A DNA stretch of 64,000 nucleotides, taken from positions 96,001 to 160,000 of the IMG/VR virus record IMGVR_UViG_3300045806_000063. One strand, given 5' to 3'. This DNA comes from a virus. Both the position numbers and the translations under genes were made by a program. This document shows, piece by piece, positions 1 through 64,000 of the stretch. The first letter of the stretch is position 1. Each line of letters starts with the position of its first letter. The notes under the pieces are model-generated. The model made no database searches. It was not told where the DNA came from and was given only the letters and a program-made list of their open reading frames with translations.

Positions 1-3000
1 CTGCTGCATCGGCAGTGGTTGTTATAGCCTTATGTAAAGGAGCTATATCCACAGGGGGAGTAGAAGAACCTGCCCCAGTATCTGTAGTGCCTGATGCTGA
101 AGCATTTGTCGTATCAGCACTAGCCGCATTATCCGTAGCACTAGCTATGGCGGTAGGTGGCATTGGGTTAGTTCTTTTAGTTCCATCTAATCCAGCAGCT
201 GTTGAGTCTGGTACTGGGGCAGGAGACCCAGTATCTGAACTAGGCTTAGGACTAATTCCTCCGCCAGCACTGGCCATAAACTTTTCAGCTAATGCTCCAC
301 GAACACTCTTTTCTTTTTCGGTATCTCCAGGCCTTTCATAAAACTGAGATACAATAGCGCCAGCGTCTGCCGGACTGGTAGCATTCTTTAGTTTATCACC
401 AGCTCTTTTTTCACTATTTTTAAGTTCCCAGTCTACGAACTGAAGTTCTTCTGCTAGACTAGCCCCTTGGATAGATTTACCAAATACCTTTTGGAATATA
501 GCTTGTCGATCTGGGTGCCATTGACCTATCCCATATGCCTTTCCACCATCTCCCACTACATCTGGTCTAAAACCAGATTCGGTACTGATGTTAGCTGCTA
601 TACCAGCCGCTTGTGCTGCGGGCCATCCTAATTCCATTAGTACAGAAATGGCATATTTTGCTTTATCTAATAGACCTTTCCCAATATTACCAGCGGCAGT
701 GGTGATCTTACCAATTCCGGTTTCAATTGAAGTTGTAGCTTGTGAGGCTAATGCTGTAGCTGGTTTATAGATATTTTCACTAACATAGTTAGATGCTCTA
801 TCGGCTAATTGTCCTACTTGATTTTTAATATTATCCCAAGTACTCGGACTCTCAGATTCGGTTTCATCTTTATTTTTTTCTTTAGATGGATCTTCCCATG
901 GAAGTATCTCTCTTGGAGGCTTAATGTTATCTGTATTTTTAAGAGTCTTATCGTCTATCATTCTTATACCTGCACGAATCATATCTGATAAGGTATTAGC
1001 TAACTTTAAGTTGTCAGCTAAAGGTATATCTCCGAAAGGAGATTGTTGTTCACTAAATGGATTTGCACCAAGGCGAGATTCAGCATCACCGAATTGTACC
1101 ATATCTAGAAACGCTGTACGTTTTTCAGCAGTTTGGTTATTTACATATTCAAGTTCTGAACTGATTGTTCTAGCGGCTATTACATGTTTAATATATACAG
1201 GCATGAAACGATATGAGACCCATCTGGCAAACTTATTAAAAGCATTCTGATCAGTAGGGTTGTTATTAAAACGTGAAGCGTAATCAGTCCACATCTCTGG
1301 AATGGTCTTTTTAAAGTTAGGTCTACCTTCCTTGGATATAACTACATAATCTGCTATTTCAGATTCAAAGAATCTTATTGTTCTAACCGCATAACTGTTA
1401 TCTATCGGTATACCATACTGGAGATATCTTAATTTCTCCATATCGTTTAATGGTGAGAAATTCATTAGCTCAGCAGTGCCGTACCAGGCAGCAGTGCCTA
1501 CTGCCGCAACACCTAATGCTGCAAGAGTCTCTGGAAACGCCATAACAGCAGCAGTAGCTGCGCCGAATGCGGTTATTTTGGCTAGTCCTCGTATTAGCCC
1601 ACCAGCTATCCCGCCAGACTTTGCCTTACTTAATAGCCAAGTTGCGGTAGCTCCTACCACTCCAGCAGTTAGAGTACTTGGTCCATCTACCTTCTCATCC
1701 TTATCATCATTCTCTTCTGGTTTCTCTGTTTTTTCTGCAGGGGTAGAGTTAATTGATTCTTTAGCAGGTTTGTTAGATGTTAAGTCTGGCATTCCATGGT
1801 TCTTTTTTTTGCTATTTCTTTTCTTGACAATATCATTAGTTCCGCCTTCTCTATCAGCTTCCTTACTTTCCTTATCTTTGATAGGAAAGGCTTCTTGCAT
1901 ATGAGAGTATATCTTATTTAGAAGTTCCTCTACTTTAGTATCGTGACTAACTATAGTGTCTGTAAACTCAGCTACCACATTACTGATACCAGCTGAAACA
2001 GTGGAGTAAACTCCTGCTAAAGGCCTGATAGCCTTTTTCATTAAACCAGTTACTTTTTTGACTAGTTTAGTATTTTTAATACGGGTATTTAATCTAGAGA
2101 GTGCATCAATCGCTTTCATAATTAATCTAGGTAAACGAATACGCTTTCCAGTTAAAGCATCGAACACTCCAGCCTTAACTTCTTCATTACTTAAGACCTG
2201 TTTAGGTTCAGGGCCAGTAATGTCATAGACTGCTCCTCTAATGGCGTAAATGGTATTTATCACCTTACCAGTTGCAGCATCAATATAACCACCTTTCTCC
2301 ATAACCGATGCTAGTATTCGAGGTACAGTATCTCCTGCTACACATAAGTCTTTAAGTACATGGGTTTTTTCCCATAGAGATTTTAATCTAGCTATAGGCG
2401 ATTTTGCATTAGCATAATTTTTAATGCGTTGTATATTACCGTTTAACCCATGACCTTTAATGCCGGTATAAGCATCAACGATATTGTTCTTTGTGTTAAC
2501 AATGAATGGTTTTCCCTTTTCGTCAATCAGCCCTTCAAGATAATCCGCAGCACTTATAATCGTTTCGCCATGTCTATTAACTACAGCGCCTCGTATGTCA
2601 TCATAAGACTTTATTACTTTCTGTGTTATCTTGTCATAGTACTCGCCATTTAATAACCCTTCTAAACTCAATGCAGGAATGTGTTTAGTGTTTTTCTTAT
2701 AGACAGCCTTAATTGTTCTAAATGCTCCGCCTTTAGAACTAAGACTATCCATGGTTTTTGTAAATTTACCACCAGCCCATGTTGCAGCCGATTTAGCGAA
2801 GTCTTTACCTTTAGTGATTCCGGTGCCTAATAAACCTAACAAACTACCTATCAAACCTAAACCACTACCAGCTAATCCTACAGTCCCATCTGCTAAACCA
2901 AATAAACCACCTAATAGTTTGCGTATACTTGAGGTTTTACCACCAACTTTCTCATAAAGATTTTTACTACCTTCAGAAATCTTCGATCCTAAACCGTGGA

Positions 3001-5335
3001 ACATGCTTTCGCCATTAGATCCACCAGAGATATACCCTGTAGGTTTTTCTAATATCTTTTCCAGCATTGAAATTATTCTATCGGTATTACGAGATTGAGA
3101 ATTGACTATTCTATCAGCATCTTTACTAAATGATACTTGAACCTCTTTCTTCTCAGCTCTAGGTTTTTTAGATTTGTATTCTTTCTCTTCTTCAAAGGAG
3201 TCTTCCTTAGTAGATTTAGAACTTGATTTCCTGCCGGTAAATTTTCTCTTTATTTTAGCGAATAGAGAATCTTTCTTTTTAGCTTTAGCTTGAGGAGACC
3301 CTATAGATTCATCGTCCATATAGTCATTATAATCCCCCTTCTCTAATAAGGCTTTGACTAGACTCCATATGTATTCGTCGTTTACTCCGTGGTCATTGAC
3401 AATTCCCATCTGCCTTAAACTATCAGTATCTCCGACCATATAGTGAGTATTTAATATCTCTTGAGCTCCACCAAATGACTCACCTAATCGTTTAAAGTGT
3501 TTAGTAGCTTCTGAGTAGCGTTCACTAGATTCTTTATTACCAGTATGTTTCCATTTAGTTCTTCCTGTATTTAGATTTGTACCATTTTTCTCCACTCCAT
3601 AGGTGCTAGCAAAAAGATCTGCAATAGCAGGATCTATATCACTAGGAAGACTGAAGCTGTCAGCATATTCTGCTGGATCAAATTTTCCTTTCTTCGCCTC
3701 CCTAGCTAAAAATAATCCTAATTTAATTCGTTGATCAGGAGAGATCAGTGTATTATCTGGATCTAACTGTTTGATTATACCTTGTATTTCATGGTTAATA
3801 CCTGAGCTAAGGGTACCTTTAAAGTTTTTGGCTACTTCCTTATGTCTCTCTTTCATTCCTAAAAACTTTTCAGTTTGAGTAGAATATACTATTCTATCAC
3901 TCTTTTCATCTGAACCTGAAAGTATATTGTAAATGTCAGATTCTTTCTGTAAGATACGACTTAAGTACCCAGGTAATATGTCAATCAGCGTACGACGCTC
4001 TAATACACCCCAGGGAACAGCTGTAGTGGCGTCATATTCTAGTCTTCTATTAATCTGGTCATGTTGGTTAAGATCTATATTGGCAATGCGATCTAAGAAT
4101 CCCCAACCTCCTAGACCTCCAGATTCTCTCATTCTACTATATATATCTGCTGGTATAGTAGTTTTTTTCCTATCTAGCCAATTAGCACCTTTAGCAACAT
4201 TGTCTGGTAAATTAGGGAAAACTCTACCTAATGCTGAAATTATATTAGCACCATGTTTTTTTCCAAGTAGTTTGGAACTAAACGCTAAAGCCTCATCCGC
4301 AGCTCCTTCGCCCATCATTTTGTAAATGTCAGCTCCTGGCATCTGACTCATCATTTGCATCATGCCCATCTGTGAAGTTAAATCAGATATGCCAGACAGG
4401 TAATCCTTAGTCTCGTTAGATATCCCTATTTTCAGTTTACGAACTATGTCGCCTAGTCTATTTCGGCTATACTTTTGTAAACTACCGATAAGCATAGTCT
4501 TAGTCTGATTAGCAAATAGTTCATTATTGCTGACCTTTACTTCATTAGGAAGAGCCGTGTTGTACACGATATCTTTTAATTGTTCAAACTGCGCTTTGGT
4601 TGATTCATTGGTTAATGTTAACAGTTCTTTAGTTGCATAGTACTGACGGTATTGTATCTCTAATGTCTTCTTATGCCAAGCATTAAGAATAGTGTCTTGG
4701 TAACCTACTACTCGTGAAAGTAGTTTAGTTTGTGCGGAGTTATGCCCTGCACTATGTTCAAATTGCTTCTTATTAATAGCTCTATCTAATGTTGTGTGGG
4801 CTATTTGCTCTTTCTGTTGTGCATCAGCTTGTGCTTGCTCAGCTCCAAAAATACCCTGTAACATTGATGCAACATCAGAATCTTCCTTATTGTCATCATT
4901 ACTAGAGCTACTCCCGCCACTGCCGTTATCTGTTAAGGCACTTTCTAATCGGCTAGCTAGACCTTTCGGTAGTATTTTATTGGTAAATGGAGTAAAAGTC
5001 TTAAGTGCTGCTTTAGCAGATTTAAATGCAGGTTCGGCATCCCTTTTAGCCGAATAAAAGATACTAGAAACATCATTCGCTACACTCTCCAGACCTGTAT
5101 AAGCATCCGAATAGGATTTACCTAATGTGGCGAAAGCTAAACCAGCGGCAAATTTTCCAGCACCTTTTTTAGAAGCTATAGTACTCCTAAAGCTGGAAAT
5201 AGCTTTAATATGTGCTTTTCGGTTATCGACGACATCTGGGTCAAAGCCACCCAGCTCCATACTTAGATCATCATCATCCTCAAAGTTATATTCCTTCTCT
5301 TCAAGGAGGTCCTCTTTATCTCTATTTTTTGCCAT
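1..5335 (-). CDS. phiKZ gp181-like large tail protein (tape-measure-like) with C-terminal phage tail lysozyme domain; 3' end outside the window (>1770 aa)
   Basis: Absent from the ORF track because there is no stop in the window. ATG at 5335: MAKNRDKEDLLEEKEYNF. gp181-like motifs LEIQYRQYY, TALPNEVK and ILPGYLSRIL. Near 300-700: AQAAGIAANISTESGFRPDVVGDGGKAYGIGQWHPDRQ...ELQFVDWEL...FYERP (Phage_lysozyme2-like). Divergent from RNAP beta' as in phiKZ gp181/gp180. Frame read at both ends, not every codon between. Confidence 0.85.
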   Translation of the reverse strand, partial: MAKNRDKEDLLEEKEYNFEDDDDLSMELGGFDPDVVDNRKAHIKAISSFRSTIASKKGAGKFAAGLAFATLGKSYSDAYTGLESVANDVSSIFYSAKRDAEPAFKSAKAALKTFTPFTNKILPKGLASRLESALTDNGSGGSSSSNDDNKEDSDVASMLQGIFGAEQAQADAQQKEQIAHTTLDRAINKKQFEHSAGHNSAQTKLLSRVVGYQDTILNAWHKKTLEIQYRQYYATKELLTLTNESTKAQFEQLKDIVYNTALPNEVKVSNNELFANQTKTMLIGSLQKYSRNRLGDIVRKLKIGISNETKDYLSGISDLTSQMGMMQMMSQMPGADIYKMMGEGAADEALAFSSKLLGKKHGANIISALGRVFPNLPDNVAKGANWLDRKKTTIPADIYSRMRESGGLGGWGFLDRIANIDLNQHDQINRRLEYDATTAVPWGVLERRTLIDILPGYLSRILQKESDIYNILSGSDEKSDRIVYSTQTEKFLGMKERHKEVAKNFKGTLSSGINHEIQGIIKQLDPDNTLISPDQRIKLGLFLAREAKKGKFDPAEYADSFSLPSDIDPAIADLFASTYGVEKNGTNLNTGRTKWKHTGNKESSERYSEATKHFKRLGESFGGAQEILNTHYMVGDTDSLRQMGIVNDHGVNDEYIWSLVKALLEKGDYNDYMDDESIGSPQAKAKKKDSLFAKIKRKFTGRKSSSKSTKEDSFEEEKEYKSKKPRAEKKEVQVSFSKDADRIVNSQSRNTDRIISMLEKILEKPTGYISGGSNGESMFHGLGSKISEGSKNLYEKVGGKTSSIRKLLGGLFGLADGTVGLAGSGLGLIGSLLGLLGTGITKGKDFAKSAATWAGGKFTKTMDSLSSKGGAFRTIKAVYKKNTKHIPALSLEGLLNGEYYDKITQKVIKSYDDIRGAVVNRHGETIISAADYLEGLIDEKGKPFIVNTKNNIVDAYTGIKGHGLNGNIQRIKNYANAKSPIARLKSLWEKTHVLKDLCVAGDTVPRILASVMEKGGYIDAATGKVINTIYAIRGAVYDITGPEPKQVLSNEEVKAGVFDALTGKRIRLPRLIMKAIDALSRLNTRIKNTKLVKKVTGLMKKAIRPLAGVYSTVSAGISNVVAEFTDTIVSHDTKVEELLNKIYSHMQEAFPIKDKESKEADREGGTNDIVKKRNSKKKNHGMPDLTSNKPAKESINSTPAEKTEKPEENDDKDEKVDGPSTLTAGVVGATATWLLSKAKSGGIAGGLIRGLAKITAFGAATAAVMAFPETLAALGVAAVGTAAWYGTAELMNFSPLNDMEKLRYLQYGIPIDNSYAVRTIRFFESEIADYVVISKEGRPNFKKTIPEMWTDYASRFNNNPTDQNAFNKFARWVSYRFMPVYIKHVIAARTISSELEYVNNQTAEKRTAFLDMVQFGDAESRLGANPFSEQQSPFGDIPLADNLKLANTLSDMIRAGIRMIDDKTLKNTDNIKPPREILPWEDPSKEKNKDETESESPSTWDNIKNQVGQLADRASNYVSENIYKPATALASQATTSIETGIGKITTAAGNIGKGLLDKAKYAISVLMELGWPAAQAAGIAANISTESGFRPDVVGDGGKAYGIGQWHPDRQAIFQKVFGKSIQGASLAEELQFVDWELKNSEKRAGDKLKNATSPADAGAIVSQFYERPGDTEKEKSVRGALAEKFMASAGGGISPKPSSDTGSPAPVPDSTAAGLDGTKRTNPMPPTAIASATDNAASADTTNASASGTTDTGAGSSTPPVDIAPLHKAITTTADAA

Positions 5336-5360
5336 TATGTTCTCTCTCAGGAGTTAAAAT

Positions 5361-8300
5361 GTGAATATATCAAGACTACCATTTAATGTAAAACTTTTAG
5401 CCAATGACGCAAGTGCTATAGCTGGAGAGCTTGCTGTTGAAAATTTAGATATATTTAGTTCAGACAATCAATTTAACTCCGCAGGACTCTATAGTTCGGA
5501 GATATTTGGTGAGGTCGGAACTGATAAGCGTCTAAAGTCATTTGGCTTTATAGATATGCGTACTGAAATTATGCATCCTAAAATCTTTATGGAGTTGTGT
5601 AAACTCAAAGCCTTATATGAGGGTATACTCTCAGGTAGAGCTTACGCCGTATGGGATGAAAAAGCTAAAGATTTTGTTGGATCAAATGTAATCGACGGGC
5701 AAACTGGTTACAGTTTTTTCATGAATAAATTTTTAGAAATTATTCATGCTACAAACGATTCCAATCTTAGAGAACTCAGGATAATGCTCCTGGATAAATC
5801 TAAAGACAAATGCATGTATCGCTACTATCAAGTTATCCCTGCAGGACTTAGGGATATTGAACTAAATACACAGGAGAGGCCTAAGGAAGATGAGATTAAC
5901 ACCATCTACCGTAAATTAATTAGGGTCAGTAATACGATCTCTATCCACAACCGAAAATCTAATGATCCAATTTTAGATAACCCAAGAGGGCTATTACAGA
6001 CTGCAGCTAATAACATCTATGCACACCTTGAAGCTATCTTCTCTGGTAAACGTGGATGGTATCTAGATAAAGTAATAGCTCGTAATGTTCATGGTAGTAC
6101 TAGGAATGTTGCTACAGCAATGGACCCCTCTCCTGTACGTGTAGGGTCTAAAGAAGCATTAACCATAGACCACACCATCATTGGATTACATCAGTTCATG
6201 AAGGGCGCTGTTGAGCTTACAATCCATGATATACGCAAAGGGCCTATGCGGGATGTTATTGAATTCATGCCATCTATGGCATATGTCGTAGATAGTAAAA
6301 CTCTGCAAAGGAAAACAATTTTACCCAGTAGGTTTACAGTAGATAACTGGGGAACTGAAGAAGGTATTGAAAAATTAATCAATGGATTTGAAAAACCATA
6401 CGCTAGACATAAACCTATCTTGGTAGATGGGGATTATGCTGCATTACTGTATCGTGATACTAAACATTATAGAGTCTTTTATGATATAACTGACCTACCC
6501 AATGGTTTCTCCAAAAGCAATGTAAAGCCTATAACCTGGGCTGAAATGTTTTACCTATCTGTATATGAAAGTGCCGCTAAAGTAGGAGGGTATAACACTC
6601 GGTATCCTGTCGCTGGAATGGGTAGTTGTTATTGTAGTAAGTTATTTTTAGAGACTACTGTTAAATCAGATAGCTTAATTGAACTGGATGATAAGTGGAA
6701 TCCTACTAACAAAGATATCACACCTATTCATATGCCTCAAGCTGGTTTAGCATTCTTAGATAGTTCATCAGTACATATCAGTAAAGAACCAGACCTAGGA
6801 CTAGATCATGATGGTGATACATTCTCATTACCTATTGTGGTTTCAAAAGAAGCTATAAAAGAAGTAGATGATTATCTTAACTCACCTGAAGCATTTTTAA
6901 ATGAATCTGGAGGATTAAGATATGGTATTAATAACAAGATATCAGTAATGGTCTTAGAGAATTTTACCAGAGGATATTTCCCTAGCAGTCATGGGTTAGA
7001 GTCCTTAAATGGTACACCTGAAATCAGTCCAGCTACTAAAAAGGACTCAGATGATCTGGTTAAGTTAGCAATAACAATGATGGAAGAAACCCCATTCTTA
7101 TACCTTGGCTGGGATAGCGAAGACCAAATGGCACGACATGAGAAAAAACAACAAAAGAGGTTTATCGAATCAGCGTCAGGCGATATGCTATATTTTACCT
7201 TAAAACTTAAAGGTAAAATAATCGGTTTTATACGAGCCGCTATTAACAGTAAAAAGAAATCAGCTAATTTTGCAGTTGGTGTACTTAAAGAATATCATGG
7301 ACGTGGATATGGTAAGATGCTAGTCTTATACTTAATTCAAGTTCTTAAGGATAAGAAAGTTAACACTCTGACACTCAGTGTAGATAAGAATAACACAGTA
7401 GCATTAGGGTTATATCAGCGATTAGGATTTGTAGTAATAAGCGATTATACTTTTGAACAAACTCCAATGTATAGAATGTCTCTAGACTTAACCGATTATC
7501 ACTCATTTGGTATAGAGTCTTTATTTGGTGATGATGCAGAAGATATAGAAATCTGTGGGGTTGCTGATTGTACTGAGGTTATTGACTCTAACCATTATGA
7601 CATTAAAGGAGAAATAACAAAAGCCGTTCATGAAGCTGCTACCTCTCCTTTAAACACTTTAGATATTCCATCTGAAGCTATGTATAAAGCTGGTAACTAT
7701 AAAAAACCTTTAATTGATTTACATGGGTTAAAGATTAGAATAGAAAACCCACAAGGGTCAGTTAGATCTGGAACTGACGCAGATGGTAATGCGTGGTCTA
7801 ATCCAATCATGCATCATTATGGATATATCCTAGGAACTGATGGAGCCGATAACGACCCACTAGATGTATTCATTGGTGAACATCCCGAATCTCAAAGTGT
7901 CTTTATTATAAACCAAGTAGATCCTAAGACCCGTGAGTTTGACGAGCATAAGGTAATGCTAGGATTCAATTCAGCACTATCTGCTGAAGAAGGATACCTT
8001 AAGAACTATGAACTTGGTTGGAATGGATTAGATTCAATCGTAGAGACTGATATAGATGGTCTTAAAGATCTCATCAGCATAAATGAGTTTGATGATGAAA
8101 TAACCGACAACGATTTAGATGACTTTGGGTTAGAATCATTAGGATCAGGTCTACTAATCAGAGCTGCAACTATTGATGATAAAGAAGTTTTAAAATCCAT
8201 GCTAATTGAGGAAGCAATAGATTCTTATCTATATGAACCTGACTGCCTCTATCTAGCATTTAACAATAATGAATTGATTGGTTTTATCGGATGTGAAGTA

Positions 8301-9005
8301 AATCCATTTAATTCTAAAGCAGTTATGTCAATTGGAATCTCCGAATCTAATTTAGCACAAGGGGTATCTCTTATTCTAGTTGACACACTTGTTCAGTCCT
8401 TGATGGATAGAAAAGTGCGACATTTAATAACAGCCATACCATCCACATCTCCTGATAGCTTAGCTCAGTTTGAGTACTTAGGTTTCAGAATCATAAAACA
8501 CGATACCATTAATAACTTATATGCATTACAACTCGATATACAAAAACCAACTGCTTTAACTGTTTCAGTAAATAGTTCAGGATGTAACTATGGGTTAGAG
8601 TCTCTTAATAGTTCTGAGTATTATTACCATGGCAGCCCTAAGAGAAATGTCTTAACCTTACAACCAAACCCGTCAAGAGTACTTAATGGAGAGACAGCAG
8701 TATTTGCAGGAGAATACTGGACGGCTATAGCGTACACCAGATCTTGGTCTGATGAAGACTTTATACAAGGAACTATAAATGGCGCTCCATATATGAAGGA
8801 ACGATATGAGGGAGCATTCAAGAAAGTCTATGATGGTGGAGGCTGGGTGTATGCTGTTAGTAAATCCGATTTTCATCATGATCCAAGATTAACTAATTTT
8901 GAATATATCTCAGAACATCCTGTTAGAATTATAGGATCTGAATACATAAAAGACCCTATTCAAAAACTTAAAGAATTAGGAGTCAAACTTCAGTATTACA
9001 AATAA
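5361..9005 (+). CDS. Virion RNA polymerase beta' subunit (phiKZ gp180-like) fused to GNAT, inorganic pyrophosphatase, GNAT and ART-like modules
   Basis: aa 1-547: GLYSSEIFG, IMHPKIF, SGKRG, RNVHGSTRNV, TRYPV and catalytic DHDGD (aa 482-486, nt 6804-6818). GNAT motif EYHGRGYG...VDKNNTVALGLYQRLGF. InPase motif IENPQGSVRSG...HYGYILGTDGADNDPLDVFIG...FDEHKVMLGF. C-terminal YHGS...DPRLT. AGGAG RBS at 5349. Confidence 0.9.
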   Translation: MNISRLPFNVKLLANDASAIAGELAVENLDIFSSDNQFNSAGLYSSEIFGEVGTDKRLKSFGFIDMRTEIMHPKIFMELCKLKALYEGILSGRAYAVWDEKAKDFVGSNVIDGQTGYSFFMNKFLEIIHATNDSNLRELRIMLLDKSKDKCMYRYYQVIPAGLRDIELNTQERPKEDEINTIYRKLIRVSNTISIHNRKSNDPILDNPRGLLQTAANNIYAHLEAIFSGKRGWYLDKVIARNVHGSTRNVATAMDPSPVRVGSKEALTIDHTIIGLHQFMKGAVELTIHDIRKGPMRDVIEFMPSMAYVVDSKTLQRKTILPSRFTVDNWGTEEGIEKLINGFEKPYARHKPILVDGDYAALLYRDTKHYRVFYDITDLPNGFSKSNVKPITWAEMFYLSVYESAAKVGGYNTRYPVAGMGSCYCSKLFLETTVKSDSLIELDDKWNPTNKDITPIHMPQAGLAFLDSSSVHISKEPDLGLDHDGDTFSLPIVVSKEAIKEVDDYLNSPEAFLNESGGLRYGINNKISVMVLENFTRGYFPSSHGLESLNGTPEISPATKKDSDDLVKLAITMMEETPFLYLGWDSEDQMARHEKKQQKRFIESASGDMLYFTLKLKGKIIGFIRAAINSKKKSANFAVGVLKEYHGRGYGKMLVLYLIQVLKDKKVNTLTLSVDKNNTVALGLYQRLGFVVISDYTFEQTPMYRMSLDLTDYHSFGIESLFGDDAEDIEICGVADCTEVIDSNHYDIKGEITKAVHEAATSPLNTLDIPSEAMYKAGNYKKPLIDLHGLKIRIENPQGSVRSGTDADGNAWSNPIMHHYGYILGTDGADNDPLDVFIGEHPESQSVFIINQVDPKTREFDEHKVMLGFNSALSAEEGYLKNYELGWNGLDSIVETDIDGLKDLISINEFDDEITDNDLDDFGLESLGSGLLIRAATIDDKEVLKSMLIEEAIDSYLYEPDCLYLAFNNNELIGFIGCEVNPFNSKAVMSIGISESNLAQGVSLILVDTLVQSLMDRKVRHLITAIPSTSPDSLAQFEYLGFRIIKHDTINNLYALQLDIQKPTALTVSVNSSGCNYGLESLNSSEYYYHGSPKRNVLTLQPNPSRVLNGETAVFAGEYWTAIAYTRSWSDEDFIQGTINGAPYMKERYEGAFKKVYDGGGWVYAVSKSDFHHDPRLTNFEYISEHPVRIIGSEYIKDPIQKLKELGVKLQYYK

Positions 9006-9013
9006 CCTCTACC

Positions 9014-9046
9014 TATCACCATATCTGCTAAGTAGATATGGTGATA
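9014..9046 (+). terminator. Hairpin after the RNAP beta' polyprotein
   Basis: 13-bp stem TATCACCATATCT/AGATATGGTGATA followed by CTTTTCTT. Confidence 0.7.
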
Positions 9047-9054
9047 ACTTTTCT

Positions 9055-9152
9055 TATATTCAAATAATTTTCATTTATATATCATCTAGATGAGATTACT
9101 AAATTAGTATTTCTTAAGCAGCTATTCTTTTAATAGCAAATTAGATTTGGAG
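9055..9152 (+). promoter_or_regulatory. Repeated early promoter-leader-RBS module, type A, copy 1
   Basis: TATATCATCTAGATGAGATTACTAAAT...TTCTTAAG...GCTATTCTTTTAATAGCAAATTAGATTTGGAG, near-identical to copies at 22172, 36360 and 53423. Core resembles the phiKZ early promoter TATATTAC. Confidence 0.75.
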
Positions 9153-9158
9153 AATGAA

Positions 9159-9524
9159 ATGAAAGCAATTACAGTGCCAGGTACAATGGCGTCCATGTTA
9201 TCCATCCTGGATTCCCAATTCGGGAACGAAGGTGAGAAGAATTACCGTGCCTCTGAGGAGGTACGAGTGGTAACTGTGGCTAGTAAACCGCTGAAAAATA
9301 GCACGGTAGTCAAGTTCCTGGTACAGTCCACTAAGGACTACCAGTTAGTGGGAGCGGCACAAGCTACTCTCACAGAAGATGGTAAGAACTACGACTACAC
9401 GAGGCTAGTCTGTACCAATGCAATATACGACCCTAGCGGCTTAGGCTTCTCACTAGTAGGGTTCAGTGAGGAGGACCTAGAAGGGTGGGATCATTTTGAG
9501 GTGGAGCCACTGGCTATCCTCTAA
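9159..9524 (+). CDS. Hypothetical protein (early cassette gene)
   Basis: ORF with GGAG RBS from the type A module; ATG 9159 preferred over TTG 9147. Confidence 0.7.
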   Translation: MKAITVPGTMASMLSILDSQFGNEGEKNYRASEEVRVVTVASKPLKNSTVVKFLVQSTKDYQLVGAAQATLTEDGKNYDYTRLVCTNAIYDPSGLGFSLVGFSEEDLEGWDHFEVEPLAIL

Positions 9525-9536
9525 GTAGGACTTTGT

Positions 9537-9568
9537 GGAGTGAGGAGAGCCTAGGCTCTCCTCACTCC
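9537..9568. terminator. 32-bp perfect palindrome centred on CCTAGG
   Basis: GGAGTGAGGAGAGCCTAGGCTCTCCTCACTCC, intergenic, T-tract about 15 nt downstream. Confidence 0.7.
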
Positions 9569-9591
9569 CATCCTGTTTAATTATTTTTTTT

Positions 9592-9620
9592 CTTTTAAAT
9601 TGTAAACATATATTATCTGA
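9592..9620 (+). promoter_or_regulatory. Repeated early promoter module, type B, copy 1
   Basis: CTTTTAAATTGTAAACATATATTATCTGA, similar to 22631 and 54345. Confidence 0.65.
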
Positions 9621-9658
9621 TAGCTATAACGTAATTAAATTTATTTGGAGAATAAAGT

Positions 9659-10060
9659 ATGAAAACTAAACAATGTGAACAAAACCCATTCGCCGTTTGG
9701 TTAAGGCTATTCAGAAACCAACGCGGTTACAGTCTGGAAAGACTAAGTTGTGAAGTTGAGTGTGGTATAAGCTATCTTTCGAAAGTAGAATTAGGTAAAG
9801 TCCCTACTCCTTTCTGGTTACCAGACCGCTTGCTAGAACTATACCCACTTCTAAGTCTTAATGAAGAGTTTAAAAAAGCATTAATGTTAGGAGACTTTAC
9901 TACTCACACTAAAGGCAATGGTCAGACAAGAGAAATGCATATTAATAAATCAACTGTTATACGACTGTTTAATGGAGTAATTGATAGTCTGAGTGATCAA
10001 GGTCTAATTGATTTATGTAATCTTTTACTAAAGTTCCAACCTACTGTTACGGAGAAATGA
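9659..10060 (+). CDS. XRE-family helix-turn-helix protein
   Basis: FAVWLRLFRNQRGYSLERLSCEVECGISYLSKVELGK HTH pattern. Confidence 0.8.
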   Translation: MKTKQCEQNPFAVWLRLFRNQRGYSLERLSCEVECGISYLSKVELGKVPTPFWLPDRLLELYPLLSLNEEFKKALMLGDFTTHTKGNGQTREMHINKSTVIRLFNGVIDSLSDQGLIDLCNLLLKFQPTVTEK

Positions 10061-10440
10061 TGTCAATGAATAGCAAATTAATATCCCCCTTTGGGAAAAG
10101 GTTACGGAAGTTTAGAATTGATACTGGGATTACTCAAGCCGAAATGGCTAAAGCATTAGGGTATTCATCTTCCTTTTTGTCAAATCTAGAATTGGGTAAA
10201 GTTAATGCAACCAAGGAAATGATAGACAAGTTACTAACAACATTCGAAAGTTTACGACCATTCGAATATCAGTTAAGAAAGTTGGCATCCGAATCTCAAG
10301 CCAGAATAGATATTCACACATACAACCTATCCCTCGATAGAAGAAAATTACTGAGCTTAATGGCTGCAAACATAACGCATCTGTCAGATTTTCAAGTAAA
10401 GAGATTTATAGATTCTTTAAACCACGTTACGGAAAAGTAA
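10057..10440 (+). CDS. XRE-family helix-turn-helix protein
   Basis: PFGKRLRKFRIDTGITQAEMAKALGYSSSFLSNLELGK; ATGA overlap with the previous gene. Confidence 0.85.
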   Translation: MMSMNSKLISPFGKRLRKFRIDTGITQAEMAKALGYSSSFLSNLELGKVNATKEMIDKLLTTFESLRPFEYQLRKLASESQARIDIHTYNLSLDRRKLLSLMAANITHLSDFQVKRFIDSLNHVTEK

Positions 10441-10446
10441 AAGTAA

Positions 10447-11130
10447 ATGAACACCACATCCCCTGATGTTAATATCCATAAATTAGCCTTAAATATAGAG
10501 GCTGCTGTTAAAGAAATATCATTAATGGAGAAAGAACTTAGAACTATGAAGAAAGATGGGATCTTAATCCCAGATAAACTGAATCAGTTAATTGATTCCT
10601 CAAAAAAGAGACTGAAGAGACAACGCAGAGAAGTCAATAGAATGATCTGTATAACTGATTTCCAGAAGGGGTTAGAAAGATATAAAGAATTTTTCAGCTT
10701 TACCTGTTGGGAACCAACTCCTTTTGCTATGGTGTCTCGTGAGGTTATCGAGTCTACGTCTTTGGAAGTAGGTGAGTTAGTTTTTATAATATACCCACGA
10801 GATGCGTTGAGTTCTGAAGTTCCTGTTGAGTTCGGTAAAGGACATTTTTGTCTAGTAGTAAAATGGGATTTTACCGACACACATGCAATCATTGAAGACT
10901 CGTTTACTGGAAGACGATTTGAAGTTGATAAGCGTTACATTTATCCTAAATCCACGATATGTAATCAGATAATAAATCTTTTCACATTACAAAGCTGTCT
11001 AGCGAAAGAAGATCTTGCTCAGCAGACAGATACTCTCTGGGATGCCGGAGGATCTATCATTAGATATGGTAAATTAATTAACGATAGACGAATATCGGCA
11101 ATGTGTGAAAGTTTCACTAAAATCAAATAG
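10447..11130 (+). CDS. Hypothetical protein (N-terminal coiled coil, possible SH3-like barrel)
   Basis: 227-aa ORF in operon. Confidence 0.65.
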   Translation: MNTTSPDVNIHKLALNIEAAVKEISLMEKELRTMKKDGILIPDKLNQLIDSSKKRLKRQRREVNRMICITDFQKGLERYKEFFSFTCWEPTPFAMVSREVIESTSLEVGELVFIIYPRDALSSEVPVEFGKGHFCLVVKWDFTDTHAIIEDSFTGRRFEVDKRYIYPKSTICNQIINLFTLQSCLAKEDLAQQTDTLWDAGGSIIRYGKLINDRRISAMCESFTKIK

Positions 11131-11163
11131 CAATAACTTATTTAATATAACTGGAGTAAAAAA

Positions 11164-12129
11164 ATGAATAAAACTGAACAACTAATTTGGATCGATATCG
11201 AAACTACTGGATTTGATCCAAGATCAGATAAAATACTGGAAATTGCAGTAATAGTAACTGCACCTGATTTAATCGTAGACGATAGTAAGGTATTCACTTC
11301 TGCTATCAGAAAGGCTAAGTTTCAGTTAAAAGAAATGACAGAATGGTCCACTAAGCAGCATACTGAAAGCGGTCTCATAGCTAAGTGTCTAGATAATGCA
11401 ACACCAGTTATGACGGAAGTGGAAGCTCAGATACTTGAGTTCTTAAGTGTTCATACGGAAAAGGGCAAATGTCCAATAGCGGGCAGTAGTGTTTGGTTTG
11501 ATAAAGCTTTTCTCCAGTATCAAATGCCGTCACTGTATGACTGGTTACATTATCGGATAATCGATGTGTCCTCCATCATGCGTTTCATCAGAATGTATGA
11601 TGAACTCCCTCCAAGTAAAAAACTAAAACCGCACACCGCATTAGCTGATTTACAAGAAAGTATTGGGGAATTTAGAGAGTATAGAGATTCTCTATTTCCA
11701 AACTGGGCAGGGGGGTTATCAGTGCCCGACCTTTATCCACAATCCGCTACTGCAGTAGCGGCAAGGTATAAGAGAGAAGAAGAGGAGTCGTGGAAAAAAG
11801 AACATAACTTTAAGAAAGTTTTCACTGGATTCTTTGATGCTCCGCCTCGTGGATTTAAAGGTATAGATCTTAAAGATTCAGAGGTGCATAAAGAGGAAGA
11901 GGTGGTGCAAGATTCCTCTCAAACTATTTTCGATATACGCACTGATAGATTGTTAACGACCACGATGGTTTGTAACAAATTAGAAATAGTTAGAAGTACC
12001 CTGTACAACTGGATGAATGACTCCCGTAAGGAGTTTCCAAAGCCTATCGATAAGGCTGTACTAGGTAATCAGTGGTCAGAAAAGACGATTGATGAATGGG
12101 TTATGAAGATGAAAGGGGTAAATAAGTAA
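11164..12129 (+). CDS. orn: Oligoribonuclease (DEDDh) with C-terminal AlpA-like HTH
   Basis: LIWIDIETTG, CPIAGSSVWFDKAFL, YRIIDVSSI, HTALADLQESIGEFREYR. C-terminus LLTTTMVCNKLEIVRSTLYNWM...FPKPI...WSEKTIDEW. Confidence 0.85.
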   Translation: MNKTEQLIWIDIETTGFDPRSDKILEIAVIVTAPDLIVDDSKVFTSAIRKAKFQLKEMTEWSTKQHTESGLIAKCLDNATPVMTEVEAQILEFLSVHTEKGKCPIAGSSVWFDKAFLQYQMPSLYDWLHYRIIDVSSIMRFIRMYDELPPSKKLKPHTALADLQESIGEFREYRDSLFPNWAGGLSVPDLYPQSATAVAARYKREEEESWKKEHNFKKVFTGFFDAPPRGFKGIDLKDSEVHKEEEVVQDSSQTIFDIRTDRLLTTTMVCNKLEIVRSTLYNWMNDSRKEFPKPIDKAVLGNQWSEKTIDEWVMKMKGVNK

Positions 12130-12665
12130 TGGAAAAAACAAATGTAGTATCCTTATCCGAGGCAAGATTTAACAAACGACTAGATAAGGTTCTGGAAAAA
12201 GGTGAAGTCTTTATTGGGATCGAAGAGAATAATGGTAATATAGGTAAATTAGTCCTACCATTTATCATTGACCTATTGTCAATTACTGATCCGGTAAACG
12301 TTGAACTGGATGACATGGTCTTTGGATATAGTCATATTTCTTGTGTGAATCTTAGTACTGGAGAAATTACAGATGCTGATAGTTTCGTTACATCCGGAAT
12401 CTCATACACTTTATGTGAAAAATATACTGGAGCAGATACAGAATACCGTATTTCATTTAGACCAACGATGCCGGATGATCTGTCTCAGGCTGTCTCAAAA
12501 TTAAGAGTAGCTGAACTATTGAATCTTAATATCGTCATCCATGATAAACGATGCATTATTGTTAAATCATTTGAATGGAGTACAAATAAACTAGACGGTA
12601 CAGAAGAGTGGTTTTATGAAAAAGGCACGGGAATGTCTTTAATCAGGAAGTTTCTACCCTCGTAA
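12129..12665 (+). CDS. Hypothetical protein
   Basis: 178-aa ORF, TAATG overlap with orn. Confidence 0.7.
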   Translation: MEKTNVVSLSEARFNKRLDKVLEKGEVFIGIEENNGNIGKLVLPFIIDLLSITDPVNVELDDMVFGYSHISCVNLSTGEITDADSFVTSGISYTLCEKYTGADTEYRISFRPTMPDDLSQAVSKLRVAELLNLNIVIHDKRCIIVKSFEWSTNKLDGTEEWFYEKGTGMSLIRKFLPS

Positions 12666-12743
12666 ACTATCAGGTAGTAATAATAAAAGAGTTGAAGGTA
12701 TGTTATGAAGCACTATTTCATACCTTCAACCTGAGAACTAAAT

Positions 12744-12986
12744 ATGAAAATATCTGACTACGACGTTCGTCTGACAATTCATTTTGTAGTGGATGTGTAT
12801 GTCAGACGTTTTAATAACGGTGAGTTATCAGAACATGATAAAATGGTGCATTATAATTTAGCTAGAGGGAAACTTAGTGGTATTGAACTACTTATTCAGA
12901 ATAGTAAAGCACTGACTGAAATAGTTACGGATGCTAAACTTCAATTACTGAAATTAAAACCATTGATTAAGAGTAGAAAGACATGA
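12744..12986 (+). CDS. Hypothetical protein
   Basis: 80-aa ORF after the hairpin at 12691-12730. Confidence 0.6.
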   Translation: MKISDYDVRLTIHFVVDVYVRRFNNGELSEHDKMVHYNLARGKLSGIELLIQNSKALTEIVTDAKLQLLKLKPLIKSRKT

Positions 12987-13378
12987 TACAATATTTAGAA
13001 GGAGTAAAATATGAAATCCCAGTACCATTAACAACTGAAGTACTGGATGTAGTTTTAACTGATACATTTCTTGAATTTGCCCATATGGGGATGATTGGAA
13101 TAGCGCCGCTAAATGAAGAAGATACTGCGGCATTATTCATCCTTTATAGATGGCCTATGGAAACTGCACAATCGTTAGTTAGAGAAGTGCAGTTAAGGAG
13201 ACCTGGTGTTTCTTTGATGGTAATCAATCTATCAGACGGTATGTTATTGGACTTACAGAAAGAACCAGTAACTGTAAGTGTAGACACCATGCCGTACACT
13301 GTAAGAATTCAGTATACTGAAACTGCTAAGAGTGGTAAAAAACGTGTTATGATTGAATCTGCACCTGGTCTACATTAA
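12983..13378 (+). CDS. Hypothetical protein
   Basis: 131-aa ORF, ATGA overlap. Confidence 0.65.
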   Translation: MIQYLEGVKYEIPVPLTTEVLDVVLTDTFLEFAHMGMIGIAPLNEEDTAALFILYRWPMETAQSLVREVQLRRPGVSLMVINLSDGMLLDLQKEPVTVSVDTMPYTVRIQYTETAKSGKKRVMIESAPGLH

Positions 13379-13387
13379 AATCCGCTA

Positions 13388-13429
13388 TATCATATCCACT
13401 CAGAGCTTAAGCTCTGAGTGGATATGATA
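13388..13429. terminator. 42-bp perfect palindrome centred on CTTAAG
   Basis: TATCATATCCACTCAGAGCTTAAGCTCTGAGTGGATATGATA followed by TTATTTTTT. Confidence 0.7.
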
Positions 13430-13491
13430 GTCGTTATTTTTTCTTATCTTTTATATGAATCGTTTGTAATGTTAATTAATCTGGAGTGGTA

Positions 13492-16400
13492 ATGAGTTCT
13501 CTACTAAAAATAAAAGAATTTGAAACAAGATTTACTGTAAATCAAATAACGAAAATATCAGGATCATTCAAAAAATTTACACCTGATGTAATGTTTTTAC
13601 CTGAGAATGCAATGATTCATTTCATTGCTGAGACTAGCACTGAACTAGGTATTGATAAAAGTTTTTCACTACTGAGAAACTACTACAATGCTACGACCAT
13701 TTACCATGTTAAAGAACTTAAAGCAGTAGTAGGCTCTCCTTCTGCAGTTAGAGGGACTACAATTAAGCAACTGATAATTGCATACCATCGTACTCATCTA
13801 GAGATTAAAGAGTTATCTAATTTGGATAGATCTGTGTCTCTTGAAAAGAATCCAATCGTTGTAAACTATGCATTGTTAGCTAGAGTGTATAGTTATCCAA
13901 AACACGTCTTAAGCGAATATCATGAGTGGATGAATATACGAACCACTATGTGGGATACGATAGCTCAGATTGGTAGTAGGCGAGAACATTTTATTCGTTT
14001 TAAATTACCACTTCATCTTCAAACTAAGAATGAGTTAAACAAGTGTTTATCAGGGTTTAATTCTAGTGACTTAAACAACTTCCACACTAAAGATGATTTT
14101 GATTTAATGGAGTTATGGCAGATACTACATCCTCAAATTGAAACTCCAGTAACAAAGATTAGTGACTCTATATTGAGTAATGTATTTTTGACCTTTATTG
14201 AATCTGGGGTAATAGCTATAATTTCTTTAGGGGAGTTAATAGAATGGGCAGTAGAGGACTATGAGACTGCTACGAATAGCTTTCATAAATTCTTGGATAC
14301 CCTGATAGGGTTAAGAAGTCCTATTGATCTGAAGCAATTAGAATCTGATTCTGCTGACTTAGCTGATCATGTTGATGTTGATAGTAAAATAGTAAAGCTG
14401 ATTAATGCACATGGTGAAGTAGGAAATATATCCCATGGTGAACAGAAAGCTTTATTGAAATTATCAGAAAGATATAAAACCATAAAAGATCCAGCAGGTT
14501 CTGGTTTTACAGTAGAAGAATTAACGAAAGGTCCTCAAAATAAACCAATACTGAGAGAAGCTTTAATAAATGATCCTGCTGGTGTTATTAATCAGGATAT
14601 GCTTTATTCAAGTGTAGATTACAAAGAAAAAGCATATGTAAAAGATGTAATGCATAAAAATATGCTGCAAATGATTCTAAAATTACAGGATGGCGGCATC
14701 ATCATTAAGGATATAAAACTTAACAAAAGAATAGATGCAGCTAACAAACAGTTTGAATATACAGTAGCAGTGACTCCTGTAGCCGGGGAAGCTAGTACAT
14801 TGCCAATAACTATACCGGTTATAGAACCTGACGGAAGTTTCCTGCTGGGGGCTACTAAGTATAGGTTAGATACTCAGAAAGGTGAAATGCCGGTAGTAAA
14901 GACTAAAGCGAACACAGTAGCCTTAACTAGCTACTATAGTAAAATCTTTATAATAAGAACTGAATCTGCAAACCTAAACTATAGCAGATGGATTAGCAAA
15001 ATACTATTAAATCAGAGTGAAGCTGGAGGAGTGGTAACTGACTTAATTCATGGGATATCACACATAACCGATAAAGTCCCTAGAGGTTACTCAGCTATTG
15101 GTGAGAACTATAAGAGTTTCACAGTAAAAGGACAGTATGCTTTTACTTTTGCTTACTCTGACATTAACACTAATTTTACACCAGAAGAAGTGACTACCTT
15201 TGAACAGATGAAACTCGTACCTTGCGGTAGAGATTTAAAATCAAAATCACCTATTGGGATGGACGCTGAAGGTAAAATATATTTGGTTGTTATCAAAGAT
15301 AAAAATGATGGTATGATTTATTTGGGAACTATTCCAAATTTAATTAGTGAAGATCTTGGTAATGGTCCTAATGAGTTTACTGAGTTTGGTATGTTTGGTA
15401 AAAGGGTACCTATCATCTTAGCTTTAATGATGAGGGATGGTCTTGAAAAGACTCTAAAAAATTTACATGTAGAGTATAGCATAAATCCAGTTGCATCAAC
15501 CAGGATAGTTTTTGACCCTACTAAGCTTATCTTAAAGTGTAAAGATTCCACATACATCATAGACATAACTAACCCTTTCAGACGATTAATAGTTTCAGGG
15601 TTATATGTGTTAAGGGATATAAGTACACGATATAAAGCTATCGACTTTAACCATACTCAGTCCTATGGTTCAATATTCTCTGCTATTGGGTTAAGCTCCC
15701 ACTATATTAAAGAAATTGATTTAATGTGGGATATGTTTATAGATCCAATAACTGAAGAACTTTTAACAGTGACAAAAGAACCTACCAATTTTAAAGACCT
15801 GCTATTACATGCTAGCGACTTGTTAATAGATGACCATATACCTGATGTAACTAGTGTTAGGAATAAAGGTTATGAACGTATATGCGGAATGGTATATCGT
15901 GAACTCGTATTAGCCATGCGCGAGCATAGAGGCAAAGGATCATCAGTTGGTTCAAAGTTTACACTAAATCCTAATGCGATAATGATGTCGATACAACAAG
16001 ATCAAACACAGACATTAGTCGAGGAATCAAACCCTATACATAACCTGAAAGAAAAGGAATCAGTAACATGTGTTGGTGCAGGGGGACGAAATACTGATAC
16101 GATGATGCATAAGGATCGTGGGTTCACTAAACATGATTTTGGTATTTTATCTACTGATACTCCTGACTCTGGAAAGGTAGGGGTTCGTGGAAGTTTAGCA
16201 CCTGATGCAAACTATACTTCGGTGTATGGTACTGTGGAGGCTCTAGATCCTGCGACAGCTAAAAACCCAGTACAAGTATTAAGTACCTCAATGTTATTAG
16301 CTCCTGGAGTTACCCATGACGATGGTAGACGTGGCAACTTTATAGGTATTCAAAATAGTCACACAGTAGGATGTGAAAATTATGATGCTTTACCTTATTG

Positions 16401-17448
16401 TACAGGATATGAAGAGGTAGTAGCAGGTAGAACCGATGAACTCTTTGCAATAAAAGCTAAAGAAGATGGAACTGTTGAAAAGGTAACTGCTTCCATGTTA
16501 ACCGTTATCTTTAAAGGAGCAGGAAAGGTAAACTATGAAATCGGTGTACGACACGGTGTTGCTTCTGGTAAAGTTACTCCTCATAATAGAGTAACTGATC
16601 TTAGAGCTGGTGATAAATTTAACAAGAATGATATTTTGATATGGGATTCAGGTTTCTTTGAAAGAAGTTTAATAAATCCTAACAACGTAGTTCATAAACA
16701 AGGGATCTTAGCTAGGTTTGTTTTTGTTGACAATGCTTTAACCAATGAAGACGGCTGTGTTATCACTGATAAGTTTGCATCTAAGATATATACCATGAAA
16801 ACTAAGTTACATGCCATTATCATAGATTTTGATATGATAGTCCATAATTTAGTCACTGTCGGAACAGAAGTCACTCCTGAAACCATTCTATGTACCCTGG
16901 AGGGGTTTGTTCACGATGCTTTACAAACTAAAGATCCTGAGGCTATAAAGGCTTTGTCTGACATTAGTGCTGGTAATCCTAAAGCAAAAGTCTATGGTAA
17001 AATAACTAATATGGATATGGTTTACTATGGAAAGATAGAGGATATGCATTCTAGTATGCAGGAATTAGCTACCAAGTTTGATAACAGTAGGGCTAAACGT
17101 GTGAATACTTTTAACCTTGACGAAGCTAAGACTGGAAAGATCTCAAGTTCGATAAGGGTAGGTGGTATTAAACTTGAACCAAATCAAATGGCTATCAGGA
17201 TCTATATCGATGATATACTGGATATGAATACTGGTGATAAAGGTGTAGTGTGTCATCAATTGAAGACTACGATATCTTCAGTCACTCCAGATCCAATAAC
17301 AACTGAAGATGGACAGGAATTAGATGGCGAGTTTGCTTACATGTCAATTAGTAACCGAATCGTCGAGTCTGTTATTATAGTTGGAATGGCGTGTGAGATA
17401 CTGGCTGCTGGTACTAAAAATATGGTAAAGATTTATAAATCACATTAA
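13492..17448 (+). CDS. Virion RNA polymerase beta subunit, large part (phiKZ gp178-like)
   Basis: ~1320 aa. LPITIPVIEPDGSF, YRLDTQKGEMPVVK, SNPIHNLKEKE, GGR, DTPDSGKVG, NFIGIQNSH, LPYCTGYE, GDKGVVCHQLKTTI. ATG 13492 with GGAG RBS. Confidence 0.9.
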   Translation: MSSLLKIKEFETRFTVNQITKISGSFKKFTPDVMFLPENAMIHFIAETSTELGIDKSFSLLRNYYNATTIYHVKELKAVVGSPSAVRGTTIKQLIIAYHRTHLEIKELSNLDRSVSLEKNPIVVNYALLARVYSYPKHVLSEYHEWMNIRTTMWDTIAQIGSRREHFIRFKLPLHLQTKNELNKCLSGFNSSDLNNFHTKDDFDLMELWQILHPQIETPVTKISDSILSNVFLTFIESGVIAIISLGELIEWAVEDYETATNSFHKFLDTLIGLRSPIDLKQLESDSADLADHVDVDSKIVKLINAHGEVGNISHGEQKALLKLSERYKTIKDPAGSGFTVEELTKGPQNKPILREALINDPAGVINQDMLYSSVDYKEKAYVKDVMHKNMLQMILKLQDGGIIIKDIKLNKRIDAANKQFEYTVAVTPVAGEASTLPITIPVIEPDGSFLLGATKYRLDTQKGEMPVVKTKANTVALTSYYSKIFIIRTESANLNYSRWISKILLNQSEAGGVVTDLIHGISHITDKVPRGYSAIGENYKSFTVKGQYAFTFAYSDINTNFTPEEVTTFEQMKLVPCGRDLKSKSPIGMDAEGKIYLVVIKDKNDGMIYLGTIPNLISEDLGNGPNEFTEFGMFGKRVPIILALMMRDGLEKTLKNLHVEYSINPVASTRIVFDPTKLILKCKDSTYIIDITNPFRRLIVSGLYVLRDISTRYKAIDFNHTQSYGSIFSAIGLSSHYIKEIDLMWDMFIDPITEELLTVTKEPTNFKDLLLHASDLLIDDHIPDVTSVRNKGYERICGMVYRELVLAMREHRGKGSSVGSKFTLNPNAIMMSIQQDQTQTLVEESNPIHNLKEKESVTCVGAGGRNTDTMMHKDRGFTKHDFGILSTDTPDSGKVGVRGSLAPDANYTSVYGTVEALDPATAKNPVQVLSTSMLLAPGVTHDDGRRGNFIGIQNSHTVGCENYDALPYCTGYEEVVAGRTDELFAIKAKEDGTVEKVTASMLTVIFKGAGKVNYEIGVRHGVASGKVTPHNRVTDLRAGDKFNKNDILIWDSGFFERSLINPNNVVHKQGILARFVFVDNALTNEDGCVITDKFASKIYTMKTKLHAIIIDFDMIVHNLVTVGTEVTPETILCTLEGFVHDALQTKDPEAIKALSDISAGNPKAKVYGKITNMDMVYYGKIEDMHSSMQELATKFDNSRAKRVNTFNLDEAKTGKISSSIRVGGIKLEPNQMAIRIYIDDILDMNTGDKGVVCHQLKTTISSVTPDPITTEDGQELDGEFAYMSISNRIVESVIIVGMACEILAAGTKNMVKIYKSH

Positions 17449-17462
17449 AAGGAATATAGTAA

Positions 17463-17642
17463 ATGAATTTAACTTCTGAACAACAAAAGTTTAAAGAAAG
17501 TAAAGTGGCAGCAGCAATAACAGTTGATCTGGCTACCGAAATACTTAAACTGGTAGCTAATAAAACAATGGCTAATCAGTTAGATTTGAATGCATTGCCG
17601 GATATCGCTGCAAGTGCATTATCTTCCTCTATTAACGTTTAA
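17463..17642 (+). CDS. Small hypothetical protein (59 aa, not in the ORF track)
   Basis: MNLTSEQQKFKESKVAAAITVDLATEILKLVANK..., AAGGA RBS, fills the operon gap. Confidence 0.65.
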   Translation: MNLTSEQQKFKESKVAAAITVDLATEILKLVANKTMANQLDLNALPDIAASALSSSINV

Positions 17643-17651
17643 GGTGCTGCA

Positions 17652-19070
17652 ATGTTAAATGAAAGAAATCTGAAATTAGGTCATGAGATAGCTGCATCCT
17701 TGGAGTACAGTAATAAGAATCTTCTTCCAGTTCCTCAAGGGCCGATTGATACTATTATGAAGGCCTTATATCTTGATAATGCCACGATTGACAATGGTAC
17801 GATCCTTGAAGTCGCTGAAGTTAAAACTTCCGTCATGGGCAGTTATGAACAGGTACTAACGAAAGTTGCTCACACCTATTCAAACATCGTAAGCAATATA
17901 GTGAATGCTGCACGCAACACTGTAAAACCGTTAGTGGATAGAATCTTTGAAGAGGTTCATAAAAGTAATCAGAGTTCGCTACTGGAAGGAACAAATCTGT
18001 TTAAAGAAATTATTCAACTGGTACCACCAAGAATACTGTATGATGAACAGTTCGTTAATCTATTGGGTGAATACAAAGAAGTAATTTACCCAAACCTGAA
18101 TGAACTGAAAGATATCCTGCCAGTTCTTAACCATGTGTTCAGTTCAGACGAACTGTACGACCTTACCTTGACAGGGAGTCCATTAATCGATGGTAAGTTG
18201 AGAGAAGTAATTAAACCTAACTCAGTACTGTCATTGGCTCCAGACTACAATCATAGTGCAGATATGATACCTTTCATTCCTGCACTTACGCTATTTATGT
18301 TATTACAAGGTGTAATAAATCGACGCTCTGATAAAGTAGATTCCATGTTCGAAGGAGAGTTACTTGAATCTCAAGTACTGAGTATGCGAAATGCAGTAGG
18401 TGGTGCCTTACATCGTCTGTCTAAAGAGTTTATAGATGATATCGAACAAAATCGTATCTTCTGTAAACGTCCAAGACTGTACTGTGTTTCACCTGAGATG
18501 CACGACTATGATCAGGAACAAATATATGTATATGCAAAAGCATACCAGGAATGGATTGCTGGAAGTAATGGATCTATCGAGGCATTATTAGGGTTTGTTG
18601 CAGAACATCCAAATGAACTGTTTAATGAGAACCTTATAAAGGATGCAAAAAGATATGAAGAGATTTATCATCAAAAAATCAGATCTTTGGATATCGTCAA
18701 ATCATTAAACGATATCACTCGTATCAGAAAAATTACTCACACCATCATGGAAAGTTATCTGAATGTAAATAATGATGGTACAACTGCTGAACTAATTTTA
18801 CAGCATCAAAGATTAGCAGCAGCTATTGCTCATGATTACCATGGTCCTAATGATCTCGTACCTTATCTGATTAAAGTGGTAGCACGAACATTGTACCCTT
18901 CATTTAATTCAAAAATAGAAGAATTGAATAAGTCTGATGTTAAAGATGTTTTACTTGAAACATTTGCACTGACTTCTGATGTTGCTGAACCTGATCATGA
19001 GATGGCTTTATTTATAGCCACTACCAGGTTAGTGATGAAAAAGTTATCCAAAGAACTTATAATAGTCTAA
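17652..19070 (+). CDS. Virion protein, phiKZ gp177-like by position
   Basis: 472 aa, between RNAP beta and the gp176-like gene; ARNTVKPLV motif. Confidence 0.6.
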   Translation: MLNERNLKLGHEIAASLEYSNKNLLPVPQGPIDTIMKALYLDNATIDNGTILEVAEVKTSVMGSYEQVLTKVAHTYSNIVSNIVNAARNTVKPLVDRIFEEVHKSNQSSLLEGTNLFKEIIQLVPPRILYDEQFVNLLGEYKEVIYPNLNELKDILPVLNHVFSSDELYDLTLTGSPLIDGKLREVIKPNSVLSLAPDYNHSADMIPFIPALTLFMLLQGVINRRSDKVDSMFEGELLESQVLSMRNAVGGALHRLSKEFIDDIEQNRIFCKRPRLYCVSPEMHDYDQEQIYVYAKAYQEWIAGSNGSIEALLGFVAEHPNELFNENLIKDAKRYEEIYHQKIRSLDIVKSLNDITRIRKITHTIMESYLNVNNDGTTAELILQHQRLAAAIAHDYHGPNDLVPYLIKVVARTLYPSFNSKIEELNKSDVKDVLLETFALTSDVAEPDHEMALFIATTRLVMKKLSKELIIV

Positions 19071-19780
19071 TGGATATTACTCATTTAAAACGTAACCCTG
19101 ATAAAGTTAAAGAGGCTATGAAGGAGGTAGGGGATTCATTAATCGCTGTAAAGCCTTTAAAGATATATCTGCCGGAACATTATGGTAACATAGGGTTCTT
19201 TAACTTAGGTGAAGTAACTACTATGGTAGCTGTCTGGGGTGTTGTAGTAGATGACTACTATGAGTTAAGTGTTGCTGCCACCATAGGCATCACTGCGCCA
19301 TCTAATGTTACTGTAGTGACAATAAATGGCTCTAAGTATTATGAACTCAGTTATGAGAAACATGATAAAATCTGGGTAAACTTAAACATGGTAAAGGTGA
19401 ATACATTATTCCTGATACTATATCAGGAATTTATAGCTAAAGCTAACATCCCATGGTACATGAGCTATGAACAAATTGGACTCATCAGTGAGACTGCTCA
19501 GTTACATGCTGATGCTAATCTAGGTACTGACTCTGCTATTATAGAACTGATGATAAGTGCTACAGCTAGACAGCATAAAGATAAAAAGGAATTTATTCGA
19601 CATCAAGCTAATGTCTCACCTGATACCGTACCAGCGTATATACCTTTAACTTCGGTAGCCTTCCAAGTTACTAATACCTTTGCTAAATTAGCCGGTGGTT
19701 ATTTTAATGAAGGTATGACTAGCGCATTAGTGTATCCAACAACAACCAATGAACCAATTGAAACAATTCTTAGAGAATGA
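19070..19780 (+). CDS. phiKZ gp176-like protein, candidate small virion RNAP subunit
   Basis: 236 aa, LKRNPDKVK...IYLPEHY...EFIAKANIPWYMSY...KLAGGYFNEGMTSALV; conserved position upstream of the head protease. Confidence 0.65.
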   Translation: MDITHLKRNPDKVKEAMKEVGDSLIAVKPLKIYLPEHYGNIGFFNLGEVTTMVAVWGVVVDDYYELSVAATIGITAPSNVTVVTINGSKYYELSYEKHDKIWVNLNMVKVNTLFLILYQEFIAKANIPWYMSYEQIGLISETAQLHADANLGTDSAIIELMISATARQHKDKKEFIRHQANVSPDTVPAYIPLTSVAFQVTNTFAKLAGGYFNEGMTSALVYPTTTNEPIETILRE

Positions 19781-19788
19781 GGTAACAA

Positions 19789-20124
19789 ATGTCTAACCCA
19801 AGATTAGGATATCGACACACTTTACATATACCAACCGTCATACCTTTAAGTGGCAGTAATAATGCACCAGTCATAACCACTACAATGGTATGGTCTGTAG
19901 ATAATGATGCACTTGCCACTATATCACAAAATGGTGAACTCTTACGGAACTTATCTGCAGACACTGGTACGGTTACAGCTACAGTAACTGGCTTCTATCG
20001 TAACACAGCTAAGGGAGTGCAGGAGGATGTTAAACAATGTCCATTTCGTGGTAGTGTTGCATTTACCTTAATTCCTCTCACTGAACTAGAACCAGTTACT
20101 GATATAAAGATGTCATTTAGTTAA
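19789..20124 (+). CDS. Small Ig-like (Big_2-type) beta-rich protein
   Basis: VWSVDNDALATISQNGEL...GTVTATVT pattern. Confidence 0.5.
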   Translation: MSNPRLGYRHTLHIPTVIPLSGSNNAPVITTTMVWSVDNDALATISQNGELLRNLSADTGTVTATVTGFYRNTAKGVQEDVKQCPFRGSVAFTLIPLTELEPVTDIKMSFS

Positions 20125-20148
20125 ATTATTTACAGTTAGGAGATTTAT

Positions 20149-20472
20149 ATGAGTGAAGAAGAACAACCCTTGCCAACTGATGATAGCATTAGTGTAGGGA
20201 CATATGTAGGTACCGTGCGTAGAATCCCTGTAGGTTTTTGGAGATCTATGTTAACAGGGCCTGATAACAATAGTATCGACATTGCTCGCTTTGGGTTATT
20301 GCTCACTATTGGTGTAGCATTAGGTCTAAGTGTTTATGTGGTCATTATCACTAAGGTATTTGTGATTGCAGAATTTGCACAAGGAATGGCTACTCTATTA
20401 GGTTTTGGTGCAGCTGCTATTGCGGTTAAACACCACACTGAACCCAGAATCGATTCAGTATCACAACAGTAA
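20149..20472 (+). CDS. Two-TM membrane protein, holin-like candidate
   Basis: Two hydrophobic segments (FGLLLTIGVALGLSVYVVII; FAQGMATLLGFGAAAIAV); LTGPDN...DIAR and KHHTEP ends. Confidence 0.5.
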   Translation: MSEEEQPLPTDDSISVGTYVGTVRRIPVGFWRSMLTGPDNNSIDIARFGLLLTIGVALGLSVYVVIITKVFVIAEFAQGMATLLGFGAAAIAVKHHTEPRIDSVSQQ

Positions 20473-20481
20473 TTATCACTT

Positions 20482-20515
20482 ATACTGCAATTGGCATTAA
20501 TGCCAATTGCAGTAT
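20482..20515. terminator. 34-bp perfect palindrome centred on ATTAAT
   Basis: ATACTGCAATTGGCATTAATGCCAATTGCAGTAT. Confidence 0.65.
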
Positions 20516-20551
20516 GTTATGTAGTTTTATTTTTCATAAGCAAAAGAGAGA

Positions 20552-21397
20552 ATGATCATGCGTCACGCAAAAAAACACCAACTGGATAACCTTTATGCAA
20601 TGGTCTGTAAATGGAAGTTGGATATCCTACTGGAAGAACTTAAAAGACGGTCTCAAGAGCCTTTAATTAGCGAACAAGAGATCAACGATTTCAGAACTAA
20701 TATACCTAACCTCACACAGCTCCAACGTGAAACAGTCTTAAAGTCTTTGTATCCAGCTCCAAGCTCTAATAACAACTCTGAATATCATTACTTTAGTAAG
20801 TTAAAAACCTTAGGAGTGGTACGTGTTGAGATATTGAAATTACTCAATGTAAAAAAGGATTTGATCTTACCAGCAGCTCAGACCTCATTTATACATAGGA
20901 CGTTAAATGAAACACCAAGTACTATTCAAACCATGCACCGCCTCCTGCTTAAATATCATCAGATTATTGATTATATAATCCCTAGTCAATGGGAGGTCTT
21001 TAATACCCATATTCTGAACCCTACACTAATTCCAGCTCCACATACTCTGTCTAACCGACTGTACTTTATCCTTCAGTTTATACTCAAAACTCCAGAGGTA
21101 GATACTTCGGAAGTGTTGGAAATGATCAAATTACAAACAGGTATAAAACGTCTTTTTAATAGTGATGGCGAAATCTGCGATGGATTAAATTCCGATAGCG
21201 ATAAGTTTAATAAGGTAGTCTACTGGACGCCTACTGCTATGAACGAGTTTAATAAAATCTATAATGAACTGGTAGGTATACAGCGTGAACTATACGATAC
21301 TCATGGGATAAATTTATACAGAATAGGAGATAACACATGCCAATTGCCGAATACCGTACAATGGCTTATGGCGGGGCCAACCCTTGTAGTAAGCTAG
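20552..21397 (+). CDS. Hypothetical protein
   Basis: 281-aa ORF, 3' end overlaps the protease start. Confidence 0.65.
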   Translation: MIMRHAKKHQLDNLYAMVCKWKLDILLEELKRRSQEPLISEQEINDFRTNIPNLTQLQRETVLKSLYPAPSSNNNSEYHYFSKLKTLGVVRVEILKLLNVKKDLILPAAQTSFIHRTLNETPSTIQTMHRLLLKYHQIIDYIIPSQWEVFNTHILNPTLIPAPHTLSNRLYFILQFILKTPEVDTSEVLEMIKLQTGIKRLFNSDGEICDGLNSDSDKFNKVVYWTPTAMNEFNKIYNELVGIQRELYDTHGINLYRIGDNTCQLPNTVQWLMAGPTLVVS

Positions 21398-22125
21398 AAA
21401 CAGATAGTAACGGGTATCGTAAATGTATCGTTGGCGCTTTTGATGTAATGTCAAGGAATGGACACCGATATCCTGGAACTGAAAGAGTTTTAGCTCTTTT
21501 TGATGAAAAAAGTCATTTCATGATTGGAGTGAGAGAAGGTAACTGTAGAGGAGAGTCTGATCACCCTAATTTAGTTGGGTTATCAATTCCTCAAAAAATC
21601 CATAGGTTGGAACAGATTGAAGACACTAGAGTCTGTGTGCATCATAAGCGTTTCATACTGGATCATGGGTTAGATGAACATAGAAACAAAGTAATATTAG
21701 TCTACAGTTGGCTGAAAGGTTCTGGTGCATTAGGACATGTAACTGAACAACAGTTAGATAATCCTGACGAGAATATATCCTTTAGTGTACGTTCTTTTGT
21801 TATAGATACCCTGCAGAGTGGGATTAAGCATAAAGAAATAACTAACATTATAACCTATGACAAAGTTAATCAAGCTGGATTATCATTCACAACTAAATTC
21901 GACACAGCAGCACTGCGAAATTCTAGTGTTGGTCTTGAGAACTTGAATGATGATGGTTTTGTATTTAGCGATGCTGATCTAGATCTTGCTATACGTGAAT
22001 CTAGAAGTGCTGGAGTGGGCAATGAATCAAATGTCGCTAGGTTAGTTCAAGTGAAAGATTCATTAGGTTGGACAAAAGTACAATCGATAAATCCAGCTTT
22101 CCTTAACTGGAGATCCACGATATAA
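21337..22125 (+). CDS. Prohead (head maturation) protease, phiKZ gp175-like
   Basis: VGAFDVMSRNGHRY, RGESDHP (catalytic His), ISFSVRS (catalytic Ser), TYDKVNQAG. C-terminal VGLENL and VGNESN putative autocleavage sites. AGGAG RBS. Confidence 0.85.
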   Translation: MPIAEYRTMAYGGANPCSKLETDSNGYRKCIVGAFDVMSRNGHRYPGTERVLALFDEKSHFMIGVREGNCRGESDHPNLVGLSIPQKIHRLEQIEDTRVCVHHKRFILDHGLDEHRNKVILVYSWLKGSGALGHVTEQQLDNPDENISFSVRSFVIDTLQSGIKHKEITNIITYDKVNQAGLSFTTKFDTAALRNSSVGLENLNDDGFVFSDADLDLAIRESRSAGVGNESNVARLVQVKDSLGWTKVQSINPAFLNWRSTI

Positions 22126-22134
22126 GTCTTATTA

Positions 22135-22170
22135 CATTATCACTCCAGCATTAATGCTGGAGTGATAATG
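22135..22170. terminator. 36-bp perfect palindrome centred on ATTAAT
   Basis: CATTATCACTCCAGCATTAATGCTGGAGTGATAATG. Confidence 0.65.
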
Positions 22171-22171
22171 G

Positions 22172-22266
22172 TATATTCAAAATTTTTTCAAACATACATT
22201 ATCTAGATGAGATTACTAAATGGTTTTCTTAAGTAGCTATTCTTTTAATAGCAAATTAGATTGGAG
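22172..22266 (+). promoter_or_regulatory. Type A promoter-leader-RBS module, copy 2
   Basis: ATACATTATCTAGATGAGATTACTAAAT...TTCTTAAGTAGCTATTCTTTTAATAGCAAATTAGATTGGAG. Confidence 0.75.
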
Positions 22267-22274
22267 ATAAGATT

Positions 22275-22556
22275 ATGAGTACAGTACAACCTGCACGTGT
22301 ATTAACTATGACCCGCATGACAGTATTAAATATCGTATTTATCCACTTTTACCTCCGGACGGAAAATGGACCAGCGATGGTCGGACATGCCGCAGTGCGG
22401 CCAGGAGAGAACTATGGAGTAGTGGTACGTCTGTACCACTACCTAATGGGGATAACTGACGAGGCCATGGCCGGCCGCCTGGCCGCACCTTTCATAGATG
22501 ACGACTCGGAGGGGTGGGAGGAAGTAACGATAGAACAATTAGCGGCTAATAGCTAG
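22275..22556 (+). CDS. Hypothetical protein (early cassette gene)
   Basis: 93-aa ORF directly after the type A module. Confidence 0.7.
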   Translation: MSTVQPARVLTMTRMTVLNIVFIHFYLRTENGPAMVGHAAVRPGENYGVVVRLYHYLMGITDEAMAGRLAAPFIDDDSEGWEEVTIEQLAANS

Positions 22557-22580
22557 CCACTAATTGCTCGATCGCAGACA

Positions 22581-22602
22581 GAGGAGATCCTAGGATCTCC
22601 TC
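22581..22602. terminator. 22-bp perfect palindrome centred on CCTAGG
   Basis: GAGGAGATCCTAGGATCTCCTC, related to the 9537 palindrome. Confidence 0.65.
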
Positions 22603-22630
22603 ATTCCTTCCTAATCTACTTATTTTTTTT

Positions 22631-22677
22631 CTTTTAAATTGAAAACATATATTATCTGAGTGATAGTCCGTAGTTAA
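22631..22677 (+). promoter_or_regulatory. Type B promoter module, copy 2
   Basis: CTTTTAAATTGAAAACATATATTATCTGAGTGATAGTCCGTAGTTAA; 46/47 identical to 54345-54391. Confidence 0.7.
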
Positions 22678-22697
22678 ATTTATTTTAAATTAGTTAA

Positions 22698-23231
22698 GTG
22701 GTGAATAGAATGAGCGAAACAGAGAAAAGGAAATTAGAGAGAAAAGAACTGTCAGTAATATTATTGGTATTTAAAGCACTGATGAAATATAGCAATGATA
22801 CTGTATGGTCACAGTTTGTTGATATATCGGAAAGAACAATACAGGGCACCGCTCTACATGAGGAATGGTTATCTGTAACGACCTTAGTAGTACATATGCC
22901 AGAATTATATGCCAGATTAGCGGCGTGTGGGCGTGTAGAAGAAATGTCAAAACTAGACCAATTACTATATAACTCGGTTGTATACATGACTGATGGCGGG
23001 GTCGGGTATAGATATGTTTTAACTAACCTCATTACTTCGTGTCATGACGTTCTTTCCGCAACACAACATGACGAATTGCATGTTGATGAAAATTATCATC
23101 AAGCAATAAAAATCTATGAAGAGTTATTGACTCTTTATAGTGTGATAGCGCGGGATACTGGAAATGATCGTAAGGATCCTCCACTGCCATTCGGTATCAT
23201 TGAGGATATAACCATAATGAGACGTGTATAA
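22698..23231 (+). CDS. Hypothetical protein
   Basis: 177-aa ORF; start may be ATG 22710. Confidence 0.65.
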   Translation: MVNRMSETEKRKLERKELSVILLVFKALMKYSNDTVWSQFVDISERTIQGTALHEEWLSVTTLVVHMPELYARLAACGRVEEMSKLDQLLYNSVVYMTDGGVGYRYVLTNLITSCHDVLSATQHDELHVDENYHQAIKIYEELLTLYSVIARDTGNDRKDPPLPFGIIEDITIMRRV

Positions 23232-23836
23232 TGTTAGAAAGTTTAATTAGTTTTAAATGTGATCTAGATGCTGGGAGGATGCCTGAATGTTCTCCTAAAG
23301 AAAAAGAAAAATTCCAAAACTTTTCTAAGGAATATTTAACCAAGAAAGGATTGCCGGTGAAGGTCGTCAATGATGACCTTTTTAAGCACGTGGACGGCTG
23401 TAGACAGGCCTACATAGCTTCAGAGTTAACACCACTAACACAGGGAAACTTATCCTTGTTAGGTGATAGTTTTAACCCTGAGGTAGGTATTACTAGAGTT
23501 CACTTAGAAAGATGTATAACCTCAAGAAATGTGATAACTGGATCACACCAACGAAGCGTCCCGATAGAGAACGACTGTGGGGAAATTGGGATTGTACTTG
23601 ATTTAGGCGGTGGACGCTGTAGTCTTCATGCTGGTACCATTAATCAATCGTTTGAAACGAATGACAAAGGAGAAATTAAACGCAACTTCCAGGTTGAGTT
23701 TGATGAGTTATTAGAAATGGTCTCTCTGCTTGAAGAATCTTACACTTTACTAATGGAAAACTGTAAAGGTGAGTTAGGTGATGCAAAGGAAGGTGATCAT
23801 GTAGCGGTTGTTTCTTCAGTAGTAGGGATCTTTTAA
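23231..23836 (+). CDS. Hypothetical protein
   Basis: 201-aa ORF, TAATG overlap. Confidence 0.65.
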   Translation: MLESLISFKCDLDAGRMPECSPKEKEKFQNFSKEYLTKKGLPVKVVNDDLFKHVDGCRQAYIASELTPLTQGNLSLLGDSFNPEVGITRVHLERCITSRNVITGSHQRSVPIENDCGEIGIVLDLGGGRCSLHAGTINQSFETNDKGEIKRNFQVEFDELLEMVSLLEESYTLLMENCKGELGDAKEGDHVAVVSSVVGIF

Positions 23837-23947
23837 ACTCATAGATAATTGAGAAATATATTATCAGTATGTCGATAAAAAAATAATATCGATGTCAGTA
23901 ATGTGTAGCAAACAGCTACTCAAATTTAACCAACAAGGATTTATCAA

Positions 23948-24379
23948 ATGACTGAAAATACTACAAATGCTACTGTAACTTCCATCACTTCAAGTCCTGC
24001 AAAAGCAAAGATCAAACATGCTGACGGTATAGTGACCGTCTCCGGTCTGAAACCTGAACAGTTCTTGCCTGAAGGCACTGATGCGGGGGTATTCGGTTTG
24101 GTTGATACAGCTCGCGATAATTTGCTGGCGACCGTACTGAATGCAACTACCGATTATGCTGAAAAGCATAAACTGGTCAATTACAATACCAAACCGATCA
24201 GCCTCGGTGGCGCTACCTCGGCAACACTGTCAGCAGTTGACCATAAGGTCACTTCTGATATCAAGCAGATTCACAATGCTGAATTGCAAGCCGCATATGC
24301 TAAGTCTGATGACTATGCGAAGAAACAACTGGAAGCCCTGAATGCTCCAGCAGTAGAAGAAGTAGCTGAAGCTGCATAA
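23948..24379 (+). CDS. Hypothetical protein, probably highly expressed
   Basis: 143 aa, own promoter-like ATATATTATC near 23857, biased codons (CTG, GGT, GCT), followed by a palindrome. Confidence 0.75.
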   Translation: MTENTTNATVTSITSSPAKAKIKHADGIVTVSGLKPEQFLPEGTDAGVFGLVDTARDNLLATVLNATTDYAEKHKLVNYNTKPISLGGATSATLSAVDHKVTSDIKQIHNAELQAAYAKSDDYAKKQLEALNAPAVEEVAEAA

Positions 24380-24398
24380 ACCCTTACCGGTTGTAAAT

Positions 24399-24436
24399 GG
24401 ATACTCCCACACTACCTAGGTAGTGTGGGAGTATCC
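24399..24436. terminator. 38-bp perfect palindrome centred on CCTAGG between convergent genes
   Basis: GGATACTCCCACACTACCTAGGTAGTGTGGGAGTATCC. Confidence 0.7.
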
Positions 24437-24460
24437 TAACTTACTTATCTTATTTTTTTG

Positions 24461-25369
24461 TTATTCTGCAGGACTTGAAGTGTATCTATTAGGCGCTATT
24501 GTATCTGGAGTAATAGAAGCCAATGTACCAGCGGATGATGCTGCAACATTAGCGTCCATAGTGTTAAGTATGCCTGCAAGTTCTTGTGGTCTAAGATCTT
24601 GCAGATTAAGACTTTGCAAGATTGCATATGCAAACATTAATGGAGCTTGACCTATTTGACTATAAGCTGTGAATGTTAAATCTACATCCACAGACTTCAA
24701 TGATGCTGCAGTTTCTTTATATCCTTTAAGTTCGCCAATGCTGTCAGTGACTTGCCAGTTAGCAGATAACCATGCCTTTAATGGCCTTGTGAGGGTCATG
24801 TCAGGCTCAACAGCCAATACCACGAATGATTGGTCGGCTGGGGTAATTACTGGGCTACCTGCAGCAATGTAATTAGGATTTTGACAAATAGCTGGAGTTT
24901 GTAAATCGGGATCCATTAAATAGATACGAGAAAATTCAGTCCAGTATCGGGTGATAGATTGATTAATACGATCAGCGCCATATCCTAAAACTGGTTTAGA
25001 AGCCGCTCTAGAGGATCTAGTTATTGTTTCCAATACCTCATTAGCATTACCAATTGGAGTGGAGGCGCCATGTTCATTCGTCACTGTCATATCAAAACCA
25101 TCCACTTTAATTGGATAAGTTTCAATCATGTTTTTCAGCCAATCGACTTCTTTCTGTGGATTAGTAGCATACTGAAATAATCTAGGTGCTGCTATTAGAA
25201 ACAGTCTTAAAGGCTGTTGTATATAAATTCCTGATGATGTAAAGGTCATCGGGATAGGCATGAATCCGTTTTGACCATTGATGGACAAATCAGTCATAGG
25301 CGACCTGTATTCGCCAGATAGTAACGGCGTTAATATATTGCTTTGTATAGCAGTAAGTGGTGTTGCCAT
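24461..25369 (-). CDS. Tail tube protein (phiKZ gp30-like)
   Basis: 302 aa downstream of the sheath; DLSINGQNG, IAAPRLFQY, VLAVEPD, AWLSANW. Confidence 0.8.
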   Translation of the reverse strand: MATPLTAIQSNILTPLLSGEYRSPMTDLSINGQNGFMPIPMTFTSSGIYIQQPLRLFLIAAPRLFQYATNPQKEVDWLKNMIETYPIKVDGFDMTVTNEHGASTPIGNANEVLETITRSSRAASKPVLGYGADRINQSITRYWTEFSRIYLMDPDLQTPAICQNPNYIAAGSPVITPADQSFVVLAVEPDMTLTRPLKAWLSANWQVTDSIGELKGYKETAASLKSVDVDLTFTAYSQIGQAPLMFAYAILQSLNLQDLRPQELAGILNTMDANVAASSAGTLASITPDTIAPNRYTSSPAE

Positions 25370-25382
25370 TTTACATTCCTCC

Positions 25383-27572
25383 TTAGAATGGTGATGTTGA
25401 AGTTACAGTGCCACCAGATAAATTACCTGTACGTGTAGCAACCACTGTAAACAAAGCTACGTCTTTCGTGACTCCGGCAGCTACAGTTAATACATTATGC
25501 CAACTAAAACCATTTTGAGTATCTACTTCTGTGAAGAATGTAGATGACGTTATAACCGCCTTACTGTTATATATACCGTTGATAGCATTGTAAATCAATT
25601 CATCAGATTTATCAATGAATATCTGCTGTGTAGTTAAGTCATCACGACCTACGAGTTGTCTCCATACTTTAGCTTGTTGCAGTGCTAAGTTGGCACAGAT
25701 ATGTCGTATTACATCAGATGTCAAAATCGACGTATCATTAGGGTAGATAGAGTGAATGAATGGGTAGAAATACTGATTCCCCATACCAGACGGTATACAG
25801 TAAATTGCACCATTGTTCCATGCCTCGTTTGCAGATAATGGTGTAAAGTTAGGACTACTTAATGATTTGAAATACTGCACACCGTTATTATCAGGCATGG
25901 TATAATCAAAGGTTCCGCCAACGGACATCACGCCATTACCAGCCCCCATATAAGCTGCTCGTTTCAACAGCATTTCTATGTTTGCAGTCATAGGAGTTTG
26001 ATAACCATCCACCAATAATCCAGCTTGCATAACCAGAGTGGCTCGATAAGCCGGAGTGCCAAAAGTAGGAGATTCAGCAAAGTTAAGAATAGACTGTTGC
26101 AGAATTGCCGCAGCTGATATTTCTTGAGCCTGGGTCAATAAAGGCCCACCGTCTACGTATGTGGCAAGATGGACCGAGGTGTTTTGACGAAGTGCCATCC
26201 ACTGTGGAAGAATTTCTTTAGTAGCAGACCCGAAACCAGTATCGTAAATTTCACTAAATGGATATTTCAGTATATTCGTTGCAGGGCAGGTATCAGTATT
26301 GTAACTGTATTGTGTCCAGTTTTGAATTTCAAGTTCATAGTCTGATGTTAACAAACTACCATCAGTACCGCCCATCATGTAATAGCTATTCCCAGATGAG
26401 AGAATACTCTCTGTTGCATCTATCTGGAATCCATAAGCGGTGCCACCATTAGCATCTGTAGCTGTTAAAAAGTCAAGCATCCAGATACTTGCTGGAGGAG
26501 TAGGGTTATTTGCCACCTCAGCTGCAAACAGCACGTTTAAGAATTCTTCAAGATTACTTTCAAATACAGTAACTGCACCGATAGGGCTAGTTATTGGCGA
26601 CGTACCTGTGTTAAAGCCATCATCAGACCAGTTTGTTACCAGACCTTGTATGGTTAAATTGAGGTTTGTAATTGGGTCATATGCGTTTGGTTTAAACATA
26701 AACTGCAAACTAGCACTACCTTTCAAATCTGGAATGATTAGAGGAGTGGAAGTATTTATGTTTCTGATAATTTGAGCATTAAATAATAACGCTTGCTGAC
26801 TTGCCACGGTACCGGTATTGCCCGGAAGTGGGTTATTAGGTGTAGCAGCCCACATATTGAAACCGAACATATTACCACCGACACCGGTAAAGGAATCCTC
26901 TACCATAAATAATGGGTATGTTATTTGACCTACCGAGTTAGCCCAGGTAATCGGTTGAGTACCACCTGCCCCACCAGTCCAGGTAATTGGCAATCCGTTG
27001 GTTCCAGTCCATGTATCAGTGCTGCTGCTGGTTAAAGTACCATTGAGTTCAGTTAACGACATACTACCTTGTGGTACTACAGTGTAACTAACCTTAACAC
27101 CGCCAGGTACGGGAACTGGAACACCATCTACCATTAATAACTCTGGTTGGTTAGTAGATGCGTTGTAAACTACCTTACCGTTCACATCTCTTTGATATTC
27201 GTAAATATCCGCACCGTGTTCGATTGTAGCAAGGACTACTGCTGATGCTTTTGTCACTGGTGAGCCTCCCACACCAGGAGTCCGAATGATTTTAACCATA
27301 CAGGGATTGCCTTTTTGCAATGTATCAACCAGGGCTTTGGTTTGGTGATTCCAATAAGGTCCTCTTTGATCGAACGCTGCTGAGCCAATTTGCTGCAAGG
27401 CATCTAAATAGCTCATAATAGCAAGAATGTCCTGATCATTCCCGTATGGGGAACGTATCATAAACAATGGAAAATGCTGAGGCTGTAACAAAGATATCTG
27501 AGTAGGGGCTGTCGTACTTTGATCATTAACCCCTGTAAAGGTAAAGCCTGGCAGGTTTGTATTTGTTGCCAT
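25383..27572 (-). CDS. Tail sheath protein (phiKZ gp29-like)
   Basis: 729 aa; DQS...QPQHFPLF, YMMGGTDG, KYPFSEIYDTGF, ESPTFGTPAYRA, YFYPFIHSIYPNDTSIL, VWRQLVG. Confidence 0.88.
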   Translation of the reverse strand: MATNTNLPGFTFTGVNDQSTTAPTQISLLQPQHFPLFMIRSPYGNDQDILAIMSYLDALQQIGSAAFDQRGPYWNHQTKALVDTLQKGNPCMVKIIRTPGVGGSPVTKASAVVLATIEHGADIYEYQRDVNGKVVYNASTNQPELLMVDGVPVPVPGGVKVSYTVVPQGSMSLTELNGTLTSSSTDTWTGTNGLPITWTGGAGGTQPITWANSVGQITYPLFMVEDSFTGVGGNMFGFNMWAATPNNPLPGNTGTVASQQALLFNAQIIRNINTSTPLIIPDLKGSASLQFMFKPNAYDPITNLNLTIQGLVTNWSDDGFNTGTSPITSPIGAVTVFESNLEEFLNVLFAAEVANNPTPPASIWMLDFLTATDANGGTAYGFQIDATESILSSGNSYYMMGGTDGSLLTSDYELEIQNWTQYSYNTDTCPATNILKYPFSEIYDTGFGSATKEILPQWMALRQNTSVHLATYVDGGPLLTQAQEISAAAILQQSILNFAESPTFGTPAYRATLVMQAGLLVDGYQTPMTANIEMLLKRAAYMGAGNGVMSVGGTFDYTMPDNNGVQYFKSLSSPNFTPLSANEAWNNGAIYCIPSGMGNQYFYPFIHSIYPNDTSILTSDVIRHICANLALQQAKVWRQLVGRDDLTTQQIFIDKSDELIYNAINGIYNSKAVITSSTFFTEVDTQNGFSWHNVLTVAAGVTKDVALFTVVATRTGNLSGGTVTSTSPF

Positions 27573-27740
27573 AATACTTCCTTAATTAAAGTTTAAAAAA
27601 ATTCACTTACCCTATAGGGGTGCACTCACACACTATAGGTTGGTATCTATATATAACGTAGTCATAAAATAAAAAACATAAACTGACAGAGTTGCCGGAG
27701 ATCTTATGTTTAAATTCATCACCTATATAAGGAGTAATGC

Positions 27741-28706
27741 ATGTCATTAGATCAGGGCGTAATTGAGGAAGGACTTTATAGTACTAACTACTTGGCATCA
27801 GAACAAGTAAAGGCCAAAACAATAATCAAACTTATAGGAAGAGATTATCTTCTTTTTAAAGATGATACATTAGTGTTCAAAACTATTAAACCGTCATATG
27901 GTGGAAGAGAAGGTAGAAGGGTTGTGGCGTTATTAGGAGATTTGCCAAACATACCTACATTTAATCATCCGATTTATCACAATGGAGTCTCATATATAGA
28001 TGCTAGAGCATTTATCAATAGACAAAGTGGTGAAATACGAAATCAAGGTGAGTATGATAATTTAATCAGAAGAGCTATTTTGGACATGCTCTGGATTGAA
28101 GAACGAGATATATTCTTTAGCGGACAAATCTTAAATCTGACAGCTAAAGTATTTAGTGAATGGGTAGGGGCAGGTGTAGAGAGAGGAGCTAATCTTGATA
28201 TGCGAACCGCTGGAAATGTCAAGGTATTGCTTATGGCGTATATCTTATTCCAGGCAGTGACTAAGAATGGAATGGGTGCAGAAGAACGCAGTGCATTCAT
28301 AATCAAAAAAGCAAGGGATATACTAGGTTTGCAAATGGAGTATGTGTTAACCTTAACTGAGACTTATCCAACTGCTTTCAGTGACATATATGAAAATCCA
28401 GGAAGAATATTCTTTTTAGTTAAATCATTGGCGGTGGTAACTAATGATGAGAGATTGAGCTTTGAAAGAACCCTTTATGATATCATTGGTAATGGGGCTA
28501 CGATGCAAAGTAACTCTCGTGAACTGGCATGTATCTCTATTGAAAATATACCGACCTTTGTAGCGCTGATGCACTTTGTTAATTTCCCTAGTATGAAGAC
28601 TACTAAAATTGGAAGTCCTCTTTTCCATAGTCGTACAAAATATGGTGATGTTTTAGAGAGATTCATTTCTCTAAATACTAGCTATGAGACAATAGATGCA
28701 AGATGA
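27741..28706 (+). CDS. Virion structural protein (phiKZ gp28-like)
   Basis: 321 aa, divergent from the sheath, heads the gp28-27-26-25 operon. Confidence 0.65.
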   Translation: MSLDQGVIEEGLYSTNYLASEQVKAKTIIKLIGRDYLLFKDDTLVFKTIKPSYGGREGRRVVALLGDLPNIPTFNHPIYHNGVSYIDARAFINRQSGEIRNQGEYDNLIRRAILDMLWIEERDIFFSGQILNLTAKVFSEWVGAGVERGANLDMRTAGNVKVLLMAYILFQAVTKNGMGAEERSAFIIKKARDILGLQMEYVLTLTETYPTAFSDIYENPGRIFFLVKSLAVVTNDERLSFERTLYDIIGNGATMQSNSRELACISIENIPTFVALMHFVNFPSMKTTKIGSPLFHSRTKYGDVLERFISLNTSYETIDAR

Positions 28707-31228
28707 ATATAATCGAAACATTAATTTCTCATCTAAACAGAAAGGTATGGTATAACTCACTGTTGGATAGGACTGGCATTTACCGGTCTCTAATGTTATC
28801 CACTAACAGAGGTGGTGTAGATTCTATTAGTACACCATTGGTGAGTTACGATCTACCTGATAGTACAAACCGTTATATCTTAGTAACTCTCGATGTGGTT
28901 CCTGTTCAAGCTTTAAACCTTGATACTATAGGAACTGGATGGGTGCCTGTATCAACTTTAATTAGTAAAAATATCTGGTTTACTGCAGTCAGAAATGGTA
29001 GACGATTTACACTAGCTGGTGCATTTATAAAGATCACCGAACACAGTGAAGTGTTAATAGCTTTTAGTTATGCTAATAACTTGCAGGTTACTACTTTAAC
29101 CACGCCTATTTTTGTTAAGTTTTATAGCAATGCATACTTTGGCACTAACACTGGGAGAGGAAATACCTTATCCCTTTTTAGTTATACCTTTTCAGGTAGC
29201 AGTACACTCCTGAATTATAATACATTCTGCAGTACCAACATATCACCAGCTAACGCATTAGTGTTTAAAAATGGACTGTTTCTTCCAGTAGGGTTACCTG
29301 CGTATAGTTCGTTAATTCTAGGCGATATAGTGGAGTTCATTAATGACCCATCGATTACAGATGTTCATTTAATACCACTGACTTCAATGCCAGTATATAC
29401 GTCCGCAGCTGACTCAGTTAATAAAATGATAGCTTCATTAGATCTGGTAAATGATACGGCGTTTATACAGGATATTGACTTCTATGTGATAGGGACTACG
29501 GCAGGAGGAACTGTAGAAGGTTTAAGCTTTTTAAGATTAGACAATTCAGTCATTAGACAGTTAACCTATAAGGACTTTGGATTAAACTCACAACTGATCC
29601 AAAATGCAGTTACTGACTTGATATCCTTTACCGATGTTGTAGCAGCAACTGGGATTAACATTTTAATTGTAAGAAGAACTATTGGGATACCCAGAGTAGA
29701 TATCAATGACTCCAACTATCTCTCAGATCTAATGCAATTACCGGTAGTTATTAGGCAGAATGTAATGACTGGTGTAAATGCTAACTTACCAATATGGCAA
29801 GCTAGCAATATTGAATCATGTCCTTTTAATTCATTTATACAACATCTTAACTTACCTTATATCACAAGTAATTACTTCGGAGTTTACACACAACGCGAAG
29901 CTTATAACTATCTTGAAAACTTAACGAAACGAGATACAGGTAATTACTTTCTTCCACCCATCTGTTTAGGAACTGGTCAACTAGTTGAATTTGATTCATC
30001 TGGGAAAAACCCTACTTTAAATTTAGTTTCAACTATAACAGAAGGTTTAGGATGGGATAGTGATAAACATATATTCCTTCCCTTCACTGACTCGGTGAGT
30101 GGACTAGATATATTAATAGCCGCTAACGATGCCACTGATACTGTAGTCTCTGGTAACTTTGATATCCTCTGCTTATACAATGATGGAACATTGAAAATAG
30201 CTACACTTGGTATTGATTATACTTTAACTGATAATAACACTACTGACCTAACCACCATTACATGGTCAACAGTTGCAAAGACCTACCCTAGAGTGATACG
30301 CTCTGCTGCTAATGGAATAGCTTTCACTGTAACAGTTGATGAGAGTCAGTTAATAGCAGGAATCGATGTTTACAATGGATTTGTACCTGCGAATGATTTA
30401 GGCATGGGCAGTTTGTTAGTCTGGGCTAATGGTGATTATTTAATCTACGGATTAGATTATGTCATGTTTGAATCTAAACTGTTTATCTCGTCTCAGAGAA
30501 ACAGTTGGGCTTTACCTATGTCTTTAACTGTACTGTATGTTGGGCTCCCTAATACTCAACTTAGTTATCAGGATAATACTACATTCGGGTTTGTAAAATA
30601 CGAAAGTATTCTCGAAGATAGTGTCTATGATTTAATTGGTTTTAGAGATAAGTTACTAGTCGTAGATGGAGCAGTTTATGATTTAAACCAAATCAATGCC
30701 AAGGAACAGTATCAGGATAACGTAGACGTTAATACAAGCCCTTGGGTAAATGGTACCTCATTCGCTGTCATTGACCGTCCTCATGTTGCTAGAGTGGATT
30801 TAATTCTTCAGCTAACTAACACAGCTGTATATGAGTCTGAGATAGATGTTTCAGTATCCAATTTGCTAACAGTAGTTGATCCACAACCTATACCTTCAAC
30901 TGCAAATGTGATCCCACAGATGTACGTGGTAGTTAGTTTGCTTATGCAGAAATTAATAACTGACATAACGTCAGGTGTTCTCTTAGGGTTAGTGCTGGAG
31001 TCTTATACTGAAGAGACGTTATACCCTATTGTTGAACCTTATATATGGATGCTTCATGTTGATCTAACTCACGCAAACCTTGATACAAACTACGTGGTTT
31101 TTGCTCCATGTTGGAATGCTGGTCCTCAAACTGTTAGCTCTGTAGCATTTAGTTTTCTTAACGCCGTTAATACCATAATCTTAGGTGGTAAGGTGCAACG
31201 GCTCGGCTCTTACTTGTCAATTGGCTAA
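28703..31228 (+). CDS. Virion structural protein (phiKZ gp27-like)
   Basis: 841 aa; IRQLTYKDFG, LVWANGDYLIYGLDY, GFVKYESILEDSVYD; position. Confidence 0.7.
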   Translation: MNIIETLISHLNRKVWYNSLLDRTGIYRSLMLSTNRGGVDSISTPLVSYDLPDSTNRYILVTLDVVPVQALNLDTIGTGWVPVSTLISKNIWFTAVRNGRRFTLAGAFIKITEHSEVLIAFSYANNLQVTTLTTPIFVKFYSNAYFGTNTGRGNTLSLFSYTFSGSSTLLNYNTFCSTNISPANALVFKNGLFLPVGLPAYSSLILGDIVEFINDPSITDVHLIPLTSMPVYTSAADSVNKMIASLDLVNDTAFIQDIDFYVIGTTAGGTVEGLSFLRLDNSVIRQLTYKDFGLNSQLIQNAVTDLISFTDVVAATGINILIVRRTIGIPRVDINDSNYLSDLMQLPVVIRQNVMTGVNANLPIWQASNIESCPFNSFIQHLNLPYITSNYFGVYTQREAYNYLENLTKRDTGNYFLPPICLGTGQLVEFDSSGKNPTLNLVSTITEGLGWDSDKHIFLPFTDSVSGLDILIAANDATDTVVSGNFDILCLYNDGTLKIATLGIDYTLTDNNTTDLTTITWSTVAKTYPRVIRSAANGIAFTVTVDESQLIAGIDVYNGFVPANDLGMGSLLVWANGDYLIYGLDYVMFESKLFISSQRNSWALPMSLTVLYVGLPNTQLSYQDNTTFGFVKYESILEDSVYDLIGFRDKLLVVDGAVYDLNQINAKEQYQDNVDVNTSPWVNGTSFAVIDRPHVARVDLILQLTNTAVYESEIDVSVSNLLTVVDPQPIPSTANVIPQMYVVVSLLMQKLITDITSGVLLGLVLESYTEETLYPIVEPYIWMLHVDLTHANLDTNYVVFAPCWNAGPQTVSSVAFSFLNAVNTIILGGKVQRLGSYLSIG

Positions 31229-31239
31229 AGGTATTTATT

Positions 31240-32883
31240 ATGTCAGGAAATGTAGAACAACAGAACCTCTTAGCGGGGTTTAGGGTATGGGATATATCTG
31301 AGGTATACCAGGGAACTGTCATTGACGGAGTGACACTACATGTGCCTAATGTTAATGACATGGTAGTGGATTGGACTAATGGGTTTTATAAGGTTACTGC
31401 TGTTAATAGTAGCAACATACCCACACTTCAATCTATTGACATGTCTCTCTTAACAGAGACACTTCAAGGAATCACACCAATAAATAGATTAGCACCTTAT
31501 CAGCAAATGATGAGAGCTTTTCTTAATACGACTGTAACTCCATTTGAAATGAATATAGATACTCAAATGGTTTTATACTCGGTAGCATATATCAAAGTAT
31601 TTTTGGGGGTAGATACCTCTCCAACTGGTACTGTGATTTCACAGATGTATAATGGGGAAGGTGTTTTCACTAGTGAAAATGTACCAACTGTGGCAATAGA
31701 TTCTACTAAACCCAATATTGTACAACCTGTTGGATTTAACAGCAGTATGGCGTTGAGCGATGGAGCTGTAGTAACTGCAATCTTCTATAATGTTAGTGGC
31801 ATTGTTGTTGGACAGCAGGGATTCTTAGTGAAGAACTCAAACCTTATCCGAGGCATTGGGCAGAATCAGGTTTATATCACTTCGGTAGAATTAGTCTCAA
31901 CTTTGTTAGATCCCATTGATGCCAGTATCATTAATGCGCCAGCTAACATTAGCATTAGTGGAGTTAACTTCCAAGCTCAGTTAAATTATAGCGATGGATC
32001 TAATTCATTAATTGCAGTAGACTCATTGAAGTGTAAATTGTTTGGTTTAGATGAGTTTAACCCTACCATATCTGGTGTTTTAAATGAACTTACTTTAGTT
32101 TACTATCTAAGTCCAAATGAATCTGCTTTAACCACTACCAACCAATCGTTACAGTTTGTAGCTGCACCATATAAAATACGGGCAGTAAATAGCCCTATCG
32201 AATTCTCGTTTAAAGTTTTCATATCGCCTAAGTTTAACTCATCCACAAATCAGTACACTAACGACTACTGGTTCTGTAGTTTAGACAGAACATTATGTCA
32301 GAAATTAGTCCCAGGTCAGTATTCTGTAACTATGAATCTTGGTGGTGTCATTAATACTGCTGCAGGAACTTCTCAAGAGTATGTAGTAGCAGTAAATGTA
32401 CCTGATATTATACCTATAGGTTATGCTGGATTTACGTTCCCTCAACAAGTAACGACGAAGTATGGTATCGGAACTAGCGTGGGATGGATCATTGATTACA
32501 ATAATGATTCAGTAGATACTTACGGAAATGGCGTGTATGGTGAATACTCAACATTAGGAGCTGAAGTATTTACAATCTCAGCTGCTCAAAGTTCATTAAC
32601 AAATTGGTTACAGTTAATGTGGGAACCAATACATTCCATATTTGACTCAACTACAGTGTTGGCTCCACCAACACCAACACATATGCAGTTAGAGTATCAA
32701 GGTGGTTTATCACCTATGTTACACATAGCTGAGTACTGGAATATCACTCTACCTAAGTACTTTTCAGCAGCTTGGGTACCTAACTCCACGTTAAACATTA
32801 TCTGGTATTACTTGGAAACCGATGGGTTAACTTATGGCGCGTTAGGTGTAAGTCCTGTAGTAATGACGAATACGTTAGTTTAG
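31240..32883 (+). CDS. Virion structural protein (phiKZ gp26-like, baseplate/tail)
   Basis: 547 aa; GFRVWDISEVYQG, VPNVNDMVVD, YIKVFLGVD, FSFKVFISPKF; position. Confidence 0.7.
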   Translation: MSGNVEQQNLLAGFRVWDISEVYQGTVIDGVTLHVPNVNDMVVDWTNGFYKVTAVNSSNIPTLQSIDMSLLTETLQGITPINRLAPYQQMMRAFLNTTVTPFEMNIDTQMVLYSVAYIKVFLGVDTSPTGTVISQMYNGEGVFTSENVPTVAIDSTKPNIVQPVGFNSSMALSDGAVVTAIFYNVSGIVVGQQGFLVKNSNLIRGIGQNQVYITSVELVSTLLDPIDASIINAPANISISGVNFQAQLNYSDGSNSLIAVDSLKCKLFGLDEFNPTISGVLNELTLVYYLSPNESALTTTNQSLQFVAAPYKIRAVNSPIEFSFKVFISPKFNSSTNQYTNDYWFCSLDRTLCQKLVPGQYSVTMNLGGVINTAAGTSQEYVVAVNVPDIIPIGYAGFTFPQQVTTKYGIGTSVGWIIDYNNDSVDTYGNGVYGEYSTLGAEVFTISAAQSSLTNWLQLMWEPIHSIFDSTTVLAPPTPTHMQLEYQGGLSPMLHIAEYWNITLPKYFSAAWVPNSTLNIIWYYLETDGLTYGALGVSPVVMTNTLV

Positions 32884-32886
32884 TCT

Positions 32887-32926
32887 AGTAGATCCCATAG
32901 CCCCTTAAGGGGCTATGGGATCTACT
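32887..32926. terminator. 40-bp perfect palindrome centred on CTTAAG
   Basis: AGTAGATCCCATAGCCCCTTAAGGGGCTATGGGATCTACT. Confidence 0.7.
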
Positions 32927-32985
32927 CTATTTATTTAAAGGCATATATTATCTTTACGTTACTAACAATAGTTTTGGAGAAATGT

Positions 32986-33414
32986 ATGGAAATAAATGCA
33001 ACAATTAAAAGAACCTTAAGATCGATAGAAGCGATAATGGCTCGCTCCGGAGTGGGTAAATGGAATAAGGAAGATGTGATTACTAGTTGTGAGAGTTTAT
33101 CCCGTGAAGCCGAGAGCCTAAGTCAAGAACAAATGAAAAAAGATTTAGATTGGAGCGGCAATACTATAATTAAAATTGAAACTGGTAATTTTATAACCGT
33201 TATCCACATAGACTCTATTAAACATATGACGTTGTTTAGCAGTGATGCCGGTGGTACATTACGAATAACGATGCATGGTTCAGATAAAGATACAATTATT
33301 GACACTTCTACCAAAGAAGACATAGAGCATTTGGTTGAAATATTAGAGAAACTGATCGAAATTAAACAATTGGATTACTCTGAACGCCCTCGGGTAATGC
33401 AACTGATTATCTAG
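32986..33414 (+). CDS. Hypothetical protein
   Basis: ATG 32986 with GGAG RBS, promoter-like CATATATTATC near 32943. Confidence 0.7.
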   Translation: MEINATIKRTLRSIEAIMARSGVGKWNKEDVITSCESLSREAESLSQEQMKKDLDWSGNTIIKIETGNFITVIHIDSIKHMTLFSSDAGGTLRITMHGSDKDTIIDTSTKEDIEHLVEILEKLIEIKQLDYSERPRVMQLII

Positions 33415-33468
33415 CACTGATTAAAAAAAACTTGTAACACAATTAAACTTAATTAAGAGGTACTAAAA

Positions 33469-34053
33469 ATGACAATTCAGAACACACTCGCTATACAATA
33501 TTGCGTTTATTATACTGCCGATAAAGATGTCTTAATATCCCAAAAAACGGTAGTGATTGACGTAGTCCAAATATTGGCAGCAACCATGTTTACGGATGGC
33601 GGGGTATCTAAGCTAGTATTCACTTTCATTAACAATAATCCTCCTATCGAGTTTAAACTCAATAGCTCGATTAACGCTGATGTAATTGGGGATATACTGG
33701 ATATCGTCAGTATATCCAAAACGCATAATAGTAACTGTCGTTACACTAGGGTAATAGGTGTGATCGTTCCAGAACCTTTGTACAAAATACAGGATGGGAA
33801 TTACCATGCAGGATCTATTACTGCTAGTCAAAAACCCAAGGTTAAAAAGCTGCTGAAGAGCTTATATACGGAGCTACTTGAGGAAGGACTTTATAGTACT
33901 AACTACTTGGCATCAGAACAAGTAAAGGAGCTTTTAGATTTCCTTCCCAGGTTAATAGAAGAGAATGCAATTCCGCCCGCACCACACATTAACCGTGTAG
34001 TGCGCCTTTTAGAAGAAATAGAAAAAATTCCAGACTTTGAATCCTGGTTATAA
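33469..34053 (+). CDS. Hypothetical mosaic protein containing a 51-bp copy of the gp28-like gene
   Basis: 194 aa; EEGLYSTNYLASEQVK shared with the 27741 gene. Confidence 0.7.
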   Translation: MTIQNTLAIQYCVYYTADKDVLISQKTVVIDVVQILAATMFTDGGVSKLVFTFINNNPPIEFKLNSSINADVIGDILDIVSISKTHNSNCRYTRVIGVIVPEPLYKIQDGNYHAGSITASQKPKVKKLLKSLYTELLEEGLYSTNYLASEQVKELLDFLPRLIEENAIPPAPHINRVVRLLEEIEKIPDFESWL

Positions 34054-34123
34054 CCTTAGTAATCGATAAAAGATAATTGAACTCTGCTATATTACGACTT
34101 AACTTTAACTTATAGGAGGAAAA

Positions 34124-34750
34124 ATGTCAGGAGTTTTAATTGCATTTGAAGGTTGTGACGGTTCTGGTAAAACTACACAGGCTTCAAAACTGTATAGTAA
34201 ATTATCCCAAAAGAAACTATCAGTTTCCTTGAGATGTCAGCCGGGAAACACTCCGATCGGGAATTTAACAAGACGGTATTTAAATGAACCCAATCCGTTT
34301 CATACATTAGAAGAATATGATGAGTTTATTGGCTTGTTAGCTGTGGCAGACAGATTTCTTTTAAACCACGGCGCGGATGATGGAGTTAAAGATACTGTGA
34401 AATTTGGCGGGATAGTTATTAGTGATAGAAGTCATTTCACTTCGTTTGCTTATAACGGTTTAGATACTACCGAGTTAGCCCAGTATCAATTACGTCGGAT
34501 GCCTGAACCTGATTTGATATTCTTCTTAGATATATCATCAGAGCTGGCAATGGAACGGCTCAGTATCAGTCAAAAAAAGACTGATAACAATGAGACTCAT
34601 ACAAAACAAATAAAGGTAATAAATAACTACCATAACTTAATTCAGAGTAAAACCATGAATGCCGTAGTAATCGACGGCAGTTTAGATATAGAAACTATCC
34701 ATGAGATAATTTTAACTGAGGTACTAATGTACTTACACGTAAATCCTTAG
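34124..34750 (+). CDS. tmk: Thymidylate kinase
   Basis: LIAFEGCDGSGKTTQA, LAVADR, VISDRSHFTSFAY, PDLIFFLDIS. Confidence 0.93.
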   Translation: MSGVLIAFEGCDGSGKTTQASKLYSKLSQKKLSVSLRCQPGNTPIGNLTRRYLNEPNPFHTLEEYDEFIGLLAVADRFLLNHGADDGVKDTVKFGGIVISDRSHFTSFAYNGLDTTELAQYQLRRMPEPDLIFFLDISSELAMERLSISQKKTDNNETHTKQIKVINNYHNLIQSKTMNAVVIDGSLDIETIHEIILTEVLMYLHVNP

Positions 34751-34768
34751 TCATGAAGGAAATAATCG

Positions 34769-35719
34769 ATGAATATTTTAACAGTTGGCGATAAGGGAAA
34801 GGCAAGATGTCATACATGCAAAGCCTTTGTCAGTATAACTTTTAAGCTGAGAGATGTACCATTACGTGATGGTAGCGGTATAATAGATAATGTCTTAGCT
34901 GGCATTTGTGATTATTGCGATAACGTGGTAAGCTTACCACTGCAATCCGCACCTTACTTAGATACAATACATGAAGCAATGCAAGATGCAGCGAAACTCC
35001 AAGCTAAGCAATTGCTAGAGCAGTCTCATTTTGATCCTGCAGAGATACATGATAGAATACAATTTTTAATATTACCAAAAACCATAGAGGAAAAACAAAT
35101 GAAAAAAGATTTAGATACATTAAACGAAACACTAAACAAACTCAAAATGATAGAGGAAATGGAGAGTAGATACCATGACCTTCTTAATAGACGTTCCTAT
35201 TTTGACCAGTCTTTGCCGCAGCCATCTCTCACTGGCAAAGAAATGGAAAATCTTAAGAATTTAAGACAAGCTAATGCTGCAATTATAGCGGATCTGTTCG
35301 AGGATGTTGAGGCAGTTGATGAGGTCTCCACTGAAGAGGTTAAATCCTATTCCTCAATGCGGGATGCTTTGAAATATGCTAATTTAACGGCAGCTATCAA
35401 ATCTACCGTAGTTGAAAAGGAGGAAGACTTAAGACAGGATACAAAACCCACTCCTCCACCTAAACTGCTAACTACCGCAGTAGACACAACCATAGACTTG
35501 TTTGCTACCGCAGTAGACACAACCATAGACTTGTTTGTCTACTGCGGTCTAATTACATCATATTCTAACGAATGGTCAATAGTAGATAAGTTAAACGCCC
35601 TGGCCGCAGTATTTAACCGTAGTAAGGAAGAGAAATCTCCTATTGAAGCAGCATCTCACATTAGTGAGACTGAAGAACAGGAAATACAAGCCGCCGTCCG
35701 TCATCGTAAGGAAGTTTAA
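34769..35719 (+). CDS. Protein with N-terminal zinc finger (CxxC...CxxC, MqsA/YgiT-like) and unrelated C-terminal region
   Basis: [56 protein letters not shown]. Confidence 0.6.
35472..35537 (+). repeat. 33-bp in-frame tandem duplication (2 copies)
   Basis: CTACCGCAGTAGACACAACCATAGACTTGTTTG twice, encoding [10 protein letters not shown]. Confidence 0.95.
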
Positions 35720-35721
35720 AC

Positions 35722-36309
35722 ATGTCATTAATACCAGATAGTCGAATTCAAGAACTGGTTGCTAGCCATGATATGATTTCTCCATTTGTGGGTTATCAGG
35801 TTAGGTCCACTCCCAGTCCCCTTTACTCAGTCCAGCCGGAACCGGTTATTTCGTACGGGTTATCTAGCTTTGGATATGATGTACGATGTGCTGATGAGTT
35901 TAAAATATTTACTAATATAAATTCATCTATCGTCGATCCAAAGGACTTTGATCCTAAAGGATTTATATCTGTTAAGGCAGATTCAATTCTGATACCTCCA
36001 AATAGCTTTGTATTGACACATACCGTTGAGTATTTTAAGATCCCGAGAAATGTACTCGTCTTGTGTGTTGGTAAGTCCACTTATGCAAGATGTGGACTGT
36101 TACTGAATGTGACGCCATTGGAACCTGAATGGGAAGGACAAGTGACATTGGAGATATCCAATACCACTTCATTACCGGCCAGGGTATATGCCAATGAAGG
36201 TATAGCTCAGTTTCTATTCTTTGAATCTTCTACCCCTTGCAGCTCATCTTACGCTGATAAGAAGGGTAAATATCAAGGCCAGAAAGGCACCACCCTACCT
36301 ATAACGTAA
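35722..36309 (+). CDS. dcd: dCTP deaminase
   Basis: [53 protein letters not shown]. Confidence 0.96.
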
Positions 36310-36316
36310 ATTCAGT

Positions 36317-36346
36317 ATAGACTCACTGATTAATCAGTGAGTCTAT
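36317..36346. terminator. 30-bp perfect palindrome centred on ATTAAT
   Basis: ATAGACTCACTGATTAATCAGTGAGTCTAT. Confidence 0.65.
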
Positions 36347-36359
36347 GGTTTTAATACTT

Positions 36360-36448
36360 AAATAATTTTCAAACATATATCATCTAGATGAGATTACTAA
36401 ATAGTGATTCTTAAGTAGCTATTCTTTTAATAGCAAATTAGATTGGAG
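36360..36448 (+). promoter_or_regulatory. Type A promoter-leader-RBS module, copy 3
   Basis: CATATATCATCTAGATGAGATTACTAAATAGTGATTCTTAAGTAGCTATTCTTTTAATAGCAAATTAGATTGGAG. Confidence 0.75.
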
Positions 36449-36454
36449 AATGAA

Positions 36455-37591
36455 ATGGCTAGTATAGGTTTGTGCATGATAGTAAAGAATGAAGCAGCTG
36501 TAATTATGCGTTGTCTGGATAGCTGCTTGCCCTTGTTGGACTATGTGTTAATAGTCGACACCGGTTCTAGTGATGGCACCCAACAGCTGATACGTCAATT
36601 TCTGCAGGAAACCGGCTTACCCGGCAGCGTGGTGGATGAGCCGTGGCAAGATTTTGCCCATAATCGCAGTTCCGCATTGCAAAAACTCAGACAGCGCCCG
36701 GAACTGGATTATAGCTTGATGATAGATGCCGACGAAGTGCTGCACTATGAGGCTGATTTTGATGCTGCGCTGTTTAAACAGCAATTGGATCAGGATGTAT
36801 ACGACATTGAAACCCGTTACGGCAATATCAACTACCTACGCCCACAACTGTGCAGTAACCACCTGCCCTTTTATTACAAAGGCATCCTCCACGAATATCT
36901 GGAACTCAATCAATCGTTTACCAGAGAGCCTCTAAAGGGCTTATATAACACTCCATTACCAGACGGAGCTCGTTCCCGTAATCCTCAGAAATATCAAGAG
37001 GATGCTGCTGCATTAGAAGCAGCTCTTGAACATGAAACTGATAAGCAGCTGCAACGGCGCTATACCTTTTACTTAGCTCAAAGCTATAGAGATTGTAAAG
37101 AGTTTGATAAAGCTTTAAACGCATATGCGCGGCGGACACACCAAGGTGGGTGGGATGAAGAAATATATTACTCTTTTTTATCCATTGCCCGTATACAGGA
37201 ATATCTTGGGTATTCGAAAGAGTATGTGCTGAATAATTATTTTGAAGCTCATGAAATTAAACCATCTAGATTGGAAGCTCTACATGGTGCTGTTAGTTAT
37301 TGCCGTAAGAATCAAAAAATGGGTCTAGCTTATTTAATAAGCAAAGGTGCATTGGAACAGAAAGCTCCGCCAGATGCTCTATTTTCAGAGCAGTGGATTT
37401 ATGATTATGGTATACTCGATGAGTATACCATTGCTGCTTATTGGGCGGGACACTATGCCGAGAGTTACAAAGCCTGCATGCAGTTATTAAAATCACCATT
37501 AGTACCAGTTCGGGAACGAAACCGAATCCAGACTAATGCGAAGTCCGCATTAAAGAAAATCGATGACAATGCTTTGGTTCAGCAGTGGTAA
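36455..37591 (+). CDS. Family 2 glycosyltransferase with TPR-like C-terminus
   Basis: IGLCMIVKNEAAVIMRCLDS, VDTGSSDGT, FAHNRS, IDADE, YKGILHEY, FYLAQSYRD; ATG 36455. Confidence 0.9.
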   Translation: MASIGLCMIVKNEAAVIMRCLDSCLPLLDYVLIVDTGSSDGTQQLIRQFLQETGLPGSVVDEPWQDFAHNRSSALQKLRQRPELDYSLMIDADEVLHYEADFDAALFKQQLDQDVYDIETRYGNINYLRPQLCSNHLPFYYKGILHEYLELNQSFTREPLKGLYNTPLPDGARSRNPQKYQEDAAALEAALEHETDKQLQRRYTFYLAQSYRDCKEFDKALNAYARRTHQGGWDEEIYYSFLSIARIQEYLGYSKEYVLNNYFEAHEIKPSRLEALHGAVSYCRKNQKMGLAYLISKGALEQKAPPDALFSEQWIYDYGILDEYTIAAYWAGHYAESYKACMQLLKSPLVPVRERNRIQTNAKSALKKIDDNALVQQW

Positions 37592-37652
37592 CCGGGATGC
37601 AGATATAGGCGAGATATCATCTGTGGTAAAGTAGTTCTAATCATTTTATGTA

Positions 37653-37686
37653 TGGTACCTGATGCTGATATCAGCATCAGGTACCA
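37653..37686. terminator. 34-bp perfect palindrome centred on GATATC
   Basis: TGGTACCTGATGCTGATATCAGCATCAGGTACCA. Confidence 0.65.
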
Positions 37687-37732
37687 ATCTTTAACCTAGT
37701 AATCTTTTTTTGATTATTAAACGGGGAACTTA

Positions 37733-39907
37733 ATGATTTTATTTTTATCAGACTGGGATAGATACCCTAACGCTATACCGGATACAAAGACCCAGAATAC
37801 ATCATGGTTAAATATGGCATCTATATTGAAAATGATGGGTATAGCGAACTATGCTTTTTTATTAGCGTTGCACGAACCAAGATTACAAGGAATTGATCCA
37901 CACTCTTCAAATTTAACACCTACTCAGGTGTTAATGATACAGTTGGAATTAAAAAACAACCCTTGGTATTTTTTTAGGGAATATGCTAGAATACCTAATG
38001 GTAACTATCCATTAAAGTTTGAAATCAATAGACCGGTCTTGGCTCTTCTTTGGTCTATGTTAGTTGGTATTTCCTTTGGTTTAGTAATGCCTCGTCAGTT
38101 AGGTAAATCATTCGCTATGTATTTTTTTCACTTGTGGTTAGTAGATTACCGATATAGGAAAAGTGGTACGTTTATTTTAACCAAAGATGCTAAACTAAAA
38201 AAGGAATCAATAACGCACATGCAAATGTGTAGAGAGTTATACCCTGAATTAATTTCTCCGTTAATTAAACACGGTAATGATAAAGATGTCGATAACTACG
38301 ATTCTATAACCTGTAATAGATGGGGTAATCGAATAACCTTTGATATAGGCCATGCGGTACTGGCTACAGCTAACAATGTGGCTAGGGGCTGTACATTACC
38401 ATTTATACACTCAGATGAAACTGCATGGACAATTAATGCACAGCTATCAATCCCACAGATGCAGTTTGCTACAGGTAGAGCTCGTGAAAATGCTAGAGAG
38501 TTTGGAATTGTAAACTGTGATGTCTATACTACGACTGCTGGATTTTTAGATACTGAACATGGTAAATATGCTTACGATCTGATAATGTCAGGCATGTATT
38601 GGAATGAAAACTTATACGACTCATTGAACGCTAAAGACGCCCAATCTATCGTTCTAATGAATGCTCCGGGGAAACGATGTATTATTAATGGAACATTTAA
38701 CTACCGACAAGCTGGGAAAGATGATAACTGGTTAAAAGAGCGGATGGCTGGCGTTACGACTGATGTAGAGACCTTAGAGAATAACTTTTTAAACAAGTGG
38801 GGAAAAGGCGCATTATTTACATTCCTTACCAAACAACAATCTGAAGTAATCTCTAAGGGTGAAATGGCTCCATTACACACTTCAATGGGGGCAAACAAGT
38901 ATTTAGTTGGATGGTATCTACGTAAATATGAAATTAACGAAACGCTTAATAGTGGTTATTTCGCTATTGGTTTGGATACTAGCCAAGCTGTTGGTCGAGA
39001 TTCAAATGGTTTAATCTTAGTAGATCTAAGGAACATGGCAGTGATAGCCAGATCTCAGATTAACGAAGCTAACCTATTTAATTACGCTATGTGGATAGTA
39101 GATCTTTTGATTCAGTATCCTCGTGTAACCTTAGTAATTGAAAATAAAGCATCAGGTCAGAGTATACTAGATATTATAGTCCATCATCTATTAGCTAATG
39201 GAATGAACCCTTACAAACGGATCTATAATTCGATTGTAGATAATTCCACAGGTAAAGAAACTGATAAAGAAAACTTTGAACTCATTCAACGCGGGTGGCG
39301 TGAAACTGAAGTATATGAGAAATTCAAAGATAAATTTGGTATCTCTACTAACCAAGAGATTAGACGGTTATTGTACGATGTTGTGATACAGAGTGCAGTT
39401 AACTCCACTGGTCATTTAGTTAGGGATCCTATTTTAGCTGAAGAATTAAGAGGACTCATCACGAAGAAAGGACGAGTTAATCATGCGGTTAAAGGACATG
39501 ATGATTTAGTAATTGGCTGGTTAATGACTCATTACTTTGTGAAGCATACCAGAAACTTAGAGTATTACGGAATTGATACTAACTATGTCTTATCTATGGT
39601 TAGTGATGACGGGTCAATGTTATCACCTGCTGAACTAAAAGTGAAAAAAATTACTAACAGTATTAAGGAAGAGGTTATTAAGCTTAAGGATAAAATTAAG
39701 AGTTCTACATCTTTAGTGGATAACATGAGAGATGAAATGATCTTAAAGGTTAAGATAAATGAATTAAAGAAAACAGGAGACGTTAGTATCTCTCTGGACG
39801 CCGTTATGAAAGAGATCAAAGATGCTAGAGGTAAAACTGGTATTAAAGAAACCATCTTAGATCTACAGCGTAAACGAGGTCAGTGGGTAGGTATGAGACC
39901 TGTGTAA
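37733..39907 (+). CDS. terL: Terminase large subunit (phiKZ gp25-like)
   Basis: MILFLSDW start, NPWYFFRE, Walker A VMPRQLGKS, Walker B IHSDE, nuclease GLDTSQAVGRD and GHDDLV. Confidence 0.93.
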   Translation: MILFLSDWDRYPNAIPDTKTQNTSWLNMASILKMMGIANYAFLLALHEPRLQGIDPHSSNLTPTQVLMIQLELKNNPWYFFREYARIPNGNYPLKFEINRPVLALLWSMLVGISFGLVMPRQLGKSFAMYFFHLWLVDYRYRKSGTFILTKDAKLKKESITHMQMCRELYPELISPLIKHGNDKDVDNYDSITCNRWGNRITFDIGHAVLATANNVARGCTLPFIHSDETAWTINAQLSIPQMQFATGRARENAREFGIVNCDVYTTTAGFLDTEHGKYAYDLIMSGMYWNENLYDSLNAKDAQSIVLMNAPGKRCIINGTFNYRQAGKDDNWLKERMAGVTTDVETLENNFLNKWGKGALFTFLTKQQSEVISKGEMAPLHTSMGANKYLVGWYLRKYEINETLNSGYFAIGLDTSQAVGRDSNGLILVDLRNMAVIARSQINEANLFNYAMWIVDLLIQYPRVTLVIENKASGQSILDIIVHHLLANGMNPYKRIYNSIVDNSTGKETDKENFELIQRGWRETEVYEKFKDKFGISTNQEIRRLLYDVVIQSAVNSTGHLVRDPILAEELRGLITKKGRVNHAVKGHDDLVIGWLMTHYFVKHTRNLEYYGIDTNYVLSMVSDDGSMLSPAELKVKKITNSIKEEVIKLKDKIKSSTSLVDNMRDEMILKVKINELKKTGDVSISLDAVMKEIKDARGKTGIKETILDLQRKRGQWVGMRPV

Positions 39908-39911
39908 CTAT

Positions 39912-39945
39912 TTACTCATCTAAGACTTAAGTCTTAGATGAGTAA
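39912..39945. terminator. 34-bp perfect palindrome centred on CTTAAG
   Basis: TTACTCATCTAAGACTTAAGTCTTAGATGAGTAA. Confidence 0.65.
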
Positions 39946-40035
39946 CAGTGGCATTCTTTTAAATTAAAAACATATATCATCTAAGTGAGGATACTTAATT
40001 AGTCCTCTCTTTTAATAAATAACTGGAGAAATAAA

Positions 40036-40470
40036 ATGAGTAATGTACGAAGAGAATTAACAAAAGCTGATATTATTCTATTAGTCTGTGAATTCTCAGA
40101 TAGTACTAAGTGTCCCATGTCGGATATCCTGGTGGGCGCAGGATCTGCTATGGTTTTACTTGGGTTGCGAGAAACTACTAATGACGTAGACATGTCAGTA
40201 CCGGTTGATATATTTGAGGATTACTTAACTGAACCCCCACATATCAGCGAAATCGTGTACGATGAAACGTGGAGACCTCATCACATTGATCTTGTCAACG
40301 GGATAAGCCTTCGTAAACATATGGGGTTCAAGTTACAGCTAAAGGCTGATCAAGGCTTCTTTATCCAACATCCTAAAGATATACTGGACCTCAAACTCGA
40401 ACTCAATCGGGAAAAAGACCAAGCAGATATTAGAGCTTTACGCGAAGTTGCGAGCATATGGGGATATTAA
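40036..40470 (+). CDS. Small nucleotidyltransferase-fold protein
   Basis: GAGSAMVLLGLRETTNDVD (hG-S...DxD) and LKLELNREKDQADI. Confidence 0.7.
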   Translation: MSNVRRELTKADIILLVCEFSDSTKCPMSDILVGAGSAMVLLGLRETTNDVDMSVPVDIFEDYLTEPPHISEIVYDETWRPHHIDLVNGISLRKHMGFKLQLKADQGFFIQHPKDILDLKLELNREKDQADIRALREVASIWGY

Positions 40471-40472
40471 AA

Positions 40473-40799
40473 ATGAGCAGTAAAGGTTACACATTTAATG
40501 TAAAACTTACTGCTCATGGCTTTGTAGGCACTTGTCTAGAATTTCCAACATTACGAATAGTTGAGAGGAGTAGAGCAGATGCTTTAGCTGCTATTCAGCG
40601 TCTTACTGAGACAACTAAAGCGGGTAGAAACATTAGGAATGGACGAGTACCCTTAGCTATTAGTGATAGAACATATAGTGGGGAAATATCATTAAGGATA
40701 CCTCCAGAATTACATAAAAAACTAGTCTTTTTATCGAAGGAAAGAAGGACTACGTTAAACAGATTAATATCTGGACTTTTAGAGGAAGCCTTTGAATGA
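40473..40799 (+). CDS. hicB: HicB-family antitoxin (orphan)
   Basis: FVGTCLEFP...ALAAI N-domain and YSGEISLRIPPELHKKL...LNRLI ribbon-helix-helix. Confidence 0.75.
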   Translation: MSSKGYTFNVKLTAHGFVGTCLEFPTLRIVERSRADALAAIQRLTETTKAGRNIRNGRVPLAISDRTYSGEISLRIPPELHKKLVFLSKERRTTLNRLISGLLEEAFE

Positions 40800-40957
40800 A
40801 CGAGGAATCCGAGGAACTTATTCATGGTATCAATAAGACATTTAAACACGAGCTGGGTGGGGCATATGGCAACTGGGTATTTGAGCGCTACACTGCTGTT
40901 AAAATTGACGTAGAAACCTTAGAGAATAATTTTTTAAACCATTGGGGAAAAGAATGA
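40796..40957 (+). CDS. 53-aa protein ending in a terminase-derived segment (not in the ORF track)
   Basis: MNEESEEL...KIDVETLENNFLNHWGKE; ATGA overlaps at both ends. Confidence 0.65.
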   Translation: MNEESEELIHGINKTFKHELGGAYGNWVFERYTAVKIDVETLENNFLNHWGKE

Positions 40958-41394
40958 CAAGTGTAATTAAAGGTAGTTTTGCAGAATATCTGGCTAACAA
41001 CAAAAAACACACACCAAGTCTGGAACTGTACGTGTTAGCTGGAATACAGGCATCTGAAAATTCTTCAGTTATTCTGTATCTAGAGAGGAATGTATTCAAA
41101 CTAGAGACTATTCACAATGGAGATATCTCACTTGACTACATCTCTCCGCATTTAGTAGCCGAGGTCATTTACTGGATCAACGAAATACTACCATTGAATG
41201 ACAATTTATCAGTGGCATTATCACGTGGACTTAACATTCCAGTTAAAGTTAACATGCAGTTGAGTGTACCTGGTAAATGGGGACGATCTGATAGGCTGTC
41301 ATCAATGGTAGATGATGGCATTAAAGACGAATATCCTCAACATGACTACTTTAGACGGATACCTCAGACCAAGAGTAGTGGGAGGTCGAGGTAA
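40954..41394 (+). CDS. Hypothetical protein
   Basis: ATG 40954 coupled to the previous stop. Confidence 0.6.
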   Translation: MTSVIKGSFAEYLANNKKHTPSLELYVLAGIQASENSSVILYLERNVFKLETIHNGDISLDYISPHLVAEVIYWINEILPLNDNLSVALSRGLNIPVKVNMQLSVPGKWGRSDRLSSMVDDGIKDEYPQHDYFRRIPQTKSSGRSR

Positions 41395-41528
41395 ATCGTA
41401 CCACTGTCAGCCTTGATAAAGGCGATACATTGTTGGTAGGTCAATATACCGGCCCCCGCCTTGAAGAAGGCACCACACAGCTACCTGACGGAGCTGTAGT
41501 CAACTGGACGATAGTTTCCCTCCGGTAG
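41379..41528 (+). pseudogene. C-terminal half of an AcrIII-1/DUF1874 (STIV B116-like) ring nuclease
   Basis: Open frame between TAG 41376 and TAG 41526: WEVEVNRTTVSLDKGDTLLVGQYTGPRLEEGTTQLPDGAVVNWTIVSLR. No start codon and no SAIGH segment in frame. Confidence 0.75.
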
Positions 41529-41533
41529 GGTAA

Positions 41534-41567
41534 ATCTACCAGAGCGCCCTAGGGCGCTCTGGTAGAT
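41534..41567. terminator. 34-bp perfect palindrome centred on CCTAGG between convergent genes
   Basis: ATCTACCAGAGCGCCCTAGGGCGCTCTGGTAGAT then TTTATTTTTTTTT. Confidence 0.7.
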
Positions 41568-41586
41568 GCCTTCTATTTATTTTTTT

Positions 41587-42813
41587 TTATTTTGCTAACA
41601 AGCCTCTTAAACAGATATAGAATATAGCAGCTATCCTAGTCGAGGTAACTGCATTTTCATGTATCCGTGGATTAGATTCTTCAACGATTATATCCATCTT
41701 TTCTTTTATGTCTAAAAACTCAGGTGATTTAAATCTACTTGACCCTAATACTCCTTTCAGTTTCATTGCTACTTCTGGAACATTAGACAGATGAATATTT
41801 TCCTTTTTAATCAGGAGTAAACAAAACATTAATATTTCATCAATCAGTTCCTCAATATCAAACTTTATATGTCCTTTATTTTTAACTGTATAATTTTCTG
41901 AAATGAATTCTAATGTTTTACTTAAGTGTAATTTGTGAGCTGTCTTGATTGTTATGATAACTGCATCCATGATATCATCTTTAATGAAGTTATTTTTATC
42001 AGGGACAATATGCTCCATTAAGTTTTTAATGTGAGCTTGTGCATTAGTCGTGTCTTTTAAAATAGCCTCACCTTCAACAATGGTAAACTTTGATGTGGTA
42101 ATTAATTTAGACTGACTATCCTTGATAGCATAATATTTGTTTGTGAGTCCTTGTACTAGAGATCTTAATCTAGTTTGGATATCATTTAATGCTAATACGA
42201 TACCTCTATCAGGAGTTAACTCCCTAATGATTGTAGCATGTAATGCATCATGACCAAGAATACTTTCTGCTCTGGCAGTTAGCATAGCTAACCAACTACC
42301 ATATTGTTTTAACTGAGACTTGTTATCTAAAGACTCATAGACCATTTGGGAGATTCCTTCATCAGCTGGATAAGGAAATCTTCTTGTGTGTAAGCTACTC
42401 AGAAGCTTATATTGCAAAGCCATAATAGCAGCTTCAGACATTAATACTTTTTCTTTTTCTGGTAGGTCTGATGTTAATGCTTTATGTACTAAATAAAGGA
42501 ATGATATATTAACAGCGTCTGATGATACTTTGAACCCACGAGTTATATCAGGGAGATCGTAGATGTCAGATTGGAGTTTATCAAAATCAGTAAACTGCAT
42601 TACTTCATTTTTCCATATGAACAGATCTTCATTAATCATGATAAAAGGATATACCCCAATTAGATTTCCACCTAAGAAATCTATATGGTTCCTCATCCTA
42701 TCATGTTTTCTTGCTATTCCTTTAGCGTATGTTACTACGTCTAAAACAAACTCTCGATTAACCGGACGCGTTACTTGTTCATTAAATATCTTTAAAATTG
42801 AGTTACTTTGCAT
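41587..42813 (-). CDS. Conserved virion structural protein (phiKZ gp32-like)
   Basis: 408 aa; HIDFLGGNLIGVYP, FKVSSDAVN, RFPYPADE, LKQYGSW, LNDIQTRLRS. Confidence 0.7.
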   Translation of the reverse strand: MQSNSILKIFNEQVTRPVNREFVLDVVTYAKGIARKHDRMRNHIDFLGGNLIGVYPFIMINEDLFIWKNEVMQFTDFDKLQSDIYDLPDITRGFKVSSDAVNISFLYLVHKALTSDLPEKEKVLMSEAAIMALQYKLLSSLHTRRFPYPADEGISQMVYESLDNKSQLKQYGSWLAMLTARAESILGHDALHATIIRELTPDRGIVLALNDIQTRLRSLVQGLTNKYYAIKDSQSKLITTSKFTIVEGEAILKDTTNAQAHIKNLMEHIVPDKNNFIKDDIMDAVIITIKTAHKLHLSKTLEFISENYTVKNKGHIKFDIEELIDEILMFCLLLIKKENIHLSNVPEVAMKLKGVLGSSRFKSPEFLDIKEKMDIIVEESNPRIHENAVTSTRIAAIFYICLRGLLAK

Positions 42814-42913
42814 AGGGGATTTACCTTATATTCGAATTTAATTGATCTATATATTATCTGAATGATACAGGTTGCTATTGCCTTTTAATAGCTTATTAGA
42901 TTGGAGATATAAA

Positions 42914-43468
42914 ATGAGTTTAGTAAAGATTGTTACAGACCATCAAAACCTTAAAGGATTCGTTACCGAGTATAATGCCAATTGGCTGAAGAAGCAATAT
43001 GGGGAACAAAGGAACCCCTTCGCGGGAGACCAGCTGGATGCCATTCGTGGATTAGGAGGATTGATTTACCTGATGCAGCAGGATCTTATCGAGGCAAAAA
43101 TAGTTATAACTAGACCATTACTCGAAAGAGCAATGCAGTTCTTTGCTGGAGTCAAACTGGAAAAGTTCTCTTCTGAGAAGATAGAAGAGAACCTGGAGGA
43201 AGCGACATGGTTTGACCGCCATACACGTTTCGTAATCCCACGATATCTTCTAACAAGAGACTATCAGGGTTATCTTGAAGAACTGCACAGAGTGGCTATG
43301 GCTGTAATGTTACCGGGCGATATGGCGACTGAAATGGATAGCCACTCTGTGCCAGGGGATGCGATAATACAATCCCTGATAGGTATTAGATTTTTAATGG
43401 GTGTAAAACTACAAGACACCGCAATCCGTAAAGTAGGAGTAGTGCAATGGCTATTGTATCATTTTTAA
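42914..43468 (+). CDS. Hypothetical protein
   Basis: ATG 42914 after a degenerate type A module (42845-42906). Confidence 0.7.
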   Translation: MSLVKIVTDHQNLKGFVTEYNANWLKKQYGEQRNPFAGDQLDAIRGLGGLIYLMQQDLIEAKIVITRPLLERAMQFFAGVKLEKFSSEKIEENLEEATWFDRHTRFVIPRYLLTRDYQGYLEELHRVAMAVMLPGDMATEMDSHSVPGDAIIQSLIGIRFLMGVKLQDTAIRKVGVVQWLLYHF

Positions 43469-43665
43469 AATGGCTTATAATTGGAGGGGTTGAAACCTCT
43501 CTAATAATTTATATAGTGATTCTTCTAGTAACCTGCAGTGCATCTCATATGGAGTATGTGATTATTGGGTTTGCTGGCACTCTAGCATTCAGCTGTGCAT
43601 TAGGCCTGAGTCTAGTGGAATTGAATTTTTGGATAGACAGAGAAAGAGAGAATAACCATGAGTAA
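43447..43665 (+). CDS. Small membrane protein
   Basis: 72 aa, two hydrophobic stretches. Confidence 0.5.
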   Translation: MAIVSFLKWLIIGGVETSLIIYIVILLVTCSASHMEYVIIGFAGTLAFSCALGLSLVELNFWIDRERENNHE

Positions 43666-43858
43666 ACTGGTATCAATAAGAACCTATACCGCAGCCTACT
43701 GGCTGCGGTTTCAGTGCACTTGCGGCATTAGTTGGAACTTTCCAACATTCCAGGTGTCGGATAGCTATTGTCCTGGTTGTGGAACACTCTGTAAGCACAT
43801 TGAAAAGACACGAATTGCTGGACATATGAGTTCTGGCAGTTTACAAGTAGAGGAATAA
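43658..43858 (+). CDS. Small zinc-ribbon protein
   Basis: FQCTCG...YCPGCG. Confidence 0.6.
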   Translation: MSKLVSIRTYTAAYWLRFQCTCGISWNFPTFQVSDSYCPGCGTLCKHIEKTRIAGHMSSGSLQVEE

Positions 43859-43900
43859 AGTCGCTGTTCTTTTAATAGCAAATTAGATTTGGAGAAAGGT

Positions 43901-44530
43901 ATGGCTAAGGCAACACTTGGGGATAGTAGGAATCCCAATGCTATACTCGTCAGAAATGGCAAGTATAGCTGCATCGTTATGGCGGTGCATAACACTCTAA
44001 ATAAGACATTTAGGGTAAAATCGGTCTACCCTGGATTAAACGGGGAGGTTCCAGTATGGCTAGACCTCAGGGGAACTGTAGTAAATAGTAAGAGAGAAAT
44101 ACGCGAGATGTTCAATGAGCGTCTCGCAGATGTTAGACAAAGCCTGGAAGATGGAAATAACCCTTTGGATTTCCAGGTCATCTCCATGGTAGTACCACGG
44201 AGAGATAAGTTGGCTGTAAAAGAGTATGCAGCCAACCTAGTTACTGAATATAAAATGGAGATCATTGAAAAGGAAAGTACTACCCTAGCAACGTTTATCA
44301 AAGGCATACGTGTCAATGATAGATATAATCAGATAGGATCTATCAGTGCCAAAGAAGAGGATGAATACTGGACATTTACTACGATCCAGTACGATGACCT
44401 TGATCCAGGACTCGCCACCATACTAAAGTGGACGGTAGGTACTGAGTCAATTATTGCAATGGCGGGGTCACTGCTAAAAACCACAGTAGATTGGGAATTT
44501 CTTCAAAATGAGGAAGAGGAAATAGTTTAG
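43901..44530 (+). CDS. Hypothetical protein
   Basis: ATG 43901 preceded by the type A leader/RBS half (TTCTTTTAATAGCAAATTAGATTTGGAG). Confidence 0.7.
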   Translation: MAKATLGDSRNPNAILVRNGKYSCIVMAVHNTLNKTFRVKSVYPGLNGEVPVWLDLRGTVVNSKREIREMFNERLADVRQSLEDGNNPLDFQVISMVVPRRDKLAVKEYAANLVTEYKMEIIEKESTTLATFIKGIRVNDRYNQIGSISAKEEDEYWTFTTIQYDDLDPGLATILKWTVGTESIIAMAGSLLKTTVDWEFLQNEEEEIV

Positions 44531-44539
44531 TCTGTCACT

Positions 44540-44575
44540 AAATACTACGTTGATGATATCATCAACGTAGTATTT
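44540..44575. terminator. 36-bp perfect palindrome centred on GATATC between convergent genes
   Basis: AAATACTACGTTGATGATATCATCAACGTAGTATTT then T-run. Confidence 0.7.
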
Positions 44576-44578
44576 TTT

Positions 44579-45322
44579 TTAACTTGGACACATGCCTCTG
44601 AGGTATCTCGTATATGCGGTTCGATCTGACATGAACGCAATTGAATGGTATTGTGGTAATAGATCGTTGTACATACTTGTAGCATCTGAATAGGATTCAG
44701 TAACGCTCTCTAAGAATGGTAAGTCTACCCCATTCTTAATTACAGCATTCTTAAGGGTATACATTCCTTGTACATAGAGGTGCTGTTTAGCACCTAGTAC
44801 TGCTAACTTAGCCAAGTATTCAAGTGCACGGATACTCACGTCAGATAAGGTGGAACTATGTTCTAAAACTACTTTCATTGAACTGATAGGTATACCGGTG
44901 AATCCATCACAGTAAACTGTGTTTTTACCTACTAACTGTACCTTGGCATCACCAGTAATAACTGGGTCTGACACGGAAGAAGCAATTCCAGGCTTACCAC
45001 TAAAAGCTTGTGTAAACCCATATCCTACTGACAGCACGGACAGTATCTCCTTACCAGAGGTAGGTCCATAACCTATTCTTATTATTTGACCAGTCGTCGT
45101 TTGTATAATAGGACAGCCTCCTACGTAAATGTCGGCTTCCTTACCAGCTATCATGTTTAAGTCAGTAATCAAAACCTTTCTTACTATGTCCCTTTCAAGC
45201 ACATAGTCCAAAGTAACAGGGACTCCACCTAACCTTGCTGTATCGTGTAGGAAAATAACATTAAGCAGTGCTATAGGTATTTCCCTCTTAATTCTATCTA
45301 TTAAATATTGGATCTGGTTCAT
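44579..45322 (-). CDS. Conserved jumbo-phage protein, probably virion
   Basis: 247 aa; MNQIQYLIDRIKREIP, KEILSVLSV, VQLVGKNTV, LAVLGAKQHLY; upstream of PhuZ. Confidence 0.65.
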   Translation of the reverse strand: MNQIQYLIDRIKREIPIALLNVIFLHDTARLGGVPVTLDYVLERDIVRKVLITDLNMIAGKEADIYVGGCPIIQTTTGQIIRIGYGPTSGKEILSVLSVGYGFTQAFSGKPGIASSVSDPVITGDAKVQLVGKNTVYCDGFTGIPISSMKVVLEHSSTLSDVSIRALEYLAKLAVLGAKQHLYVQGMYTLKNAVIKNGVDLPFLESVTESYSDATSMYNDLLPQYHSIAFMSDRTAYTRYLRGMCPS

Positions 45323-45439
45323 TTTTTACCACCATTATAAATAAGGGATGAGTGAAATAGTATAGTCAAGTTTAATTCATATATATATTATCTAATTGCA
45401 TTTGACTTAAATGTATCCCAAAATAACTGGAGAAATAAA

Positions 45440-46411
45440 ATGAATAATGTTAAAAATAACAACAAAGTAAAAATTTATTACTGTGGTGGGGCTGGTGGAA
45501 AGTTAGCCCATCATGCTAACCTTTTGGAGATTGGTGACTTTACTGGTTTTGCTAAGGTAGAAACGGTGATCATGGATGCTTCATATTCGGATATCCCAGA
45601 TGACACCAAGCATGAGGTATACGTCCCGGCACACTGTGACGGTTTTGGTAAAGATCAGAAGGAAGCTTATGACTTCCTAAAGAATCATTTCAATGAGATG
45701 ATTCGTGAAAACCTACCAAGCGAATTTAATATCGTACTATTCAGTATGGCTGGTGCCACTGGAGCAAATATTGGTCTCGGTATGATTGAAGCCATTCTGA
45801 AACAAGGCAAACCCGTGGTTGGGGTAGCGATCTGCGCTATGGAGTGTGAGCGTACTACCACCAATACAAGGAACACGATTAAACGATTGGAAGTAATCGT
45901 TAACCGTACTCAAAAACCGGTAGTTATATCGTTCCATGACAATGGGGAATTCCCTATGTCAGTGGTTAACGATCATATCATTCAGGAGATTAAAGCTCTT
46001 TTATTACTGAACAGTGGTCAAAATACCGGTATTGATACTGAGGATGTCACTAACCTGATTGACTTTAGAGGGGTGACAAAGTTCGAACCAGGTTTGGTTG
46101 ATTTGATTATCACCACCAAACCTGACCAAGTAAAAGTCAATGTGGCAATTGCTGCACTGAGTCTGTATAACGACCTGGATTCACCCAAACTGGATATTAC
46201 CAGTATCTACTCAGGTTTTGGTATCATTCCAGACGGCGCTCAAGGTGCAACAAAGGAACCTATTCCTGAGGCGCACTTCATCGTAACAAATGAGTATCTG
46301 GAAAGTCGATTAGATCTACTGGATAAAAAGGTAAAGGACTATACCGATGCAAGAGAGCTGATTAAAGGATGCGCTGGTCCTAGAAACACGAATACCGAGT
46401 TCGAGTTTTAG
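45440..46411 (+). CDS. phuZ: Phage tubulin PhuZ
   Basis: IYYCGGAGG, MDAS, DGFGKDQ, FSMAGATGANIG, IDTEDVTN, short acidic aromatic C-tail TEFEF. Confidence 0.92.
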   Translation: MNNVKNNNKVKIYYCGGAGGKLAHHANLLEIGDFTGFAKVETVIMDASYSDIPDDTKHEVYVPAHCDGFGKDQKEAYDFLKNHFNEMIRENLPSEFNIVLFSMAGATGANIGLGMIEAILKQGKPVVGVAICAMECERTTTNTRNTIKRLEVIVNRTQKPVVISFHDNGEFPMSVVNDHIIQEIKALLLLNSGQNTGIDTEDVTNLIDFRGVTKFEPGLVDLIITTKPDQVKVNVAIAALSLYNDLDSPKLDITSIYSGFGIIPDGAQGATKEPIPEAHFIVTNEYLESRLDLLDKKVKDYTDARELIKGCAGPRNTNTEFEF

Positions 46412-46433
46412 TTTTAAGAAGGTAAAGTAAATG

Positions 46434-46457
46434 GGCCGAGGTATTAATACCTCGGCC
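46434..46457. terminator. 24-bp perfect palindrome centred on ATTAAT
   Basis: GGCCGAGGTATTAATACCTCGGCC. Confidence 0.6.
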
Positions 46458-46489
46458 TAATATTTGATTAAATTTTTTTGGATGGTAAA

Positions 46490-47230
46490 ATGCAATCTAC
46501 TTGGTTTAAAGACATGTTAACATTCGATACCACGAATGAGGTAACTAATATAATAAAAAACATTCGACTCGCATATGCTATAAATGACGTAGATATGCCT
46601 ACGATCATTAATGCTGCTAAAACAATGATCCTTAGATTAACCCAGTCAACGATTGATGATAATACTGAGCCTTTATTTGGTGACCGACCTGTCCATACAA
46701 CAGAGTTTGATATTTTAACTGACTTTAGCAATCACATTAAAGCGGATGTTACCATGTTAGAGGATCTCATTTTTAATAACTCCGATTTAGCTTGTATATT
46801 GTCTGAGCTAGGTGAGAGAATACATCTAAAGGGAAAACACACTCGCTGGTTAGTAGGTTATTCAGGATTTCTATTATCAGTGGAGGAAATAGATAGCGCT
46901 CACAAACAAGAGTGGGATAAGTTATTCGTGGTTAATGGTGAGTTCAATAAGGAACTCTACACATTAGCGTTAGCGGCAGCAGAAGATGCAAGACTTAAAA
47001 ATGAAAATGATGTAAAGGACTTGACAGAATTAGACATATCAGATGCTCGTATGGCTCCACATTCCAAGCTTTCCTGGTCGCCATCACTAGATACCTTAGT
47101 AACGAGATACTATAAACCAGTACCAATGTTTGAGACACCAGTTGACATGGACAAGTTTATGGATTCACTTAATGGTGAACCTAAACTAAAACGAAATAAC
47201 TTAACTTCTAAACGTCTGAGAGAAAAGTAA
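46490..47230 (+). CDS. Hypothetical protein
   Basis: ~246-aa ORF. Confidence 0.65.
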   Translation: MQSTWFKDMLTFDTTNEVTNIIKNIRLAYAINDVDMPTIINAAKTMILRLTQSTIDDNTEPLFGDRPVHTTEFDILTDFSNHIKADVTMLEDLIFNNSDLACILSELGERIHLKGKHTRWLVGYSGFLLSVEEIDSAHKQEWDKLFVVNGEFNKELYTLALAAAEDARLKNENDVKDLTELDISDARMAPHSKLSWSPSLDTLVTRYYKPVPMFETPVDMDKFMDSLNGEPKLKRNNLTSKRLREK

Positions 47231-47231
47231 C

Positions 47232-47444
47232 ATGACAAATGCCTACGATCCTAATGAGTCCAAAGACTATATGCTAGCGCGTGCCATGCAACCTCCTTTT
47301 ACCCCATCTAATTCACCCATTCTACTCGATCCGTTTAGTGCAAAAGGTATAGTCTCCTTTAATAGATTGATAGAAATGGAAAGGAATTATGAGATGAGGA
47401 CTATAACAGGAACCCCCCTATGCATATGTCACATAAGGGAATAA
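47232..47444 (+). CDS. Hypothetical protein
   Basis: 70-aa ORF in operon. Confidence 0.5.
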   Translation: MTNAYDPNESKDYMLARAMQPPFTPSNSPILLDPFSAKGIVSFNRLIEMERNYEMRTITGTPLCICHIRE

Positions 47445-47824
47445 AGACTAAGAAAACTACCTTTACTGTCCCTCTGTACAACCTTTACTCAGTATATTCC
47501 ACTTACCTTAAACCGTTTTTCAATCTATCTCTAATAGCGGACGTTGATTACTTTCTCGGTAATCAACTACTTGTTGGGTTAAGGATGCGAGTACCCGATG
47601 AGTTAGTAAAGTGTAATCTGCAAGATCATGTGACTAGAGAGGTACTTGCCTTATTTCTAGATAAGCTAATTCTGACAATAAAAGCTATCGAAGATGAAGT
47701 TTTAGTTTATACAAAAGGTTATATCATTGTCAATTATGAAATTAAAAACAACCAACTACTGGTAACAACTGTAACTTATCAGTATATTAAAAGGGGGAAA
47801 GATGGCTCAAGTGATAGTATATAG
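47420..47824 (+). CDS. Hypothetical protein
   Basis: 134-aa ORF. Confidence 0.6.
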   Translation: MHMSHKGIKTKKTTFTVPLYNLYSVYSTYLKPFFNLSLIADVDYFLGNQLLVGLRMRVPDELVKCNLQDHVTREVLALFLDKLILTIKAIEDEVLVYTKGYIIVNYEIKNNQLLVTTVTYQYIKRGKDGSSDSI

Positions 47825-48227
47825 TCAAGTTCAAGAAAATGATGTAGTATCATTCACTACCTATGGATCTACCGTAGTATCAAATGTGGTAAATGCCACT
47901 GTGTTAGCTATTGAGTCTGGATATGGACTAATCAATCCTAGCACCGCTGCTGCTAACTCAGCTAGCATTTATGCGTCCCTACCCGTCACTCCAGGGATTG
48001 TATTATCGCAGGACTTTCGAAGCTACAGCTACCTTAGATTAAAGCTTCAAGACAATACACAAGTTGAAATAGCTAGTCCTTGGATTAACCCAGCTAGTTT
48101 GACAAGGTTAGTCCGTCAGACGGGCACATTTGTTATTCCAGATATGGATCAAAGTGAGGTTACCTCCATTTTGAACCTGTTAACATCCAATGGATATGTC
48201 AATGCATCCTTGGCTTCTCTCGTGTGA
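47802..48227 (+). CDS. Conserved jumbo-phage protein upstream of DNA polymerase, probably virion
   Basis: DVVSFTTYGSTV...YSYLRLKL...ASPWINPASL. Confidence 0.6.
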   Translation: MAQVIVYSQVQENDVVSFTTYGSTVVSNVVNATVLAIESGYGLINPSTAAANSASIYASLPVTPGIVLSQDFRSYSYLRLKLQDNTQVEIASPWINPASLTRLVRQTGTFVIPDMDQSEVTSILNLLTSNGYVNASLASLV

Positions 48228-48250
48228 ATGAATTAAATATTACGAAACCA

Positions 48251-48284
48251 TTACCCTCCATACTTTGATTAGTATGGAGGGTAA
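48251..48284 (+). promoter_or_regulatory. 14-bp hairpin whose 3' arm contains the DNA polymerase RBS
   Basis: TTACCCTCCATACT-TTGATT-AGTATGGAGGGTAA, ATG at 48288, no T-tract. Confidence 0.6.
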
Positions 48285-48287
48285 CCC

Positions 48288-50540
48288 ATGTACGAAAGTA
48301 AACCATTAACGCATAACAGAGATCTTTTTATACAAGATCCTAGCTGTTATACTCGTAACTTAGAAATAGTAGAAGAGGCTATACAAACTGCTGCACATTT
48401 CTTAAATCTTAAAACTGAAAAACCTCTAGAAGAATGTCTGGCATATATGCGTGCCACTACCGCTGAAGGTGGTAAAAGAGAACTTAAACCAATTTCAGTT
48501 AAGGGATTAAGACAAGCTGATAATGGCGATAGAGTTAAAAGCTCTATTAAAATAGATAAACTACTGAGAATAATAAAAAGAAATAACCATATTTTATCAC
48601 CAAATATGGCAGTGTATATGTCGCCTAAGGTGAAGCGTTCACCTATTGTGATATATATTAGAACCAAGATGGCTAAACGTAAGGTAGTTAAAAAGAAAGG
48701 TCAAGAAGCAGAACAGCTTAATGACTTTGAAATGTTTGCAGCTTGCAATAATGAAGAGTATGCAATCAAGCTATTATTAAACTCCATATCCGGCGCTCAT
48801 GCATCCCCATACAACCCTCTATGGAACGAGTCAGCGCACAGTACGCTGACATCTATGGCAAGGGTCAATGTATCTTATCCAAATGCCTCTACTGAAAGAT
48901 TTTTAATGGGTAATCGACATTACTGGTCTAAGGATGTGGTACTTGAAAACATTTTAACAATTACTCGTAATACTGATTACGCTAATCTTGAAACTGTTAT
49001 AGCCAAATATTATATCCATATACCGTCAGTAGATGAAGTTATGGTGATGATTAAAAGAGCTACTGACTTATACTGGACTAGCAAAAGGGATTTAAATGCG
49101 ATACAGGATTTAGTAGAGAAACTTTCTCCTATCCAACGGACAGCTTACCTATACACTGGTGACTTTTATAGCTTATATCAGTTAAATGAATCCCTAGTAC
49201 GGAACATGTTCGAAGACTTATTAAATGTTCAGTCGTATATAGATGAGACTGCTTCAGATGAGTATCTCGATAAGATTGTTTATGGAGTAAATTCCGGTAT
49301 AGGTTCTTTGGCTTGTGTGTATTGTGAAAAGTTCTTTAGAGGTTCCACTTTATCAAAAGTAAAGAGTGGTTCAAGAGAAAATTATGTAGAGTATGCTAAC
49401 ACTATTCTTCATATTGAATTCACTCTATTAAACTATTCAGATCTTTTAACCACTCTGTATAGGACTAATAATCTTCCATCGTCAATTTTTAGATTCCCAT
49501 CATCAATACGTCGTGCCGTTATAGGATCTGATACAGATTCTGTAATGTATACTGTCCAACAACAAGTGATCTGGTATTATGGTAAGATTATGTTTGGACC
49601 TAAGATAAGTATGTTTTCAAACACTATGTCGTTCTTAAACAATATGGTTATCGATCACTGTTTAGCCGTAACAGCTAAGCAGATGGGGGTAGATGATGAC
49701 GATCTATTTACCTTAAGAATGAAGAATGAGTTTGAGTTTATTGTGTATGCTAAAGCTAACCGAGCTAAGCATTATGGTACATTAATGACCATGAAAGAAG
49801 GTATCGTTTTCAAAGAGCCTAAAAGTGAAATTAAAGGAGTAGGTCTTAAGGATTCAAAGATACCAAAATACGTAATGAAGTCATTAGAGGAAGAGTTAGT
49901 AAGGGTGATGATAGAGCTAGTAGAAAATGAAAACATTTCTATCTTTCCTGTAATGCAAAAAATAGCTAACCTTGAACATCTGGTACACCAATCATTATTA
50001 AGAGGTGAGATAACTTATATGGTTGGTGTGAACATTAATAGTGAAGACGGGTATAAAAAACCAGACTCAAGTAATTACCTTCATTACAAGCTATGGAGAG
50101 ATGTGTTTGCTAAGAAATTTGGCACTGTATCAGAGCCACCTTATCGTGCTATTAAGGTATCGACAATAGTCAAATCTCCATCCCAGTTTAAATTATGGGC
50201 GGATTCTATAAATGAGGATATATCAGCTCCATTAATTCTCTGGATGACAGAGAATAATAAAAAAGGCTTCACTCAGATACTCCTACCTTTGGAAATCGTC
50301 TCTAGTGGACTACCGAAAGAGTTTATGAGTTTGATTAACATGCGGGCAACTGTTGCGTCCATTAGTAAAGGTTACTATATACTCCTTGAAACATTAGGTA
50401 TGTATTTTGGTAATAAACACAATACCCAGTTAGTATCTGACAAATTACCGTATAGACCTGAGTATGGTTTACCTGGTGGGGAATTAGATCTGACATTAAA
50501 TTCAATGGAAAATGAGGAGGAAGATGATTATATAGAGTAA
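48288..50540 (+). CDS. Family B DNA polymerase, polymerase part (phiKZ gp50-like)
   Basis: KLLLNSISGA, HSTLTSMAR, TERFLMGNRHY, SDTDS, MKNEF, RAKHY, EIKGVGLK. Confidence 0.9.
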   Translation: MYESKPLTHNRDLFIQDPSCYTRNLEIVEEAIQTAAHFLNLKTEKPLEECLAYMRATTAEGGKRELKPISVKGLRQADNGDRVKSSIKIDKLLRIIKRNNHILSPNMAVYMSPKVKRSPIVIYIRTKMAKRKVVKKKGQEAEQLNDFEMFAACNNEEYAIKLLLNSISGAHASPYNPLWNESAHSTLTSMARVNVSYPNASTERFLMGNRHYWSKDVVLENILTITRNTDYANLETVIAKYYIHIPSVDEVMVMIKRATDLYWTSKRDLNAIQDLVEKLSPIQRTAYLYTGDFYSLYQLNESLVRNMFEDLLNVQSYIDETASDEYLDKIVYGVNSGIGSLACVYCEKFFRGSTLSKVKSGSRENYVEYANTILHIEFTLLNYSDLLTTLYRTNNLPSSIFRFPSSIRRAVIGSDTDSVMYTVQQQVIWYYGKIMFGPKISMFSNTMSFLNNMVIDHCLAVTAKQMGVDDDDLFTLRMKNEFEFIVYAKANRAKHYGTLMTMKEGIVFKEPKSEIKGVGLKDSKIPKYVMKSLEEELVRVMIELVENENISIFPVMQKIANLEHLVHQSLLRGEITYMVGVNINSEDGYKKPDSSNYLHYKLWRDVFAKKFGTVSEPPYRAIKVSTIVKSPSQFKLWADSINEDISAPLILWMTENNKKGFTQILLPLEIVSSGLPKEFMSLINMRATVASISKGYYILLETLGMYFGNKHNTQLVSDKLPYRPEYGLPGGELDLTLNSMENEEEDDYIE

Positions 50541-50642
50541 CGAAATAACTAATCATGTAGTTCAAAAGAAATACAAACATAAATTACCTGATTGATAGAA
50601 AACTCTATCACTCTATTTATTAGCAACTTACGGAAATTCAAA

Positions 50643-50939
50643 ATGAGTAATAAAACGTATCTTGCGACCCCTTATCCTCGTAGAGGCGCTATAGCCTACC
50701 GGTGGTCTGAGTACAGGCAGCGCAACGACGTTGCTGGAACGAGCACTCTGTTTATAACACTGGAGACTCCTAACCCACTTATACTACGTCCACACTACAG
50801 TCTAATAAATGATGATGAGTGTCCTAACACTGGTAGAAGCAACGCAGCTTCCTCATGGGAGGAGACTAAACTAATGTTAGAGGAAAAGTTTCGAGATACC
50901 AAAAATAAGAAACTTAAGGCTAAACTTAGAGGATATTAA
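50643..50939 (+). CDS. Hypothetical protein
   Basis: ATG 50643 preferred. Confidence 0.55.
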   Translation: MSNKTYLATPYPRRGAIAYRWSEYRQRNDVAGTSTLFITLETPNPLILRPHYSLINDDECPNTGRSNAASSWEETKLMLEEKFRDTKNKKLKAKLRGY

Positions 50940-51032
50940 TATCCTCATTTCAAAAAAGTTATAAAGATATATCATTTAAAGGACTTAGTAATTCAGCTAA
51001 GTCCTTTCTAATTAACCCTAAAAGGTGCTACA

Positions 51033-51617
51033 ATGAACACAAATAAAAAACCTACGACTGCTACCGATACCAATATGGTAAACATCTTCATCTGTACCAG
51101 ATACGAGCTATTTATTAGAGTAGCTCTGAAGAATTTGGAGGAAGACTCACTGTCTGTTATTAAGCTACTCGTACCTAAAGCAGTAAGGGATGGTCTCCAG
51201 TTAGATTATAAAGCGACTGACTGGAAATTACCTGAGCCTAATCCCGATACTGCACGAATCGAGGTCTGTGCCAGAATGGGTTTAACCTGGAAACAGTTAG
51301 ACGGGTTAACTCGTAAATACCACTGCAGCCCTAAGGACTACATGGAAGGGGTAAGTTTAACACAACGCCCGTCATTAACAAAGTATACCAAAATCATAGG
51401 ACAGCAAAAAGCCTTAATAGAAGGGAGATTACAGAACAAAAAATTAATAAGCGATGAAGGCTTGGCAGTAATCGAATCCTTCCCTGCGTACCCGCCTGAG
51501 ATGCAGAAAGGTAAGTTTAAAAGGGCTGCAGTAGAGATCTTCGGTATTGACTTTCCGGATTACAGTGTTAATCACCTGAAGGTAATCTACCGGGTCTTTG
51601 TAGGCAACTACCGGTAA
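51033..51617 (+). CDS. Hypothetical protein
   Basis: 194 aa, promoter-like ATATATCATT near 50968. Confidence 0.7.
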   Translation: MNTNKKPTTATDTNMVNIFICTRYELFIRVALKNLEEDSLSVIKLLVPKAVRDGLQLDYKATDWKLPEPNPDTARIEVCARMGLTWKQLDGLTRKYHCSPKDYMEGVSLTQRPSLTKYTKIIGQQKALIEGRLQNKKLISDEGLAVIESFPAYPPEMQKGKFKRAAVEIFGIDFPDYSVNHLKVIYRVFVGNYR

Positions 51618-51670
51618 ATGGTTGCATAACACTATTCGACAAAATCAACTATAAACTAATTTGGTGTTTT

Positions 51671-51913
51671 ATGAAAAACAAAAGTAAAATCATTACCATA
51701 CTGGAAGGAGTGATGTTCCTAGGTGCCATTAGCCTCATAGCAATGGCTCTTGGCATCACTTCAGGAGTGACTTCTGATACTGAAACATACTGGGACTGGT
51801 CTGGATTAGTCAGTGTCCATTGTGTTGATGATGTTAAGTGGTCTACTGTAAACGGTAGACCGACTCAGATAGTAAACTCAGAAGGACTTCCAATAACTTG
51901 CCATGTAAACTGA
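51671..51913 (+). CDS. Small membrane-anchored protein
   Basis: N-terminal TM then a Cys-containing beta domain. Confidence 0.6.
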   Translation: MKNKSKIITILEGVMFLGAISLIAMALGITSGVTSDTETYWDWSGLVSVHCVDDVKWSTVNGRPTQIVNSEGLPITCHVN

Positions 51914-51974
51914 TGGCGATTATAGGACTCGATGGAGCTAGTCTACAGTAGAGTACCGGAGTAAATACTATATA

Positions 51975-52010
51975 CATATCACCGTTTCCCATATGGGAAA
52001 CGGTGATATG
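51975..52010. terminator. 36-bp perfect palindrome centred on CATATG between convergent genes
   Basis: CATATCACCGTTTCCCATATGGGAAACGGTGATATG. Confidence 0.7.
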
Positions 52011-52014
52011 GTAC

Positions 52015-53076
52015 TTAAGTACTAAATTTTTCTTTTATTTCATTATACTTAGCTAAACATGTAGTTCTCATGTTGTCATCCATCTGTCCAAGATAATGGT
52101 TGTTCTTAATTAACCTATCCACTCTATGAAGAATTGTTAGGATATTAGTGCTATTACCAAAATCTTTATCAAACAAATAGGTTATGGGGTATGCCCAATT
52201 CACAAATGTATAAAATGTAACCCAATAACTATAGCTGTCTAAAGATGCTATACTCATCGGTAAAGCCGATAAATAATCAGAGCTATAGATCATAGGGATT
52301 TCTGCTAATCCCTTAAGGTAAGGCTTATTACTGCCTTTAATGGCACTTAGGATACGAACTACGGATAAGTCTATTGTTGTTTCGTATCCCTGTATAAAAC
52401 CACGCTCATATCTCTCTTTAGGGACTGGTTCTCCTCTAGATAAGTACGGTAATCTATTCCTTATAGCAATGTCATAATATTCGACTACCATTAATGGTAA
52501 TACGTACTTTGAAATAAACTCAGATAAGTTCTCCCTAGCTCCTTCAGTCTTTTTATTATTTTGAATTAACCATCCTTTTAACTTATAAGCGAATAAAGGA
52601 AGATCTATCCCGATTACTGTAGTGGTATTAGGAATAACAGAAGCCCTATCAACTGGAGGTATAAAGATCTCTAAAGTCGTATAGGGGTGATCTAATACTC
52701 GAATAGCTCTCACCTCTTCCCATGGAGTAGTAATGAATTGATCTGGGAAGGTAGTGGCTATAATAGCATTAGTCTCAGAATAAATCACATTACGATGTAA
52801 TGCTCCAAACCCTGTAATATTTGTAATGTGTAATGGATTACATATCCTAGCTACTGAGTCATCTACCATAGAGTATACGTCTGAATGATGCAGATAGGGT
52901 GATAGCGCGTAACATAGTTTCTTGAATAAGTGGTCACTGGAAACTACTGTACCAGCTACCTGCTGTAGAGATGTTTGATAAGACACTCTAGCATTAATTA
53001 GATCTCTGATTCTACCAAGTAACATACTGTTGAGTGTTCCATAGTTTGCTACAGGTCTTATGAATAACCTATACAT
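52015..53076 (-). CDS. Conserved virion protein (phiKZ gp52-like by position)
   Basis: 353 aa; VSSDHLFKKL, AIRVLDHPYT, VIGIDLPL, FISKYVLP; minus strand between DNA pol and chimallin. Confidence 0.65.
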   Translation of the reverse strand: MYRLFIRPVANYGTLNSMLLGRIRDLINARVSYQTSLQQVAGTVVSSDHLFKKLCYALSPYLHHSDVYSMVDDSVARICNPLHITNITGFGALHRNVIYSETNAIIATTFPDQFITTPWEEVRAIRVLDHPYTTLEIFIPPVDRASVIPNTTTVIGIDLPLFAYKLKGWLIQNNKKTEGARENLSEFISKYVLPLMVVEYYDIAIRNRLPYLSRGEPVPKERYERGFIQGYETTIDLSVVRILSAIKGSNKPYLKGLAEIPMIYSSDYLSALPMSIASLDSYSYWVTFYTFVNWAYPITYLFDKDFGNSTNILTILHRVDRLIKNNHYLGQMDDNMRTTCLAKYNEIKEKFST

Positions 53077-53356
53077 GTTCTATTCTCCTAAGAAGTCATA
53101 GGATGGAAGATAAGATGATTTTGTTAGTGATATTATTATAGTAGTTAGAAATTAAATATTAAATTAATTTCCGTATATATAAATATGGGAGAGGGGGGAT
53201 ACCCCCCCGACCACGACCAGAGAAAAGAATTAAAAGATTTAATAATATTATTAAATAGGGAAAATACAATCAGAGGTATAATCCACCTAGGTGGATTATA
53301 CTCCTTTAGCATGTGCATAGCCACATGCATGGAGATGGTGTGTAACCTCCGCTTAA

Positions 53357-53419
53357 AGCTTACAACATAGTGACTAGGATGACTGCTAGGCAACAACCTA
53401 GCAGCAGTGTAACTTATAA
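53357..53419 (+). repeat. 63-bp direct repeat, left copy, with internal hairpin
   Basis: AGCTTACAACATAGTGACTAGGATGACTGCTAGG-CAACAA-CCTAGCAGCAGTGTAACTTATAA. Confidence 0.9.
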
Positions 53420-53422
53420 TGG

Positions 53423-53518
53423 TATATTCAAATAATTTTCATTTATATATCATCTAGATGAGATTACTAAATAGTGATTCTTAAGTAGTCATTCTTTTAA
53501 TAGCAAATTATATCGGAG
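53423..53518 (+). promoter_or_regulatory. Type A promoter-leader-RBS module, copy 4
   Basis: TATATTCAAATAATTTTCATTTATATATCATCTAGATGAGATTACTAAAT...ATTCTTTTAATAGCAAATTATATCGGAG. Confidence 0.75.
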
Positions 53519-53526
53519 ATAAGATT

Positions 53527-53739
53527 ATGGCATTACACACTGGTGAAGAAAAGGGCTACAAACCAAGAACTCCAAATTTCCGGATCGTCTACAAGTTCCC
53601 CATCCCTGGGGGACAGTGGTACGACAACTGGCCCGAGGAGGTCATTGCCTCCTCAGCTGAGGAGGCAATGCTCCAGGCCTCAAGGGAGGTGCTCAGGGTG
53701 GAGGCGATTCCAGCGGCACAAAACAGGAATCGCGCTTAA
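53527..53739 (+). CDS. Hypothetical protein (70 aa, cassette gene 1)
   Basis: ATG directly after the type A RBS. Confidence 0.7.
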   Translation: MALHTGEEKGYKPRTPNFRIVYKFPIPGGQWYDNWPEEVIASSAEEAMLQASREVLRVEAIPAAQNRNRA

Positions 53740-53813
53740 ATCAAACCCTAGAAGGTTAGCAACCGACTTTCGTCAATTTTAAAGCCGGGAAATCCCGGCA
53801 AGGATTTAACATC

Positions 53814-54218
53814 ATGACCGAAGCTCAGGATGAGATATTCAACCTGACGCAACACGCGGCAACGGCTGACCAAGCCGAAGCTGGTGTTGTTGAACCAGTA
53901 TACAAAGCAGGAATTCAGTCCTGCTTAACGTTCGTAGGCATACCAACTGCCTATGATATTAAAACTAGGGCTAGCAGCTTAGCAGCTAGCGCACGACAAT
54001 CTGGCTGTAAAAAAGCCATGATTGGCGGCGCGCCTTATCTGATGAGCGCGCTGGAAGCTGCGCTCATCAAGGTAGGTGTTACCCCTGTCTACGCTTACTC
54101 AGATAGAGTAAGCGTAGAAACAAGAAACACTGACGGAACAGTCAGCAAGTCAACGGTGTTCAAGCACCTTGGTTTTGTTGAGGTCAGCTTACAACATAGT
54201 GGCTGGGATGACTGCTAG
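53814..54218 (+). CDS. Csx20-like protein, candidate viral cyclic-oligoadenylate ring nuclease
   Basis: IFNLTQHAATADQ...LTFVGIPT...AMIGGAPYLMSALE...PVYAYSDRVSVETRNTDGTVSKSTVFKHLGFVEV, parallel to recalled Csx20 motifs (H-x-x-T-x-DQ; IPVYxTTxR...DG...FKHxxF). Confidence 0.6.
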   Translation: MTEAQDEIFNLTQHAATADQAEAGVVEPVYKAGIQSCLTFVGIPTAYDIKTRASSLAASARQSGCKKAMIGGAPYLMSALEAALIKVGVTPVYAYSDRVSVETRNTDGTVSKSTVFKHLGFVEVSLQHSGWDDC

Positions 54219-54248
54219 GTTGTTGCCTAGCAGCAGTATAACTTATAA
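54186..54248 (+). repeat. 63-bp direct repeat, right copy, hairpin loop inverted
   Basis: AGCTTACAACATAGTGGCTGGGATGACTGCTAGG-TTGTTG-CCTAGCAGCAGTATAACTTATAA; 3 substitutions plus a 6-nt inversion relative to the left copy. Confidence 0.9.
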
Positions 54249-54288
54249 GGGGATTAAATACTACTGTAGTATGTTAGACTGTTGAGTA

Positions 54289-54322
54289 ATTACTCCTTCC
54301 TCGATATCGAGGAAGGAGTAAT
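54289..54322. terminator. 34-bp perfect palindrome centred on GATATC
   Basis: ATTACTCCTTCCTCGATATCGAGGAAGGAGTAAT. Confidence 0.65.
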
Positions 54323-54344
54323 GATGTATTCTTTATTTTTTTTT

Positions 54345-54391
54345 CTTTTAAATCGAAAACATATATTATCTGAGTGATAGTCCGTAGTTAA
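54345..54391 (+). promoter_or_regulatory. Type B promoter module, copy 3
   Basis: 46/47 identical to 22631-22677. Confidence 0.7.
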
Positions 54392-54411
54392 TTAATTTAG
54401 GAGTGGTAGTT

Positions 54412-54645
54412 ATGGCAAGTATGATGGTTAGGCATCTGGTGGTATCTCGTAAGTACATGCATGGTTACAAGGAAGGAGATCGGGTAATTGTTAGGTTGGA
54501 TAGCGGACTGACATTTCATGCGGTTGTTAAGTTATATTCAGTACGCAGGCTAGTAGTACAGGATGTAAGGTATGTTAATGAACTAAGTTGGAGAGGACAG
54601 TTTCTGGTGTCTCCAAAACATATTTTAAATTTAGTAGGGGGATGA
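54412..54645 (+). CDS. Small hypothetical protein (SH3/KOW-like)
   Basis: GYKEGDRVIVRLDSG; AGGAG RBS. Confidence 0.6.
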   Translation: MASMMVRHLVVSRKYMHGYKEGDRVIVRLDSGLTFHAVVKLYSVRRLVVQDVRYVNELSWRGQFLVSPKHILNLVGG

Positions 54646-54729
54646 AATTATGGGAACACAATTTGAACTGACCGAAGAGCAGGATCTGTTACATTGAGTT
54701 ACAATTTTATTAAATTTAGAGGATAGAGA

Positions 54730-56505
54730 ATGGAACGTATAAGAAAATTAGAAGAACTTTTAAGCTGTAGGTATTCAGTTACACCACCTGCTCTCACTCA
54801 TCTGATTAAGAATGGTTGGGAGGGGGAGCATACAGTGACCATTGTACCTGATAGAATACATCGTATTATGTCCGATGAGAGCTGGGGGATATTCCTAGAC
54901 GGGTTCAAGAGGATGGTATTAGGTACTCCTTATAGGGATATTCTGGAGTTCATAGAGGAACTGGTCGTCCGTAACAATGGAGACGTACGACGGTACACTG
55001 GGTATTTACAGGATGCGAGAATTCCTTTTAGTGTTCGGCGTGGTTATATGGGCGAGAATTATGGGGCTAAGAAGATAGAGGGTGGCGGGCGTATGCGTGT
55101 TCCTGCTCCTAAACCTGGGACGATAGAGTTCATTATTGATACTGATGCAGTTGAGAATCGGCATGAGGTGTGGACTGATTTGTGCAGTGAACGACTAGTG
55201 TCACAGTCCTGTGAGGGAGCTGCTTGTGCTCTGGCTGATAGATTCATGCTTCCTGGTATTGACTTTACTACTATGGTCAAGTGTGAGAAGGAGAAAGGTG
55301 AGTCTACAGCACTTGAAAGTTGTATTGGGGAGTACTCAGTTACGATCCCTCCTAAGGGTAAGAACAGAATGTCTTTAGGGGGGTATCCAGTGGATATGCC
55401 GCCGCCGTTTCCGACACCTGTAGGGGTTAGGAAGCATTCTCAGATGGATAACGATAGCTGGGAAGTATATTCCAATGCATTTTCGCAAATGGTATTAGGG
55501 GTAGACCAACCCGGCATATTAGGGCGGGAGTTTAGTAGTGTTATGGAGTTCTTGAGGGGGTTTCCGAAACTTAATGGCAAAGATGGTATAGTGGTCCAAT
55601 TGAGCGGATACTCTTTACGGGAGGCTTCCATACCTTTTAAAATTATACGTGGATCAGCTGGAGTAGATTATAATGTTAATGTACTTAGGGAGGGGCAAGA
55701 TGGCGCTGTTCCAGCACCTAGGGATGGTACTTTGGAGATTATTATAGATTCCAGTGCTAACAGATGCATTCAACAGAGATGGGAGGAACAGGCATGTGAA
55801 CGCATGATCGCAAGGTCTGCCTCTGAGGCTGCGGCTGCGTTAATGGAGGTTTTTATGCTTCCGGATATAGAGTTTCGCTATGAAACTCCAGTAATACCAG
55901 TTATTCCAATGGGCTCGGTAGGGCCAGTAATAGATGAAAAAATAAATGATGGAGAACTAGAAATGGATACTAACTTAGCGGTTGTAGATCCGATATACCC
56001 AGATGCGGATGCTGATGGGGAATGCTTTCGTCCAGGATTAGAACCAGGGGAATTTGAGGTAGAGGAGGAGTTAAAGAACCAGCTGGCGGAAGAATGTGAC
56101 ACTGAAGACTCTCCTACTACTGAGAGAGGCGGAAGTAGTATCGAGGCTACGATAATAGTACAAGGAGAAAAGATGATACTAATCTTGTATACAGGTTTGG
56201 ACCCTAATGGCAGGTACCCGTTTGCGACTCTAGGCGTCCATGCTATCCATCCTGGTGAGAATACCCTGCCTCTTGTGTCTGTGGGTCAGGCCATTGAATG
56301 CGATGATGACGAAACTTGGGCTCTTGGCTGTGTGATCAACCAAGATATCTTTTATTCAACCGTAGCTACTATGACGGATTTTGGAGTATTGACAGGTATT
56401 GGGGTTATGTCAGTAGAGTTTACTGATGCACTGAACAGAGCACTGAATGTAATGGTGAGTATTGCGGATGTTAAATATTCTCGTATTCCGAGTAACAATC
56501 ATTAG
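54730..56505 (+). CDS. Hypothetical protein with a tandemly duplicated ~150-200-aa domain and acidic linker
   Basis: MSDESW...MVLG...ARIPF...VPAP..GTIE...FMLPGIDF and MDNDSW...MVLG...ASIPF...VPAP..GTLE...FMLPDIEF. Confidence 0.8.
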   Translation: MERIRKLEELLSCRYSVTPPALTHLIKNGWEGEHTVTIVPDRIHRIMSDESWGIFLDGFKRMVLGTPYRDILEFIEELVVRNNGDVRRYTGYLQDARIPFSVRRGYMGENYGAKKIEGGGRMRVPAPKPGTIEFIIDTDAVENRHEVWTDLCSERLVSQSCEGAACALADRFMLPGIDFTTMVKCEKEKGESTALESCIGEYSVTIPPKGKNRMSLGGYPVDMPPPFPTPVGVRKHSQMDNDSWEVYSNAFSQMVLGVDQPGILGREFSSVMEFLRGFPKLNGKDGIVVQLSGYSLREASIPFKIIRGSAGVDYNVNVLREGQDGAVPAPRDGTLEIIIDSSANRCIQQRWEEQACERMIARSASEAAAALMEVFMLPDIEFRYETPVIPVIPMGSVGPVIDEKINDGELEMDTNLAVVDPIYPDADADGECFRPGLEPGEFEVEEELKNQLAEECDTEDSPTTERGGSSIEATIIVQGEKMILILYTGLDPNGRYPFATLGVHAIHPGENTLPLVSVGQAIECDDDETWALGCVINQDIFYSTVATMTDFGVLTGIGVMSVEFTDALNRALNVMVSIADVKYSRIPSNNH

Positions 56506-56756
56506 GTAATATGTCAGATACCGTATTCGTACCAGATGTAGTGTTAGATCCAGTAATGCAATGATTTAATAAATCATTGTCATCAAGTATAGGATGTACC
56601 TGGATTCAAATTTCACTAAGAAATATATTATCTTAGTGATGGCAAATATAATGGAGTAATAAAAAATAAACAGATAAGTTAATACTATGTCAAAAATACC
56701 ACTCAATCGTAACTGATTGAGTACCATCCCGTTGTAAAAAATATATAGAGGTAAGT

Positions 56757-58664
56757 ATGTCAGAAGTAAGACAAGAAACATTAGGAACAAACCGTACCAG
56801 CGGTGATCAAGTAAAGCAAGAAAGACCAGAAAGAGGTCCTTCTCGTAGACCAATTGAAGATGCCCAAGGTGAGCGTAAACCACGCCCATCTTCCAAGCTG
56901 TTTAATCACTCCATGGCGGGTAGCAGAAGCACTGCTGATCTGGAAGAGATAGTAAAAACGTTTGAGGCTATCTGCAAACAATATGCAGAAGTTGAGAACA
57001 TCGTCATTGAAGTAAAACCAATCAGCCACAATCTGGCAATTCCAGCAATCCTGTTGATCTATCGGGAAGGCTCAAATAAGGTACGATATACCGCACTCTT
57101 ACCATCTGGTATGCTGCAGGGCACTATTGCTGACAAAGAAGAAAATGAAAGAGGACAAAAATTTTACACTCCTCGATTTGCAGCAGATCTTTGGCCTGGC
57201 CTTATGGAGGATACAGCGGAAGATCTAATCAACCGTACGTACTTCAATGGTAATGCCCAGAAAGGCTGGATACGACTCTGTAGTGTTATCGTACTGCCAG
57301 AGCATTCCGATTATCGTCAGTTAAATACTGCGATTATCGCATTTGATCATGGAGTTACTGCACTGTTGGCAATTTCTCGTTTGGAGAAAGGTGAGTCTAC
57401 AGCCTCATACTGCTATCAGGATTTTGAAGATCGGGGCATGAAATTGTCAGGGATTGCTGAAGTCAATCCGACTGGTACAATTCTCAGTACCTTAGGTGAG
57501 CCACTGGCAGTGGATTTCAAATTATCAGTGTTAGCAAAAACTGTAAACAATGGTTCAGAGAATCTGCATGATACTGGCACTAGCATTGCGATAACGACAG
57601 TTTATGGGGCTATCGACTTCCAGCTTCTGCCGGAAGAAGAAGAAGTCAAAACCATTAATCGGGATAAGTTTTACCCAGTGGTAATTCCTAAACTGATCAT
57701 TAAGCAATCAAGTTCGGTTAATCCGAACAACCCAGAAAACACAGATTGCTTGATGTCTCAAATCCTGGGGCTGTTAATGGTCCGTCTCTACTCTGAGAAG
57801 CCTGAGAGATGGGGCCAGATGTTTGAACCCGATAATGCTTCTCAGAACAACAATATTGGCGCCTTGGGTCTGGTCGGCAATCCGTACGCTGATACTACAC
57901 TGGAGTTAGGAGTTCACAATGTTGTGAGTAAAGTCACACATGGCCGAAATGCTGGTGGAAAACTGGTAGCTGATCTACTGAATGAGTATTGTTCAGTAGC
58001 TCCAATGATTATATTGGAAATTCCAGAAGGTGGTCCTCTTGAGGCCCTCCAGAATTATCTGGTGGAAGAGACTAGTGCAAACTATTCGATTATTGCTAAC
58101 GAACTGTCAAGTTTCGTTGGGGTTCCAGATAGCTTTGCTGAAGCCTGGGAAAGTGAAGGTGGACCAGCAAGAATTCCGATCTTGGAATTAGAATCGCCAC
58201 TGAACTTACCATTGATTCGCTACACCGGCCATGCGGAAGCAGGTGGTATTCTCCATGATCCAAATGAAATCGATCTGTTACATCTGTTAAACGTAGGTGT
58301 ATCGATGGATGTTATTCAAGATTATGACCAGTTGCATTCACCGGGTGCAAACCATCCAGCTGAACTTAATCAAAGGTATAGTAACATTAAGCGTGTTCTT
58401 GATAATGCTAAAATCACTGGAACCTCAGTGCAATATTGCATTAATATGGACTGGTTAAACCTGGTAGATGATTTCCTCGGGAGCTATGGCATAACCATTG
58501 ATTTGGATGAAGGTCTGACCTTTGGTAATAATGCTTTCGGTCTGTCACGTGGTGGTAGTAGCAAACATGCGGAAGGTTCTGCTATGTTCCGCCGCAGTGG
58601 TCTGTCACGGACTCGTACTTCCCGTCCTATTGGTGGTCTGAATTCAAGCAGACGTTCATCTTAA
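56757..58664 (+). CDS. chmA: Chimallin, phage nuclear shell protein (phiKZ gp54-like)
   Basis: 635 aa, charged disordered N-arm, Gly/Ser/Arg-rich C-tail, high-expression codon bias, strong hairpin after it, immediately upstream of nvRNAP beta' (gp54-gp55 synteny). Call rests mainly on synteny and size. Confidence 0.75.
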   Translation: MSEVRQETLGTNRTSGDQVKQERPERGPSRRPIEDAQGERKPRPSSKLFNHSMAGSRSTADLEEIVKTFEAICKQYAEVENIVIEVKPISHNLAIPAILLIYREGSNKVRYTALLPSGMLQGTIADKEENERGQKFYTPRFAADLWPGLMEDTAEDLINRTYFNGNAQKGWIRLCSVIVLPEHSDYRQLNTAIIAFDHGVTALLAISRLEKGESTASYCYQDFEDRGMKLSGIAEVNPTGTILSTLGEPLAVDFKLSVLAKTVNNGSENLHDTGTSIAITTVYGAIDFQLLPEEEEVKTINRDKFYPVVIPKLIIKQSSSVNPNNPENTDCLMSQILGLLMVRLYSEKPERWGQMFEPDNASQNNNIGALGLVGNPYADTTLELGVHNVVSKVTHGRNAGGKLVADLLNEYCSVAPMIILEIPEGGPLEALQNYLVEETSANYSIIANELSSFVGVPDSFAEAWESEGGPARIPILELESPLNLPLIRYTGHAEAGGILHDPNEIDLLHLLNVGVSMDVIQDYDQLHSPGANHPAELNQRYSNIKRVLDNAKITGTSVQYCINMDWLNLVDDFLGSYGITIDLDEGLTFGNNAFGLSRGGSSKHAEGSAMFRRSGLSRTRTSRPIGGLNSSRRSS

Positions 58665-58674
58665 CGTAACACTA

Positions 58675-58703
58675 GGGTATAGAGCACGATGTGCTCTATA
58701 CCC
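58675..58703 (+). terminator. Hairpin terminator after chimallin
   Basis: GGGTATAGAGCAC-GAT-GTGCTCTATACCC then TTTTTTT. Confidence 0.75.
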
Positions 58704-58733
58704 GTACTTTTTTTATTATTAAGAAAGGAAAGT

Positions 58734-60311
58734 ATGGCAATCTATATCGATATACCAAATTTCGATGAGATATTTGAGGCGTTTGAAGCGAGTGAAGGAG
58801 TTATCCTACTCAACGATGTACCATATGTTACAGAGGAGGATAAAGTTCTATTTCAGTCGTTAATAGTAACTGAAACAGAAAGTGATGTGCTTTCATCTGT
58901 TCCAAAATGCAGATGTGGTAAATATCAAAATGCTTATAACGCAGGAGATGGAACAACCCCTGGTAGAATTTGTGAAGTATGTAATACGGAGGTGCAGTAC
59001 CCTGCAGAGGAGACAATTGATTCAAAGGTATGGATACGAGTACCAGATGGAGTAGAAGGATTCATTTCCCCATACTTCTGGAACAAGTTAACCACGTTAG
59101 CAGCTTCTACTAAGGGTCTTAATATCTTACGCTGGGCAATCGATCCTAAAGTAGCAGTACCGTCTAATGCAGGAGAGGTAGTAAAAGAAAAGATAACATA
59201 TCTCACTAATTGTAACTGGGTAAGAAGTCTTAATTACTTCATTAATAACTGGGAAGTATTTTTTGAAATGATTCAAAGTACGACTCCTCGTGCTAAAAGG
59301 TCAGCAGTTAAAAGTGATCTTGATATTCTAAGAGGTTATTCTAAATTATTCTTTCCTAAATATCTCCCACTACCTACAAAGGCATTGATGATTATCGAAA
59401 AGACTAATGTGGGTAATTATGCAGATACTGTTACCATGTCTTCTGCCATGGCTGCGGCAAAGACAATTGGCGTTATTAATGCACCAAGAGGCCCTTCTGC
59501 TAAACCATTTTCAATAAAACGTCTAGAGATAGCAACTGTAGATATCTGTCAAAATCTTACAGGATATTGCCAGGTAGCCTTTAAGACAAACATCTGTGGT
59601 AAGTCTGGTTATTTACGAGGTAATGGTTATAAAGCACGATGTGATTGGACCGCTAGGGGAGTAGTTACATCTATACATACTCCACATGACTATGCTGAAC
59701 TACACCTTCCCTGGGTTCAGGGAGTGGAGTTATTTAAGATACATTTGTATAACAAATTAATTAAGAAGCATAACTTTACCCATAGAGCTACAATCCTCAA
59801 ATTGAAACAAGCGGTAAACGTATACGATCCGCTGATAGATACTTTATTTAAGGAACTGATAGCGTCTGGTAAGATTCTTGATCGTAAGATCACTTGTGAT
59901 ATGGACTTCTATATTAGTAGAGGGCTTACTAAAGAACAAGTTGAAACGATTACCCTACCTAAAGTAGGTATACCGGTAATGTTTCAGCGAAATCCAACTT
60001 TGGGCATGGGTTCTGCACAACTACAAGCGTTAACAAGGATTAAAACAGATCTATCGGATAAGTCAGTGTCCCTTAGCGATCTTGTTGCTACAGCGTACAA
60101 TATGGACCATGATGGGGATGCGATGAACTTGACTCTATTATTGCAGCCTCGTTTTGTTGAAGCATCAGAGCCGATGGATATACGGTATGTGATTCATGAC
60201 ACTGTCAAGTTGGGTAAACTGAATGACAATGTTAAACTACCAGACCCTGCATGTATGACATTAGGGAACTTTGTGAATCAGCGATATCATGAGAATTTAA
60301 AATCCCATTAA
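58734..60311 (+). CDS. Non-virion RNA polymerase beta' subunit, N-terminal part (phiKZ gp55-like)
   Basis: Zn ribbon PKCRCG...CEVC, GKSGYLRGN, RCDWTARGVVTS, FQRNPTL, catalytic NMDHDGD; ATG 58734 with AAGGA RBS. Confidence 0.9.
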   Translation: MAIYIDIPNFDEIFEAFEASEGVILLNDVPYVTEEDKVLFQSLIVTETESDVLSSVPKCRCGKYQNAYNAGDGTTPGRICEVCNTEVQYPAEETIDSKVWIRVPDGVEGFISPYFWNKLTTLAASTKGLNILRWAIDPKVAVPSNAGEVVKEKITYLTNCNWVRSLNYFINNWEVFFEMIQSTTPRAKRSAVKSDLDILRGYSKLFFPKYLPLPTKALMIIEKTNVGNYADTVTMSSAMAAAKTIGVINAPRGPSAKPFSIKRLEIATVDICQNLTGYCQVAFKTNICGKSGYLRGNGYKARCDWTARGVVTSIHTPHDYAELHLPWVQGVELFKIHLYNKLIKKHNFTHRATILKLKQAVNVYDPLIDTLFKELIASGKILDRKITCDMDFYISRGLTKEQVETITLPKVGIPVMFQRNPTLGMGSAQLQALTRIKTDLSDKSVSLSDLVATAYNMDHDGDAMNLTLLLQPRFVEASEPMDIRYVIHDTVKLGKLNDNVKLPDPACMTLGNFVNQRYHENLKSH

Positions 60312-60314
60312 GTT

Positions 60315-60578
60315 ATGAAAAGTACTAATAGTATCGTATACGCTGAACCTGGCGACAGATTAGACCATTTTGTTTATGGGGTAGGTTTAATTCACATAGT
60401 AACACAGACCGATACCAGTATAACGATTGAACTGGAATGGGAGGATGAACCTGCACCTACTAAATTACGTTTCTCAAAACGTAAACTTCCAGATAAGGTT
60501 GTACTTATTAAAAATAAATTTGATCCAACGGAGGATGAATGTTTAAAAATGACAAGCATATTAGTAAATGCGGGATAG
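60315..60578 (+). CDS. Hypothetical protein
   Basis: 87-aa ORF in operon. Confidence 0.6.
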   Translation: MKSTNSIVYAEPGDRLDHFVYGVGLIHIVTQTDTSITIELEWEDEPAPTKLRFSKRKLPDKVVLIKNKFDPTEDECLKMTSILVNAG

Positions 60579-60901
60579 TGGTTTTACATTACCTGGATTT
60601 TCTACAGCTACACTCTAGTGCTGTGGATATTATATTCAGTGTAACTGAGACTGGAGCTATCGGAAGGGCACTGATAGAGAGGAGTGGTAAGACATTAATT
60701 GAGAATGTTCCAATTGAGACAATTGTAAAAGTTGTAGGGTCAGAACCTTTCTCAGCTACAGTAAACAACCACTTATACATCACCAAAGAACAAGTAACTC
60801 ATTTGAAAAAGTTACTTGGGATAGAGGAGGTTTCTAAACCTAAACAGTGTTTCTTAAGGAAACTCTTTAAACTGTTACTAGGTAAAATTACACACTACTG
60901 A
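60539..60901 (+). CDS. Hypothetical protein
   Basis: 120-aa ORF, start uncertain. Confidence 0.55.
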   Translation: MFKNDKHISKCGIVVLHYLDFLQLHSSAVDIIFSVTETGAIGRALIERSGKTLIENVPIETIVKVVGSEPFSATVNNHLYITKEQVTHLKKLLGIEEVSKPKQCFLRKLFKLLLGKITHY

Positions 60902-60915
60902 GTTGGAGACCACGA

Positions 60916-61533
60916 ATGGCAAAAGCCATAGGGATATCTAAATACGGAGACGTAGGTAACTATCTATTCTTTCAGCCAACGGATAAAGTTCAGAGCCGCA
61001 TCAGTAATAGATTTCAGAATTTCGTAGCTAATGCTCGTAATAGCGATGATCAATTTATTGACTCTGTTACTGAAAGGTTCAATAATGCAGTAGAAAATCA
61101 AACTCTGCGCATTGATGACTTGTTTAAGCAGCGGATAAGTTCTGTATTCAAAACAAATAAGATACGACATCTGTCTACTATCTCTGATATACAAGAAGCT
61201 CCTGACATCATGAGACGATGGATAATGGCCGCTCCTGTAGTAAGGGAAAGGTATCAGAATAAAGTTATGTCTGGTTATTCTGGTAAGTTTGATGACCCAT
61301 TTCCTAATCAAAGACCAGGACCACGTCATCACGATTACAGACGTGTCATGAACGGGATAGTATATCGGGAAGAGGATGAATTAGTTACTCATCGATATAT
61401 AGACGGTTTTAATACCACGGAGTTAACAACTGCAGAAAAAGCATATATACTGAAAGCTTGGTCTGTTATGGAACAAGCACTTAAAGATGGTGACAATAGC
61501 GACCCTACCAGCGTATGGAATGGGTTATTGTAA
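60916..61533 (+). CDS. Conserved jumbo-phage protein
   Basis: IQEAPDIMRRWIMAAP, GYS, HHDYRRVMNGI, DPTSVWNGLL. Confidence 0.7.
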   Translation: MAKAIGISKYGDVGNYLFFQPTDKVQSRISNRFQNFVANARNSDDQFIDSVTERFNNAVENQTLRIDDLFKQRISSVFKTNKIRHLSTISDIQEAPDIMRRWIMAAPVVRERYQNKVMSGYSGKFDDPFPNQRPGPRHHDYRRVMNGIVYREEDELVTHRYIDGFNTTELTTAEKAYILKAWSVMEQALKDGDNSDPTSVWNGLL

Positions 61534-61579
61534 ATTAACTAGCTCCTTAACCGGAGCTTATTTTTAGAGGAAATAAAAA

Positions 61580-62164
61580 ATGGCTTTATATACAGTTTTA
61601 GAAAGTAATCTGATCGGTCCTCGAGTAGTTAACTTCCTTGATAAATGCTATGCTACGAGAGAGGAAGTAGAAACAGCGAAAGCAGAAATGTTAGAGGAGG
61701 AAAGAAAAACATATGGTGATAAGGTAGCTGTCTATTACACGACAGAAGCGGTATTTACTACACTTACCAGAGATCTCCTTAGTGCATTTCTGATTTTAAA
61801 CGATTTCCAGAAAGTCCGTAAACAGATTAACCCTGACGCAGTAGTACTTTCGCATAATGCACTTCCTCCGATAATGCTAGTTAGTTTGCACAGGCTGTAT
61901 ATGTCGAGGCTAGTTTTGTCAGAGTCCTTGTACTCTGAACATCCATCGGTGAAGTTAGCATCGGAATTAGGATTGAAAGATCTTACTGGATGGATCAATA
62001 GCGTATTCATCCTCTGTGCAAAAAGTGATAACCCTAAAACATGGGAAACTATTATTAAGAATAAGGAAGGGGAACTGAAAGCTATTCAAACAGAAATTGA
62101 GGAAAGCTTCAAAGCTATTCCAGGTGCCGATTCTGATCAAGTAGAGGATATTGAGAACGGCTAA
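61580..62164 (+). CDS. Hypothetical protein
   Basis: 194 aa, GAGG RBS. Confidence 0.7.
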   Translation: MALYTVLESNLIGPRVVNFLDKCYATREEVETAKAEMLEEERKTYGDKVAVYYTTEAVFTTLTRDLLSAFLILNDFQKVRKQINPDAVVLSHNALPPIMLVSLHRLYMSRLVLSESLYSEHPSVKLASELGLKDLTGWINSVFILCAKSDNPKTWETIIKNKEGELKAIQTEIEESFKAIPGADSDQVEDIENG

Positions 62165-62324
62165 TGATAGAAAAAATAAAGATATTGATAGCTGTAATGG
62201 TTATATTCTCGGCTGTCTTAAAGAACAGATTAATTAAAAAATCTAAGCAATAATAATACATGGCTGGCACACATCTTGTGTGCCAGCCATGTAAAATAGG
62301 TAGGATTTTTTTTGGAGCGTTATA

Positions 62325-62717
62325 ATGAAAAATATAGTTTGGCCTAGTCTCAATGGGGAAGGATGGATAACTGACCCAGCTAGAATATTGAATACCTCAT
62401 TTGCACACACACTAGCATCTGATGTGATACAAACAGGTATATATAGCGGTAGCATAACTTCGATGACTGATATCATAGTTAGAAATCAGAACAACCCTAC
62501 CGATCTAATGCATGCGTTAGAAAATGCATATACTGTATTTTATAATCGTATATTTGATAGTTGTGTGGTAAATGCTACGTATAACCTGAATCCTGATAGC
62601 AGTTATAGTGTTAATCTCGCTATCGTGGTATACAAAGACTCTGTACCATATTCTTTATCTTACACCGGTCCAATGGATGTAAGTTCTTTACAAGCAGCTA
62701 TACAGGGGTTAACCTAA
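62325..62717 (+). CDS. Conserved jumbo-phage protein, probably virion
   Basis: PSLNGEGWITDP, SDVIQTGIYSGSITS. Confidence 0.7.
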   Translation: MKNIVWPSLNGEGWITDPARILNTSFAHTLASDVIQTGIYSGSITSMTDIIVRNQNNPTDLMHALENAYTVFYNRIFDSCVVNATYNLNPDSSYSVNLAIVVYKDSVPYSLSYTGPMDVSSLQAAIQGLT

Positions 62718-63269
62718 ATGAGTAATATTGAAGGATTTTGGAATAAACGGTACACTACCGATGCTTATGAGCAGATTGATGCCGAAGAATTAAAAATAAC
62801 TAGTTTAAATAGAATCCCTCAAAAGGTATTCATTAATAACTACCTCCTTGGGTTATTAACTGACCCTGTTAATTTTAGATTAAAATGGTGTAAGGAGGTT
62901 TCGTCATCTCCCTTCCATGAAGTCATCATGGTTAACGATTCTAATGAGGTACTCTGTATCATTCCACCATTGCGCGTAAGTGGCATTGTTGAAGAATTTA
63001 AAAACGATGTACTTACAGAAGCAATTCACATGTATGAGAAAACAGGAAAAGAAAATGGAATGCCTCGACAAGCTGATAGGGCTTTAGATAGCTTATTGAA
63101 AAAGGAAATAAAGATAGATATGTCAATGACACCGGAGATTGTGAAACGATGGAGAGACGTAGTAATTCTTTGCGGTTATGAACATTTGTTAACTGAAACC
63201 ATTGATGGTAATAAATCTGCATCCGTGGAATTCTTTCAAGGTATTGATGATGGTATTTTATTGGATTAA
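62718..63269 (+). CDS. Conserved jumbo-phage protein
   Basis: IPQKVFINNYL, WCKEVSSSPFHEV, LCIIPPL. Confidence 0.7.
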   Translation: MSNIEGFWNKRYTTDAYEQIDAEELKITSLNRIPQKVFINNYLLGLLTDPVNFRLKWCKEVSSSPFHEVIMVNDSNEVLCIIPPLRVSGIVEEFKNDVLTEAIHMYEKTGKENGMPRQADRALDSLLKKEIKIDMSMTPEIVKRWRDVVILCGYEHLLTETIDGNKSASVEFFQGIDDGILLD

Positions 63270-63272
63270 TAT

Positions 63273-64000
63273 ATGACCACACTTAGAATATTGTACGTTT
63301 CAGACATACATCTTTTAAGTCCAACAGTTTCTACGAGTTCACTTATAGCTAACCTTGACCGATACTTTAATGTACAGACACTTAAAGGTGTAGACTGTTT
63401 ATGTTTTGGAGGAGATATAACTGACAGGTTAGCAACTCTGCCAGATCCTAGAGTGTTTGAAATTCAGCAATGGGTTTATAGATTGCTCTCTGCTTGTGCT
63501 GTGAATGGTACATTAGTTAGAGTATTAGCTGGAACTAAATCCCATGATTTTAATCAGGGTAAGATTTTTGAAGATATAAATGTTTTAGCAAACATAGATT
63601 GCGATGTTAGATACTTCAATGATATATCCATCGAGTTTAATGAGAAACTTGGTATCTCCATTTTATATGTACCTGATGAGATCCGTGGAGATACCAAACA
63701 GACTGAGAATGAAGTAGCAAGTCTATTAAGGCGATATAACCTAAAGCAAGTTGATATAGCGTTGATGCACGGATACTTTAGCTATCAGACCCCGGAAGCT
63801 TTACAGAGCCATGATGAAAGTTTCTACTGCTCTATAGTGAAACATTTTATATCTATCGGCCATGTTCATACCTATTCCGAATATGATATAATTTTTGGAC
63901 AAGGTAGCTTTGACAGGAAGGCACAAGGTGAAGAAGGAGATAAAGGTTTTGTAGAAACTATCATTGACTTAGCCGATCCAAGAAAGAACATTAAAAAGTT
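63273..64000 (+). CDS. SbcD/Mre11-like metallophosphoesterase nuclease (truncated by window end; not in the ORF track)
   Basis: MTTLRILYVSDIHL, FGGDITD, LAGTKSHD, YVPDE, ALMHGYF, ISIGHVH, QGSFDRKAQGEEGDKG. Confidence 0.85.
   Translation, partial: MTTLRILYVSDIHLLSPTVSTSSLIANLDRYFNVQTLKGVDCLCFGGDITDRLATLPDPRVFEIQQWVYRLLSACAVNGTLVRVLAGTKSHDFNQGKIFEDINVLANIDCDVRYFNDISIEFNEKLGISILYVPDEIRGDTKQTENEVASLLRRYNLKQVDIALMHGYFSYQTPEALQSHDESFYCSIVKHFISIGHVHTYSEYDIIFGQGSFDRKAQGEEGDKGFVETIIDLADPRKNIKK

What the first reader, a model, noticed from the sequence alone, without database searches (positions are those of the whole stretch)
5361..9005. Virion RNA polymerase beta' is a polyprotein carrying four effector modules, each behind a head-protease-type GLES site
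Seen: a complete RNAP beta' (DHDGD at aa 482) ends at about aa 547 and continues in frame through GNAT, InPase, GNAT and ART-like domains. The motif G-[LI]-E-S-L occurs at each boundary: HGLESL aa 545 (nt 6993), FGIESL aa 717 (7509), FGLESL aa 923 (8127) and YGLESL aa 1078 (8592). The head protease in this window has similar C-terminal sites (VGLENL 21931, VGNESN 22018). Known: the phiKZ gp175-type protease cleaves after S/A/G-X-E, and the phiKZ gp180 homolog is a stand-alone subunit of about 550 aa. Inference: the phage uses the essential virion RNAP as a packaging tag, so host-takeover enzymes enter the prohead at fixed stoichiometry, are cut free at maturation and are injected with the DNA. 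I do not know of this architecture being described.
Basis: partly seen in the sequence, partly recalled or inferred. Interest (0 to 1): 0.95.

Follow-up and report, generated by a model that had tools for sequence, protein, structure and literature searches.

The report
Virion polymerase subunit carrying cleavable cargo
A nucleus-forming giant phage has four extra protein domains strung onto a subunit of the RNA polymerase it packs into its head, each behind the cut site of its own head protease, and distant relatives have done the same independently with other cargo, so this subunit probably serves as a reusable carrier for proteins injected with the DNA; no cutting has been measured.

Summary
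ORF 5361-9005 (1214 aa) is the phiKZ gp180-type N-terminal beta' fragment of the virion RNA polymerase (aa 1-540; not a complete beta'). It continues into a GNAT, an InPase, a degenerate GNAT and a DUF6886-related domain whose ART fold is unproven. G-[LI]-E-S sits at all four joints. The same motif marks this phage's capsid, portal and inner-head propeptides, and a G-L-E site in the protease tail aligns with the mass-spectrometry-proven SPN3US autocleavage site. New here: among relatives, 7 of 9 cargo-bearing lineages have [S/A/G]-x-E starting 2-8 residues after the polymerase core, with different cargo; one origin is rejected (AU p 1e-92). Published gp180 fluorescent fusions are packaged and injected. 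Best reading (0.7): a carrier polyprotein cut in the prohead. Host takeover is less certain, because the polymerase enters the EPI vesicle, and some relatives keep a GNAT or InPase attached with no site. Reads could not be checked. I found no paper describing this. The scan has noted the same carrier in another genome and protease-jointed polyproteins in other jumbo phages.

The parts
5361..9005 (+). Polyprotein ORF, 1214 aa, 136.4 kDa
5361..7001 (+). Virion RNAP N-beta' (phiKZ gp180 / SPN3US gp240 orthologue), aa 1-547, 61.7 kDa, DHDGD at aa 482
   Evidence: phrog_2986 E 3e-162; 34% to phiKZ gp180, E 2e-80; synteny
6993..7004 (+). Predicted cut site 1, GLE/S (P1 Glu547), starting 4 aa after the core end
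7002..7517 (+). Module 1: RimI-like GNAT, 19.6 kDa, acetyl-CoA loop intact
   Evidence: PF00583; TIGR01575 E 1.5e-13, below cut-off
7509..7520 (+). Predicted cut site 2, GIE/S (P1 Glu719)
7518..8135 (+). Module 2: InPase of the polyvalent-protein type, 22.7 kDa, DxDPxD motif intact
   Evidence: PF18823 E 3e-49; homologues fused to portal and minor head proteins
8127..8138 (+). Predicted cut site 3, GLE/S (P1 Glu925)
8136..8600 (+). Module 3: divergent GNAT, 17.0 kDa, degenerate acetyl-CoA loop
8592..8603 (+). Predicted cut site 4, GLE/S (P1 Glu1080); the released piece would begin where stand-alone homologues begin
8601..9005 (+). Module 4: 15.5 kDa DUF6886-related domain with YHGS motif; ART-like by pattern only
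   Evidence: homologue passes the DUF6886 cut-off and hits ART-PolyVal at E 0.17; fold searches not significant
9014..9046 (+). 15-bp perfect hairpin after the stop codon, terminator-like
   Evidence: z -7.2
1..5335 (-). gp181 homologue (tail protein; runs beyond the window start), divergent neighbour as in phiKZ
13486..17448 (+). Virion RNAP N-beta (gp178 homologue), no GLES site
19070..19780 (+). gp176 homologue, virion RNAP C-beta'
21337..22125 (+). Prohead protease, Peptidase_S80 (gp175/gp245 orthologue); C-terminal sites GLE/N (21931) and GNE/S (22018)
56757..58664 (+). Chimallin homologue, upstream of the non-virion RNAP gp55 homologue (58689-60311); places the phage among nucleus-forming phages
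   Evidence: phrog_4795 E 3e-13

Best explanation
The gene makes one 136-kDa chain. Its first 547 residues assemble into the five-subunit virion RNA polymerase and take the tail into the prohead (inferred from phiKZ fusions and SPN3US genetics). At maturation the phage's S80 protease cuts after each G-[LI]-E (inferred from the motif in its own head proteins and from homology to proven sites). This leaves a normal-length polymerase subunit and four folded 15-23 kDa proteins, one of each per polymerase, about 10 copies if phiKZ numbers hold. These are injected with the DNA (inferred). The InPase most likely removes pyrophosphate beside the polymerase inside the early infection vesicle. GNAT1 and the last domain most likely modify proteins or defence molecules early in infection; their targets are unknown. 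The gp180 C-terminus is a recurrent landing site for such cargo: small genes with their own x-x-E leader sit just downstream and become fused.
For: Shown: motif at 4 of 4 joints, P 3e-7. Of the other 8 GLES in the genome, 7 are in the N-terminal regions of the major capsid, portal and internal head proteins. Capsid homology to distant phages begins at aa 159-169, next to GLE/S at 168. Portal and capsid sites fall near SPN3US ATE-161 and ATE-130. The protease's GLE/N aligns with SPN3US gp245 AQE-203 in the pairwise alignment and with phiKZ ALE/N. No module has a start codon with a ribosome site. Relatives from other assemblies: L010 (66%) has InPase-GNAT-HAD behind GLE, GTE and GNE; P0002 (67%) has InPase and other modules with SLE and GLE. 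Distant lineages L025, P0029, P0048, P0079, P0102 and P0147 have a site 2-8 aa after the core; 7 of 9 lineages, P 3e-8; at least 7 changes are forced on the tree and one clade is rejected. P0133, where the appended part is polymerase (gp80), has no site. Unfused states: L022, L090 and L001 have a next gene with a short leader or propeptide ending GLE or SLE. Papers.
Against: No virion, proteomics or reads exist for this phage. All 14 proven SPN3US cuts remove propeptides, and its vRNAP subunits are not among the nine substrates. Five relatives carry a GNAT with no site, although the protease of the P0006 phage has GLE sites. P0002 has GCG (Ala) at P1 of the first site. One GLES lies in the tail protein gp181 and is not conserved, so the motif also occurs by chance. 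The junction statistic used a motif and window chosen after seeing the data. Linkers are not richer in disorder-type residues than the whole protein.
Confidence: 0.7

Rival explanations
1. The chain is packaged and cut, but the cut mainly frees the polymerase. The tail pieces are discarded like propeptides or are largely decayed passengers, and the sites are kept because an uncut tail would hinder ejection.
For: All 14 proven SPN3US sites remove propeptides, up to 27.9 kDa. The 201phi2-1 vRNAP beta loses a 275-aa propeptide. GNAT2 is degenerate.
Against: GNAT1 and the InPase keep their catalytic motifs, and the InPase is 48-64% identical across three phages. The modules have no internal sites to shred them. 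Sites separate every module, where one site would free the polymerase.
Confidence: 0.12
2. The chain stays whole or is only partly cut. It is a polyvalent protein whose domains act while tethered to the polymerase in the vesicle.
For: Site-less GNAT fusions in P0003-P0006 and P0008, and the lost first site in P0002. The N4 vRNAP is packaged unprocessed. The AR9 vRNAP carries a fused HD domain. Incomplete cutting occurs in SPN3US.
Against: It does not explain a near-perfect copy of the capsid maturation motif at all four joints, nor its repeated independent appearance right after the core in other lineages.
Confidence: 0.13
3. Assembly or read-through artefact: separate genes joined by sequencing error, or modules expressed from internal starts.
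For: The exact protein is on one contig only. Reads were not available.
Against: Independent JGI and Logan assemblies show the same carrier with InPase and GNAT. GC and GC3 are uniform over the modules. There are no internal starts with ribosome sites.
Confidence: 0.03

Closest known systems
Polyvalent proteins of phages, including N4-like virion RNAP fused to ART, lysozyme and MPTase (Iyer et al. 2017, PMC5512222)
   Same: A virion RNAP as anchor for effector domains; the same domain pool (InPase, RimI-like GNAT, ART); delivery with the DNA is predicted; a PPi-clearing role was proposed for the InPase.
   Different: There the polymerase is single-subunit, release is ascribed to an embedded metallopeptidase, and N4 vRNAP is packaged uncut. 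Here the carrier is one subunit of a multisubunit enzyme, no peptidase domain was detected in the chain, and the joints match the separate head protease. phiKZ is not mentioned in that paper.
Substrates of giant-phage prohead proteases, MEROPS S80 (phiKZ gp175, SPN3US gp245, 201phi2-1; PMC5694885, PMC10052503)
   Same: Cut after small-x-Glu with a small P1'; same substrates (capsid, portal, inner head proteins, protease tail); one vRNAP subunit (201phi2-1 beta) is a known substrate.
   Different: Known cuts in SPN3US remove propeptides. Here the cuts would release four folded domains from the C-terminus of N-beta', which is 537 aa and stands alone in SPN3US.
T4 internal proteins and Alt with the capsid targeting sequence (as reviewed in PMC5694885)
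   Same: Cargo, including an ART, enters the prohead through a tag and is trimmed by the head protease after Glu.
   Different: T4 uses a 10-20 aa leader per protein. Here an essential 62-kDa enzyme subunit would be the shared tag for several cargoes.
HD-domain fusion on the C-beta vRNAP subunit of AR9/PBS1 (PMC7598289, PMC7824862)
   Same: A phosphohydrolase fused to a jumbo-phage vRNAP subunit.
   Different: Different subunit, one fixed domain, no cut site or variable cargo reported.

Membership tests
phiKZ-type virion RNAP N-beta' (gp180) | Sequence family and DxDGD catalytic motif | tested here: met
   phrog_2986 E 3e-162; DHDGD at 482
phiKZ-type virion RNAP N-beta' (gp180) | Lies in the gp181-gp180-gp178-gp176-gp175 block, with a separate non-virion RNAP set in the genome | tested here: met
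phiKZ-type virion RNAP N-beta' (gp180) | Present in virions | not testable with these tools
   shown for phiKZ gp180 only
Substrates of S80 prohead proteases | Genome encodes an S80 protease with C-terminal self-cleavage sites | tested here: met
   PF20034 E 1e-48; sites align with phiKZ and SPN3US
Substrates of S80 prohead proteases | [S/A/G]-x-E motif shared with the phage's capsid and portal propeptides, outside folded domains | tested here: met
   domain edges from profiles and stand-alone homologues, not from a structure model
Substrates of S80 prohead proteases | Cleavage seen by mass spectrometry or in vitro | not testable with these tools
   uncultured phage
Polyvalent proteins (Iyer 2017) | Several unrelated effector domains of the polyvalent pool in one chain, in a virion-gene context | tested here: met
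   InPase PF18823 and two GNATs in the head and vRNAP block
Polyvalent proteins (Iyer 2017) | Embedded metallopeptidase for self-processing (common, not universal) | tested here: not met
   no peptidase hit in Pfam or PHROGs; the chain is accounted for by five other domains
ADP-ribosyltransferase superfamily (module 4) | Profile match to an ART family | tested here: inconclusive
   DUF6886 E 0.046; homologue DUF6886 above cut-off and ART-PolyVal E 0.17; no Arr-ms candidate in the genome
ADP-ribosyltransferase superfamily (module 4) | ART fold | tested here: inconclusive
   model pLDDT 62; Arr at rank 3 in PDB (E 0.51) and rank 4 in BFVD (E 0.083); VIA-align best Z 2.4
RimI-like GNAT (modules 1 and 3) | GNAT profile and acetyl-CoA loop | tested here: inconclusive
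   met for module 1; module 3 matches the fold but the loop is degenerate; both are below the RimI equivalog cut-off
Chimalliviridae (nucleus-forming phages) | Encodes chimallin next to the non-virion RNAP beta' gene | tested here: met
   phrog_4795 E 3e-13 at 56757-58664

The most novel reading that the evidence does not exclude
Across nucleus-forming jumbo phages, the C-terminus of the catalytic virion RNAP subunit is a repeatedly and independently used loading dock. Lineage-specific enzymes are fused behind the phage's own maturation site, released in the head and delivered at one copy per polymerase into the early infection vesicle, where they supply the sealed compartment (PPi removal) or counter early defences.
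Probability: 0.5. Interest if true: 0.85.

Novelty: new variant of a known kind. Interest (0 to 1): 0.74.

Why it matters
What jumbo phages inject to protect and run their genome in the first minutes is an open question, and most head proteins have no known function. If this holds, the gp180 tail gives a sequence rule for naming injected proteins in uncultured phages, with exact predicted termini. It would also show the head protease releasing folded enzymes from an essential subunit, not only removing propeptides. The InPase suggests how transcription copes with pyrophosphate inside a closed vesicle. The idea can be tested in phiKZ with existing gp180 fusion methods.

Tried and rejected
ART fold: the single-sequence model failed (pLDDT 37); the three-sequence model gave no significant match; the Atlas fold library was unavailable and further Atlas queries were busy. 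Protein, phage, plasmid and GTDB searches for module 4 found only two homologues. No structure model of the linkers was made, as both jobs went to module 4; a composition proxy for disorder showed nothing. Internal translation starts: rejected. A DNA repeat at the joints: rejected, codons differ. Non-virion RNAP identity: rejected, the gp55 homologue is a separate gene. GNAT1 as a phiKMV Rac orthologue: the 30 listed hits were generic phage and RimI-like acetyltransferases. The L022 downstream gene is not detectably related to module 4. Thomas et al. 2012 was not held, so the phiKZ motif is cited through PMC5694885. Literature searches found no report of this architecture, but subscription papers are missing. 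Complex prediction was not used, since protease-substrate jobs are uninformative. Tree rows were a sample of homologues with core length 525-565 aa plus all extended ones; intein-bearing P0007 and P0152 were left out.
Full report
1. The observation. The window holds one open frame at 5361-9005 of 1214 aa. Residues 2-536 match phrog_2986 at E 3e-162 and phiKZ gp180 at 34%. After that come a GNAT (aa 556-699), an InPase (aa 774-905, PF18823 E 3e-49), a second, weaker GNAT and a 134-aa last domain. G-[LI]-E-S starts at aa 545, 717, 923 and 1078, between the domains each time. Four such motifs in the tail have P 3e-7 by composition. They use different codons, so the repeat is at the protein level. 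No module has its own start codon with a ribosome site. Reads could not be obtained, and the exact protein is known from this contig only.

2. The setting. The genome is a 181-kb virus record with direct terminal repeats. It has homologues of phiKZ gp181, 180, 178, 176 and 175 in the phiKZ order, a separate non-virion polymerase set and a chimallin. So this is the catalytic N-terminal beta' fragment of the virion polymerase of a nucleus-forming phage. It is not a complete beta': the middle and C-terminal fragments are separate genes (PMC7598289).

3. The motif is this phage's maturation site. GLES occurs 11 times in the predicted proteome against 1.5 expected. Three are in this ORF. Seven are in the N-terminal regions of the major capsid protein (41, 168), the portal (168, 207, 287) and an internal head protein (54, 111). 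One is in the tail protein and is not conserved. Capsid similarity to distant phages begins at aa 159-169. The protease is an S80 family member. Its GLE/N aligns with SPN3US gp245 AQE-203 in the pairwise alignment, a site proven by mass spectrometry (PMC10052503), and with ALE/N of phiKZ gp175. SPN3US prefers Ser at P1'. This step rests on homology; no cut was observed.

4. Relatives carry other cargo. L010 (66% identical, split by a group I intron-like element) continues GLE-InPase-GTE-GNAT-GNE-HAD-like. P0002 (67%) has the InPase directly after the core, then modules behind SLE and GLE. Module order therefore differs among close relatives. Among 149 representative homologues, 10 exceed 600 aa. 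Measured from the profile-defined core end, [S/A/G]-x-E followed by a small or acidic residue starts 2-8 residues later in P0001, L010, L025, P0029, P0048, P0079, P0102 and P0147. The chance rate per such window is 0.052; 7 of 9 lineages gives P 3e-8, and 8 of 15 proteins gives 2e-7. The motif and window were chosen after seeing the data. P0049 has an N-terminal module followed by SLE/S. On the tree the label needs 8 changes, with 7 forced by well-supported branches, and a single clade is rejected at p-AU 1e-92. L025, P0079, P0147 and P0029 each have a cargo-free sister. P0133, whose extension is the gp80 polymerase fragment, has no site. In L025 the junction is S-T-E and its own protease has S-L-E and S-V-E, a mild sign that the linker follows the phage's own specificity.

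5. Likely origin. In L022, the sister of L025, the next gene overlaps the gp180 stop (TAATG) and begins with a 10-aa leader ending GLE/A. In L090 the next gene is a GNAT with a leader ending SLE/T. In L001 the next gene is a 39% identical free copy of the fused tail, GLE site included. I infer that small head-cargo genes with their own cleavable leader collect behind gp180 and become fused. For module 4, free homologues have no leader and start where the cut product would start, so that site may have arisen at or after fusion.

6. Exceptions. P0003-P0006 and P0008 have a GNAT fused with no site, although the protease of the P0006 phage has GLE sites. P0002 has Ala at P1 of the first site, one base from Glu. 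P0129 has cargo with K-T-E only. So cargo can stay attached, and release is an added feature.

7. The modules. GNAT1 is RimI-like with an intact acetyl-CoA loop. GNAT2 has a degenerate loop. The InPase keeps its acidic motif and belongs to the type fused to portal and minor head proteins. Module 4 is related to DUF6886. Its YHGS pattern and weak, non-significant hits to Arr and ART-PolyVal fit an ART fold but do not prove it.

8. Mechanism. Shown in phiKZ: gp180 with a fluorescent protein at either end is packaged and injected, at about 10 polymerases per virion. Shown in SPN3US: the polymerase assembles before it enters the prohead. Shown in 201phi2-1: a vRNAP subunit can be cut by the protease. 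Inferred here: packaging, four cuts, retention of the 15-23 kDa products, and injection. The polymerase works inside a lipid vesicle cut off from the cytoplasm. This makes pyrophosphate removal beside the polymerase the most natural role for the InPase, a role also proposed in PMC5512222. Host takeover by the GNAT and module 4 would need exit from that vesicle, which is untested. I put packaging, cutting and delivery at 0.7 and a mainly host-takeover role at about 0.4.

9. Comparison and novelty. It works like a polyvalent protein (N4-like vRNAP with ART) processed like an S80 substrate. Each ingredient is known. I found no paper on a multisubunit vRNAP subunit as carrier with head-protease joints, or on its repeated origin. 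Unchecked notes of this scan describe protease-jointed polyproteins in other jumbo phages and one case of this carrier with InPase-GNAT-HAD; that architecture matches L010, which I examined myself. Verdict: real, a new variant of a known kind, interest 0.74.

Noticed in passing
L010:7486-8112 and 16 other loci (for example L011, L029, L030, L036, L044, L056): The gp180 gene is often interrupted right at the DxDGD motif; in L010 the insert matches Rfam group I intron (E 1.6e-9, below the gathering score). P0007 and P0152 have long inserts at the same spot, intein-like by Pfam for P0007.
   Followed up: partly
P0133: Natural fusion of virion RNAP N-beta' and Mid-beta' (gp180 + gp80, 44% to phiKZ gp80), so an unsplit form exists.
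   Followed up: partly
P0003-P0006, P0008 (L002, L013, L094): A clade of phages with contigs up to 200 kb has a GNAT fused to the catalytic vRNAP subunit with no cut site.
   Followed up: partly
L082:1471-1893 (-); L086:2998-3453 (+): The free homologue of module 4 lies 3 nt downstream of the prohead protease gene in a relative. Another homologue (39%) is on a contig labelled as a giant-virus MAG.
   Followed up: partly
window 9014-9140: A perfect hairpin and then an AT-rich promoter-like leader follow the ORF; seven small genes separate gp180 from gp178, where relatives have none to two.
   Followed up: no
genome C1:40831-43632 (outside the window): Portal with three GLES sites in a predicted propeptide of about 290 aa.
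   Followed up: partly
genome C1:10629-10976 (outside the window): 115-aa protein with GVE/S at aa 15, a candidate small head protein with a short leader.
   Followed up: no
L025:7600-7983; P0002 tail; L001:5683-6402: An unnamed domain (phrog_30942 for L025, with an H-S-x-G motif) is cargo on gp180 in two distant lineages. P0029 and P0079 share another cargo family (phrog_17560, ParB-like by eye).
   Followed up: partly
L095 (G047:C1:281022-281186): Weak Arr-like match inside a 2614-aa open frame of another jumbo phage, possibly another polyprotein.
   Followed up: no

Follow-up and report, generated by a model that had tools for sequence, protein, structure and literature searches.

The gene at positions 53,814 to 54,218 of the window, by which we mean the whole 64,000-nucleotide stretch of viral DNA analysed here, encodes a member of the Csx20/MJ1673 superfamily. 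We consider it probable (roughly 60%) that its product is a dimeric cyclic oligoadenylate (cOA) ring nuclease, made early, which would blunt type III CRISPR signalling. Possibly, cA3-based CBASS signalling would be blunted as well. The gene can be described as follows.

53814..54218, plus strand: Csx20-like (Pfam MJ1673 family) gene of 134 aa, with the conserved domain at residues 7-124

An AAGGA ribosome-binding site, read from the sequence, lies 9 nt 5' of the ATG, and the motifs which the sequence-only reading had quoted from this protein (NLTQHAATADQ, AMIGGAPYLM and PVYAYSDRVSVET..DGTVSKSTVFKHLGF) are all found exactly in the open reading frame (ORF). When a 90%-clustered protein database was searched, 153 relatives were recovered at E ≤ 1e-3, most of them 45-58% identical and typically about 120 aa long. 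A profile built from 23 family members matched 2581 cluster representatives (clusters at 50% identity), and for 980 of these the E value was 1e-30 or lower. Because these 153 proteins and 2581 profile clusters match, ORF 53814..54218 is no chance reading frame. The family alignment contains 21 invariant positions, including N10-L-T-Q-H14, Q20, G71-G-A-P74, R98, K112, F116 and H118, and the window protein keeps every one of them (21/21). Tandem two-domain fusions also occur naturally within this phage-type family, and the extra parts of the fused members gave no match in a Pfam search.

Homology to Csx20 was assessed from both directions. The NCBIfam model CAS_Csx20 (NF040559) matched the window protein with an E value of 2.6e-7 and 31 bits, against a curated cut-off of 70 bits, and the alignment was limited to the C-terminal 41 residues (82-122 on profile positions 82-122). 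A six-frame search of the genome with the same model gave 30.1 bits. As a reference set we used 30 bona fide Csx20 genes from Campylobacterota genomes, which score 124-165 bits on NF040559; no true Csx20 was present in 251 genomes sampled from the phylum to which a cyanobacterial MAG belongs. The consensus of the 30 proteins reads FSHxLTxxQ ... LVQGDFG ... VYATTKR ... E ... DG ... K ... FKHxRFREY, and the C-terminus that the sequence-only reading had given for Csx20 (IPVYxTTxR...DG...FKHxRF) agrees with it. In the reverse direction, the phage-family HMM singled out exactly 31 true Csx20 among 202 candidate ORFs (E 9e-11 to 2.6e-5), while the best of the 171 other ORFs reached only 0.011. Comparison of the phage family with the 30 Csx20 by hhalign gave a probability of 98.0% and an E value of 1.8e-13 over 113 columns (7-124 against 3-127), which is the full length of both proteins. 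This profile comparison is one of those by which the sequence-only reading had proposed that its Csx20-like assignment could be overturned; it returned a match, and the NCBIfam model and the reciprocal HMM search bear the assignment out too.

The Pfam family PF27247 'MJ1673' is precomputed in the source database for the window protein and for all its relatives, and 'MJ1673' is also the name that the protein atlas gives to the PF27247 family. The M. jannaschii MJ1673 protein is, in turn, where the CAS_Csx20 model matches in control genomes. In the joint alignment, H14, Q20, G72, Y93, R98, E102, G108, F116, H118 and F121 are conserved at 80% or more in both the phage family and Csx20. Since the NCBIfam match, the HMM separation, hhalign, PF27247 and the shared residues agree, homology to Csx20 over the whole domain, and with it membership of the Csx20/MJ1673 superfamily, is established at the level of sequence comparison.

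Other family searches gave little. A local Pfam-A search of the window protein returned no family at E ≤ 10, DUF1874 included, because PF27247 is newer than that copy of Pfam. In NCBIfam no family but Csx20 was found, save one weak unrelated match, and neither Csx15 nor Csx16 was matched. The PHROGs search yielded one meaningless match (0.17).

The window protein nevertheless scores below the Csx20 equivalog level (31 against 70 bits), which by this profile puts it outside Csx20 in the narrow sense. The phage group and Csx20 each score about 20-40 bits on the other's profile and more than 120 bits on their own, and the central loop reads GGAPY in the phage group but QGDFG in Csx20. The protein is thus placed in a large, mostly viral GGAPY subclade, apart from the CRISPR-associated Csx20 proper. 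With Csx20 it shares the length class of about 125 aa, the full-length homology, a predicted dimer, the invariant His, Gln, Gly, Tyr, Arg, Glu, Phe, His and Phe, and the C-terminal signature Y-A-x-[ST]-x-R ... DG ... K ... F-x-H-x-x-F. It differs in having NLTQH in place of FSH, in addition to the central loop, and in being encoded on a phage cassette and not beside cas10. Judged by this shared conservation, a Csx20-type active site may be retained.

The AF2 model, calculated on the family alignment, is an alpha/beta fold with a pLDDT of 92.8 and is confident up to residue 124. Strands are predicted at 8-10, 67-70, 90-104 and 110-123, with helices between them. The best structural matches in the PDB (Foldseek, VIA-align) were generic Rossmann-type domains (racemases) with Z of 6-7. 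The following matches score below these racemase-type values.

Cam1 CARF: Z 5.9, rmsd 3.4 Å, 105 residues aligned (Foldseek probability 0.96)
Cap4 SAVED: Z 5.7, rmsd 3.4 Å, 102 residues aligned
Csm6: Z 5.4, rmsd 6.1 Å, 118 residues aligned
Sso2081, a ring nuclease: Z 4.7, rmsd 4.5 Å, 101 residues aligned
Sis0455, a ring nuclease: Z 4.4, rmsd 4.0 Å, 105 residues aligned

As CARF/SAVED domains and ring nucleases are mixed here with generic Rossmann domains, the PDB matches of the modelled structure do not discriminate family membership. A PDB sequence search with the window protein found nothing, so that no Csx20 structure was reachable by sequence, and a BFVD search returned unannotated viral family members only.

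The predicted homodimer scored 0.63 against 0.02 for the best control, with 100% of the contacts shared by three runs, at a mark that is reached by 20/30 proteins solved as pairs and by 1/23 solved as single chains. The partner pLDDT was 84. The predicted symmetric interface covers residues 42-50, 70-82, 93-97 and 119-130 and includes the invariant GGAPY loop, the helix after it, Y93 and the last strand. The prediction supports a homodimer, and the natural tandem two-domain versions of the family point to a dimer likewise.

Cleavage of cA4 has been published for cellular Csx20, in agreement with the earlier description of Csx20 as a type III-associated cA4 ring nuclease. It also cleaves cA3 at ten-fold higher enzyme concentration, and the cleavage, as shown for cellular Csx20, is metal-free. 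Among the extrinsic ring nucleases of type III loci, Csx20 is the most frequent. Of the CRISPR types, type III alone has been shown to restrict nucleus-forming phages, since exported mRNA is sensed and signalled by cOA; a Serratia type III/NucC system, which is cA3-based, restricts such a phage. In the literature searched there was no report of a countermeasure to type III CRISPR from nucleus-forming phages.

From these relatives we infer the ligand, catalysis, timing and anti-CRISPR effect of the window protein in the following way. As a phage-type member of Csx20/MJ1673, a family of small, putatively CARF-like Rossmann proteins, it would form a symmetric homodimer whose shared cOA pocket is lined by the NLTQH loop after the first strand and the GGAPY loop after the central strand. 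Bound cA4, and perhaps cA3, would be cut without metal to linear products as in cellular Csx20. The enzyme, made early, would drain the Cas10 second messenger raised on phage mRNA outside the chimallin shell, and the cOA-activated effectors would stay off.

Two rivals to this proposal matter most: a different nucleotide target and binding without cleavage. On the former, the protein would be a nuclease or binder of some other signal (CBASS cA3, cyclic dinucleotides or another messenger), and type III would not be its main target. Csx20 does degrade cA3 at high enzyme concentration, cA3 is common to CBASS and to the Serratia type III/NucC system, and the SAVED domain of the CBASS effectors Cap4 and Cap5 scores like CARF in the structure search; moreover, a great many phages carry the family, and type III systems need not be present in their hosts. 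We still think this rather unlikely, for type III loci encode the sole relatives with defined biochemistry, which at low enzyme concentration are specific for cA4, and the phage context that has been published, a single one, lies in an anti-CRISPR island.

A non-cleaving cOA sponge, like some Csx15 members and the phage proteins Tad and Acb2, would fit the same homology, predicted fold and dimer. The departure of the central motif GGAPY from the QGDFG of enzymatic Csx20 is in its favour, as are the non-enzymatic members documented in the related family Csx15. However, in the phage clade, as in enzymatic Csx20, both histidines, the arginine and the glutamate never vary. A sponge would also be needed in stoichiometric amounts, whereas the catalytic action of a ring nuclease can be supplied by a small early gene. 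We accordingly judge a sponge unlikely.

The carrier, an uncultured phage whose IMG/VR record spans 181,108 bp, has a GC content of 38% and direct terminal repeats; it was found in permafrost and peat metagenomes. Two genes downstream of the Csx20-like gene characterize it.

56757..58664, plus strand: divergent chimallin (nuclear shell protein) homologue of 635 aa, with an early-type promoter core at 56624
58689..60311, plus strand: multisubunit RNA polymerase beta'-like subunit of phiKZ type (Pfam RNA_pol_Rpb1_2)

The chimallin homologue matches phrog_4795 'nuclear shell protein' with an E value of 2.8e-13 in its C-terminal third, and BLASTP aligns it at 22% identity over 340 aa (E 4e-5) with a strong chimallin of another viral record. 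It had no match among PDB sequences and none in cultured phages (tblastn). The Csx20-like ORF ends 2.5 kb before it, which is the distance given by the sequence-only reading. The beta'-like subunit is 29-31% identical over 95-99% of its length to 289 jumbo-phage records (tblastn), among them 201phi2-1, Phabio and Moabite, and its gene adjoins chimallin as it does in 201phi2-1. A tubulin-like match at 45683-45931 of the window was weak (E 2e-4) and below the cut-off. Because of the chimallin, the adjacent beta'-like RNA polymerase gene and the weak tubulin match, the carrier is, by its gene content, a very distant relative of the chimalliviruses. The earlier description as a nucleus-forming phage therefore stands for the genes (chimallin, the nvRNAP beta'-like and tubulin-like genes) and for the enrichment of early promoters; the nucleus itself is what these genes would predict.

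A megablast search of the cassette region against cultured phages returned nothing, and the window contains no tRNA genes. An 'acrIII-1 remnant' had also been considered at 39968-41567 and was rejected: DUF1874 had no match at E ≤ 1 in the five ORFs there, and only HicB was confirmed.

Upstream of chimallin, the Csx20-like gene lies within a cassette bounded by repeats, hairpins and promoter modules.

53357..53425, plus strand: upstream copy of a 69-nt direct repeat, with the hairpin CTGCTAGG-CAACAA-CCTAGCAG at 53383-53404
53426..53526, plus strand: 'type A' promoter-leader module, with its core at 53437-53455, a conserved 5' leader and the ribosome-binding site GGAGA before the ATG at 53527
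53527..53739, plus strand: first cassette gene, an orphan of 70 aa with GC 0.56, whose ATG is in register with the starts behind other type A modules
53784..53799, plus strand: GC hairpin GCCGGG-AAAT-CCCGGC between the two cassette genes, without a T-run
54186..54254, plus strand: downstream copy of the 69-nt direct repeat, 84% identical to the upstream copy, with a hairpin at 54212-54233
54289..54322, plus strand: perfect 17+17 palindrome with a T-run behind it; this terminator-like element ends the cassette unit
54345..54391, plus strand: 'type B' promoter module AAAACATATATTATCTGAGTGAT, which drives the next gene (54403-54645)

The type A module occurs in the genome in 11 near-identical copies of about 105-120 nt, all on the plus strand. 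The copies are near-identical from TATTCAAATAATTTTCA through ATCTAGATGAGATTACTAAATAGTGATTCTTAAGTAGTCATTCTTTTAATAGCAAAT to the GGAG ribosome site and the ATG, and each has a different hairpin 5' and a different gene 3'. Their core reads TTTCA[AAC/TTT]ATA[T/C]AT[T/C]ATCT. The published consensus sequences of chimallivirus early promoters are WTTTYAAACCTACATTATY for EL, TTTYARRYAKATATTATYW for OBP/N1M2 and TATATTAC for phiKZ. The core at 53437-53455 has 3 mismatches to the published OBP/N1M2/EL consensus, and one type A copy is 1 mismatch off that of EL. Across the window, 19 sites lie within 3 mismatches of the OBP core against 5.45 ± 2.2 expected; 18 of them are on the plus strand, and they include those before the neighbour genes of chimallin and before the tubulin-like gene. 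A sigma-70 promoter scan of the window stayed below chance. The consensus match supports the view that type A is an early promoter. It had been claimed that such a promoter lies upstream of the Csx20-like gene. The 11-copy element is real and fits the early consensus, but the copy at 53426-53526 sits directly before the 70-aa ORF, so the Csx20-like gene is the second of its unit. Near-identical copies of the type B module were located at genome positions 77, 105609, 118648, 180753 and 181092.

RNA contigs of 749 nt (53503-54251) and 772 nt (53481-54252), from two permafrost metatranscriptome runs of different studies, span the cassette without a mismatch and read through the hairpin at 53784-53799. 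The intergenic stretches 53096-53465 and 54280-54353 are covered in DNA runs of other samples and uncovered in the RNA runs. These contigs hint that the cassette is transcribed as one RNA; DNA carry-over is possible, and the contigs give neither levels nor ends. Reading the contig ends as the start and end of the transcript was rejected as unsafe: both ends fall on repeat boundaries and may be breaks of the assembly. Loose ends in the RNA runs were also seen for the sister type A cassettes.

The 69-nt repeat is present in only 2 copies in the whole 181-kb genome, and these bracket 829 bp. The differences between the copies are concentrated in the hairpin loop, and reverse-complementing the upstream hairpin gives exactly the downstream one, which means that the loop is inverted between the two. 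The conserved C-terminus of the family (…GFVEV) stops exactly at the start of the downstream repeat. The Csx20-like ORF continues for ten more codons (SLQHSGWDDC) inside that repeat copy, from which they derive, and then ends at a TAG in the hairpin stem. Since the ORF runs into the repeat in this way, the original stop codon was evidently lost at the insertion junction.

The first cassette gene had no Pfam or PHROG match and no homologue in any fetched locus. The GC content of the cassette is 0.49-0.56 compared with 0.38 for the genome, and of the ten GC-richest genes in the genome, 8/10 lie directly behind type A modules. The other modules carry a NUDIX hydrolase, a GT2 glycosyltransferase and eight orphans. 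The type A modules with their payloads look like a system of exchangeable early-expression cassettes. The gene probably arrived with an 829-bp GC-rich two-gene cassette that was inserted at the hairpin and placed behind one of the phage's 11 stereotyped promoter-leader modules of early type. Mobility of the cassette we infer from its one duplicated junction; where the site was covered, no joint skipping the cassette was present among the RNA and DNA contigs.

A comparable arrangement is known from T4-type phages, in which PeSLs (promoter-early stem-loop), reportedly described by Arbiol et al. 2010, are mobile regulatory cassettes. Repeated hairpin and early-promoter modules flank unrelated, composition-varying accessory genes there, exchangeable via recombination of the repeats. 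The window resembles this arrangement in its repeated modules of hairpin and early-type promoter beside unrelated accessory genes. It differs in that its module reaches through a conserved 5' leader, ribosome-binding site and ATG, and in that its promoter is of the chimallivirus virion-RNAP type.

The phage-type family was also followed beyond the carrier. It was found with one sequence pattern on at least 79 IMG/VR loci, where the neighbours are phage genes, and on 25 MAG-contig loci from unrelated phyla; in the atlas, its clusters are 50-82% 'Viruses'. Over the 104 loci, terminase, SNF2 helicase, ParB, HerA-like and RecT genes recur as neighbours, and clustering of the neighbourhoods revealed no conserved partner gene. 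The window gene itself sits between a phrog_3938 gene and chimallin and has no type III CRISPR-cas locus beside it. Among carriers whose genomes are complete, most are phages of 45-60 kb without chimallin. Two more viral fragments have a strong chimallin (E 2e-92 and 6e-70) and a family member 15-17 kb away. The three chimallin-linked copies are only 46-49% identical to each other, whereas the window copy is 62% identical to copies on small-phage contigs, which suggests that the chimallivirus copies were acquired separately.

Among cultured phages, tblastn matched six records: Rhodothermus RM378, Pasteurella Pm86, three Fusobacterium phages and one uncultured Caudoviricetes. None of the six (0/6) is among the chimallivirus hits listed. 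The 289 cultured records matched by the chimallivirus-type RNAP subunit come mostly from other hosts. The family is thus not special to nucleus-forming phages and is rare in cultured ones.

A further alternative is a role outside defence, for example as a small nucleotide-binding regulator or an accessory of nucleotide metabolism. In its favour, Rossmann-like folds of many functions score equally well against the model, and in other phages the gene lies near nucleotide kinases, helicases and recombination genes, none of them a fixed partner. Yet the sequence homology is specific to Csx20, other Pfam and NCBIfam families being without a match, and the patchy, cassette-borne and compositionally foreign spread is typical of accessory counter-defence and not of core metabolism, so we hold a non-defence role to be quite improbable. 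That the gene is a passenger, captured recently and now without function in this phage, is very improbable: its natural stop is lost, its C-terminus is foreign, with the last 10 codons taken from the flanking repeat, and its cassette stands out in GC, but the ORF is intact with all its invariant residues, the model is confident to residue 124, and the gene has a ribosome-binding site and is represented in RNA libraries.

The closest precedents for a phage-borne Csx20-like gene come from two sources. The study that reported the activity also surveyed 28,114 phage genomes and counted five with Csx20 (four in the published version). Homologues of csx20 have further been described in Pasteurella anti-CRISPR operons controlled by an RHH protein (Aca14) and proposed to be co-opted cas counter-defence (bioRxiv 10.64898/2026.07.27.740549). 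Pasteurella phage Pm86 encodes a GGAP-type protein as a C-terminal fragment, which has 56% identity to the stretch 68-122 of the window protein, and an RHH gene follows directly. Because the Pm86 copy is GGAP-type and lies beside RHH, the published csx20-aca14 candidates belong in the same phage-type clade. The csx20-aca14 operons (Pm86, P. multocida prophage) therefore share with the window gene the subclade and the proposed counter-defence role. Unlike them, the window cassette lacks an RHH/Aca gene, its carrier encodes chimallin, and expression apparently proceeds via a chimallivirus early promoter-leader and not from an Aca-repressed promoter.

With AcrIII-1/Crn2 (DUF1874), the window protein would have in common the early destruction of cA4 by a small, dimeric, metal-independent enzyme. 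The two families are nevertheless unrelated, as the window protein has no DUF1874 match and its fold, putatively CARF-like Rossmann, is a different one. The suggestion that this is a viral anti-CRISPR class distinct from AcrIII-1 has been anticipated by the 4-5 phage genomes and by the csx20-aca14 proposal. The idea of a phage Csx20 as counter-defence is thus already known, and what is new here is the chimallivirus setting (3 records), the anatomy of the cassette and the size of the viral clade.

On its sequence, the window gene is a credible candidate for a phage counter-defence. The GGAPY branch comprises about a thousand 50%-identity clusters, as against the 4-5 phage genomes counted with CRISPR-derived profiles. 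This suggests that Csx20 surveys with such profiles miss most viral members of the family, in which case the frequency of viral cOA degradation would have to be revised. More tentatively, and short of what we would favour at present, the branch might make up an extensive family of viral ring nucleases that has been overlooked although it is no rarer than AcrIII-1, and which nucleus-forming phages have captured repeatedly and independently, in this case on a plug-in cassette for early expression, to close the one gap that cOA signalling from exported mRNA leaves in the protection by the chimallin shell. For the carrier phage itself, the 11 promoter-leader cassettes provide a list of further candidate genes for early takeover or counter-defence.

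Homologues of the phage-type Csx20 protein were found in two further viral fragments that carry a chimallin gene, and a third, unannotated homologue lies at the end of the Pasteurella phage Pm86 record.

L098:6001-6603, homologue in a 114-kb IMG/VR fragment encoding chimallin
L079:6001-6360, homologue in an 84.6-kb fragment encoding chimallin
L153:309-699, homologue in Pm86, at the record end

The L098 copy is 200 aa in length, including a C-terminal tail of 70 residues of unassigned nature, and was again GC-richer than its surroundings (0.49 vs 0.38 for the locus). In Pm86, the C-terminal half alone could be read as an ORF, and the csx20 homologue overlaps the start of an RHH (Aca14-like) gene. 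Among the family proteins P0121-P0140 we also observed tandem two-domain members (about 260-340 aa); others reach 480-670 aa, and some are extended at the N-terminus by about 130 aa. The extra parts of these longer or fused proteins gave no Pfam match.

Early-type promoter sequences were observed at other loci of the phage as well.

window 45440-46411 (genome 141440-142411), tubulin-like ORF, PF00091 match with E 2e-4, below the cut-off
window 40036-41528, operon behind an early-type promoter, 3' of a large terminase-like gene

The early-type core ATATATATATTATCT stands 5' of the tubulin-like ORF, which is a candidate PhuZ. Four products are encoded in the operon: a HicB-family protein (E 8e-9), a DUF6036-like nucleotidyltransferase (weak match) and two unknowns. 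An acrIII-1 remnant considered there gained no support from DUF1874. Beyond the window, at genome 77 and 181092, a copy of the type B promoter sits in the direct terminal repeat at either end of the genome, nearly identical to the type B copies at window 9609, 22648 and 54362.

The 69-nt repeat that brackets the csx20-like cassette contains a hairpin in both of its copies.

window 53383-53404 and 54212-54233, hairpins, exact reverse complements of one another

They share a common stem, and their 6-nt loops run in opposite orientations (CAACAA vs TTGTTG). Such an arrangement suggests that a strand switch or an inversion, mediated by the hairpin, took place at the insertion junction.

The type A module is a promoter-leader-RBS-ATG unit present in 11 near-identical copies in the genome, all on the + strand.

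genome 4758, 7454, 19630, 26399, 31206, 36241 and 94925, +, type A modules before the window
window 9084, 22201, 36382 and 53452, +, type A modules inside the window

Upstream of every module lies a hairpin, different for each. The genes behind the modules are mutually unrelated and in most cases GC-rich, and include one NUDIX hydrolase, one GT2 glycosyltransferase and eight orphans. The type A units look like exchangeable cassettes for early expression.
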